Counted from the whole stretch's first letter, positions 1 through 62,270 are shown. The stretch: 62,270 bases of DNA, filler included, from Hausera hauseri (GCA_046269625.1; 11 parts of 11 records of this genome joined end to end with filler, not necessarily neighbours in it), one strand, 5' to 3'. Numbers and translations: made by a program. Notes: generated by a model not told the origin, from the sequence alone.

Positions 1-3000
1 ACAAACCGATATAGTTATCATTCTTTATTGAAGTATATGAAGATAGGTTTTCCGTTCTTGTTGGTTGCATTGTGGAATCTTTGTCAATAGGTTCTATCGA
101 AAATACATCTTGAAAGTCTGATCTTTTCATTTCACTAGCACCTTTTTTCCGTCGATTTATCACCTCTTTATGATTATATTGTTTACTTTCTTCTTTTACG
201 TCCTTCCGTTTGTCTTTGATTTCCTTCGTACAACATCTTAAACACAATTAATATTGAAACTTATCATTTTTAGGAAGTGCTTGCCTTACAATTAATTCTG
301 ACCTCTGCACATTTTGTATTTTTTGCTTTTGCTGATCCAAGGATTTATCTAACTCACCTTCGATATTTTCTTTTCTTCTTACTACATCACTCCTTTTTGT
401 CATTACTTTTGAACAGCAGGTGCAATGTTGATATTGTGCTTTTATTATTTCTTCATATGGCAATTTATCTGTTTCAAATATGTTTATACAATGTATCAAC
501 AACTATTCCACTTTCTGTATCATCTGTTTCAGTTCTTGTACCAATGTGTTCATCAATGTTCGCTGCTTTATGTACATCATTATCGTCACCCTTTGTATTG
601 ACTATACAGCACTCACTACACGGTAAGTTTCTTTTAGTTATTTCTCTGTCGGAAACTTTAACTTGCCCATCATCAATATTCTCTTCTTTCGCTTCCCGTT
701 CACTTGTAATGTCAGTCTCTGAAACTCCTTGTTTTTGTTTGGTAATTTTTTTACTAGAATCTTCGACATACCGATTTTCAATTGCATCTTGCTTCTCATC
801 CTTTTCAATTGGCATATCTTCCTGAGTATCTATTGTCTGAACTTTGGATGGCTCTTTTTGATATTGCAATGTACTGGTTCTACAACACGCGCTACATAGT
901 TGTTTTTGTTTACTAGTTTCTTTGCTAGAGTCTTCGACATACCGATTCTCAATCTCATCTTGCTTCTCATCCTTTTCACTTGGCATATCTTCCTGAGTAT
1001 CTATTGTTTGAACTTTGGATGGCTCTTTTTGATATTGCAATGTACTGGTTCTACAACATGCGCTACATGGTTGTTTTTGATTACTGATTTCTTTATTAAA
1101 ATCTGTAGTTTGCAAATTTTTCTTCTCGTCCTGCTTTGCATCTCTTTCACTTGACACATCAGTCTGTATAGCTATTTTCTGACCTTTGGATGATTCTTTT
1201 TGATATTTCAATGCACTGGTTCTACAACACGGACTACATGGTTGCTTCTGTTTACTTATATCTTTACTAGAATCTCTAACATACCAATTATCAATTACAT
1301 CTAGCTTCGAATCCATTTCTCTTGGTAGATCAGTTTGTATATCCATTTTCTGAACTTTGGGTTCTTCTTTGTGATGTTGCATTGAACTTGTTCTACAACA
1401 AGGGCTACACGGTTGTTTTTGTTTGCCAAATTCTTTACTAGAATCGTTAATGTATAGATCATCAATAGCATGTTGCTTGTCATCTCTTTCACTTGATAAA
1501 TCTGTTTGTATTCCCGTTCTCTGAACTTTTAACGCTTCTTTCTGATATTCCAATGCTTTGGTTCTGCAACACGGACTACATGGTTGTTTTTGTTTACTAA
1601 TTTCTTTACTAGAATCTTTGACATACTGATTTTTAATTGCACCTTGCTTCTCATCCTTTTCACTTGACATATCCTCCGGAGTATCTATTCCCTGAACTTT
1701 GGATGACTCTTTTTGATACTGCAATGTATCGGTTGTACAACAAGGGCTACATGGTTGCTTGTTTTTAATTATTTCGCTATCAGAAACTTTTACCATCCAA
1801 TCATCAACAATATCTTGAATCTTATCTATTTCAGTTGAAATATCTGATTGTATATCTGTTCTCTGAACTTCGGATGGTTCTTTCTGATATATCAAAGTAT
1901 TGGTTCTACAACATACGCTACACGGTTCGTGTTGCTGAACTGTTTGTATATAATCATTTTCAGAATCATTCACATCTTTTCGATAGTATATTGTGCTTGT
2001 TTGACAACACGCACTACATGGTTGAATTACATCGTAATCCACTTTTTTAATTTTTTGATCATCAGATGTATCTACATCATTTAGCTTCATATCTGTTTTG
2101 TCTACTATTTCTCTCTGTGTTTCAATGATTTCCTCTTTATACATATCCCTCTGTTCATGCTCTATACAAACATTACAACATTTACTACAAGGCCGTTTCT
2201 GTTTACTAACCCCTTTGTTTGACATTTTCATATGATCTTGGTCATACTCCTTTTTCATATCATAAAAATCTCTTTGATTGCATATTGTACATACTGTGCA
2301 GCATTTGCAACATGGTTCTCTCGGCTTATATTTATCATGAGCTGTCTTTTGTATTCGCTGATTATCTACAGTGTCAGCATACTGTTGACTATCTTTTCCT
2401 TTAACTAAACTATTTGGTTGAGTTTTTTCCGCATCAAATACATCCTTCTCAATTTCCATTATACTGGCTGTACAACACTTACTACAAGTCGACTTTTGTT
2501 TTGTTTTAGATTTCCTTGTATCGTGCATATAACTGACATCCAGTACATTAAGAACATTTTGTTTGATTTGATCGTCACTTGACTTACCTATATCGGCTTC
2601 TGTTATTTCTACTTTGTCTTCGTCTTTCTGAATATATATTTTCCTAGTTGTACAACACTTACTGCATGGTGGTTTTTCTTCACTCGTGTCTTTTATTTGA
2701 TGACCATCATAAAAACCGATTTCTTTTTGTTTTGCATCTACATCGAGTGATGTGCAACACAAACAACATGGATGTTCATGTGACTCAACAGTTTTATTCC
2801 TTTTTCTATATTCTTTAGTGGTATATTCGTTCTGACTATCTGATTTAAACATGGGATTGCTTTTTTCATCTAACTCCACATTTATTGATTTTGCAGCTTT
2901 TTGATCATAACCACGAGGACAACAAGTAGACATCGCACAAGGCCGTTGACAAATTGAGCATCTTTCATGTTCTTTACTTCTAGCATGTTCGCTTTGAGTG

Positions 3001-5610
3001 TCGTTGATTGCTTTATCATTTTTATCACTGGATAATGTTTTTGACGTATCTTTATCTTCAACTGTCTTTACATAACCTAGTGCTTGATTTTTATACTTGC
3101 ATTTAACACAGGATCTCGAACAGCAGGGAGATTCAGTTTTACCTTTGTCACTTTCTTCTGCATTAGTATCTCTAGCAATCTGCTTAATTTTATGTGAACC
3201 TTCATACGTTTCTTTATCTTTCGTACATGTGCTAGAACAAAAGTAACAATCGCTTGCACAACTTTTCTTATTCTTAGATCTAATTACACCCTTAGTAACA
3301 CGGTCGTTATCATCTGCATTTGAAGGTGAAGTTAACTGATCTACCTTGTTCTGGTCCTCTATTCTATCGATGGATGCTAGAGTACATAGTTTACAACTAC
3401 CCCTCTTGATGTCTTTGTTTTGTTTGTCTGTTTGAGAAAGTGGTGACGTATCTGAATAAAATGTGCAGCAAATGCATTGTATGATTGACAACAAATGCAA
3501 GGAGGCAATGCCATTTTATTTTTTGAAGTTTCTCATAGACTTCAGATAATGCTTCTACTTTGGTATGTTCTTTATGACTATACAATATAGCATCTTTTTG
3601 TTTCTCTGCTTCTTCATGTTGTTTCTCAATTTCCAGATGTTGTTCGTCTGCTTCCAGCTTCTTTGATTCAATCTGGATGACTAATTCTTTCTTATGAATG
3701 TCTTGCCCTTCGTCAGATTGATTTCGTTTGAATAAAGTTGAACGGTATTCAGGGCAACACATACAATGTAATTGATTACAACATGACTTACATCTTGGTT
3801 CTTCAACTCTGTCTTCCGATTTTAAATTCGATGCATAACTGGACACAACATTTCCTTCAAGTTTCATATCTGAACCTTTTATATCGGATGATTTCGTTTC
3901 AGTTTTTGTACGATCCAAATTAGGATCGGGCGATTTGGAACCATCTTCTAAATAGATACTGTCAGGAGTAGAGTCAGGTTTACCATCGAATGACGTTTTT
4001 CTGTTAACATCTGAATAACATCTATAACACAAACGATTGCAACATTTACTGGATGTTTGTTTTTGATGAAGTGCCAATTCATGAGGTCGATGTCGATTTT
4101 CGTAGGAAGAATCAAATTCCGGCACACGGTGACTAGCTTGCTTTGATAAAGATTGATCTTCCTTATCTAAAGATAGTATTCGTTTTGAAGGCTCATGCCA
4201 AGACTCCAATTTTGAATCAGTGCTGGATGTTAATTTTTGATTATCAACACTTTGCTTTTCTCGAGTTCTATCATCTACTTTTGCACACATTTTGCAACAA
4301 GTCTTTTTATCTCCTTTGCTTTTAATAAGGTCTTCATTATCTACTTTCGAAACACCGGATCCGTGTTCGATTAACTTTTTTACTTTTGCATCTTTTCTGA
4401 TTGATGCTTCATTGTACTTTTTTGAGTCTTCATCAACAGGTTTTCTACCCGTTTTATCAGGCATTTGTAAATTGATTTTATTTGTATAAGGCATCATATT
4501 TTGTCGCGGGTTTTGCAGCAGATATTCCATTTGCTGCAAATAGAAACTTTTCGTTTATCACCAATTTTAAAAAATTTCGGTTTCAATATCTGCAAATTCT
4601 TCATTCGGTTGATCAATTTTCTTCATTTTTAATTCTGATAGTTGGAATCGTAATGCAGCATTTGCATGGACGGTCATACGTTTTCTGGTCTTTACCACTT
4701 TGTAATAACTCTTCATGACATTTTTCACAAAGAATTGGATTCCGGTTTGTAAGCAAGAGATCTGTTTCAGATTTACGTTTTCGTTGTTCTGCGATTTCAC
4801 GTTTTTCATTTGGTACATTAACTACCTTTAGTGGCTTTGGTTGTTTACTTGACAACTGTTTTTGAGTTGCCAAATTTCTAGATACAAATGGTTTTGTTGC
4901 ATATTTCGGTTTTGGTTTTTGACGCAATGGCCCTAATTTTTCATGTCGAATTTTACCGACGTTTAATTTCGCTGGACTCGATATAACAGGAATTTTACTT
5001 TGCTTGATTGGCTTGATTACCTTTTCGTCAGTTGATTCGTATTCCTTGTTTTCAATATTTGATAATATCAACTGATGGCATTTTTCACAATATACGTTCA
5101 CATATTTTATTTGCTTTTCTTTAATAACCATCACAGTTTTTGGTGATTCTTTTGAATCCCCATTCAATTTATCAAGCTTCGATTTGTCATCTGACTGGTC
5201 GGGAATGTTTCGTTTAGCCGCACCTTTCGTAACACTTTTTGCACATGTGTCTTTAGATCTCGGGCTAACTGAAATAATTGACCTGACTAAAGAATCCGGA
5301 CGTTTTGGTGGGCTTTCGTTTTTCTTTGGTGCTCTTTTACAGATTTCATAACGTTTTTTCTTATTTGTTTCACTTTCTTTTTCATTAATATAAACATGAT
5401 ATTTATATAATTTTTCAACAACAGTCATGGAATTATCAAGCATTACTTTTTTTACATCCATATTCAAACTTTTGAAAAATTCAACAATAACTTCATTTAT
5501 TTGATCGTGAATATCCAAGCAATTGATTACGTAACGAATTGAAAGAACCTGTCGTAGATCATTCATTGTGATTAAATTCCAAATGTTGTTTTCAAACACC
5601 TGATTGAAAA
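1..5610 (-). pseudogene. Large K/E/D/Q-rich protein with ~20 CxxCC motifs, split by several frameshifts (ORFs 4613-5599, 3397-4539, 474-3500, 248-502); open at both ends
   Basis: The CxxCC motif continues across frame changes (PPCICCQS then IQCICCTFYSD near 3480-3520; CKCCIT...ICSKWNICCK near 4510-4670). Composition is the same throughout. No domain recognised. Confidence 0.6.
735..1935 (-). repeat. Coding tandem repeat, 7 units with a 171-bp (57-aa) period, each with a (Q/E)PCSxCCRT-type motif
   Basis: The anchor T(A/G)CAAC recurs at 881, 1052, 1223, 1394, 1565, 1736 and 1907, an exact 171-bp spacing. Confidence 0.9.
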
Positions 5611-5710
5611 NNNNNNNNNNNNNNNNNNNNNNNNNNNNNNNNNNNNNNNNNNNNTTAATTAATTAANNNNNNNNNNNNNNNNNNNNNNNNNNNNNNNNNN
5701 NNNNNNNNNN
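5611..5710. other. Artificial contig linker 44N-TTAATTAATTAA-44N; also at 10794, 16023, 20350, 30879, 35481, 44790, 49229, 53631 and 57806
   Basis: Ten identical 100-bp spacers with stop codons in all six frames, typical of concatenated unplaced contigs. Confidence 0.97.
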
Positions 5711-5721
5711 GCATAAGGTTA

Positions 5722-6198
5722 ATGATAATGAATGATGTAAGGATTATCTTAACAGACGAAAATGCCTTTGTACCGAGACGTGTTACAGCAAACAGTGCAG
5801 GCTACCATGTGTTTTCCAATGTCAATACGACAATTTCGGACAACACAATCAAATGCATAACGACTGGGATTCGATTGGTGATTCCATCCGGTTACTACGG
5901 CCAACTTATATCGAAAAGTGAACAGGCAGAGATCGGACTGACGGTTATGGGCAGCGGCGGTGTAATTAATTCAGACTTTCGTCGTGAAATTAAGGTGTTG
6001 CTGGAAAACCAATCCGGGGAACCGTATGCTTTTTCGAAAGACAGTGCAATACCACAAATCGTTTTTCTTCGCTGTGAAGAGGTGGAATTCAGTGTAATGT
6101 CACAGGAACAATGGAGATTGTTTTGCGTCAATGAAACGACACAAAATGAACGCAAAGAATTTGGCTTTGGTGATATGGACAAAATCATCTATGTTTAA
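5722..6198 (+). CDS. Trimeric dUTPase-family protein with degenerate motifs, probably Polinton/virus-associated
   Basis: All five motifs are recognisable but altered: SAGYH, KSE, GVINSDFRREI, IPQ and ERKEFGFG. Confidence 0.85.
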   Translation: MIMNDVRIILTDENAFVPRRVTANSAGYHVFSNVNTTISDNTIKCITTGIRLVIPSGYYGQLISKSEQAEIGLTVMGSGGVINSDFRREIKVLLENQSGEPYAFSKDSAIPQIVFLRCEEVEFSVMSQEQWRLFCVNETTQNERKEFGFGDMDKIIYV

Positions 6199-6719
6199 TG
6201 ATTGTGATAATAATAATATTACTTAGTTGTTTTGCTTGTTTTATAAACAAAAAATGATTTTGTACCTGATAAGCAATGGCGACAGGATTTATAGATATTG
6301 AAGCAATCCAAGATGATAGTGCCTGGTACCTGATAAAGAAATTATGCATTATGAACGTCGTAACATGTTCGAACCGCTTGTGCACATATTCAAGCCCGGT
6401 ATTGTGTGGAAAGACCTGACGGAAAAAGCGGAAATTACAAATGGATTTCTCTTTCGACATCGTCTTGGACTTCATTGGTGCGAAGGCAATTCAAGGTCAG
6501 TTAAAAAGCTATAACATTTTGGCCGTAGAAATATCCATTCCTGATACTGAAGCCGACCTTTATTCACTATTGTTTCTCGTAACATTAAGTTAAATAGATA
6601 AATTAAATGATAATAAAACAAAAGGCAAAACAACGAATAATATACATTATTTATACAAAACAAACAGATTACAATGAATTGTAACAGTAATTTGATCTGT
6701 CTGCACCGAATTCATGCGT

Positions 6720-9700
6720 GCGTGTTTTATTCCAAACACTAATGCCCGTACGCTCAACTCTTATTTCGCCCCACCCACTTACGCTTATAATCATTGCATG
6801 ATAAAGCGACTTTTGTATTTGTCGCCATGTACAGTTGGTGCTCAATCGATCGGATGATCGTTTGTGACACAACAGCCTTTGATTGTCCTTCTTCATCTTC
6901 ATAGATACGGCGATAATCACCGTGGTTTATCTCCGTCTGAACCAAATGAACTCCTTTGGTGCACATTTTCGGTCCACCGTCAGTTAAAAGATTATAACAT
7001 TTTGGCTGTAGAAATATCCATTCTCAATACTGAATCAAAGCTTCACTTTCATCCTTAAAGCAGACGATTTTGTTGGTGATCGCGCTGCTGTACAACGGAT
7101 GATCTGGTGGATAGTTCGACGTGTCCAGTAATCCGTCTGACTGCATTTGCTACAGTAGCTGTTCGCGATTGACTTTTTTCAGCCGCAAGAAAAAACTGTC
7201 TGTATCACCGGCAATTATACTAATGTCACAGCCGTCAAACATTTGCCATTAACGTGCCAAATCGCGATACTGTAGCTCATACATCCGCAACGTACTCAGG
7301 TCCAATACCACTTGTCCGATGTAACTTGGCCGGTCCAGAACGACTTCTTCTCTGTTTAACAGCACCGCAGCCAGTCCATCGGCAATGTGCATTGACCGCC
7401 GAAACTACGCCTTACTTGTGTACGTGACCAACCGCTTTTCGATATTGCATAGGCGTACATTGAGCCGCTTTTTCAAATTCTCCACTGCTTTTCCGTACAC
7501 AGAATTGTTTTTCAGCTTGTAGTAATCCTTTTCGAACTTTGTATAAGTTGCGGCTTGTTTCTCCGAATTTCCATCTATGTACGACTTGAATATTGGAGCC
7601 TGAGTAAATCGGATTGCACGATGCAGCTGTGTGACGCGTACACCGAGGTGCATGTAAAACTTTAGCAGACGCCAATAAACTATGTAATTCAACTTTGGTT
7701 CATGCGTCATGAGAAGTTTCTTCGCTTTTGAGCCTGGCGGACATTGGTTAAATGGTGTGACCGTAAATCGTCCAAAACGTCATTCAGCTTATCTGGTACC
7801 ACGAAATCGACCTCCATCAGGATTCGTACTGAGCCTTCCATGTCTGCTCGTGGCAGGTTGACTATTATGTCGTCCAGATCTTGTCTGTCGACAACCCATT
7901 CGAATAAACCGTACGGCAAGGGTTGTGAAAGCGCCCAGCTATACAGGTTATTGATATCAATATACAGCAGTGATGTGGTATCGGTAGCAATGACCTGATG
8001 CTTGTTGACAAATGTCATGCCGCCGCGAATGCCAACATCAAACAGCCGGTACATTTCCGGGTCTTGCAGCAGCTCAATGCCTCGATCCAGTGACATTAGA
8101 GCTGACGCCCAACTCATTTCCGGTATGGAATAAAAGTTGAGCGCTCCAGCTTATCTTCAGCCAACGCTTTCACTGGAAACGCTTGGAACACATCAGCTAA
8201 TAAGCACACGTCCAGTTTAAGATACTGGAGAATGTAATCCAACATATTTCTATAGCCGAGTTCTGTCCAACACCTCTGTGCTTTCCGGTATTCATCCTCT
8301 GCGATACCTGTCCATTGCGGCGGTAATTCCTCTGCTGTCTGGAGTCGCTCATATGATGTTGCAATGTCATATGAAAATATGCCTTTGCTGCGTGCAATAT
8401 GTGCAGGGAACTGCGTCAGTGCTATTGGCACATCTGGCAAGGCATTTACCAGCTTGGTCAATGATTCATTGAGAAATATCAATGAATCAATGAAGCGTAC
8501 CTGGAACCGGTTTATACGAGCAAACAGTGACAGGTATTTCTCCATCGTAGTCGGAATTATGGATAGTTCCCAGTGAGGAAATCCGTTTATTGTCCATTTC
8601 AAAATATGGTGACAATCATAACCCCTGCACTTATGAAATACCACCGGTAAGAATGGCCGCACACCTTGCGAATTGCATGAATTACATTCTGCTCCGAGAA
8701 ATCCACCAGTAAAATAATCGTAATTCGGTACGAGCTGTTCCAGTGCGTCAAGCGGCAATATTTTGTGGCACAGGTAACATTCATTTGTGACTGCAAACGT
8801 CAGGCGTTCATCTTCATCTGTTTACGTCAAGGGTTTATTGCTATTTCTACTGTACCAGGGTGCGATTTCAGTTTCCACTATGGTTTGCAACTGTTGCAAG
8901 AAATCGCGTACACAATTCCATCCGTGGGAAACATAATATTGAGGTTGATCTGCGGCTTTTATTTGGACAACCAACATACCGACGGCGATTGGAACATGTT
9001 TTTGTTCATATATGCTGTGCCGTGGTAAAATAGCTTCGATATCGGCATATATTACATATGCCGGACTGTCTGTTTTTGATCAATCAGTGAACCTGAGTTC
9101 CTGTTTTACAGGCATGACATACATTGTGTTCCTGACGAATTTTGTCTGCACCGAGTCACATGTTTCTCCCATGTTGTTTCCAACCTAAATCCATGAAGAC
9201 ATACAGGACACCATTTACACTGTATTCGTTTTTGGAGGAAATGGTCATGCTCCATGTTTAGTAGTCTGCCCAGATTTTTCACTGAAACGTAATGGTACTT
9301 TTCTTTTTGTTCCAGTAGCAACAAATTTACTAAGCGGTCATTTGGGTTCCGACTACGATAAATTTTATCCACATGAGGATTTTTGTAAATTTCTTCACCC
9401 CCGGTATTTCTACGATTATGTTGTAGCGGAACGCGTTGATTGCTAGTATCCGATTATGCCGTTCAAAAGCCGGGATGGATTTCAGTTTCAAATCCAATTC
9501 GGAAAAATATTTCTGAGATGCACTATGTCTGTCCACTTCGTCATATCTCAGTACCGCCAGAATACTGTAAAGAAAACAGTATTCATCGTTAGTATTTTTT
9601 TTACATTCACTACCACCAGAGACTGCTTCAGAGCTGCAGGTGTCGGTATGTATGATCGTCCAGACAAATATATTATGTCACTCGATTTTGTTATGATAAA

Positions 9701-10200
9701 GCCGAGGGTGACAATTCGTATAAATCGTCATTCACTGCCCTTTTTCGTGTAGTTGGCAATTTTCTCGAGCTTTTCGCCTATATCGACAGTAAAATCTTCG
9801 GCATATAGTACAGCTCGATGTGACAGGTACCATTGTTTCCTGTCACCTTCAACGTTTTTAAATTCTGCAAGTGCATAATATTGCACTTTGCAGTGATGTT
9901 GGAATTTCGCCAATTCTGATTTCAACCGGTTGCGGACATCTTGCAGAACATGTCTCAATTGCGTTGTTGTTAATGTTTTCGTCGACATCTGTTCAGATCG
10001 TACTTGACATTAATGTCGGGTTCCTGTTGTATCTGTTCCTCTTGTTGTTGCTGTTCCTGCTGACCCTGCTGTTGCTCTTCTTCTTCTTGCAGCTCGGCAC
10101 TGGTTCTGATGTATTTGTCCAGACTTGTTGATGCCTTACGTTTCCTACTGGTTGTTTTTGTTGTTGTTGAAGGGATTCTGCTGATTTTTGTTGATTCCAT
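6720..10200 (-). mobile_element. Polinton/Maverick (adintovirus-like) protein-primed DNA polymerase B, fragmented by stops and frameshifts
   Basis: N-terminal GSE*...SYIPTP...NVKNTNDEYCFLYSILA. Endonuclease VII-like and exonuclease region (TGGFLGAECNSCN, PVVFH..RGYDCH, RFIDSL, YLKLDVCLLADVF). Polymerase motifs GIRGG, YIDINNLY, KLKNNSVYGK and GDTDS. C-terminal TKGV...IRSIEHQLY..KVALSCNDYKR. Confidence 0.9.
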
Positions 10201-10230
10201 TAATATTAATTCTATCGACTACCGCTGAAA

Positions 10231-10617
10231 CTAGTTTAAGTGGTCCTGGTGCTCATTGTAAAATTGTTCATAGTTGATTTCATCAACTATTGAACAACCG
10301 GGAAGAATATAGACCCGTTTACCGTGCACCATTGTGGCGCCATAGTATTGCTCCATTGCACTATGGTAACTATCAATGTCGTGCACTGTACTTGTACAGT
10401 ACCGTGGGTACACGGGGCAATGCACTAACATCATCTTCTTCGACAGTGTAAACGGTCCGAGATGATGCTTGTGCATCTCATAAAAATTGGGGTACGGACA
10501 TTGGACTGAGATATTACACGTTGGACACAGATATGTGTCAATTCCAACGTTGTAATATTTCGCTATCTCTTGATGGCACTGTTCTGCTTCCTCACGTATG
10601 CGAGAGACGCAGTACAT
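10231..10617 (-). CDS. Unknown 128-aa Cys/His/Tyr-rich protein upstream of and co-oriented with PolB
   Basis: Intact ATG-to-stop ORF with CPTC and HCP..C; GC content similar to the PolB region. Confidence 0.45.
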   Translation of the reverse strand: MYCVSRIREEAEQCHQEIAKYYNVGIDTYLCPTCNISVQCPYPNFYEMHKHHLGPFTLSKKMMLVHCPVYPRYCTSTVHDIDSYHSAMEQYYGATMVHGKRVYILPGCSIVDEINYEQFYNEHQDHLN

Positions 10618-10893
10618 AGGATATTGTGAACATTTCTAAATTTAAACAAATTAAAGTAAATGTTAACTCTAAATTGAAAACATTAAATACAATTATATAA
10701 TAATTTGATATACACTAACTTATTTCTTTTACGCAAGTATAAACATATCAGCCATATTACATATTAAAACTTAAATGGAAGAGTACATTGAGANNNNNNN
10801 NNNNNNNNNNNNNNNNNNNNNNNNNNNNNNNNNNNNNTTAATTAATTAANNNNNNNNNNNNNNNNNNNNNNNNNNNNNNNNNNNNNNNNNNNN

Positions 10894-11490
10894 CTTACGC
10901 ATAGGGACGGTCTACCGTTCTCGGATAGACAGATTGTGCCTTACTTATAAAAGATATTTTAACGTTATTGCGGGTACCTGCGTGCGGTCTCGTGCGTAAT
11001 TTACTCAGACTCTAGTCTTAACTATATATATTACACTCGAATTTTAAAACTTAATGTGTTGCCAAACCACTTTTAAAAAGCGGTGAAAAACTATATATAA
11101 TTTTAACGGACAATCACAAACCCTTTATTAGCAATAACAAATTACCAAGAAAAACGGATTACAGAGTACGAATATCAATAAGAACCACGAAGTCTGTCTT
11201 TCAAAAATTGGAGAGCCAATCTCTTTTAATCTCCTGACGTTTCTCACTTGATAAAGTCACTTCTTTTCTGTTCTTCTCAATTTTCCAAATACTTTTACAC
11301 TCGTACGATTCTACAAGCTGCTTCAATTATTCTATTTTATTTCCCCTTTTTACAATAAATTTTCTATATACCACTATTACCACGTTCTAATAACTGTTAC
11401 CACATATTCTATGTACATAAAATTTCCTTCAGTGTTTTATTATTATATACATTAATTTTCCTTGCAGTATTTTATTACTCAATTTCCTCT
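10894..11490 (-). mobile_element. Probable 3' UTR/LTR of the minus-strand Gypsy element
   Basis: A purine tract (GGGAGAGAGGAAA on minus, ~11483-11495) follows the last ORF. The region is non-coding with a TATA-like motif near 10945. No second LTR is available for comparison. Confidence 0.35.
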
Positions 11491-11519
11491 CTCCCACACT
11501 GTTTATGTCGATTTAATTA

Positions 11520-12650
11520 TTAATTCAGGCCATCTGACGCACTGGCGGTCGACATAACACTGTCAGTATTTTCTAAAATTTCTCCCTGAACGTCACTCTC
11601 GGATGAGCCCATTGCGTCAGAAGAGGTGACGTTATAACGTGGCAGTCTCAGGAGGCCGAGTCGTCGACTTAAACCCGTTTCTGAATTTGTATCAGTCTGA
11701 TTGCTTTGGGAATTTGTTTCTAATTTGTAGCTGTAATGTGGCTTTATACGGACCACTCGGGTGTAGCTACCATTGGAAAAATATTTCAGATCAGTTGCTT
11801 GGGCTCTGCACACCGGACATATGGTCTTGCCATTATCTAATGTCCATTTCTCTAAGCAGTCCCGACAATATTTGTGTCGACAATCTAAATTGCTCAGAAT
11901 TACATATCCTTGTTTAAGGTCTGCTTCTCATACGGGAAACTCGTTCTCCTCTTTTTCCCATTTTTCATCATATAAGTCTACTCGTGTCGTGAGTTCAAGG
12001 GGTTCAAACACAAGACCGTCTTCGTCTTGGTACAAATAGCCATATATCCTTTTGTGCCGGGTGTTTATGAAGCTTTTCTTTGGATCACAACCTACTGGTA
12101 CGAATATCCAATCGCCTATAGTGTCTCGATCTAGGTAGGGAATCTCAACGGTTATCTGATACCTTTGATATTGTCTCTTTAGCAACGCTTTCACAGTTTT
12201 GTCTACCGGTACTATCAATTTACCATTCGTTTTGATTGGAAGATCGGTATAATATATTTCCCTATTTTCGGATTTTCCCAAATATATGTATTCTCATAAA
12301 CGTCTCGTACTGGTACTACTTTGACAAAAAACATGGCCTCTAATCTTCTGATGACTATAATATTCGGTGGTTACTAACATTTTGGGTTGACCCTCAGCCA
12401 TGGCAAAATGTATGTTATCGTGGGAGTCTTTCTTTCGTAATACATTTATTTCAGTTATTTGTTGTTTGACTCCATCGGTGGACTTCATATATCTTTGTCT
12501 GGAGAAATTTTGAACGATTGCAGACGTCGACGGCGTCTCTCCGGTCTGCATGAATACGGGTTCTGTCTCTGCTTTTGCAGTTTTGTTTATCTTTTTGAAA
12601 AGATTCATAGAGGGATATTTTCGTTTTGTTCTTAGACATTGTGGTTTCAT
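11520..12650 (-). pseudogene. ~376-codon accessory ORF with a RING-HC finger near its C-terminus and two in-frame TGA stops, in the Gypsy 3' region
   Basis: ORFs 12294-12650, 11928-12281 and 11520-11813 share one frame. The read-through gives EFPV*EADL...LDCRHKYCRDCLEKW...ICPVCR. Confidence 0.75.
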
Positions 12651-12654
12651 TTTT

Positions 12655-15413
12655 TTCTGCCTGGGAATCGATTTACGCTGTCAACTGGACAAAATGATTT
12701 AGTCAATCAATACAAGTCAAAATATATTTATTGTTTTTGTGGGTCGTAGGAAGCGGTCCTATGATATCCATTAACATGGCTTGCATAGGTCTGTCTGGTA
12801 CGGCAATTGATTTTAACTCTGCCATATAGTTCTTTGTCTTCTTCTGTTTAGTAGCACATACTTCGCAAGCATTTACCCTATTCTTCACATCAATGTAGAT
12901 ACTGGGCCAAAAGTATTTATTCAGTATTCTTTCTAGCGTCTTTTCCACGTGTCCGGCTAAGTATGAGTCATGTTCCGCCATTAAAACTTCGGCACGTAAG
13001 TTCTTTGGCATGACTATTAATTTTCTTCCTTTTCGTTCGTAATACAAAACGTCTTCACTGTTCTGGTCATTCAAGACACAGTAGCTAGTTCCGTGCCTGT
13101 GTAAATTTTTCTTCAATTGTCGCCCTTTTGGTAGTCTTTTTTACAAATTCTATAATCTGCTGAATGATTCTATCCTTTCGTTGTTCTGTTGCAATTTTGA
13201 ACTCTTTATCTAGCGTTAAGATGCATTGGCGTTTTATTATTTCTTCAAGCTGATTTTTCTTCGTTATAGTGATTGCACTTGTTTTGGTCGTTAATCTTGA
13301 TAGTGCCTCGGCATCTACATGTTTATTTCCTGGTTTACACTGGAATTCCATATTGCATCTAGAGATTTCTTCGATCCATTTGTTAAGTCTACGTAAACGT
13401 TGAAGTGTCGAAGCGTTTCTTTTACGGCTAGAGTTTCTAATTCAGTAACGAAATAATTTTTCTCGGCCTTCTTCAAGGAACAACCTCCATAAGCAATTGG
13501 GTGTTCTAATTCTTCGTCTTCTCTTTTCTGTGCTAATTCATATACAATGCCTTCTTTGCTGGCATATGTCTTGATTATAAAGGGTAAGTTAAAATCTGGG
13601 TACCGTAAAACAGGTTCGCTTGTTAATATCGTCTTCATCTCGTCGAAAGCTTTTTGTTCGACGTCTGTCCATTTCCATTTAATCCCTTTTTTAAGTATAC
13701 GATATAAGGGTGCATTAATTTTCGAATTATCTGGCACATAAGTGGCGTAATACCCGCAGAGTCCTAGCCAGTGCTTAACTCCTGGTTTTGTGTTTCCATG
13801 AAATCTGATATTTTGTTTAATAACAATTTATCTGGTTTCAATCCTCCTTCTCCAACTATATGACCAAGGTAGGATACGGCGTTTTGAGCCCATTTGCATT
13901 TCTTTGGATTTAACTTTAATCCAGCTTGTTCCAGTCTCATTAATGTGTTTTCAATATCCTTTAAGTGTTCCTCTTCGGTCCTTGACGCTATCATCATGTC
14001 ATCTAAGTACGCAAAAACATGATCCAATCCCATTAACATTTTGTTCATCATTCTTGTAAATATGGCTGGCCCGGTTGTAATACCGAACGGCATGACGTTA
14101 AATTCATAAACACCATTGTGCGTTTTAAATGCTCTCTTATAACGGTCTTCGTCCTCGATTTCTACTTGCCAATATCCGTATTGTAAATCCAGAGTAGTAA
14201 ACCATTTTGCTCCTGAGAGTCTATCTAAAGCCTCTTTCACTGACGGTAATGGGAAGGAATCTTTCATCACAAGATTATTTAAGGCTCTATAGTCAATACA
14301 AAATCGATGTTTCGTGGTACCTTTCTTCTTAACCATGACGATTGGCGAATACCAAGAACTGTAGCTGGGCCTAATTATATCGGCCTTGAGCATTTTCTCG
14401 ACTTCTTTTGTTACCTCAGGCCTTAATGAATGTGGCAGAGGATAGCATTTCGGCATCTTATGATCTTCAAGGTCTATTTCTTCATTCGAACCCGGCTTTT
14501 TCTTAAGAGGAATAGTCAGCTTTAGTGCTTTTGTCCTACCAATATCTTCGTCGTCTTTAGCGATGATTGATTTATAGCGGCACAAAAACTCATAAAATCG
14601 AGAATAAGATTCGGGGGAGAACTTAGTTTTGACATGAGGTGGAAATTCTGCATACTTGTAAGGCTTCTCTTCAATACTTATCGACGACACTCTATACGTA
14701 TCTCTTAGAGTAGTATAAGCATGGAGTTTTACGTGTTACGGTGCGTTGTTTGCTATCCTAACCGGTATACGGCCGGAGTGTACTCTTGTTAGTACATTAC
14801 TGAGCGTTATATTTGGATTCAATGTCTCCTTTGGTTCAAAATATACCGGTTGATCGTCATCCTGTTAAACTTGAGCATAAATTATTATCTCCGTTCTCGG
14901 TGGAATGTTTTCATCAACTGATATCCACACTTTTCCGAACTCCCTATCCTTAGCGTTTCTTATACCTTTATTTGGTCTGATCTCTATTAATTTTCCTGTT
15001 TGCAAATCGATTGCTATATTTGGTAACCTTTTCAATAGATCACATCCTAAGACGACGTTGTCGGTTAATTATTCCATAACTGCAAATTCGTGACGAAAAT
15101 TTTTTCCAACTATTTGGACTTCTCGGTTCCATTTAAACATCGGTTTCGACATTTAATCAAAAGCTCCTGTGCTTCCTGGGTCTTTTGTAGATGGTGGAAA
15201 TAATTGTCCTCTTAGCGTTTGAGGTATTGAATCGTTTTTAATGTAAGACATTTCAGACCCTGTATCGAATAAAGCATAAACTTCCCAGTCTCCAATAATG
15301 ATTTTGGCGAAGGGTATTCCTTCTATTACTGTTCCGAAACAATTTGATGTATCCTTTGAGCATTTTGCCGCCAATATCTTGTGTCCGTTAATTCGGACTT
15401 CTGGGAAGGACAC
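12655..15413 (-). mobile_element. Ty3/Gypsy pol (family A): protease, RT, RNase H and N-terminal integrase; decayed, integrase core deleted
   Basis: ALFDTGSE; FCIDYRALN...LDLQYGYWQ...MPFG...YLDD; PIAYGG..ELETLA; HDSYLAGH...CEVC; DIIGPLP. Homology to the sister copy ends after DSQAEK. Confidence 0.93.
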
Positions 15414-15439
15414 TATATGTTCTGCCAGTTGTCTTAACT

Positions 15440-16022
15440 CTCCGTGTCAGCGAGAAAATGGGTCTTAAATTCTGAGAGATTACGAGAAATCATACCGGAA
15501 GATGAAAGATCAGCATGTTACCAGATTGTCGATGAGGAAACGAAGACAAAAACTCTAGGTATGAGGTGGAACACTAACAGTGATGTATTCTCCTTCGATA
15601 AAAGAGTCCAATTGGAGGAAATTACTACAAAGAGAAAATTCTTGAGCTCAGTAGCTCGATTATTTGATCCATTAGGGTTTCTTAGTAGTTACTTAATGAA
15701 AGGAAAATTGATCATTCAAGAAATGTGGATGCATGGCGCAGATTGGGACGAACAACTTCCAGACCACTTAATCAAGCAAGCAAAATAATGGATATCGGAA
15801 CAACAAGATTTAGAGAAGATTAGAATAAAACGTGTCTTAGTAGCTGATCAGTCACAATACGAAATACAAATATTCTGCGATGCGTCCAAAGATGCTTATG
15901 GGTCAGTTGCTTACCTGGTCACCATGGTAAATAAAAGAAACAGCAACATAATAGTAGCAAAAAGTAAAATATCACCCACAAAAGTGGTATCAGTACCACG
16001 GTTGGAGTTATTAGCTGCTGTG
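15440..16022 (+). mobile_element. Bel/Pao retrotransposon RT-connection/RNase H fragment abutting the Gypsy element
   Basis: RKWVLNS...KTLGMRW...TKRKFLSSVARLFDPLG...DWDEQLP...IFCDASKDAYG...AKSKISP..SVPRLELLAAV. Confidence 0.92.
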
Positions 16023-16563
16023 NNNNNNNNNNNNNNNNNNNNNNNNNNNNNNNNNNNNNNNNNNNNTTAATTAATTAANNNNNNNNNNNNNNNNNNNNNN
16101 NNNNNNNNNNNNNNNNNNNNNNTGCTCATAAGGGACAGCTCTAAGGAAAACATATGCCTCCTTTGTATCACCCTCAGAATTCTCAAACAGAATCTCAAGA
16201 CCATATTGAACTTTGCAAGATAGAATCCGAGAAGTGTACACATGCAAAATAGTTAGAATCTCTTCAGGCGGTCAAGTAGAAATAAGATGGTCAGGAGCAA
16301 CATCAAAACACAAACTCAAATAATTATTACCAAGGACAGTATGTACATTAAGTCTCATGTAGATCCTAAGAATGGAAGACCCTTGTTGTGTTCCCCTAAA
16401 AACCTTATTAGAATATACCTGAAAACTCGAGGGTTTAACTACATCCGTTGTAGGAGGAAATATCCGATTAGTAGTTAAGGATGAACAGAAAAGAGAAATC
16501 ACTGATACTATGTCTATAGGGCCTAAAAATATCTTCCACCTCTATCAAGTTCTAAGACATTAA

Positions 16564-17613
16564 CGAAAACTGATAATTCGATTAGAAACTGAACGAGTCC
16601 TATTAGGCATAGAAGCCACCCAACAAGAAAAAATATATATACCAACTAACACCCCTAAACCAAGATTTGAATTTAATACAGCAATCTCAAATATAAGAAC
16701 AGGAATTTCTTTTAGACGGAATTCAATAGTTGCAGGAAATGACCAATTAATAATAGTAACACTACTAGCCTTGCAACACCAAAATATAGCATCTCCCATA
16801 GAAATTGCCATAATTGACCTACAAGGTGTAACAATCATGAACTAGCTAATAACCTTCCGCGAGAAGATTGAAAACTATTATTCTCATTTAACAAGCCTCC
16901 AAGAAACAGACGTTAGAGGTAAAACGGACTATTATGACGCCCGTAAAATTATACTGAGCCTGATAAAAGGAAAAATACTCGTCGGATGCCAATTGGCCTA
17001 CATTATAGAGCATCTATTCCAAATAGATCTCCTATTTGTCCAGGGGCTAAGAGACCTAATGTATTATCAACCATTAATTGATAAATACAAGTCCCTTAGT
17101 TCAGATAAAACTCGAATCTTTGCAACGGAAGTGGAACAAACACAAAATTTCACTATGAGGGCACTTCCACTTTCCAAGGCCTATCTTAAAGCATATAAGG
17201 CAACAAACACCTATTACGGTGATATCCACCCAGAAAGCATTATAACATCAAGAGCCACACCTTCAACCAATCTAGACCACCATGACAACTATTTACCGGA
17301 GAAACCACTATTAAAAGAACTTATAGTTTCAACATCTTTCGCTACCTTATTATCCTGTTCCCCAAAACAACCAAAAGAACTTACAATCCCAATATCTATA
17401 AATTCCTTGCCTTCATCCCCTCTACAAATACCCGAAGAAACCACCACCTCGAATTCGTTTACCTTTCTACAACTTTCTCCTTCAAAGAGGCTCAAGAAGG
17501 TTTCCTCTCCAAAATCAGTTAAAATTGCAAGATCCCCGAAGCTTGAAATTGATCAATATATTCAGATCAGGGGATATATAGATGAAGAGAAATTTTTTAG
17601 GAGAGAAATTTAG
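16564..17613 (+). pseudogene. DEDDh (REX4/ISG20-like) exonuclease-fold ORF lacking obvious catalytic acidic residues, with a Ser/Pro-rich tail
   Basis: EIAIIDLQGVTIMN*LITFREKIENYYSHLTSL...ARKIILSLIKGKILVG...LRDL resembles the REX4-family pattern; one internal TAG. Confidence 0.55.
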
Positions 17614-17679
17614 TAAACCAGTTAACACAATCATCCATAGAAACAATAATGAGCAGTGACGCTCATCTCCGCTCTAGAA

Positions 17680-18470
17680 TGTGATGATGAGTGATGACTA
17701 ACGAACTGGCGTTAGTAAATAAAGACTGGCTTGACATTTTGATTATTTTGGTTGAACGGTATGCGTGGTTGGCGTCGAGAGAAAAAGATAATAATTTTGA
17801 CACTACATATATTTCTGTGCATGGGTGGTCCTCCACCAGTATAAAAGGAGACATTGTAGAAAAAAGAAAAGTTTGAGTTTGAAAAAATAAAAAGTGTATA
17901 TTTTGAGAGTTTTGAAAAGTGTATTGTTTTTGAAATTTTTGATAATGAGTGAGTGTATTTATATATTATACATGTTTATTTTTTGTGTTGATCATTCATA
18001 GTTGTTGTCCAAAGTAAGTAAACGTAATAGGACAGTCGGGATTGTGAAGTGATTTGATATAACGCTTTTGTCCTAGTGGCATTACCGACTAACTTCCGTA
18101 TCTACAAACTCTATAAAATTGTCTAATAAAGATTTTGTCCTAGTGGCATTACCTACTAAAATCAAATGTAAACTCTCACGATAAAGGTTTTGTTCTTGTA
18201 GCATTACCTACTAAATTTCGGTTTGTAATTTAATTTTCAGTACTTGAAATTAAACAGCCCCTACTGTCAGATTGCGTTTGTGAAATAAGTAAGACTCGAT
18301 TCTCAGGCTTTATCCTTGTGATACTACCTGAAGAAGGGTTGTTAAGTCGATTCTTGGCGACTCACCAAAATCTTTCACCAAAAATAATTTCACGAATAAT
18401 ATAAATAATCCATATAGTTCGTGTTTCGAGCTCGCATCGCCTTCCCGATACCAGTTGTACACAGATAAAT
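17680..18470 (+). mobile_element. LTR-like/regulatory non-coding segment
   Basis: Abrupt switch in strand composition at TGTGATG (17680), TATAAAA near 17840, and internal tandem repeats. Confidence 0.35.
18057..18330 (+). repeat. 3-4 imperfect copies of TTTTGTCCTAGTGGCATTACCTACTAA with variable spacers
   Basis: Copies at ~18066, ~18133 and ~18188, plus a degenerate copy at ~18309. Confidence 0.8.
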
Positions 18471-19817
18471 CATTTCTCAATAACAACTTGCTGACTATTA
18501 CTCGCGTAGCCCCAGTTTTGAAATCGAACTCACTATAAGGCTAAGACTAGCCCGACCTCCAACTGTTAAAGCAAATTAGAAACCATCCTAAATTTAACAA
18601 TTGTCCGAAAAGCAGGTAATCATGATAATGTTAATTTTACTCGCTTCCGAAAGTTATGAATCTCAATATAGGCTCTCGCAACATTCCTCCCCATATAAAT
18701 GTTTGAATAATTTCCACCCGAATTCATATTACAAATTCTTCAAAACTTACGTTCATTTCATTTTATAAATGGCAATTAAAGAACAGAAAACTTTTAATCC
18801 TACAGTTTATGCGCAATACAATATCTTTCTGTGTATGTGTTCGGTTTTCTGGATATGGTGAACAATACAACCTCCAAAGTTTAAACTAATTTAAACACTA
18901 ATTTAATCTTTTCCCACACTTATTCTACCCTTTTTCTTTTTATTCGGAACTGGTAACAATATACTAGTGATCCTTTACTTTATTTTAAAATAATTACTGT
19001 CAAATTTATTAAAATTTCAAAACCCAGTATCGACCAAATCGGCAAAAAGGGAACTCCCCATCAAGTAATAAATTACCGTGAGAAAGTGAAGCACCCTAAT
19101 GGCCAGAGTTGTCGTAAAATAAAAACCACTTATTTGTTTTCCAAGATTTAATTTGGTTTTTGTTATTAAGAGAAATGTCCCTAGCCCAAGAATTTGATAC
19201 CGACTAACAGAACAAAAATATTCAATTAGGCCCACTTATCGAAAAACAAACAAATGATTTTATCAGTCTACTCAAAAGGAATATTTCACAAGCAACCAAA
19301 CAATCGTGGCAGTTCACCGAATCGTCCACGTATTATTTGGCACAATCAAGCGATTTTATCAGGCAGATGATTTTAGGGGCCAAGTAGTGCCCTTAAATAT
19401 CCACAGAAAAAGAATTTATGACAATTAAGACTAAAATAAAAAGAAACAATAATTATACCCACTGGTATTTTCAAATCGATACTCGCTAATAACTCCTTTC
19501 TCTCCTTTTGCTATGATCACCAGTGCTTTATTGTAATAAAATCATAGAAGCATTAATGACAACGATCATAAAATAACCATCGAACTCAGAAGTATATACG
19601 TTTTTATTTCTAATAATTTTACCATACATATCTATATATATGTCTCAACAACGAAAAAAATTAAACTTAATTACTGCAGCTATTATGCTGCTAAACAATA
19701 TAATTCTAGTCATTACACAGATAATTGCGGCAGCTGCAGAATTCCCCGATGCAATCACTATAAAATCCTCGACATAAGGGGGGTCTAAGATGGCGTTTTC
19801 CACTAACTCTTAAAAAA

Positions 19818-20348
19818 TCACGGAGAGTCTAAAATAATGGAATCTGTCCATGTATAAAAATCATCAGCAGTTGGGATTTGATCGGGTTGCTTTACTACTG
19901 AAGCTTGACGGTGGAACTGGTTCAACGGTAAGGTAGCCATTTGAGGACTATCAGCATCTAGTGGGACACGTGTGGTACACAAGGAAGAATTTAGTAATGG
20001 ATGTTCTACGAAGGAAAGATCTGACCAGGAACAATGGGGTAATGATGATGGTAATTTATTTGAACAATTTGAAATTATGTTGAGTATCAATTTAGGATGC
20101 CATGTTGGTAAGAGCCAGTTAAAACGGTGCCTTTCTTTATAAATATTATGTGCAATGAATACCATGTATTTGGAGTTCATTTTGCCTGCAATGTAATATT
20201 TGTTGGACCGAAATAGGGATAAGAAGGATTTGAACCTATGCTGGCTAAAATTAAGATCCATTTTGCCCATTAATATGGTAGAGGGTAAATGTAAAAGATT
20301 AAGAAGGTACTGGGGATCAAAGGTTACTATTATCCGGCCAGTTATGGC
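19818..20348 (-). CDS. 5'-truncated ORF resembling the C-terminal half of the exonuclease-like ORF at 16564-17613
   Basis: The frame is open from the contig edge: ITGRIIVTFDPQYLLNLLHLPSTILMGKMDL versus IKGKILVGCQLAYIIEHLFQIDLLFVQGLRDL. Confidence 0.4.
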   Translation of the reverse strand, partial: AITGRIIVTFDPQYLLNLLHLPSTILMGKMDLNFSQHRFKSFLSLFRSNKYYIAGKMNSKYMVFIAHNIYKERHRFNWLLPTWHPKLILNIISNCSNKLPSSLPHCSWSDLSFVEHPLLNSSLCTTRVPLDADSPQMATLPLNQFHRQASVVKQPDQIPTADDFYTWTDSIILDSP

Positions 20349-20449
20349 GNNNNNNNNNNNNNNNNNNNNNNNNNNNNNNNNNNNNNNNNNNNNTTAATTA
20401 ATTAANNNNNNNNNNNNNNNNNNNNNNNNNNNNNNNNNNNNNNNNNNNN

Positions 20450-20785
20450 AATTGCAACATTTGAACGGCCGTGGTGGGGTTCCGCGAACAAGAGCCGGAC
20501 GCCAAGTTTTGTAATTTTTTGTAAATGCGTGTTTTAATGTCACGATAACTGAGAATGAAAAGTTGAAGTTTTTTAATACGTTCCAAGTAAACTTTAGATG
20601 TTGAAAAAGTTTTTTGTATTTACGGATTTCTCCAAAAAGATTAAAATATGTGACATGTTACGGGTTGTAATGAATTATAGAAAACCCATGCTACAAAATG
20701 ACAATGATATTTGGTTGGTGCATTGGAATGTAACGGATGGTATTTCCGTGCACCAACAAAACACGGTTATCAGTTTTGATTTTAT
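20450..20785 (+). repeat. Copy 1 of a ~340-bp direct repeat with a conserved hairpin (20714-20757)
   Basis: Shares AATTGC.ACATTTGA.CGGCCGTG...GACGCCAAGTTTTGTAA...TTTTAATGTCACGATAAC and GTTGGTGCA-N26-TGCACCAAC with 30293-30637. Confidence 0.85.
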
Positions 20786-21187
20786 AACCCTGATATTTCA
20801 TATAAAAGGTGCTATCGAGAACGCTGATATACAAACCAAAAGCTACAATTTTGGTGTCAGATACTAGGCAATACAAAGTCCGTCGAAAATGCTGTGATTT
20901 ATCAAACTTTAAATTACGAAGTATCACCGATGATTTCTTGGGATTTTTGCATATTTCGAATCTGGAACAATACGGTGAGTCTTGCTTTTGTTTGCGGGAT
21001 TCCCTACGGTAAGTTTTTATGTCGCAATTTACTTGTTGGGTTGATTTTGTTACTGTCTGTTGACCTACCATGTTATATATTGCTTAATGTAACTCTATAT
21101 GGAGATGTGCCAAGTAAAATTCAGTTCATATTTAAACATTTTCAGTTTACTCGTAATTTTTGTCAATTTTACCTTTTCATAAATTAA

Positions 21188-21862
21188 ATGGGTATCCATC
21201 AACTTAGTAAAGTTACTTTTGATGCGTCTATGTGCATTTATCAGTTTCTCATAGCTCTTAGACAAGATAGTAGTGTATTACGGAATGATGAAAAAGAGAC
21301 AACAAGCCATTTAATGGATATGTTTTATCGTACATTAAGGACGGTTGACAATGGAATAAAACCAGTCTACGTATTCGACGGTAAACCGCCAGTTTTGAAG
21401 TCTGACGAATTAATTAAATGGTCTGATAGACGAGAAGAAACTGAAAAGTTGTTGGGACAGGCATGTAACAAAGATAACACCAAATACATTAAATATTTTG
21501 GAAGCGGTTAGTTAAAGTTTTACCACAGCATAATGAAGATTGTAAGTAATTGCTGAATCTTATGGGGATTCCTTACATTAGTGCTCTTTGCAAAGCCGAA
21601 ATCCAATTTTCTGCACTTGTAAAAGCTGGTAAAGCATTTGGGATTAGTACCGAAAATATGGACGCGATAACATTTGGTGGAACAGTTTTGCTGCGTAAAT
21701 TGACAGTCAGTGAAACTTAAAAAAATGCCCATCCAAGAATATCATCTGGATAAAGTCCTGTCTCAGATGGAATTAACTATGGATCAATTTATTGATCCTT
21801 GCATTTTACTCGGCCGCGATTACTGTCCCTTAGTTCACGGGATCGGTCCTAAGAAATCAATA
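21188..21862 (+). pseudogene. FEN1: Flap endonuclease 1 fragment (internal deletion, frameshifts, 3'-truncated)
   Basis: MGI..L...[12 protein letters not shown]...ETTSHL.MFYRT...[18 protein letters not shown]; LLNLMGIPY; MDAITFG; [15 protein letters not shown]...GIGPKK. Confidence 0.93.
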
Positions 21863-22654
21863 GAAAACAGACTATTGGAAGCGAATAATAAAAATGTTAA
21901 GGATAGTCGTCGGCTAGAAATGGACATACAAAGGTTGATTGCATCTCCAGCCCAAAGGTGCTGTCAACCTGCGTGTTCTACATGTGAAGATTACGTGCAG
22001 CGTAACCCAACTCTACAGTAAAAGAGAGCATGCAAGCGATATTATCATTTGGCTTCCGTCAAACAGGAAATTTTAACTGTATCAGATGCTGTCAGGTATT
22101 GCAAGGATTGCGTGGCGAACAACTACCAATATATCTGGTGCAAAAATGTATATGATCGTAAGGTAATAATTCAGTGTGAAATGACTGGTTGTGGTAAATT
22201 GTATCACAGGCGGTGTTTACATACTATCGATTACTCGCAAGTCGTAATTCGGAACAATAAATTACGGGCATGTCCTGACCATTACTGTTTGACTTGCGTC
22301 CGTGAAGATCCCATGAAAACCAAAATACCCGATAATCTTAGTGAGTGCATTAAATGTCCATTTTTGTTTCACAACACCGAATATGGTATGGTTGTCGGCC
22401 CTATAGAGTTGTCTTATTCCCAGTTTATTTGTTCCCGACACTTCTTGGAAACACTACCCAAGACCGACTCTAACAAAACCTGTCATCCGCCTTGGTATTT
22501 TAGATGTTTTAAACAAAGTCCAAAGATATGTAGTGCCACATGTCTGACAGCACTTGACGAGGAGCGTTTAAAAGCGAGATCTAAAGTGCCACATATCGGT
22601 AACAAAAGTTTTATCTGTGACAATTGTAAACGGCAATCTGAAGAGACACTTTAG
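21863..22654 (+). pseudogene. NSD/MES-4-type histone methyltransferase tandem PHD-finger fragment, fused in frame to FEN1
   Basis: CEMTGCGKLYHRRC...CPDHYCLTC...CIKCPFLFH...ICSRHF...W.F.C...ICDNC matches the NSD PHD cluster. Confidence 0.8.
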
Positions 22655-22764
22655 AAAATCATGACCATATACTCCGCATCAAATCACCAGAATTCCACAG
22701 ATGATATACAATTACTTTCTAACGATCAACCTTATTTTCGAGCATTGAAAATATTCTAACTGCT

Positions 22765-23400
22765 ATGACCAAAAATATAACAAATGGTAAAAACATTGAT
22801 AAATTTCCATTCAAGGAATTTGATACGTCTGTAACAAACGATGGGCAATTAGTTGCTAATCCTTTCGGTCCAGGAGCAATATTGGGAGCTGGGGTTACTT
22901 CGGATAGTTCGGGAATGTTTCGTGTGCATAATCTAAATTTAAACTGTGTGATCCAGTCGAGTTATTCTTTGAGTAACAATGTGTATTACGAAATTTTATT
23001 TTTCAACGACAAAACAACGTTTTATATTCTGGAACCAGTGTCGTTTGGTTTGTCCAGAAAAAAAATTTCATCGGAATGCTTCATTCTATACAATTTTGTT
23101 AATCTATCAAGTCCTAGTCTAGTCATTAACAAGGGTAAGATAACATGCAATAATCGATTCAGTTATCAGTTAGCACTATCTCTTAAGAAGTTGAAGACAC
23201 AAATGTCTGTTGGATTGTATTTTTATGATAATAGTTGCTTGGAGATTTTCGTTAATAAAATTAGTGTCGGACAAGTCGTATTAGAATTTAACCAAAATAG
23301 TTATATGTTGGTAAATCTCAGAAGTTGGTATAATACGTTTTTGGTTGAAGAAATATCACCGAAACCCCCGGTTTATTGTAGTCAGGCTCTGTTAAGATGT
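22765..23400 (+). pseudogene. Neuralized (NHR)/SPRY-like beta-domain fragment
   Basis: VIQSSYSLSNNVYYEI...SFGLS...LKKLKTQMSVGL...LEIFVN..SVG...YMLVNL resembles the NHR pattern. Confidence 0.4.
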
Positions 23401-23894
23401 GCATTACCTAAATGGCAGCTTGATATGGTACCATTTGACGGTGATAATTCTACTCAAATTGTGCGATTACATTGTAATTCTGATAATTTACAACAACCGG
23501 ATAACGCACACTACCTGTTGCTGGAATCAACTACATTACGCCCATCCGTTAACATAAATTCCAATCGCATATGTTACCAATGGAACCGAATGTCGACCCA
23601 TCATCAAGAGTCAATGACGGATATCGTAACATGAAGTCGTTCAACGCCAACGTCGACGACTTGTCCATCATGCCCATTTGTATGGCATTCGGTGACCAGA
23701 CAGTCATTATTTCCATGTGCGTTACCAAGGACGACAAAATTGGCGGGAAGCTCGATCATTTGTTCAAGAACGGTCCGACGGATGACCTTTACGGATTCCC
23801 CACGAACCAGATGGCCGTGAATATCATTCAGGCTTACGAATTGCCAGTGGTGACATCGGATAATAATCGACGGCAGAAACAGAATTTGACACCG

Positions 23895-24422
23895 GTCCTC
23901 AATATTTATGCCGAGGTAATGAGAATTGAGGCTAGCCAAAGTTTGGGTATTGCAGTTTCTATTTGCTGCTCCCATTTTACTGCATTTACTACCGGGCCGT
24001 TTTGGCAATATCACATTTCGTCTTTGTTTTTATTGATTCTATTCGTTTCCTATTGTCTGGAAATTTTGAAATACATTTGGTACCCAGCGAAGACGTTCGT
24101 TGGTGATACATTTTGCCAGTATTTCGACACCACTTTTACCTTCGTTGAGATTCTAGACCATTTCAACAAAGCACTTCTTTTCGTTAGCCCTCAGATGATA
24201 AATTTTGTCTATTCTATTCAATCGTTGCTTCACTTTGTCTTTTGTCCACGACATTGCTTGTCGAGATATTTTGCTACTGTCGACAAAGTTACTCCTTCGT
24301 CATTGAAATTTTAATTAGCTTCAGTGAGCCAAATTGATAAACTACATTTTCACGTTCTGAAGTATTTGACACTCGTAGGAATTCATGAACTCGACGATGA
24401 CTACACAGAATTTAATAAAATG
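23895..24422 (+). pseudogene. DPAGT1: UDP-GlcNAc:dolichol-phosphate GlcNAc-1-P transferase C-terminal fragment
   Basis: LNIYAEVMRIEASQSL...WYPAKTFVGDTFC...ILDHFNKALL..PQMINFVYS...CPRHCLSRY...DDDYTEFNKM. Confidence 0.88.
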
Positions 24423-24569
24423 GTCCAGCCACTTTGTGACATTGTTAAATACTCACCACTTGTATCTTGTCCTATCAAGCCGTTCAAATTTATTACCGAA
24501 CCATCTAAGGAAATTAATGGATCTTTAAGGAGACAAAATGGAATCGAGGCACATTATCGTAAAGTAACC

Positions 24570-27500
24570 CCCTCAACTTCGTACGACCATGTTGACATAC
24601 CACTATACCCTGCTTGCCATTTGTCATCGTTATTTTCATTCTCACTTTATGTCAGTAACAATTTCATACAAACAGTATATATCACACAACTTATGAAAAC
24701 ATTACAATTACACACTCTCGTTTATAATACCACTGCTTATACAGATCTTTACCTGACTCACAACGGTTTCATTTTAACCGACCTTACACATATCATGGCC
24801 TCACATCACCATCTGTGTATACATATCAATCCTAGAATCCGCGGCAGTATAATTGCTCCACTAAATAGTGACACAACCGATAAATCGGCCACAAAGCCCA
24901 AACCAATTTTCTACTACCCCAAACCAAATCATCCACCTGCATCAACCGATGCAAATTCTTCTTATAAAAACCCTATCAATACTACACCTCATTGCACTGA
25001 ATAATTTATAGACAATGAGAAGTCTAGTAAAACCTGGTTCCAATTCCACCAACTCTGTTTACAGTCCAACGGTATCACAGAATCGTTATCCAAAGCCCAT
25101 AACCTACTTTATCTTCTACCGAACTTTATAAAAGCCTCAATCCATAACTTACTGGACATTTTCCAACACCCTGACCCTTATACACAATTGTTCAATGCTG
25201 TGTTGAAACAGACAGAACCATAAATTAATTCAATAATACAGCGTTTCTTTAATGAAAACGCAATGGGGACACAAAAACCTAGTGATTTCCTACGCACCTC
25301 GTTGGCTTACTTACGTACCTTAGACGTAACCAAGGAACATAACCCTGATCTACTTCGACAATATTTCCTTAACGCTTTACCAATTCAGGTCAGGGCTTTG
25401 CTTACCGTTGTTGAAGATTCTACAGCCCTAGATAAGCTAGCTGAATTGGCCGATAAAGCACACGAAGTATTACAAATCCAATCACAATCTATCATATCAG
25501 CCGCTATTACCACCGATGATAGTCAACGACAAACATTTATTGAGCTCCAATTAAACCAATTACGCGCCGAAAATTCAGCACTCCAACACACCATCAACAC
25601 TATCAATGATAAACTGAATGACCTTTCTTTACATCGACGGAATGTTTCGTCGTCTCATTGAACACGTTCTCCTTCCAGAAATCGGACACCGTCACCAACG
25701 CGGCCATTAATATGTTATTACCACAACAAATTTAACAACAAAGCAAATAAATGCTGTTTAGAATGTAGCTATTATTCATCGAATCTACACTCTGATAACA
25801 TAATTTGTATATATCACGCAAAATTCCGACATAATGCACGCAAATGCATTTCAGGTTGCACGTTTAAAATCAACCCCCACTATGCAAATAACGAACGTAC
25901 AACTTTCATTTCTAACAGTCGCCCAGATTCTCCGTTTTCAAAAAGTTAACTTCGCCGCCAGAGTTTTCGGCAAGCACTGGCAAAGGCAACTCTTTACTTC
26001 CTAATGGCCGAAAAATTTCTTTCGTCCTGTTCACATTAAAAGCCTCCACCATCGCACCGACATCTCAACACATAGATTTTCCCATCGATTCAGGTGCAGC
26101 GACTTCTATACTACTGCTCAGCTTTCCAACTCAACACACTCCATCAAAAATTAAACCTTTATTTACAACTTTGGGATAACCACTACATGTTTCCGGTACA
26201 TGTAGGCTTTCTTTTATCCTTCCGAAATTTATTGAAACGTTCCACTGGATATTTACCATCGCAAATGTCCAAACAGTTATTTTAGGATCTGATCTTCTTG
26301 CGCATTATAACCTCCTTGTCGATTGCAAACAACGCTGTTTAACAAGTGGTCGCAATAAGGAGCGATTTTATCACGACGACACAATTTCGGCTGTCGTACC
26401 AGTGAACGCAACTCAATAGCCGATATTAAAAAATCGTTACACAAGCCTTCTTCTTACAACCATTGCACCTTGCTTTATAAATCACTAAAGAACAGTGTTA
26501 CTGACCATTGGGATTTGCACAGCGATGGAAGTAATTTTGATACCACTGCCAAATCCTTCGATAAAACTACAAACTACAATACCATCTTCAATACTACTAT
26601 CCTGCATCGAATACCACTTCATTCTAGGCCACCAAATAAAGTCCAAATTGCTACTGTTACTGATACAGCCAAAGTTATCGATAAGACCTCTTTGCTACCA
26701 CAAAATTTTTCACAATTACCTGCAAATCTGAAGCAATTCATCCACGTATCTCGTCCCAGAATAATTCAAAAAGATAAGTCTTTTACACCGGCAAATACCA
26801 CTTTTCACCATATTGTGACACAATATTAAAGGCCTATCTGCCAAAAGCTGCGTCCTTTATCGCCTCGTTGTAGACGGGCAGTTGAAACCGAATTTCTAGA
26901 ACTAGAACGTTCCGAAATTGTACGTCGCTCAAAATTCCTATGGTCGTCACCATTACATGTCGCACAAAAGAAGGACAGAACTTTTCGACCATGTGGCGAT
27001 TATCGTCAGTTGAACACTTTGACAATAATGGATGCATACCCGTTACCACTCATTAAGGATATCTTACATCGTCTTCACTCAACTGCCATTTACACTACCA
27101 TCTATTTATCCAAAATCTACCATCAAATTTCTGTGGCACCTAAGGATATCGAAAAACAGCCGTCACTACTCATTTTGGCCTATACGAATACCTGTATATG
27201 CCTTTTGGCTTACGGAATGCTGCGCAAACTTTTCAACGCCACATCGATACTATCCTTTCCGATTTTTCATATGCTCATCCTTATATCGATGACATATTAA
27301 TTGCTTCTTCCTCAATCAAACAACACGAAGAACATTTCAGATCAATTTTTCAACGCTTACACCAGCAGAACTTGCAAATAAATTTTGCTAAATGCCATTT
27401 TTCCAAGAAGCGTATACGTTTTCTTGGTCAAGTTATTTCTGCCGAAGGTCATTCACCTGTCTGATCGAGTTGAAGCCTTAAAAAACGTGCAGCTACCTCG

Positions 27501-29411
27501 TACAACAACACAAATGAGGAGCTTTTTGGGCACCTTACATTTCGTCCACAAGTATGTGCCATACTGCTCCGAACTTATTGCACCGTTTGCTCATCTTAGT
27601 AGTGGAAAGAAACTCCAACTAATACTATGGACTCCTGAACTTGTAAACAAATTCAAAAAGCTAAGAGAAGGTTTAAAAACGGGAAATATTGGCTTTTCCC
27701 AAGCACGATGCACAGCTGATCCTCACTACAGACACCTCCACCACCTCTGTGGGCGCCGTACTTCATCAAATCCATAAGGATGAGAACCAACCTTTGGAAT
27801 GTTTTTCACGCAAGTTAACACCTCCCGAAACTAGATACTCCACCTTCGACCGAAAACTACTGGCGATAATTCTTGCTTTAACACATTTCTCACATTTACT
27901 GACTGTCGACGTTTCAACATACAAATCGATCACAAATGTTTAATCAACATCATGACGATGAAACATCCATCATCTAGGTAGGAACGTCAGATCTCATACT
28001 TGTCGACATTCAATTGTGAGATCAAACACATTAACGGTGTAAACAACTTAGTCGCCGATTTCCTTTCGAGATCCGTTAGTTCCATCAATTTTAAACCTAT
28101 ATTCATACAAGATCAGCTGCAAAAAAATCAACCACCTTTAGACATGCTTAAATCTTTTCGATCTTACAACATTATTGATGGCGTAGCTTTCGACACTTCC
28201 AAACAAGGTCATTCCGTAATAATTCTCGCACCACCTTTACAACGTCAAGCGTTTAACAGAGTACATTCGATGCATCATTCTGGGACTAAAGGAACTTTTC
28301 GTTTGCTCCACCTGCAAGTAATATGGCCGACTATGCGTTCCGGTGTGCCAGCATGGGTTAATAAGTGCGTGGCCTGCCAGAAATTTAAAATTACCAAGCA
28401 TTTGAAGCCACAACTTTATCATTGCCCTTGCACATCACGTTTCGAGTCTGTTTATGTTGATCTAGTCTGCCCTCTTCCTCTTGACAACGGTCATCAATTC
28501 ATTTTGACCATGATGGATCGCACATCACGTTGGCCAGAAGCTGTCCCTATACGGAGTATTAACACAGACACGATAGCCGATGTTTTATACGCACGTGGGT
28601 CAGTAGATTTGGATTCCCTAAATTCTTTATTACAGACCAAGGCACATAGTTTGAGTCCAATATTTCTAAGTCTCTCGTTAACCGATTAAGAATCAGTCAC
28701 ATCCACACGTCACCGTATTACCCTCAATCGAATGGTCTTCTAGAGAGATTCCATAAAACATTAAAATCGTCATTGAGGATCCTCGCAGAATAAAATAGCT
28801 GTTAAACTACTCTCCTTCCGCTTGTTCTTTTGGGTTGGCGTAATGCACCTTCTACCTCTACAGGTTGTTCACCTACCGAAACCCTTTTCGGAACACCTGT
28901 ACGTTTGTTTGAATTAACAGTCTTAGATGCTACACCGACAGACAAAGCTATTCGATCAGCGCAAGACCATTTTGTTTCAGTCAGTCAAGACTCCTTCTAT
29001 AGGATCTTGAATAACAATAGAACATACTTACCGGAGGATCTATATTCTGCAAAATTCGTCTGGTTGAGAAACCAAATGCTTTGCGCTTTTCAACCACGGT
29101 ATTCTGAACCTTAAAAACTTGTGCAATTGCATTCCCACAATGCCATTTTTCTTAAAGACGGCAAGGAACTAGTGGTGCACATCAACAACGTTAAGCCCGC
29201 CTTTTTCGTCGATGATGCACCTGAAACCAAACCCGCTACACCTTCTCTGCCGCCACCGCTTTTTCCATCTAATATTCCTCCAAATTCTCCACCTACCCCG
29301 TTACTAAAATTTACTCCTCAAACTCCTTCCATTAATCTCCCAATTTTTCCTCCTTTTCCTACTACATTTTCACCTCCAGTCCACAGGGGGGGGTATTGTG
29401 GTACTATCACA
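24570..29411 (+). mobile_element. Ty3/Gypsy element (family B): gag-PR-RT-RH-IN, decayed, ending in a PPT (AGGGGGGG) plus TGTGG
   Basis: Gag QKPSDFLR and two CxYHxKF..A.KC knuckles; IDSGAA; MPFGLRNAAQTFQR...YIDD; YSTFDRKLLA; MDRTSRWPEA; PPT at ~29385. Confidence 0.92.
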
Positions 29412-29529
29412 GTTATTTCAGTTGATAATTATATCTACAGCGACTTTGACGTATTTGATAAAGTTTATTGGTCGAGCATCTGGCACATACGGAATGGAGA
29501 ATTTTAGATTTACGATTCTTTTCGATTGC

Positions 29530-30094
29530 TCAATAAATTTGTCTTGAAACTGCAAGTGCAAAAAATCCAAATATTACGTTCCACACGACCACAGCAGCAC
29601 CAACAAAAGTAAAGCAAAGTCGTGAATGGAGATATCGAAAACTCATAAATGGGGCAGAACACCAATAGAGCATTTCCATAAGAAAAACAGGAAGAAACGT
29701 CTGTTTAGTGTATTCATAGTCCGACTTGAAATTCCAATTTCTATCTGACGATTCATTAACAAATAAATATGCGACAATAATTGGTGGAGAAATAAGCATC
29801 TGGTCCATAATTACTTTGGTTATAACTGCATGTCGGCCTTTTACAAGATTAGTGTCTGCAAGCCAATGTCTAAGAAAAACCATAACAACCCGACTTTAAA
29901 TCGATATGGTTTTCATTTTGTAATTTCGTGTTATGCAGAGTCAATTTGTAAAATTTATCACGGTGGTGAGCAATGGAGATATATCTAAAATTGAATTGTA
30001 CGGGAATGATCAATTCGTTAACAAGAAGTATATCGGAAGCAAAATTATAATTATTCATTGAATTGTTATATAATAGTACGTTTATGCAATCCAC
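29530..30094 (-). pseudogene. Mpv17/PMP22-family membrane protein, decayed
   Basis: TKVIMDQMLISPP...FLPVF....LYW......F.YL..RL..V....VVWN. Confidence 0.8.
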
Positions 30095-30292
30095 CGTAAC
30101 GAATCAATAATTGGGCTGTAGAGAATATTAGGCAAATTTATTTTATTGTCATGTGATGAATCTATGTACAGATTTTCTTCTTTTAAAAGAACAATTGTTA
30201 GTTCGTGATTGTTGAGAACATGGGATCCCGTGAATTTGTTATTTAAACAAATTAACATTTAAATCTGATAGTAACTTGGTCAAAGTGAATTG

Positions 30293-30637
30293 AATTGCGA
30301 CATTTGAGCGGCCGTGTGGGATTTCGCGAGCAGAAGCCAGACGCCAAGTTTTGTAAATGTTTTTGTATATATAGTTTTTGTTTTAATGTCACGATAACGA
30401 CGGACAAAATTTTAACGGTTACTTTGAAAGGTTTTAATAAAATTTTTAACTAGTTGTACCGGGTTTTCTTTTTAAAAATTTATTGTTTCCCAAGACTGTA
30501 AACGCAGATCATTAATTCCAAAGAATTATAAAAGTTCCGGATTATCTATATACCAAGTTACGTTGTTGGTGCAGAAAAATTCATACGTTGATATTTTGAT
30601 GCACCAACAAAGCCTGGTTAAGACTTGATTATTTTAA
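30293..30637 (+). repeat. Copy 2 of the ~340-bp direct repeat (hairpin 30563-30610)
   Basis: Shares the same blocks as copy 1; the hairpin arms are separated by the same 26 nt. Confidence 0.85.
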
Positions 30638-30689
30638 TGATTTAAATTGCCTAAGATACTGAATGTACGGTAAAGAAACGATTTACATA

Positions 30690-30878
30690 GGCAACAGCAT
30701 CCATGTGCTGAGCCAATTGAGAAAAATCCTCATACATGTCCTCCGTCTTGATCTGATAGATAAAACTATCAGTGTCCATATAGATCAGCTGTATGGACTT
30801 AAATGTTGGTACCATTATATCATAATGGAAGTCGTACATTAGGGTTTTTGATAGGTCCAATATTGCCATACCCACATA
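30690..30878 (-). mobile_element. Second Polinton-type PolB fragment (motif C region), from a different family than the first
   Basis: YVGMAILDLSKTLMYDFHY...LIYMDTDSFIYQIKTEDMYED. Confidence 0.88.
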
Positions 30879-30979
30879 NNNNNNNNNNNNNNNNNNNNNN
30901 NNNNNNNNNNNNNNNNNNNNNNTTAATTAATTAANNNNNNNNNNNNNNNNNNNNNNNNNNNNNNNNNNNNNNNNNNNNA

Positions 30980-32300
30980 TTAGCTTTTTTACGAAGTGGG
31001 AAGTTCAATGAAACGAAAGGAAAAATATATCAAGAAGAGATATCAAAAAGCAGATTAGATCGAGTATCAGATACAGTGGAGACACCAACTATTGTTTATT
31101 CAGCAGATCCAAGTGAAGGAATGCGATTTAAAATAGAAGGTGATACGAAGAGATGAAATCAAATTGTATATCGTACAAATTATAAAGGAATATTTTTATC
31201 TACGACTAAGATAACTGAAGCACAACGAAACATATATAAGTCGGAAGTCAATCCACATTTGTACTTCGACAATAAGATCGATTTTATTCACCACTTCCAG
31301 CAAGAAAACATTTACGTTATGTATCGAGAAATAATACTGAATGATTGTAAATTAAATAGAAAAATAATTAGAAATCAGATATATCTATCAGCAATTACTG
31401 ACTGTATAATGAAAGATCTAGCTGAATCACCCAATGCGGAAGGAAAGTTCGCACGAACAGTGGGTGAAATGCTCATAACCTTCGAGTGTACAAAGGTGGC
31501 TGTCAAACTAAGATCAACTACCGATTGTATGATGGAGCTACCTGTTTGGTACAAAGAAAAACCACGTTTCTTACAACCAATTACACGGATATTATTGGAT
31601 CCTGCAGAAAAACCATATGTACATCAAAATTGTACATACACTATGTCGCCAGCATTCCGACTAAGTGATAACTTATGGATGAGGATGCCAAAGAAGGAAC
31701 AGATTACACCACCTCGTAGAATTAGTCTGATCAATCTAAAAACGAAACAAACGCATAAACCATTAACGGATTTAGTAAAAATGGGAGTGTATTCCGAACA
31801 AGATATGGAAAATCATAGAAGAATGATGATGTTTCCTCAACAAAGACAAAACGTTTTAACGGAAATGGAAATGAAAATGTTAGCTGATCACACTGGAAAG
31901 GCTAACTGGGAAAATATAATGGGGCCGGAGTATGCTAAACGCATTGCTAAAGATATATTCGCGACCGCATGGGGATGGTACATGTGGTTTGGTCAATTTG
32001 ATTCTGGATGGCTAGGATTTTATTACATTTTCGCTTTTATAGAAGAAATTTTGACCATGGTAACCAAAGGGTATGGTATTAAGCAAGCCGCTGGTTGCAC
32101 TTGGAAAATTATCTATGCACTAATCCCATCCATAGCTAGTTGCTTCTTGATAAAAAAGAATGCTGAATGGAAACAGAAAAATAAAAATAGGGATGAAGAT
32201 AATAACAACTATGATGAGAATAAACCTCCAGTAGAGAAGATAAAATCTAAACCAGTAGAGGATACAAAAAATTCATGGAGCTTAATGACTGCTAGAAGTA
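30980..32300 (+). CDS. Chuvirus-like (gB/class III) envelope glycoprotein, C-terminal portion with membrane-proximal and TM segments; 5'-truncated by the gap, one internal TGA
   Basis: YFDNKID...LNDCKLNRKI..NQ; GKFARTVGEML..FEC.KV.V.LR.TTDC..ELPV.Y....FLQP.TRIL; GVYSEQDM..HRR.MMFP; W.WFGQF..GWLG.YYIF followed by hydrophobic helices. Confidence 0.75.
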
Positions 32301-32479
32301 AGAAACGAAGAACCTTACTTTCAGATATTCCTAAAATGCAAAAATGGAACGAATACCCCATGGAACAATCACACTTTATGTCTTTTAATGAATATATAGA
32401 CATACACTGTTCAAGTGATGACGACAATTATGATCCAAAACACGTAAAACTGATGTTTTACCCGTCAGCACCAAAAGAT

Positions 32480-35400
32480 GCTTTAATAGCTATCATAGAA
32501 GGAGGTAAAATAATTCCAAAAACAGTAATTTAAATAGATGGTTATTCCATTACTGCAATAATCGATACTGGAGCATCGGCTTCAATGATTTCACGCAAAC
32601 AATTGCCGGACCAAGTAAAGAAAAAGTTACAAAAGCCAACGGAAAACATTACGAATGTTGGAGCATTTGGAACTAGAATACAAGTAAAATATTTGATTAA
32701 ATGCGAGACAAAAGTCCTCAATCAAAAATTTGAGCAGGAATTCAGAATAGCTGATGAATTGGTGGCCGAAGCCATACTTGGTTGTGATGAGCTAACAAAA
32801 TTAAAAGATATGTGTATAAATTTGAAGACTCAACAAATCCAACAATATCGAAAAATAAAGACTGAGAAAAAGGATACCGTATCTATCAAGGAGGATGTCA
32901 TAATAACAGCTAGAGCGGAAGTAGTATTAAAGGCACTAGTAGAAAGTAGGGATGAAGAGGATGTTTATTTTGAACCAAACGCAACCTTTCTGGATAAGAA
33001 TGAGCTATGGTTAGCCAATACAACTGATAATATTCAAGAACATCAATTGATTGTTCGATTGGCTAATGTTTCAAATAAACCAAAATTATTAAGAAAAGGA
33101 ACTAGAATTGCTTATGCATATATGTAGTAAAAGATATAGCTAATAATGCAACAGAAGATATTATTTCCACTGTTCAGGAATTGTCTGATTTTATGGAAAG
33201 ACAACAATGTAAACCACAAATAAAGAGTGGAATGCAATTGGAAGATGAATCGGTGAGTAAATTGAAAAGTCACCTAAATAAGAACAAAATGACGAAACTT
33301 ATTAAAACTCCTATTAACTGGAACGACTATGATTTGTTTGGTAAGAACAGTATGTTGACAGATGCGGAGAAAGTAGGCATAGAAAAAATATTACAACAAT
33401 ATAAGGATACCTTCGCAATAGACGAATACAACATGGGTATAATACCTGTTATTACACATGAGATCAAACTGAAAGCTGGAATGGAAACCCCTATTAAAAC
33501 GAGACCCTATCGACTTAATTATGACAAACGAGAAAAGGCCAAAGAAATAATAGCCGAGATGAAAGAACATGATATAATTAGACCAAGTAACTCGCCATGG
33601 GCGGCACCTATAGTGATGGTACAAAAGAAAGACGGACCCATTAGAATGTGTGTAGACTATCGCGCCCTGAATGAAGTAACAGTGGACAACACGTATCCAC
33701 TACCGAGAATTGATGAGATATTGGATAAGTTAAAGGACAAGATGTTATTTACTACATTGTATTTACAGAAAGGTTTTTGGCAAATAGAAGTACAGGAAGA
33801 AGATAAACAGAAAACTGCTTTTGTAACCGCGGATTGACATTACGAATTTAACTGAATGTCATTTTGAATGAAGAACGCTCCAGCAACCTTCCAGACGGCT
33901 ATGGACATAATTATTATGGATGCTCCACACATAATGTGTTATGTTGATGACGTTATAATTGCCTCAACCAACTATAAACAGCATAAGGAACACCTAAAAT
34001 ATATGCTGGAGAGATGTGCACTCCTAGGAATTAAAATTAGTTTAAAGAAATGTTGCTTTGCCCAAACCAAAGTTGCCTTTCTGGGTCTTACAGTAAGTAG
34101 AGAAGACATTAGTCCACAGATTGGAAAAATCAATAAAATTCAAGACCTTCCAGTCCCAAAAACAGTTAGAGGAGTTCGAAAATTTCTTGGTCTTACGGGG
34201 TACTATCGGAAAGTTGTTAAGGACTATCAACAAATAGCTTCTCCTCTACACTGGCTATTACAGGAGAATTCAAAACTTGTATGGACTCAAGAATGCCAAA
34301 AAGCTTACCAACAGCTAAAGTATAACTTATTGGCTCCACCGATATTAGCATATCCTAATATGTCAAAACCATATTTCTTAGCAACGGATGCCAGCAAAGT
34401 TGGAATTGGAGTTGTCTTATCACAAAAGGATGACCAAGGACAAGAACATCCAATATCGTACGGAGGAAGAAAATTGAGAAAACATGAGTGAAATTATTCA
34501 ACAATCGAAAGAGAATTAATTGCGATTGTATATGCATTAGAACAATATGGCCAATATTTATCGGAGACCAAACCGATTGTTATTTATACTGACCATAAAC
34601 CACTACAATGGCTGAAAAATCAAAAATCCGAATAGTCGTATAATGAAATGGACCATGTTATTACAACTCTACGATTTAAAGTTCGAGTATAAAACCGGTA
34701 AGGCTAATGCAAATGCCGATTACATGTCAAGAATACCCGAAGATGTAGAACAAAAAGAGGAGGGAATAATAAAGGATAAACCGGGTGTCATAGAAGCCAT
34801 CTGGAGTATAACAGAGCAAGAAAAATCGTTGCAAAACAACAAGATAATGAGCAAATAAAACAGATTAAAGAATACCTCCATAAGAAAATGATACCAAAAG
34901 ATATTGATCTTCATACTCATTTAGTAAAATTTTCTGAAAACTATAAAACAAAAGATGGCATACTCTACTATAACTATAAAGGGAAATTAGTTATTGTTGT
35001 CCCCCAAGACATGAAGTTATTACTAACCCAATATCATGATGGTATGTTGGGTGGACACCAATCAAGGTAACGAACTCTAGGCAGACTTAAGAGAAAATAT
35101 TATTGGTACAACATGTCCAAGGACGTAGAAGAATGGTGCAAAAGTTGCCCTATCTGTCACAAAGAAAAATACAGGAACAAAAATCAAGGTCCCTCTTAAA
35201 CCAGTGGAATGCCCACCAGCCCCAATGGAATTCACAGCAATGGAATTCCTAGGACCTCTGCCTATGACGATAAATGGAAACAAGTACATGCTAGTATTTG
35301 TTGACTTATTTTCCAGATGGCCAGTCGTAGTCCCAATACCGGATCAAAAGGCTCAAACGATCGCACAAGCATTCGTCGAAGAAATTGTGTTTAACTACGG

Positions 35401-35480
35401 AGCACCTACTAAATTATTAACTGATCAAGCTCCCAATTTTACAGGAGAAGTAATGGCGGAGATCTCAAAAATTTTTCAAA
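32480..35480 (+). mobile_element. Ty3/Gypsy pol (family C): PR, dUTPase-like spacer, RT, RNase H and IN; decayed
   Basis: IIDTGASAS; SPWAAPIVMV..RMCVDYRALN; YVDD; TDASKVGIG; ERELIA; HDGMLGGH; FLGPLP..VDLFSRW..TDQ. Confidence 0.95.
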
Positions 35481-35619
35481 NNNNNNNNNNNNNNNNNNNN
35501 NNNNNNNNNNNNNNNNNNNNNNNNTTAATTAATTAANNNNNNNNNNNNNNNNNNNNNNNNNNNNNNNNNNNNNNNNNNNNACGGTCATACCCAAAATTGG
35601 TGTCAGAAGTTGTCGTCGC

Positions 35620-38000
35620 GATTAGAACTGTTGGAAAATGTATACTGTGTTCCATTTGTGACTGAGTATGATCTGTTCAATTACTTATTTTCGACAAACA
35701 ATCCATCGATTTGCACAATATGGCGTTTACCAGAAATTGTAGTAGATAAATCTTGTCACACATGCTTCGTTGCAGATCATTGAAGAACACAAATATAAAT
35801 GACAAGAACAAATTCGTCTGTTCTTATTTCTTATGTAAGAACCTACTGGTCATTATTGCACATCATTTGAACACTGATTCTAAAGACGACAATTTCCTCA
35901 TGAACGCTATCTTCATCTCAAAGATCCGATAACATGTTCTGATTATGTCAATTTTCCTCGTTTTGATTCCATATATATTCGAATAAATCGTCTTTCTAAG
36001 TGTCTATCATATTCGTTTTGGAGAATTCAAGTTTTTACTGTTAACAAAATTGATTTCGATTGTGACAATATTGGGAAGATAAATGGTTCAATTAATCTAA
36101 TTTTCGATGCAGAATCAAACCAATATTCAGATGTTAATCGATCAAGACACAATCAGAAGTGTCGTTCAAAGTCGAGCGTATCTACGCGTAAATCCCTATC
36201 ATATGTTCCAGGTCACACACAAAGTTACAGCTTTAGTGAAACGTTAAAGACAAATCAGGAAAATCGTTCTTCTTATGGCGATGAAACTGAAGATATTAGA
36301 AGCAAATCTTCTGGCTATTGTCAATCGAGTCTTTCAAACTTATCAAATATTGGAATTAAATTGAATGTGCAAAAAGATGAATACTTTGTATTTCCATGGT
36401 ACACGTATTCAGAAACACCATTTAACAACGATGATACGGGTATAAGTGATATGGAGCAGACTCAAGCTAAACAATTTCAAAGTAAAGGAATGAGTCATCA
36501 CCTTTTTATGAATTGTGTGCAATGGATTGTCGAGCCTATTGAATATTTGACCATGAAACACTTCTTTATGGGTTCGAGAATAAAGCCGATGATATAGTAC
36601 AAACTTTTAAATTGATACCAACCAACGATCTTTTTGAAGATCTGTTAACTGAAATCAAATATAGCTATACTTTTGAAAACTTTAGTCAAAATCTTAGTGC
36701 TCTTAAACCATCAGATGGTGTACTATAAATTCTGAAACCGATTACACTGAATCAAAATCAACTGAGTTCGGTCATTTTAATTGGAGTGGTATTTCAAATT
36801 TGATTCGAAAATTAGCTTCGAAAACGGAAAATGAAATAGCTGAGTTTGCAAACAGGCTATTGACGTTGAGTTCGAAAGACAGACCAACTCAAAAATTCAG
36901 AATTGAATGCAACTAAATTAAAAACCGATCAGGTATTAATTGATGTTCATCTTCTATTTGACATTATAATCTGCGGTTCGAAAACGAGATGGCAAATCTT
37001 AAAGATGTTGAAAAAATTTATTTAGATTTACAGTCGTTAGATGTTTCCCATTTATATAATCAAGTTTTAAAATTTTCAGATCAGTTACAATACGACAGAT
37101 ATGTTGGGTTGAGTCCTGTTATTAAACAACTTAAGGAATGCTTTGCAAATATTGACGAAAGTGATCGAATAACATGCCGATTAGGTCCTACATTCCATTG
37201 TCGATCAAAAATATTCTGTCAGTTTCCAAAAGTGGTCCAATGAACTTCGATTCGAATATTACTTAGAGTTAATAATAGAGATCTCAATTTTAATTCTCAC
37301 AGTCGTTGGGATTCTCTTGAAATTTTCAAACAATTGATAAGGAAAACTGTGTTTGCTGAAATTAATAATGTTCCGTACAGGTATTTACGTCGGGATTTTC
37401 ATTTGTATTTGGATTTGTCATATGCATATCTTGAAACATTTATAATATTCTTACGGAAATATAAAAATGTATCAAATAATACTGTACCCCAATTACGTCA
37501 CGAATATAGTTCATTAAAAACATCTCTACTCAATGCTCTTGGTGATTTAATATTTTCGAAATCAATTAGTCTTCAAAGCACTGAAATACAATAATTATGT
37601 TTAGAATTGGGATTAAATGTTTCCGGTTATTCTTGGAAATAGCCTTCCGCATATCAGCTGCATTCAATCAATTGATAATTCTTCTGCTCAATCTCATCAG
37701 TTTTATTAAAACTTCGTATACAATGTTCCTGCTGAAGTCGGTGATTGTAACTACATTGAATCCTTTGACAGTTGTTACCAATTGTTTGAAAACGATTATC
37801 AAATTACTAACAAAAAATTCTTTTTCAAATCTGTCAGATATACCATCTTATAATGGCGATACGACCCTCGAAATAGATAAACGGAAATCACAAAAGTCGT
37901 CATTTCAAGCATTTTCCACAGCTTCATCCACGTCTAGTGGAACAAGCGAACGAATAAAAAATTCAGCCAAAGAATCTCTGCGAAATTCTATATAAAAAAT
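35620..38000 (+). pseudogene. Decayed host-like coding sequence, family not identified
   Basis: Chain of same-strand ORF pieces with protein-like composition; no TE motifs. Confidence 0.35.
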
Positions 38001-38299
38001 TGACTAAAAGCTCTTATTAATACTTATCAAAACCCGATAACGCCTACATAAAACCTTCATCTGTAATTCTAGAGGTCAATTATAAAACTATCCGAATATC
38101 AGAATATCCACTCGCACTCGAACAACTCAACGCTCATTTGGACACGCTAAACAAAAAAATCCAAATCTCTATATACGACCATATAAAATTAAATATAACG
38201 CTCAAAAAGAGGTCAAATACTATGAAACATTGTGTGGCAAACCGAAGTACGATGCCGATCTTGCAGATACTGATCTTGTGTCGTATCAAATTTTCCCAC

Positions 38300-41200
38300 A
38301 TGATACCGCTAACTCTGGGTGTTCCTCGAAAGACTGTCATACATCCATTCAGTCGACAGAATATATGCGAGTAATTTTATAATTGGATATATTTTTCCAT
38401 TCACGACGCATCTAACAAATGATACTACTGAGGGACCGAGCATGCCCGCCTCATATGCACCACATCTCCTATCCCTATTTGTCTTTTCCAATAAGAAACA
38501 CTTATACGTTCAGTGCGACACAGAGCCTTTACAATGTCTACACACATCTATCTTTCCTGCTTCACTCCTCGGATTTTTATTTATCGCATCATGGCTCTAT
38601 CCTTAACGCCCATGACTTACTTTCTTTTCTTCAAACATCCATCTTATTCTCCATTTTTGTATCCGGAGTAGATCGGACTTCGACCCTTCCTATGCTGAAA
38701 ACTCCACCAAAATCAAATTTGGTCGTTGTCCTGCTAATCATACACCATCTGCCTCTCCTAACCTTCTTTGTAGAGAACTTTTTCTCGACAAAACCAATTC
38801 AAGTCGCACCTGGCTACAATTTCATTTGCAATGGCTTAAAGCCAATCACATCACTGATTCTTTTTTGCCCGCTAACAGCTGTTTACTTCTCCCAGCAAAT
38901 ATCAAACAGCAAATCAGTAATCTTGCTGATATTCTCACTTTGTAATCACCATACGACATGCTTTACCAATCTGAGTTCCATATTACAGATCCATCGATCG
39001 ACAATATAATACAAATGTACTTTAACTAGCATGTTATAGGCAATCAAAAGCCTTCTGACTTTCTGCAGACTTCAATTTCACAACTAAGTGATCTTGGAGT
39101 CACTTCCACCAACAATGCAGACATGCTTCGTCGTTATTTCCTTTCCTCTTTACCCACTCCGATTAGGGCATTACTTACTGTCGCTGACGACTCAATGGCC
39201 ATTGAAAAATGTCTTAATGTCTGATAAAAGTTTTGAGATTTTTGAATCGAATAATATATCGCCTATAGTTGCAGCAACCACGCACATGCCATCACACACA
39301 GATACAATTTTATTTTCTCAACAACCGAAAATGATGCAGAAAAAATTCGACACACTGCAACAATCTATTTCTGCGACTACAGCCCCAACTTAGAGATTTA
39401 TCTGTGCCTCGACGAGGTAAGACCCGTGTTTCGCGCGATCGTAGCTTTTCCAGGCATTCATTTGGATCCAAATCTCGAGATGGAAGAATGATTTGCTTTT
39501 ATCATAGTAAATTCTGCAGAGACACAAGGAAGTGTTCTTTGGGCACTCTATTTTACGACTAATGTTATGCAGTAGACAGCCCAATATGCATTTATCACAC
39601 AAAATATCAATATCAGGCTAAATCATGCATGCCAGGATGCAAACATTATAAAAATAATTTCAGTTTTTCTCCATCTTCTCCTCCTCGCTCTTCTTTTCAT
39701 TCCTCTTCTTTTTCCCAACAAGCCTCGAAAAACTAACAACGCCGCCAGGTGCCACGGAACATTCTTGTATAGGCAACACCGTTTAATCTTCTGGCCGTCT
39801 TAGCACCGCCTCTGCAGTTTTTCTGTTAAAAGCTGTATTGCTCTCCAGCAATGCTTCACATATCGACTTCCTTATAGATTCAGAAGCTGCCTTTTCGCTC
39901 CTTTCCTTGTCCTTCACTTTCACATCCACTATAATCTCTTCTCCACCGTTCGTCACTGCCAGTGGTCAACCGTGATACATTGCAGGTACCACGGAACTGA
40001 TTTTCACTTTCACCAACTTTCCAGATAAGTTTGTCTGGAAATTCCACGTGGCCAATATTAAAACCCCATAATCAGCTCAGATTTTCTGGCCGCACATGAT
40101 CTTCTAGTTGACTGCACGTATCGCTATCTGCTGCGCAGAAACTCCGTCGCGGATGCCACCAAATATTTACCAAACAGCTCCGTAGAAACTCCATTGTTTT
40201 CATCTATTAACTCACGTGTGAATTTGACAACTCGTTCATCGGCTAATAACGGTACATATAGTAATTTATTCATTTCTTCCAATACGTCTAACATATCTAA
40301 GTCGGTTTTAAAACAACCGAGTAAAAGGGTGTTGATGGTGGCAGTTGCGGTTATTCTTCGCCAATACCGTCCAATGTCGCTTCTGATGATATTCCTCAAT
40401 CATTCTCATCGCTGGGTTCAAATCTAGAATCTCATATCGCAACTTCCTGCTTCCGCACACTCAAAAAGACGTCAACTTCAAGCCGCCTTCTACAACTTAT
40501 CACCATATAGTCATCGAACACCAAAGACCTATCAGACAAAATGTCAGACCACTGTCACCTCGTAGACGAAAAGCCGTTGAATTAGAGTTCAGTGAACTCG
40601 AAAAGTCTGGTATGATTAAAAGATCAAAATCACCATGGGCTTCACCATTGCGTGTAGTAACAAAGAAATATGGCACTTACGGACCATGTGGTGACTATCG
40701 GCAGTTAAACAACCTTACTGCCGTGGATACTTACCCATTACCTCTCATAAAAGACACCTTGATAGTCTAATCAATACTAATACGTATTCCACAATTGACT
40801 TGCATAACGTTTATTATCAAATTCCGGTTGCACCAGATGATAATCCAAAAACTGCTGTTATTATTCCATTTGGTCTTTATGAATATATCTTTATGCCATT
40901 TGGCTTACGTAGTGCTTCGCAAACTTTTCAACGACACATTGATACCGTTCTCTCAGGCCTTGACTTTGCTCATCCATACATTGATAACATATTAGTTGCC
41001 TCCACCTCTGTCAAACAACATCAAGAACACCTCCACTATTATTTTTTACAGACTACATCACAGCAATTTGCAAGTCAATTTCTCCAAGTGTCATTTCTTT
41101 CAAAAACGTGTTAATTTCCTAGACCATATCATCACTCCTCACGGCCACTTTCCACAACCCGATCGACTACAACAATTGAAAAACATAACGCTACCAACGA

Positions 41201-43430
41201 CTACTACGGATATAAATAGTTTCTTAGACACAGTCCACTTTATCCACAAATACGTACCGCATTGTTCTGAGCTTACAGCACTTTTCGCACATCTATCATG
41301 CGCAAAAAGTGGCAAATAATCCACTGGACTACTGATTTATTCACCAAGTTTGATCACTTACGCAAAGGCCCAAAAACTGCCGAAATATTGGCCTATCCAA
41401 AACCGAAAGCTGATCTTATACTTACCACCGGTGCCTCTACTACAGCTACCGATGTAGTACCACACTAGATTTCTAACGGCGTTGATGAACCATTAGAATC
41501 TTACGCTCGAAAACTCCACAATCCGAAAGCCGTTACTCAGCGTTTGACCGTGAGTTACTCGCCGTAGTTCTGGCAGTAAAACATTTCAACTACCTACTTC
41601 TCTCTCATTTATTTGTTTTCCAAACTGACCACAAGCCTCTCCTGCATATAATGTCATTAAAACAGCCATCACAGAGGAAAGAACGACATATATCATACCT
41701 GTCTACATTCCGTTTTGTTTTAGAATACATTTCAGGAACAAATAATTTGGTAGCAGATTTTTTATCAAAGTCGGTTGGCTCCATTACAGTTGAACCGATT
41801 TTCTCATCCGAAGTCTTAAAGGCCAATCAACTGTCTGCTAACTCCCTTAACTCTTTAAAATCTTTCGAAATCATAGATGGCATTGCATTTTGATACGTCG
41901 AATGTGGGTAATAAAAAATTCATTCTAACGCCACCTTTACAAAAGCCAGCCTTCCTTCAGACGCATTCACTGCATTATCCGGGTTTGGAAGCAAACTTTC
42001 GCCTTCTTCAACGTCATGTAATTTGGCCATCAATGCTCAAAGATGTACAGGGCTGGGTTAAGGAATGCGTAGCGTGTCAAAAATACAAAATCAACAAATA
42101 TCTTAAACCGCCGATTCACCATTTCCCCTGTACATCACGTTGTCATACAGTTTATCTTTATCTCGCTGGCCCTTTACTTTTTGACAAAGGGTATCAATAT
42201 ATCCTTATTATGTTGGATCGTGCTTCTCGTTAGCCTGAAGCCGTTCCTCTCCGTTCAACGAACACTGATTCAGTAGCCGACGCCTTTATAAAAATCTGGA
42301 TCAGTCATTTTGGTTCCCCACGTTATATAATAACGGATCAAGGTCCACAATTTGAATCGCGACTCTTCAGATAACTTTTCAAACGCTTGCGGATATCTCA
42401 TTTCCATACAACACCATATCATCCTCAAGCAAATGGTCTTCTTGAAAGGTTCCATGGGACAATGAAAATTTCTTTTAAAATATTGTCTAACAATCATCGT
42501 AACTGGACGTCTATTCTACCATTTATTCTGCTAGGATGGCGCAACACACCCTCAACCACTATCGGTTGTGCTCCAGCCGAGGCACACTTTGGGACTCCAA
42601 TTCGAGCTTTATTTGAACTTTCTGATCTCGACGACAATAACACAGACGAAAATATTTGTGCAGCACAATTTTATTTCTTCGAGGTCAGCTCAGACTCGTT
42701 TCGCCCTCTCCAGCAATAACAAATCGTACATTCCAAAGGATTTATACACCGCCAATTTTGTGTAGCTGAAGGATCAGTCACTTTCGGGTTTTAGACCAAA
42801 ACATACAGCTACCATCTTACGCCAAGACAAACCTTACAACGTCCACATTTCGAATTTGAAGCCTGCTTTCTGCATTGATGCCAGTCCGGATGCCAACTCT
42901 ATCTCCAATTCAACCTCAACTCCTAGTCCTTCTAATCTATCCTCAAACTTTTTCCACGACTTTGCGCCGTTGCAGCAATAATTTCTCTGTCACACTCAAT
43001 CGCCACCTTCCATCTTGCTTCCCTCCTTTTTACCATTTCCACCACTTTCTTCACCTCCATCACCCACATAGACTGTTTCCTCGCCTTTAATTGCATCACG
43101 TCTTTTGCATGACTCATTCTCCTCATCACCCTCATCAGTTTCATCACAAGCAACACCGCACATTGAATCAGACAATCTCGCAAAACTTTTATATCCAAAT
43201 TTCGCTCAACAGCCAAGCACAAATCAATCAAGTAAGACACGCAGAGTGACATTTAGCACCTACAGCAAAGGAAAATTCTTTGATTGTACACAACGCCTGA
43301 TACATACTAAAATGGAATAAGCACTAAACACTGTTCCTTTCTTGCGATTTATTGTTTTTAGCTTTATTGATTTTATCTTTCCTTTTTAACTTTACGTAGT
43401 TTCATTTTTGCCACGGGGGTAATGTGGTGC
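38300..43430 (+). mobile_element. Ty3/Gypsy element (family B), gag-pol heavily decayed, PPT GGGGG plus TGTGG at ~43416-43427
   Basis: QKPSDF; LIDSEAA; SPWASPL..YGPCGDYRQLN; MPFGLRSASQTFQR..YIDN; TTPYHPQANGLLERFH. Confidence 0.9.
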
Positions 43431-44983
43431 TGCGGTAGCGGACACAACTCGTGTCTTCCGCGAAGTGGCGATGATAGGGGATCAAACAAAAGCACTAAAT
43501 AGAATGTTGATAAAACAGGAAGCAGTCAACGCTTATTCCAAACGCACCAGAATCCAAACCTCGCTCAATCCTTTGATTTCTTCAGCTGCGCCTCCAACTC
43601 CAAATAACTTTCAACCGGTGTTCAAGCCAACTTCCGCTCCAGCTATATTTGTACCGAATGTAGTCATTTTTGCATCAAATCAGATGGGTGCTACCAATCA
43701 AATTCATTCGTCGTATATCAATCCAAAGATAGATGCTGAAATCTGCTTAAATCCGAATGCAGATGTTCGATATCCACTTGTGCCCATACTCGAACTTCCT
43801 TTACCTACTCTGCTTTGCCATTCACTCGGATAACTCTGTTTACTGTGCCGTTTTTAATTCCAAATCAAAATATTGTCAACATACTGTCCTCATGATATGT
43901 ATAACAGGTTTATAATCTTATACTGATTACATGAATATATTTGTTGAGTATATTGCTTTTGTATCAGATTTTAGCTAGAAACTCATTTTTCTCTCACAGT
44001 TATTCCCAGTAAATGATGAAGAACATTACTTAGATATCATTCTTTGGTGGAAAATTGTCGATAAGTTTGGATCTATCAGAATGTTGTTATACAAAGACCT
44101 TATTACATTAAAAGAATACTTTACTGCTAATCAGAATATTTTATGCCGGTTCTGATATAAAATTTCACAAGCAAACCTAAAATTGTTATGTCATTTTACA
44201 CTTCTACGATTTTCCCTTCTAGCATGCAGAAGAATTTTGAACTCGGTGAAATCTCTGAATAGAGTTCCATCTCCCGCATGACATTTGTGTGATGCCAGTT
44301 TGCAGTGTTTTAGTTTGACTATCATATACCTTCAATTACGTATACATCTTGGACTGTGTATATAGGGAATTATATATATGGAGAATTGATGAAAATAAGG
44401 AATTGATATGTTGCATTGGTATTTTTAAATAAATTTTAAAACGTTTATTTTAATTCTGGATATATGTACGGCCATACGAAAAAGTTATCGGTGAGGATAT
44501 TTCCATTATTTCTGAACCATCTGATGTGTTTTACCATGTATAATTATCGATCGTAGTCCAGTAAATTACTGTGTATTCTTTAGGTCAACTCAAGTATGGG
44601 TTTTGGTAATTCGGTTTACACTATGTGGAATTGGCACCGGCAGTAGTTGTATTACCAGGGTTATTGGCCGGAGCCTCAAATTTTTAAAAAGAATTTCATT
44701 CGTTCGCCTCCACTTCCGCTGACTCATGAAAATTTAAATAAATGAAAAACCGATCTATAGCCCTCATAATACAACTACTCCCAACAATTNNNNNNNNNNN
44801 NNNNNNNNNNNNNNNNNNNNNNNNNNNNNNNNNTTAATTAATTAANNNNNNNNNNNNNNNNNNNNNNNNNNNNNNNNNNNNNNNNNNNNTATCTATGTCA
44901 AATTTCGTGCCATTATGTTCATTGGTTAAATAGTTATGCTTGTGTTTTGTAAACAGCTAAAAGTGAATTCTTCGATTTTTACA

Positions 44984-45690
44984 ATGTCTGAAATTATTCA
45001 ACAAAGGAGTAACATTAAATTTTGTGCGCGGAATGAAATTTCTGCCCCAGAAACGTTCAGGATATTGCAAAAGGCCTTTGGTGAAAATTCTATGTTAACA
45101 GCAAATGTTTTTGATTGGTACAATTTGTTCAAAGTGAGTCGAGAACGCGTTGAAGACGAACCACATCCAAGACGACCAAGAACATCTACTGATAAACAAC
45201 ACGTCAATGAAATCAAAGAGTTGGTGCTCGAAAATCATCGATTGACAATTAGACACATTGCTGATACTGTTGGCATTTCCTTTGGATCGGTCCAAGCAAT
45301 TTTGAAAGATGATTTGGGCCTCAAACGCGTCAAATCTCGATTGGTTCCAAAACATTGAATTTTTTTGAAAAAGAGCATCGTATTAATGTCTGTAAAGAGA
45401 TGCTGTCTGACTATGAACCAGTCATGAAACGCATTATTACGGGAAATGAGACTAGGATCTATACCTACGATCCAGAATCAACGGATCAATCGAGCGAATA
45501 TCGTGCCAAAGTTGAAACAAGACCGAAAAGATCACGCCAAAGTCGTTCAAAAATCAAGGTTATGTTAACAGTTTTCTTCGATTATCGTGGTGTGGTTCAT
45601 TCAGAATTTCTTCCGTCTGGCAAAACTGTTAATAAGGAATATTATTTGAGTGTTATGTTTCGTTTGCATGAAGTTATTCGACTCAAGATG
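44984..45690 (+). mobile_element. Mariner transposase, frameshifted and 3'-truncated
   Basis: QRSNIKFC..NEISAPETFR.LQKAFG...RPRTS...RLVPK; IITGNETRIYTYDPE...KVMLTVFFDYRGVVH.EFLP.G.TVN.EYY. Confidence 0.93.
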
Positions 45691-45959
45691 ACTGAAGGGG
45701 TTAACCCCGGAGGAGGGGTTAACTGTTTAAACGACCTTTTTCACGCGATTCATTGAACTGATAAATGAAGTGTTATATTGTATATTTTAATTTAAAATAT
45801 TAGATTGAATGATTGAAGCCATGCCAAATTATTTAAAAAAATGGTATATTTGATATGCCTTCGCCCTTTCAATTTTTATTACTATTTTTTATTTAAATAA
45901 AACTTTTCATGATTTCTAAATAATATTAAAATTTTATTTCTGGTAAATGCTGAAATATA

Positions 45960-46360
45960 TACTAGGTCGTCCACAAAGTAACCGAACAGCAAAATTTCGA
46001 CACTTCCAAAAACGTTTCATTTACGAAAAACATTCCAATTACTAATTACAGTGTAACGTGAAATTGACCTGGTAAATTTTCCAGTACAATAGTGATAATT
46101 GTTTCTGATTGGTTAGTATTAAAAGATTTGGTACTGTGCCATATAATAAAACGTCAGATTTCAGATGTGAGGGAAATGTCAGATGAAAAATTGCAATTAG
46201 AGTATTGTTACGACATTACTGGAAGAAAGGTTTGTCTACTAGATACGCTGAGAAGGAAATTTGCAGTATTGAAAGTGAAGGGAAAGTAAGGAAATCTACT
46301 GCTGCACAATGGTTTCAACGTTTCAACGAAAGTGATGTCAGCCTCCAAGACAAACATCCT
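45960..46360 (+). mobile_element. Second mariner relic: TIR-like start plus an N-terminal HTH fragment
   Basis: TACTAGGTCGTCCACAAAGTAACCG at 45960; EICSIESEGKVRKSTAAQWFQRFNESDVSLQDK. Confidence 0.65.
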
Positions 46361-48738
46361 GTTTGTGTGAATCCCATTTCTGATACCGTTGTGATTGTTT
46401 TCGTTTGTTGGCTCCGCTTTTGTGCACACATCGGGAATAAAAAGTGTTCGGATTGAAAAATGCGAAGTCATCGAATACAAAGAACTTTGAAAAATCGAAG
46501 CAAAAAAACTTATTTAAATATTTAAAATGTTGCCATGGTTTTTGGTTGATTTTTTTAAATTGCTCTCACGGCAATTACTCTGTCTCTCCACACATTATTC
46601 CGATTTGCCGTAAATTTATAATAAAAATAAAAAATAAGAATTTACTGATGTTATAAATATTTAATTACGCATTTGTGAAATTTGAAACATCCAATGCCAA
46701 TGAAAAATTATGTCTGAAATTCCATTTGTTTTAGGCACAACATATGGTTCCTCTATGTGTACCTTATGCTTTATGGTACTTGTATTTTCGGTTCTCAAAA
46801 TGAAATTTTAGGAAATTCCAAATGTATTCAATTTTAAAATTTTAAACGTCAGCGAAAATAAAACAAATTGGACAATAAATCCTTGCACTCAGATTTCATG
46901 GGGGTTTAGAGCCCCTAATCTCCTTTTTCGGCACGCAATTATGCCAAGATATCTGGACAGTTGTTTTATGTTTGTATAAACAAGGTCATTGGAATCTTAG
47001 TCCAACACTTTAATTCTGTAATTTTGTATAATTGACTTAAACAAAATGTTTTTAATAAATGACGATGAAGACGGGGATAAAACGGAATGAATAATGGATA
47101 TTTTCCGTGAGAGAAGGTTTCTTCGTGAAAATCAATATGGATGCAATGGAATTGTATGGATTTTCTTGACTGACTCTTGGATTCTTTGAATGAGTTTTAA
47201 TGGACAAATAAGTAACTTACAAGGGAAGGTCCACCTCATGACTCCAAAGTTTGAGTTCATAGCTTGCCAATGTTTTTATTGATTTAAATAACCATTCCTA
47301 AATTTTTCATCTGCAGGATATATTTGGTAGAAATATTAATAGTTAACTGAAAAATATTCATAGTGATCTTTGTTCAGTTAACAGTAAACATCTCTACTAG
47401 TACCGTTTTTTAGTGAATATAAGGGGAAGGCCACATGTCGAAAAACGGACCTTATGGTGCAAAAAGTTTTTTGATATATCAAAAATCGTATAACCCGCGA
47501 TACATTCACTAATATGCGGTATCCTTCAAAAAGAAAAATTTTGTAAACTATATTTTCTAACCATAATTAAGCCATTTGCAAGTTTAGGATACAATCTTCT
47601 GAGTCTTGGGACGGTTGTATTAGGAATGTTACCTTGTTGCCTTTGTGAATCGTAACTCAATTCTTTTGACTCTATTTCGTAACCTAATATCCAAAAGATC
47701 TGAAAATGGAACTGACATTGTTTCTTTACAGTATATTTACTTGATATTTATTAGACGTCTAAAATGTTTTAAAACGTTTTTCCTGTAATATTTAATGTTA
47801 ATGAAATGCAAAACTGTATATTTTTCTTACATATTGTTTCGTCATCAATTCGTTTTTAGTTGCAGAAATTTGCTGAGATATAGACACAGAAGCCATTTGT
47901 AATGCTTTAAATTCCAAATTAACTGTTTCTGAATTTTGCATTTGGTTTTGTAAATAAGACGATTGGGACATTTTTAATCGTCTATACTTTTGACGCCTTT
48001 TTCTTTTGTTCCTCAATTTCTGCTCACGGGAGATTTGATAGGCGTAAACTCCAAAGCTTTGTCTATTGATAGAGATATAAATCTCTTGGTTTCGCGTATT
48101 ATAACGCACAAAATTTAATGCGTCTGATTTTGTCCGTATCAGGACGTTTGGGTCAAATTTTATCATTTCAAAATTCATCATAAATTCCAATTCAATATTT
48201 ATCTATTTTCAATTATTTATTAGCTACTTAGCAGATTATATTATTTTACTCTACGATGGAAATATTGACTGAACTTATATGCATCCTTCTACAGAAAATT
48301 ATGTATGTTAAACGTTTTTGTATTTCAACTATTACAAACACAATTAATTCTAATACTATCAGATACCTTCTCATAGCTATAGCATCCAGTGCTTTTCTCT
48401 TTGCAGTATATCGCTCATCTATAATTCGGTCACCGAAAACCGATTCAATCCCGATTGGACATGGTTCAATAAAAATAATAGTGTTAAATTCATCTAAAAC
48501 CAAAAAAAACGGCCTAAACTTTCCTTGATATCGCTGTTGATGGCAAATATATAAATTATTATTACTCTTATCCATTTGTAATCGTCGAGTATCCTCTTTC
48601 AACTGGACATATTTTTCTGAATGCTTATTATCTGCCAAAGTATCAATGACTGGTACAATACAGTCAGACGGTAAAACACATACTTCTTCACTGGAATCAA
48701 CTTTGACTGTCTCTGCTTAGATTGGCATTTTTGAGTAA

Positions 48739-49228
48739 TCATGAGCTCTTTTCTTCAAAACGCATTATTATCACAAGTTCTTCCTCATCTTCTTCATCAC
48801 CGAAAGACAACAAATTTTGATCTTTTGTAATATGCATCCGACTATCCTCACTTTCAACTTGCTCTGACGGTGCTTTCGGCTTCATACGAAGAACAATATC
48901 ATCGAACGGATTCAATATGACATTAGTACTAATATATATTTTTTGATATAACGGCCGCAATGTCTTTTTGTCAATCTCACCTTCAGCAAGATTAATCATA
49001 TTATATCGTGTTCCCAACAACCGTTCCGAATATTGTGTAGCTATTCTGCAGTTCTGGAGTTTGGTTGAGAGTGAAAAGGAACTGACTTCTGAAAACTTGA
49101 TTTTCTACTGAATGCATGCACACTAAACCGCGTCTGTTAAATCTAAGTCGGCTGTGTATTTCTGTCTGTTGGATCACCACCTTGCATAAACCTTTTCACA
49201 ACTCGGTGAAATATCGTATTGTCATAAT
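48739..49228 (-). pseudogene. CWC27: Spliceosomal cyclophilin CWC27-like fragment
   Basis: YDNTIFHRVVKRFMQGGDPT...YNMINLAEGEID...RPLY...LNPFDDIV.R...NLLSFGDE. Confidence 0.8.
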
Positions 49229-49439
49229 NNNNNNNNNNNNNNNNNNNNNNNNNNNNNNNNNNNNNNNNNNNNTTAATTAATTAANNNNNNNNNNNNNNNN
49301 NNNNNNNNNNNNNNNNNNNNNNNNNNNNTTACTTGACAAATTCGATCCCAGTTTAGGTATGACAATAGGCACGTTTGAAGTTAAATTGGATGTAGCACTG
49401 TTACCCTTCATTTCTCATGTGAGGTGGATTGTGGTGGCG

Positions 49440-51700
49440 CCCGAGTGTGCGGCACCATACCACCCCCGTTACAAAGATGACACTGTGTTAATGTAATAAA
49501 AGTAAGAAGACAAGGCAGAGAGGTGTAGTTGAACTATAGAGTCTTTGTATGGACAAGACGTTGAATTTTGTCGATATTTTGTTCTCTGCTGTATTTTCTG
49601 AAGGTAACCGTCTTGCTTTGTTTAACGTGCTGTTTAATTGTCTGTTAAGATGATTGAGATGAAGTTAGATTTTGATTGGACATGTCAGCAGCTTGAGAAC
49701 TGGTCTGTATGTCGTTTAATGTAGTGTTTTGAGTTTATGCAGGTTTTGGAGTAGCAGGTTGTCGTGTAGGTAAAGTGGAAGAAGAATTGAAAAGTCAAGA
49801 AAGGTTTTTTGATGTATCATTAACGAAAAATGCAGGTTTCACGTTAGTTATGTGAATGTTTTTTAATATCGTAATTGTGTGTGAGGTAACGTTGAGGACT
49901 TTAAATGGTCACCGCCTAAATCGGACTTCAACAGAAAAGTAGGATTGTTTATATTGGTTTTATCAATTATGTTTTTATTCGCATTGGTTAATGGTTTCTT
50001 CAATATTGATTTTATAGGCGAGATAGGTTGCGTGATTTGTTGGTTATTTGTAGAGGTAGGTTTTATTGAACTGCTTTTTGATGATCCGACATTGTCTAAA
50101 ATCTACAAGATTGTAGAAGGATAAGAAATCAGATCCAAGTATTGGAGATTCTGTGTCGGCAACGATAAATGTCCAATTGAAAATGTCGGAGAATGGTGGT
50201 AAAGTGAATGAAACCTTAGAAGTGCGGAAAATACGTAAAGCTTGGCCGTTAGCTGTGTACAATTTGGTGTTAGATGGTGAGATGAACGGTGTTTTGATGG
50301 ATGGTGGTAACAAAGAAACAGCAGCCCCAGAGTCAATTAGGAAGTTGATGGGTTGATTGGACGCGGAAGTTAAAGAAGCTTTTAGTGTAAAAACGGCATA
50401 AGTACGACTATCATGAAGAAAACGTTTGCCTGTGCCAGCATGTGCCGAAACATCTGGCGGCTTTATGAGATTTTTGGAGGCACAGGATTTACATCGTTGA
50501 AAAAGATAGGTCGTGATGAATTAGATCGGTTAACAAAAGTGCAACCTGTAACGCAGTTATGTTCTTTAGAATTGAATTTGTTATGGTAAATGCAGATAAT
50601 GTCGGGTCGTTTGAAATGGGAAATCTGCAACCTAAGCAGCATTTAGTGGAGTTGTGTTTAAATTTGGTGTGGTAGTAACACACCATTGGTCGTGTAGGTG
50701 ACTTCGCATGCCTTGAATTTTGAGATGAGGTGCGGCTATGGTTCGCATCGAAATGATTTCGTCTAGGCATGGTCAAAGCTTCGATTTTTGACGTGAGTGC
50801 AGAAATTGTTTGATGTATGTTGGCGTTTTCGGCACGTAGAGAATTTATCCGTAAGTTCAGATTAGCTATGTCGTTAGCTTGTTGAGTTGTTGGTACATGT
50901 AACGTAACGGCTACTATTGGGGCTGTATGTGTATTTAAAATCTCGTAGCTTTTGTCAGCCAGTTGTGCTAGTTTTTGTAGTGACGATGTGTCCTCTAGTA
51001 CTGTCAATAGTGCGCGTATGTCTCTTGGTACAGACTCTAGAAAATATCTGCGTAATAAATCGGCGTTATTTGCTTGATTAACGCCAAGGGTACTCATGTA
51101 CCAGGTTCCTATGGTGTTGTCATTAAAATATTTAAGAATAATGTTATCTATGGATGGTTTGGTGATTTTTAAAATAGAGTTAGGGTTTTATATGGGTCAC
51201 TACTTTGAAAAATTTCCGATAAATTGGGAAGCAATATTATTTGACTTCAACGAAGCCCCATGAAAGTCTAACCACGTCCGGCTGGAGTGTTGCTTGTCAA
51301 TGAAGTATTCTACGCAGGGTAGATTTACAGTAGACGACAGGGTTAGAGGTGAATTTAACGGTAAGCTTATAGTGTGGATGTCTGCAAAATCTTGTTGGTC
51401 GTTAGATGAGGCTTTTGGATCGGATCCACCTAATAGGAGATAGTGTACAGTCCGTTATAACTAAGCAAAAAATTAGTCCGGAATGTTTCTCGTTGTAACA
51501 CGCCAGACAAATGTGCGATAGTTGCTGTTTAATGTATGTTTGTTTTCCAGCAAGAGAGGAAGGAAAATAAAGTTTTCAGATATGTAAGGTGTATAATGCG
51601 GTGCATAGGACACGGGCTGTAATTGTTTGCCCTATCGGATATTTTTTCCAAAAATAGTTTTAGAGCGGTAGGTGTAGCCAATGTAGCGTGTACACGGACG
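49440..51700 (-). mobile_element. Ty3/Gypsy (family B) deletion derivative: gag and protease joined to the IN C-terminus and PPT
   Basis: Gag LLRRYFLESVP..CYYHTKF; LIDSGAAVSLLP..ILGSDFL; then HITNVKPAFF and GGGGG. RT, RNase H and IN core are absent. Confidence 0.85.
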
Positions 51701-52492
51701 TAAAGAGGTAAACTGATAATTTGTGCTGAAAACGAACCGGACTCGTCTTGCGATTCATAATCGATGGACGAAATTTAGATGCCAACATTATAGAGTAAAT
51801 TGTTGCGTCGATTTGGTGAAAAATTGTGTAATCCATCGGAATTTGCAGAGGTATTTACCAATAGTCAATACGTCGACGGTCCCGTTTCATGTGCGAAGGG
51901 CTTATTGAAGCATTATTTTCTGGTAATGATACTTTATTAGACTGGCGAGATTTGTCGGAAAATGGTGCAAACAGTTTTGCTTTAATCTCATCGAGAAATT
52001 GGGATAATTGCGAAGTAAAATATTCCTTTGTAAATAAAATGAATCTTGGCTTATCCTTTTTATCATCATTGATTATTTCACGATCTGTCAGTGGCTCATT
52101 GTTCGTTTTCGCAGACATTTCATTTAATGGTCGTCGCACAAGTATATCTTCTTCACGATTTACTATCATCTCTATTCTTATCATTAGACTTAGATTGGTT
52201 CCATATCATTTCCATTTGTGTTAAATTCACCTTGATTGCCATCATATTTAACATCGTTAACATGAATGGCAATGTTTTTCAAATCCAGCGACTGATGAAA
52301 CGGTTTCAAAAACGGACCAAAACTAGCACTTAAGACTGCTCCTCCAAGAGCTGTAGATTGTATCAATCAATCCAAAACATTTTTAAGCGTCTTTAATAGG
52401 CCTTGTTAAACAAATAATAATACGAGCAATTCAGAAATGATACAATATCTTAAAAGACGAAGCTACAAATCAAATCCAATTATTTATTTGTT

Positions 52493-52960
52493 TTACAAAC
52501 GACGACCACGTCTACCACCCTTTCGTCTTGTGGTATCATGTGGAATTGGAGTGACATCTTCAATTCTACCAATTTTCATACCAGCTCTGGCCAAAGCACG
52601 AAGAGCTGATTGGGCAGCTGGACTTGGTGTTCTTGTTTTAGTACCACCGACACCACGAATTCTGATATGTACTGCAGTAACACCCAATGCTTTGCATCGG
52701 TCAGCAACATCATTGGCGGCCATCATAGCAGCGTACGGGCTGGATTCATCACGATCAGCCTTAACTTTCATACAACCAGTAACCCTGACAATTGTTCCTT
52801 GCCCTGTGATGTCAGTAACATGAACGAATGTGTCGTTGAATGAGGCAAAAATGTGGCAAACGCCAAAGACTTCCTCTCCATCGGCAACTTTTGGGCCAAG
52901 AGTAACCTGCTGTTCTTCAACTTTTTTGACTCCTTTACGTTTAGCTCCTGCAGAGGCCAT
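52493..52960 (-). CDS. RPS14: 40S ribosomal protein S14 (uS11); intact ORF with some substitutions at conserved sites
   Basis: [20 protein letters not shown]...[16 protein letters not shown]...[37 protein letters not shown]. Confidence 0.97.
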
Positions 52961-53003
52961 CTAACAATTCGATGAAAACTTTAACGTAAAAATATTCACT
53001 TAC
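52961..53003 (-). other. Probable 43-nt 5'-UTR intron of RPS14
   Basis: The minus strand reads GTAAGT...TTGTTAG, ending immediately before the ATG. Confidence 0.65.
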
Positions 53004-53730
53004 AATTTATAATATCCGTTTTCAAGTTAAACGATTTATTTAAACAAATTTCTTTAATGCACGTTTTTAAAATAATATTATAAATGTCGACGGAATCCGT
53101 GTTTTTTCCTGTGATTAAAATTTAATTATATCAGAATTTCAATACTTAAATTGAAAATATCTGGAATTAACAAGAACTCTTAAGTAAAATGCCTCAAATT
53201 TAAAACTAAAAAATATCTGTTAAAATTCAGCGCTGATGGTTAATACTGAAATTTATATTCACATTCTTAGCAATCAGTAAATAAAAGTGAAAAATTTTGT
53301 GTATTTTGTTGAGTAGTATATAGTACAATTTTTATGTATTAAATTTTCCATTTTTACAAAGTATTTGTTACAATTGGTAGAAATTACGCTTATAAATGTC
53401 TTTCAAAGTTAGAAATTTAAAAACTGGGAATTTTCAAAGATTGAAATTTTATAAATTACAAATTAATCTTTGTATTACTCACAAAAATGCGTTACAACAT
53501 TGACCTTATGTTCAATAATTACTATTAAGATGAATAGCATGACATTTTTTGCAAACGGACAAGGAAATAATTTTGTGGAAATCAAGTTTTGATGGGTTAT
53601 GTGTATGTTAACGAATTTAAATAAATGAACNNNNNNNNNNNNNNNNNNNNNNNNNNNNNNNNNNNNNNNNNNNNTTAATTAATTAANNNNNNNNNNNNNN
53701 NNNNNNNNNNNNNNNNNNNNNNNNNNNNNN

Positions 53731-56220
53731 AAGAAGAAAGGAACTACAAAACATCGGTTTTGTATAGATTATCGGGCATTAAACACGCTGATGATGAAAG
53801 ACTCGTTCCCCTACCGTCAGTAAAGGAAGCTTTAGACAGACTATCAGGAGAAAAATGGTTTACTACTCTCGACTTACAATCGGGATACTGGAAAGTGGAA
53901 ATAAAAGAAGAAGATCGATATAAGACAGCGTTCAAAACACACGATGGCGTATACGAATTTAGCGTTATGCCTTTCGGCATCACCACAGGACCAGCTACTT
54001 TTACTAGAATAATGAATAAGATGCTCATGTAACTCGATCATGCATTCGCGTACTTACACGACGTGATGATAAAATTAAAAATGGAGGAGGAACACTTAAA
54101 GGATATTGAATATACCCTCATGCGACTAGAAGAAGCAGGTTTGAAATTAAATCCGAAGAAATGTAAATGGGCCCAGAACGCAGTATCGTACCTTGGACAT
54201 ATAGTTGGAGAAGGAGAATCAAAACCAGATAAATCCTTGCTATATAAAATATCCGATTGGATAGAACCGCGAAATCAAAAGGAGTTAAGATATTGGTTAG
54301 GTTTATGTGGGTATTATGCCACTTACGTACCAGGCAGTTCAAAAATTAATATATTATATCGTCTACTCAAAAAGAAAACTAAATGGAGATGGACAGAAGT
54401 GGAACAAAAAGCATTCGACGAAATGAAGAAAATTTTGACAAGCGAACTAGTCTTAAGATATCCAGATTTTAACCTACCATTCATCATTAAAACCTATGCG
54501 TGTAAAGAAAGCACAGGATACGAATTAACTCAGAAGCGAGAAGATGAAGAACTAAAAAACAAAATAGCCTATGGGGGACGCATGTTAAAGAAAGCAGAAA
54601 AGAAATATTCGGTTACCGAATTAGAAACGTTAGCCGTTAAGGAAGCACTACGACATTTCATTGTCTATGTTTATAGACAAAGGATTATTATAATAACCGA
54701 CCACAAGGCAGTTGCGACACTGAAAGGACGAGCTATTAATTTGACATGTAAACTAAACCGTCGGATTGAGGAAATCTCATGATATAACATTGAATTCCAA
54801 TACAAACCGGGAAATAAACATGTTGACGCCGACTTACTATCAAGGCTTAAGACAAAAACGAATGCAATTACTATAGCAAAAAAGACGCAACTCGGACAAT
54901 TAATCGAACAACAAGGAACTCTAATAATGGATAAGACAATTAGAATTACAGCCGAGAAAGCTAAAGATAAAGTTATCCAGAAAATTCTTAAATTCGCACA
55001 AAACGGCGAAATGCCCAAAGGACGACAATTGAAAAAGCACCTGCAGAAACAAGGGAATAAATATCACACCTCAAACCAGGATAATATCCTGAATTACGAA
55101 AGAAAGGGACGAAGATTAATACTTCTTCCAAAAGAATTGCGCACCGAAGTATTCATGGCCGAACATGATTCATATTTAGCCGGATATATGTCCTGGAAGA
55201 AGTCATTGGAAAGAATATTGAATAAATACTACTGGCCAAGTATCTATATTGACGTAAAGAATTGGGTAGGAGCGTGCGAAGTTTGCGCAACGAAACAAAA
55301 CAAGACGAAAGGCTACGTAGCAGAACTAAAACCAATAAACGTATCAGATAGACCTATGCAGGCCATGTATATGGATATAGTAGGACCGTTACCTAAAATT
55401 CACAAAAACAACAGATATATTCTAACATGCGTGGATCAATTGACACATTTTGTCAAATTGATGGCATTATTTGATCAAAAAGCGGAAACATTAGCCGACG
55501 CAGTGGTAAGAAAAATTATCTGCACATACGGACCACCGGAACAGATCCTAACAGACAGAGGAAAAACTTCACAAGCGAATTATTTGAAAAAATTACCAAG
55601 ATATTTAAAATCGAACGTTTAACTACTACCGCGTATCATCCCCAATGTAATGGAATGGTCAAACGTATGAACGCAACAGTCATTCGGATATTATCAACAG
55701 TAGTGGCAAAAGACCATAAGGATTGGGACGAATTCCTAGAAGGAACACAATTCGCAATCAATACGACACCACATCCAGCGACAAGGTTTACACCGTTCCT
55801 TATAATGTATGGACGGGAAGCAATCTTACTCGCAGATCTAGGCATGACACCTTACGAAAAGAACCTCGAGGATCTCAAGCAAAATTTTGCCGAAGTCATG
55901 CAGACAAGACTGCGAAAATGTTTGGAGGTCGCAAAAACCTTATCACTTGAATATCAGGAACAAATAAAGAAACAATATGATAAAAAGACTAAGCCTCATG
56001 ATCTGGAGAAGGGAAATTTGGTTTATATACATTACCAGTCGCGAAGAAAGGCACATCCTTAAAATTAACACGTACCGGTAGAGGAACTTATAAAATCATT
56101 CGCACTACGCCAACTACAGTATATATCAATAAAAACGGGAAGGAAGAAGTCGTGTCAGTACAAAGAGTCGTCAAAACCGAAATACAACCTAATAAACGTT
56201 AAAATTTACGTCAGCGTGAG
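53731..56220 (+). mobile_element. Ty3/Gypsy pol (family A, sister of 12655-15413): RT, RNase H and IN
   Basis: Peptides are near-identical to the minus-strand copy (PLPSVKEALDRLSG.KWFTTLDLQ; HDSYLAG..CEVC). IN core DIVGP..VDQLT..TDRG..YHPQCNG. Confidence 0.95.
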
Positions 56221-57676
56221 TCAAAGACTTCCTCGATAATTGCCAGACCGACATCGTACGTGCAAATAGTTTTAGCATTAACATTAGTTGCTTCTTGTAT
56301 TCCGAGAGCACAAACTAAATGGTGGCACGACGGATCTACACAAAAAATTGTATACGGAGCGCAGAAAAGTGGATCCAAACCAGAAGTTAATAAAACGGAA
56401 AAGATGCCAACATTAGAAGAAAACTAAAGACAAGAAAGAATTACGTTGTTACAATCAGTCAAAATTCATTATTATTCGCCGAACTCCACATGCGTTGGAT
56501 TTAAAGTACAGAGACCACACCACAATGTTGGAAGACTTCAAATTGCCCTAGATGATATAATGACAAAAGAAACAAGGAATTGTGATTTCAAGCCTGGAGA
56601 GCATACGCAATGTTGCAGTACGGCTTTCTGACATACTTATAACATTACCTATCGACTGTATTCATCGAAATCATCTACAATATACGAAATAGAACCACAA
56701 TTTCAATTAATTATCCCTGCTTGGAACAAGCATCATGGAATAAAACCCAACGAAATGCTTCAATCCGTCGACCCAGTAAAACGGATGCTAGAAGAAAATA
56801 TCGTCGGTATAACTGAAAATACAAAGGACAACTGTATTCAAATAAACACAAAAGGACGATTAATTAACGGCCGAGTAATTACGGTCCAGTTCCTAAAAGA
56901 AAACATACCAGTTTACAACCAACAGTACTGTCAAATCGACGTCGAGCAACCAAAAAAAATGCTGCAAGTTATCCGGAAAATATAAATATAGAATTCAGAT
57001 GGACTTATATGAAGTCAGACCAAACCGGTCGAGTATTTATCTAGGAAATTACCAATTTAGAAACCCAATTGGACAGAATTTGCTTGGAATAACAAGTAGA
57101 ATTACAACTATGAAAACAAAGTCTACCAATCCTGCATTCGCTAGAATCATTCTAATGAATAGATTGCCTCAAAAGGATCTAGAAATAATTCCGGTAAAAT
57201 ACTGGACACAAACGCGCGAAATAACTTTTGTTGTGGAAAAAGCATTTAATTACGATGTAAGGATTAACTGTGGAACAATATACCACAATCAAAAAGTAAC
57301 GCTGGCTAAGGGTAGCCATCAGGTCAAATGTACATACTTGAAACCTAAAACGGATAACATTGTACAAGTAGGTGCAGAAAATAAACAAAATAGAACATTC
57401 GCGGTACGAACCTTAAATGAAATTGTCTCAACGAAATCATTAACTGATGACGAAACGGAAGATGAGGTTACAACTACTGCTAAAATGAAAAATTTAACCG
57501 AACAGACAACCTTGTCGTTAATATCGATTATTGGAACATCAATATTTGCTCTCATAATTCTAATTGCGTTTTGTCGATTGATTACCAAAAACTGTTGCAT
57601 TAAGCGTCAGAAAATCACTGAGAGGGAATTAAGGGTGATGGTACCACAGGATGAAATTAATGATGGAACAACCTGA
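56221..57676 (+). pseudogene. env-position ORF: predicted type I membrane protein in frame with the IN C-terminus, with two stops and one A8 frameshift
   Basis: Signal-like VQIVLALTLVASCIP after KR*NLRQR, a Cys-containing ectodomain, and TM LSLISIIGTSIFALIILIAFC followed by a basic CC tail. Confidence 0.65.
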
Positions 57677-57905
57677 CAACTACAGATCGGGTTATTCCAC
57701 CGTCAAACAAAGAATTGGTTCAAATTTAGAACAATACTTTGTTTTAGGATTGACCCTTATTTTGTATTTTCTTTCAGAATGGTAAGTACGAATAGCCGAC
57801 CTAGGNNNNNNNNNNNNNNNNNNNNNNNNNNNNNNNNNNNNNNNNNNNNTTAATTAATTAANNNNNNNNNNNNNNNNNNNNNNNNNNNNNNNNNNNNNNN
57901 NNNNN

Positions 57906-58668
57906 AACATTACGTAATACTAAAGTACTAGACCAGGTCAAAAAGGCGGGATTGAGAATAAACCCAGAAAATGCCACATCTTAAAAAAGGAGGTAAGATT
58001 CTTGGGACACATTGTGAATAATAAAGGAATACAAACGGATTCCTCGAAGCTGGACGCCATCAGATCGTTCGAAAAGCCAAATGTATAAAAAATCTGAGAA
58101 GCTTCTTAGGGATTTGCAATTAGTACAGGAGATTTATTTAAGGGTACGCAACAACAGTTAAGGCTTTAGAACAGATGTGCGGACTGAACAACAAAAACTG
58201 GTATGGATCGAGTCTTGCAACAAAGGTTTGAAGCAATGAAGATGGCTTTGGCATACCCACCAATACTAGGGTTCCCAGACTTCAAGAAGGGATTTATTCT
58301 TGATACTGACGCTAGCTTCTATACGACTGGAGCAGTTTTATCACAGAAAGCAGTGCCCGGCATGAAAGAGTGATTGCATACGGGTCACACGGAATAAATA
58401 ATCACGAAAAGGGCTATTGAATTACAAGGAAGAAGTTGTTGGCTATGTACTACTTCTGTCAACATTTTAATCATTACTTGTATGGAAGAATATTTGACTG
58501 AGAATGGACGGCAATGCCATTAGCTTCACGTTGAAAACAAAAAAGCCGATAACAGAACAATTCCAAACCTGGATAAACTATCTATCAAGTCTAGACATAA
58601 AACTGGAATGCAGGAAAGGAACAGATTACGCAAACGCCGATATATTATCCCGAACCAATTGCGGCACT
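57906..58668 (+). mobile_element. Ty3/Gypsy RT-RNase H fragment (family D)
   Basis: GLRINPE..EVRFLGHIV; LRSFLGICN; FILDTDAS; TWINYLSSLD..RKG...NADILSR. Confidence 0.88.
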
Positions 58669-58672
58669 ACAT

Positions 58673-61600
58673 TGACAACTTCAAAACTGTGCACGCTTGC
58701 ATACCGTCACAAAAATCACAGAATCGTTCCTCCCAAAAACCCGTGTAGTAGGCCTCCACAAAAACCCCCGTCCATAACGAGAATATGAACCAAATGGTAT
58801 TGAGGTCGACCGTGTCGCATTCTCGATAGATTTTTGTATCAAAGGCTGATAACAAAATGTGACCGCAAAGGTGTTGTACCTAATGCAACTTTTTAGTGAG
58901 ACAACGGTTGTAAAATAGCTTACTAACCGTGTGAAATTTAGAATCGTTGGGTGTCTCAACAAGCTTCGAATGCGTCCTCAGGTTCCATGCAGCTTATTCG
59001 TTACCTATTAAAAACGTCATGAGCGAGTGTCGGTACTAGCACTGTTGATTTGATCCCCACCTGTTTTGGCGAGGCGTTTACGCTGCGTGTAACCAGGCAT
59101 TTGCTTTTTTGTTACGGTAGGGCTTCAATGAAGTCGGGGTATCTTGGATGCGCTCCTGGTGCGACTCATTACCGGTGCTGCAGGGGTTTTATTGCGTATT
59201 ATCGTACGTTCCGTTTCCGGGAGTACGGGCGTTGAGGTAATATGTATTTCAGTCTGGACCGGGGTTGGGTCATATGCTACGGCCATGTCCATATTGAATG
59301 GGTCAATTTTCTCGTAGTGTTCTCGAAGCTTGTTTACTTCTGACATGCTAGGTATGTCTTGTCGGATAGGATCTTCCGTATCGGAGTCATTATAGCCGAA
59401 TGTTGGTTTTATGTTCGAAAAGTGGACTATATGTTCATCATTGTCGCGTGATATTTTGGCGTTGTGCTGAGTGATTTCTATGAGCTTGTAGGGACCCGTA
59501 TAGTATGGTTCAAATCCGTGTTTTTGTTGGCTTTTCAGCCAGACAAAGGACGCATCTTGTATATTATTGGGCACGATTGCTTTTTTGTGACTGTTGTGGA
59601 ATGCAGTGTTCGTGTCTATTGACAGGAAATGCTTCCAAGCTTAGAATGGAAGTTACTTTCGCGTTGCTCACCAGATTTTTCGGGAATGTGAGGTAGGCAC
59701 CAAATAATAGTTGTGCCGGAGAAGCATCAGTGCTAGTGTTGGGAGTGTTTCTGCAGCCTAATAGCACAATGAGTAATGCATCCAGCCCGTTCTTGTTATC
59801 ATGGCATTCGATTCGTAGGGATGATTTGAGTGTACGATGAAATCGTTCAATCAATCCATACGCCTGCGGGTGATAAGGTGACTATGTATGTGCCTTAAAC
59901 CAAGCGATTTGATTAATTGGTTAAACATGGGTGATTCGAATTGGGTACCTTGATCTGTTATAATGTTTTTATGTACTCCAAACCGAGAAATCCATGTATT
60001 TAACAATACAGTCACAACGCTTTGCGTTGTTATTTGGCGGATTGGAATGGCTTCGGGCCATCTTGTTTTCCGCTCGAGAATGGTTAAGATGTACTTATAT
60101 CGGTTACATTCGGGAAATGGTCGTACTATATCCATGTAGATAGTTTCAAACCTTGACCCAGTAGGATAGTGTAGGATTGGTGGTTGTATATTCTTGTTGA
60201 CTTTATCCTGTTGGTAAAGTGAGCATTCTTTTGTCCACCGCTTTATGTCGCTTAGCATGCGAGGCCAACAAACTCTAGTGCTTAATAGGCAAACTGTGGC
60301 TTTTGATCCAGGGTGATGGATGTTGTGAATGGTGTCAAATGCCTCTTTCCGTAGGTTTGCTGCCAGAATTTGTCCTGGACAACTATTGAGGATGGTATTG
60401 TAATGTATTTCATCCTTTGTGTTGACTGGTTTGAAGAACGCAACATCGACTTCATGTGGAGGGTTCGATCGAAAGACCTCTTCTGTGAAAATTGGGTCAA
60501 AGGATATTGTCGATATCCCAGTTCTGGAAAATAAATCAGCAACTGTGTTATCTTTTCCAGTTATATGTTTTATCTTGAATAAGAATTCTGACAGAAATGA
60601 GATGTGTCGCTCTTGACGAGACTATGGGTTTTTCATACTCATCATGTGAATGAGCAGTTTGTGATCCGTGCGGATTGTGAACACATTTCCTTCAAGGAAA
60701 TTTCTGAAGTGTTTGACACTGAGAATTATGGCTAGTAATTCTCGGTCGAAAGTTGAATAGCGCTACTCGGCCAAATTAAATTTGTGGGAAAATAATTCAG
60801 TGGCAAGCATAGCACCTGCAGCGATGGTGGGTGCATCTGTTGTTAAGTTGATCGGTACATCTCGTTTAGGATAGTGTAATGTAAGTATGTGAAAAAGCGC
60901 CCTTTTTTACATTGGCAAATGCATGTTCAGCCTCATCCGTCCAGTTTATCTGGGATTTCTTGGGTCCTTGGCTTAGAGCAGGTAGAGGTGACAGGATTTC
61001 GGAACAGTGCAGAATGTAGTGATGGCAGAAGTTGATCGTGCTTAGGAAGCTGCGAAGTCCAGTCACTGAGGATAGCTTCGGTATTTATTTGATGTTCTCT
61101 AGTCGCTCAAGAAGAGGACTGTGGCCATGTGGTGTTAACCGAAGTTCGAGAAATACGGCTTCAGTTTTAAAGAATGAAAATTTGTTTATGTTCACCTGTA
61201 GGTTGTTTTCATTCAACCTACGGAACATATGTTCGAGGTGTGTTTTGTGAGTCGCCTCATCTGGTGATGCAATCAATATGTCATCTATATATGGGATGGC
61301 ATAAGACATGTCGATGAGGACTTGGTCTATATGACATTGGAATGTTTGACTTGCATTACGTAAACCGAATGACATGCGTAGATAAACGAACAAACCAAAA
61401 GGCGTTATTACGGACGTTTTTGAAATGTCTTTAGTAGCCACTGGGATCTGGTGGCTACCTTTCTAGATCGATTGTGCTGAATATTGCTGCACCATGTAGG
61501 CGATGCAATATGTCGGTTACCAACGGTGTTGGGTATGAATCGTGGATGGTGACATTATTTAACATTCTATAGTCACCACAAGGCTGGTATGAACCGTCCT

Positions 61601-62270
61601 GTTTGAGAACGATGTTCAATGGTGATGTCCACGGTGGTGTAGAGCGGCGTATTATGCCAGCTTCTTCGAGGTGTCAAAATTCGGCTTCCGCGGCTGCTCT
61701 CTTGACAGGGTCAAGCTCCCTCCGGGGTTGCCGAATTGGTGAATTACATGATGTGACGAAAAAGTGTGATGTTTTTACCTCTTTCTGTGTTGATTGTGTT
61801 GAGCGTTTCAACAAGTTAGGGTATTGCGCTTAAAGCAGTGGTGCGATGTTAATGGGATTTGCGATTTGTATGCCCGTGACCGCGTTTATAGTTAGCGTGG
61901 ATGCGGGTGGAGGTAATGTATTGCTCCCGCTGGTGAGTTGTTAAATTCAGCAATCAACTGTGAGATCGCAGTGATTTAGGAAGTCAAAACCAAGCGTATG
62001 GTTGGCCTTGTACGTGAAATTGTAGGTACAGTGTACCTGTGGTTGCTATTCGCGTGCCATTGGCAGCTTTAAGCAATGCATACGAGACCAGCGTAGGTCT
62101 AGCGTATGCGCTAGTTATCAGCGATAAAGCTTCACCAGTGCAAATTAGAAAATCGAGTTGTTTGGAAATGTCAGAGTGTAGTGGCTCCGCCTCGAGAGTA
62201 AAAATGGCATCGATAATGCGTTCGCTATTTGTGTACGGCAGTTGTAGTGATTGGGTTTCCAATCAACGTG
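58673..62270 (-). mobile_element. Ty3/Gypsy pol (family B relative), decayed, with PPT and LTR start; abuts or is nested in the family D fragment
   Basis: TPFGLF..MSFGLRNASQTFQ..YIDD; YSTFDRELLA; RWPEA..TDQGTQFES; ERFHRTLK; GGGGG-TTTT-TGTGG at ~58756-58769. Confidence 0.9.

Follow-up and report, generated by a model that had tools for sequence, protein, structure and literature searches.

A decayed, probably Burro-like Ty3/Gypsy element with a gB/chuvirus-type glycoprotein in frame before its protease

The window analysed here is a 62,270-nucleotide stretch of DNA in which 11 contigs are joined by N-spacers, and the element that we describe occupies one of these contigs (30979-35480; 4,502 bases). 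The contig lies between two artificial, unstranded N-spacers (30879..30978 and 35481..35580) and is cut at both ends, with gag, the signal peptide and the 5' LTR outside the window at its start, and the rest of the integrase and the 3' LTR outside the window at its end. All features described below are on the plus strand. The frame that starts at 30980 encodes a glycoprotein, a membrane segment, a second hydrophobic helix, a linker of 120 codons, a retropepsin and a spacer of about 90 residues before it ends at 33125-33130; the change of frame falls at about 33106-33127, and the reverse transcriptase (RT) is read from the next frame. The first-pass annotation of this DNA had described one frame, open from the contig edge and continuing into RT, which is incorrect in both respects: a stop at 31154-31156 was missed and the frame does not reach RT. 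Its account of a Cys-patterned ectodomain, a Trp/Gly-rich segment, hydrophobic helices, a linker and a protease in a single frame is sound, this frame being open from 31157 to 32530, up to a TAA at the env-protease junction.

The Pfam families of the pol region occur in the order RVP, RVT_1, RT_RNaseH, RT_RNaseH_2 and rve, which corresponds to the Gypsy-type arrangement PR-RT-RNase H-IN that had been assigned to this element. RT and its connection (33484..34281; PF00078) have YVDD at 33940 and contain three stops. RNase H (34282..34730; PF17919, PF17917) contains one stop and a frame change near 34625, and the integrase zinc finger and core (34942..35480; PF00665, E 7.5e-12, and tblastn of relatives) contain one stop and a frame change near 35160 and are cut by the contig end. 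A BEL/Pao identity was rejected because Pfam gave no family of Pao type at E<=0.1, and no second env copy was found in the window.

The C-terminal part of a gB/chuvirus-type fusion glycoprotein ectodomain (env) occupies 30980..31969, where it is cut by the contig start and interrupted by the stop at 31154-31156. The glycoprotein ORF that is open from 31157 to 32530 (458 aa) matches the Pfam family Monjiviricetes_fusion (PF24664) with an E of 1.8e-55, and contains the GE..C..ELPV pattern at 31463-31546 and the GVYS motif at 31784. Its closest relative, P0001, is 74% identical over 116 aa and aligns across the env stop. The N-terminal part, with the predicted fusion-loop domain I and signal peptide, lies beyond the contig start and, by Pfam, is carried by P0001. 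Across 128 env sequences the Cys residues are nearly invariant, and their pattern and the length of env are kept over very divergent relatives.

We modelled 31157-32170 with AlphaFold from 128 sequences (pLDDT 85, pTM 0.51). The model shows a long helix at its centre, a domain rich in beta strands and a helical arm that leads into the transmembrane (TM) region (H33-80, strands 97-183, H214-243, H257-312 and H316-335). A Foldseek search of viral models (BFVD) gave 26 matches at E<=0.001, with chuvirus-type G at the top (E 8e-13) and herpes gB models among the others (E 8e-5 to 4e-4). Against solved structures, Foldseek placed herpes gB at the top ranks with a best E of 0.018 and none below 0.001, and a profile search gave herpes gB an E of 0.017. 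A VIA search of the env model returned mostly coiled coils, and the row of HSV gB (2gum; Z 6.0, rmsd 4.7 over 153 residues) was tied with coiled-coil rows. Together these data support env as a predicted class III fusogen of the gB/chuvirus G type, with a long helix, a beta-rich crown domain, a C-terminal arm and a TM anchor; this assignment is based on Pfam and the viral model library, and the support from solved gB is weak but consistent. The chuvirus-like class III fusogen proposed by the first-pass annotation was therefore recovered, and the structural matches that it anticipated appeared for chuvirus-type G and herpes gB models but weakly for solved herpes gB.

The ectodomain is followed at 31970..32155 by a Trp/Gly-rich membrane-proximal segment with a TM helix (from 31970) and by a second short hydrophobic helix (32096-32155), as assigned from hydropathy and the last two helices of the model. 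The same two-segment hydrophobic pattern is seen in the 12 relatives displayed. The window copy has a main TM segment of low hydrophobicity, with a Kyte-Doolittle value of 1.34 compared with 1.67-2.43 in 14 long env-protease relatives. The charged linker that follows (32156..32512) is open in frame over its 120 codons, as were none of 10,000 shuffles, and the other two frames contain 13 and 18 stops; it is likely to be the cytosolic tail. This linker carries a YP/PSAP motif at 32459-32473. YP is present in 12 of 13 env-PR linkers, where 4.2 would be expected, and YPx[LI] in seven of the 13 against an expectation of 0.7, the latter motif having been picked after looking at 13 tail sequences that are related to each other. 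Such tail motifs might serve in budding or belong to a cut site.

The retropepsin protease (32513..32840; PF00077, E 2e-9) has its DTG at 32564, in the same frame as the in-frame TAA at 32531-32533, and its model has the retroviral protease fold (Z 10.9, rmsd 1.8 over 82). A dUTPase-like domain, identified by fold search, lies between the protease and RT at 32867..33124. Pfam gave no match for this PR-RT spacer; residues 112-197 of the model match dUTPases by Foldseek (E 2e-4) and by VIA (Z 9.4-9.8, rmsd 2.4-2.9 over 82-85).

The window copy has seven stops (31154, 32531, 33835, 33853, 33865, 34489 and 35068), one of them within env, four frame changes (near 33120, 34625, 34770 and 35160) and a substitution of the RT catalytic-site residue at 33760-33762, which is intact in eight of eight relatives. 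Given these lesions, the copy is dead and unable to make the polyprotein. The one TAA recognised earlier where env meets the protease, within the first protease strand, is present, but the copy is more broken than was claimed. We aligned related contigs from two public runs, which belong to two studies and the first of which may be the source of the window, at 80% likeness; the runs gave 16,997 and 2,011 contig pieces, and all 30 bins were covered in both. Indels are listed among these contigs at all four frame-change places, with a low share at 33124/33127, before RT. At 32532/32533 about 99% of the summed depth, which is not equivalent to copy number, differs from the window (3345.6 and 3320.3 of 3358.9 in run X1, and 149.7 of 149.7 in run X2). 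Because nearly all of the summed depth reads otherwise at these positions, the junction stop is private to the window copy, and this check on codon 32531-32533 in other copies agrees with the earlier view of the TAA as decay. The env stop at 31154 is absent among the variant rows listed, beyond which there are a further 1,523. A 763-nt contig of the second study spans the TM region to the protease.

A protein search of 1.84 billion representatives gave 689 matches. A protease is present in 14 of the 150 matches listed; that of P0010 is partial and was detected only with a custom profile. Env and protease occur in one protein in 9 of the 18 matches with E<=1e-30, the other nine comprising eight whose sequence stops inside env or at its end and one stand-alone 654-aa glycoprotein. 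Eight proteins (P0002, P0007, P0012, P0027, P0068, P0152, P0156 and P0159) have env-PR-RT-RNase H in one chain, on the assumption that these relatives, known here from protein sequences alone, are unspliced ORF calls. The alignment of P0002 to the contig is unbroken over env, PR and the spacer (30980-33112). A CCHC knuckle precedes env in six relatives (P0001, E 2.5e-4; P0002, P0008, P0010, P0015 and P0068). The single chain of P0001 begins gag-like and continues with this knuckle, a ubiquitin-like and then a Bcl-2-like domain, and a signal-like segment that leads into the env N-terminus. One chain also takes P0068 all the way to the integrase, from a gag-like start with a zinc knuckle, but it lacks the ubiquitin-like and Bcl-2-like domains. 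The ubiquitin-like match in P0001 is weak (Pfam E 0.031; leave-one-out E 0.24). The Bcl-2-like domain is found before env in five relatives including P0001 (leave-one-out E 4e-12 to 8e-4), with a Bcl-xL match at E 5e-4 and a Pfam Bcl-2 match below the cut-off in four of the five; an Atlas search with this region gave no usable match. P0152 has 4,844 aa, with ankyrin and seven protease domains. A word search gave no homolog of near length, one longer homolog was found, and viral_contigs, searched with a single protein, gave no match.

The env tree comprised 62 rows and was made by a quick method, with six short rows left out; in it the window belongs to a 22-row clade (SH-aLRT 100) that contains all 14 protease-fused rows and stands apart from 40 mostly stand-alone glycoproteins. 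The RT-RNase H region is 41-49% identical to nine relatives. In an RT tree of 16 rows, drawn without named references, two other elements of the window in which no env was seen belong to the same clade as this element, and the element and the env-bearing rows alone do not form a supported group. The proposal that env in frame before pol is a family trait is upheld by the eight single-chain relatives, and the expected gag upstream in the same ORF was found in P0001 and P0068, the contig itself being cut within env.

The host of the element is likely to be a flatworm. An RPS14 ORF on another contig of the window, which may not be from the same organism, groups with Macrostomum and neodermatan flatworms (99/96) in a tree of 33 rows chosen from 120 matches. 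The env motifs GMRF and TNYKG of the window and YQES of P0001 have 11 occurrences in supplementary file 2 of Chary & Hayashi (PMC13524379), all in six Schmidtea errantivirus rows, a comparison that covers these three short motifs, the last of them from P0001 and not from the window.

These data allow us to propose, with a probability of roughly 0.85, that the contig holds a broken copy of a high-copy Ty3/Gypsy element of the planarian Burro-like GAG-ENV-POL kind, with a likely flatworm host, in which a chuvirus/gB-type env directly precedes the protease and a dUTPase-like domain, followed by RT-RNase H-IN. The picture of its gag, signal and LTR is drawn from P0001, which is 74% identical over 116 aa only. 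From membrane-protein rules, together with the domain order and single frame seen in relatives, we infer the topology, processing, tethering of Pol to the tail, budding and infection of such an element. Relatives with an open frame would encode, in one ORF, Gag, a zinc knuckle, in some cases the ubiquitin-like and Bcl-2-like domains, a signal-like segment, env, TM, tail, PR, RT, RNase H and IN, an order seen in parts and, apart from the two cargo domains, in full in P0068. Gag would be made in the cytosol, an internal signal would thread env into the ER, and signal peptidase would free env from Gag. The TM helix would then stop transfer, leaving PR-RT-RH-IN to hang on the cytosolic tail. The second short helix likely lies along the membrane rather than crossing it, because crossing would put Pol in the lumen, where it would be useless. 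Env trimers may gather the protease at the membrane, where it would release both itself and Pol. No frameshift would be needed, with Gag, Env and Pol made one to one; budding particles would carry env and fuse with other cells.

Two other accounts of the env-protease junction appear very improbable. Retroelements use read-through to set product ratios, and the TAA, being near the junction, might be a programmed stop that sets a low Pol:Env ratio by this means. We reject this explanation, given that the stop lies within the first protease strand, that the summed depth in both runs overwhelmingly reads otherwise, and that the copy has six other stops while its relatives are open at the junction. 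Similarly, a chuvirus glycoprotein could have been captured once as an endogenous viral element (EVE), by chance in frame before an ordinary Gypsy pol, or the contig could be chimeric; this assembly of a highly repeated family is fragmented, and the best structural matches of env are viral G proteins. Many independent proteins, however, have the same env-protease fusion, env groups with the envs of retroelements and not with stand-alone G, and depth is present in all 30 bins of both runs, with a bridging contig from the second study. Relatives with one open chain refute both chance capture and a chimera, and we retain the Burro-like element as the explanation of the contig.

Within this explanation, a doubtful but credible variant is that the element is an intracellular or short-range transposon, which uses env for membrane anchoring or transfer to neighbouring cells, or makes Gag-Pol from a spliced, env-skipping RNA, and forms no infectious particles. 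One-to-one output of Gag and Pol is unusual for retroviruses, which favours such a variant. No reports of particles or infection were met in the accessible literature on such elements, and the available text of PMC13524379 calls the transmission and entry mechanism of gB-type elements unknown. Against this, the Cys pattern and length of env are kept over very divergent relatives (128 sequences), and late-domain-like YPx[LI] is enriched in the tails, with the post hoc choice of motif and relatedness of the sequences noted above.

A putative second membrane protein, FN3-like, follows the integrase in six of six long chains of relatives, in a region outside the window contig, and in Atlas FN3 clusters match the post-integrase region of P0155 at 0.88, which we treat as a lead only. 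It is conceivable, though on balance unlikely, that the compact Burro-like elements are in truth a lineage of enveloped retroviruses whose one polyprotein contains both a gB-type fusogen before Pol and, after the integrase, the type I FN3-like membrane protein as its attachment partner, with YPxL/PSAP motifs in the env tail for budding (a job of Gag in retroviruses) and a tail-anchored Bcl-2-like protein that keeps the host cell alive. This two-glycoprotein reading is drawn from relatives and not from the window contig. A literature search found no description of a second membrane protein after the integrase or of YPxL-like tail motifs; paper figures and Grohme 2018 may show the former. The post-integrase protein and the tail motifs would offer handles on particle formation and on Gag-Env-Pol cutting.

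The first-pass annotation implied that the gene order was novel, which does not hold. The Burro elements of planarians were described in 2019 as the first with an in-frame env between gag and pol, and their env matches mononegavirus fusion glycoproteins (Arkhipova & Yushenova 2019, PMC6431247, as far as its available text goes). RNA of BURRO1 has been reported from planarian tissue (PMC8532177). Burro sensu stricto has an internal region of about 25 kb and an ORF of about 4,900 aa, with MATH, BIR, Smc and ankyrin cargo (PMC6431247). GAG-ENV-POL Gypsy elements of the gB type have since been reported in Nematoda, Bryozoa and Platyhelminthes (PMC13524379), and chuvirus G has been reported in BEL/Pao elements (Dezordi et al. 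2020). Chuviridae/Monjiviricetes glycoproteins and their endogenous copies share the Pfam family and fold of the window env, but they are stand-alone proteins of about 650 aa, are 20-29% identical, form a separate clade of the env tree and are not fused to a protease. The NERV elements of Sacco et al. 2022 (J Gen Virol) reportedly have a continuous gag-env-pro-pol ORF. NERV resembles the window element in having env before pol in a Metaviridae element and differs in its nematode hosts: the env motifs of the window are absent from the nematode rows of the PMC13524379 supplement, a paper which cites Sacco et al. 2022 for nematodes, and RPS14 points to a flatworm.

The likeness to Burro/GYPSM1 is close, as judged by the published description, in the parts available, and a window element of 4.5 kb. 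Shared features are env in frame before the protease (open in relatives, the stop being private to the window copy), an env of the mononegavirus fusion type (PF24664 in the window), and a dUTPase-like domain between PR and RT in the window. The relative P0001 also resembles Burro ahead of env, with Gag, a CCHC knuckle, a Bcl-2-like domain and a weakly matched ubiquitin-like domain, a region that lies beyond the start of the window contig. A high copy number, with decayed copies that contain stops and frameshifts, is also shared, as described for Dugesia japonica. The window element and P0002 differ from Burro in being compact, with one protease about 120 residues after env, whereas P0152 appears nearer the giant type; the extra proteases of relatives may already appear in paper figures or in the supplements of Grohme 2018. 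The Platyhelminthes_C1a errantiviruses (Smed_errantivirus_1-6; PMC13524379) are similar in gene order, gB-type env and the motifs of env domains I-II, but were studied as intact elements, whereas the window copy is broken; the main text of that paper, in the portion available, makes no mention of fused, polyprotein, single ORF, in-frame, Burro or BCL. The window element is best read as a decayed new member of the known Burro-like GAG-ENV-POL kind. Its gene order as such adds little to the published layout. It does add what is probably another flatworm host, in which a compact family is very abundant, and it connects the two papers, in that the Schmidtea-type gB env and the Bcl-2-like and dUTPase-like domains are brought together in one lineage.

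All six env-bearing relatives of the main element that extend well beyond integrase carry, in the same chain, an additional signal-like segment, an ectodomain and a hydrophobic anchor. This post-integrase unit lies at residues 2257-2557 of P0002, 2486-2740 of P0007, 2780-3195 of P0027, 4361-4729 of P0152 and 2592-2901 of P0156, while P0159 has two such units within 2796-3983. A Cys-pair and LxPxT motif is common to four of these six, although weakly so (leave-one-out E 0.002-0.68), and an Atlas match for the post-integrase region of P0155 (FN3, 0.88) provides a lead to a putative domain. The literature passages retrieved on these elements, together with a topic search, contained no mention of the unit. 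P0002 corresponds to NCBI HBK71150.1, which is annotated as a hypothetical protein and assigned to a Flavobacteriaceae MAG. It is a gag-env-pol polyprotein of animal type, and its bacterial filing likely reflects a bin contaminated by host DNA.

A further broken Gypsy element in the window (53731-57805, +) has the order RT-RNase H-integrase. Downstream of these domains, a signal-like segment at about 56250 precedes a Cys-rich region, which is followed by a TM segment at approximately 57520-57580. It matches the post-integrase unit of P0156 weakly (E 0.028). Its RT is 80% identical to that of the element at 10894-16022 (-), for which a search of the window found no env match upstream of the protease.

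The window comprises 11 contigs with artificial spacers between them. An intronless, long-branched RPS14 (uS11) ORF at 52496-52960 (-) falls with flatworms in the tree and is possibly a processed copy. Pfam identified a dUTPase (5713-6195, +) and a fragment of a protein-primed family B DNA polymerase (8117-8821, -) in contig 5711-10793, which is likely a piece of a Polinton/Maverick. Three long ORFs (1013, 385 and 331 aa) at 477-5608 (-) had no clear family in a Pfam scan and no match to the collected relatives' polyproteins.

Among 13 mutually related elements, and with the motif chosen post hoc, YP is present in 12 env-protease linkers (expected 4.2) and YPx[LI] in seven (expected 0.7). In the main element's linker, YP overlaps PSAP (32459-32473). 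Such motifs could act as ALIX/Tsg101 late-domain motifs or form a portion of the protease cut site. Eight relatives (P0003, P0004, P0005, P0007, P0008, P0015, P0152 and P0156) encode 2-7 retropepsin domains per chain, mostly in tandem between env and RT and all with DTG, whereas the main element has a single retropepsin.
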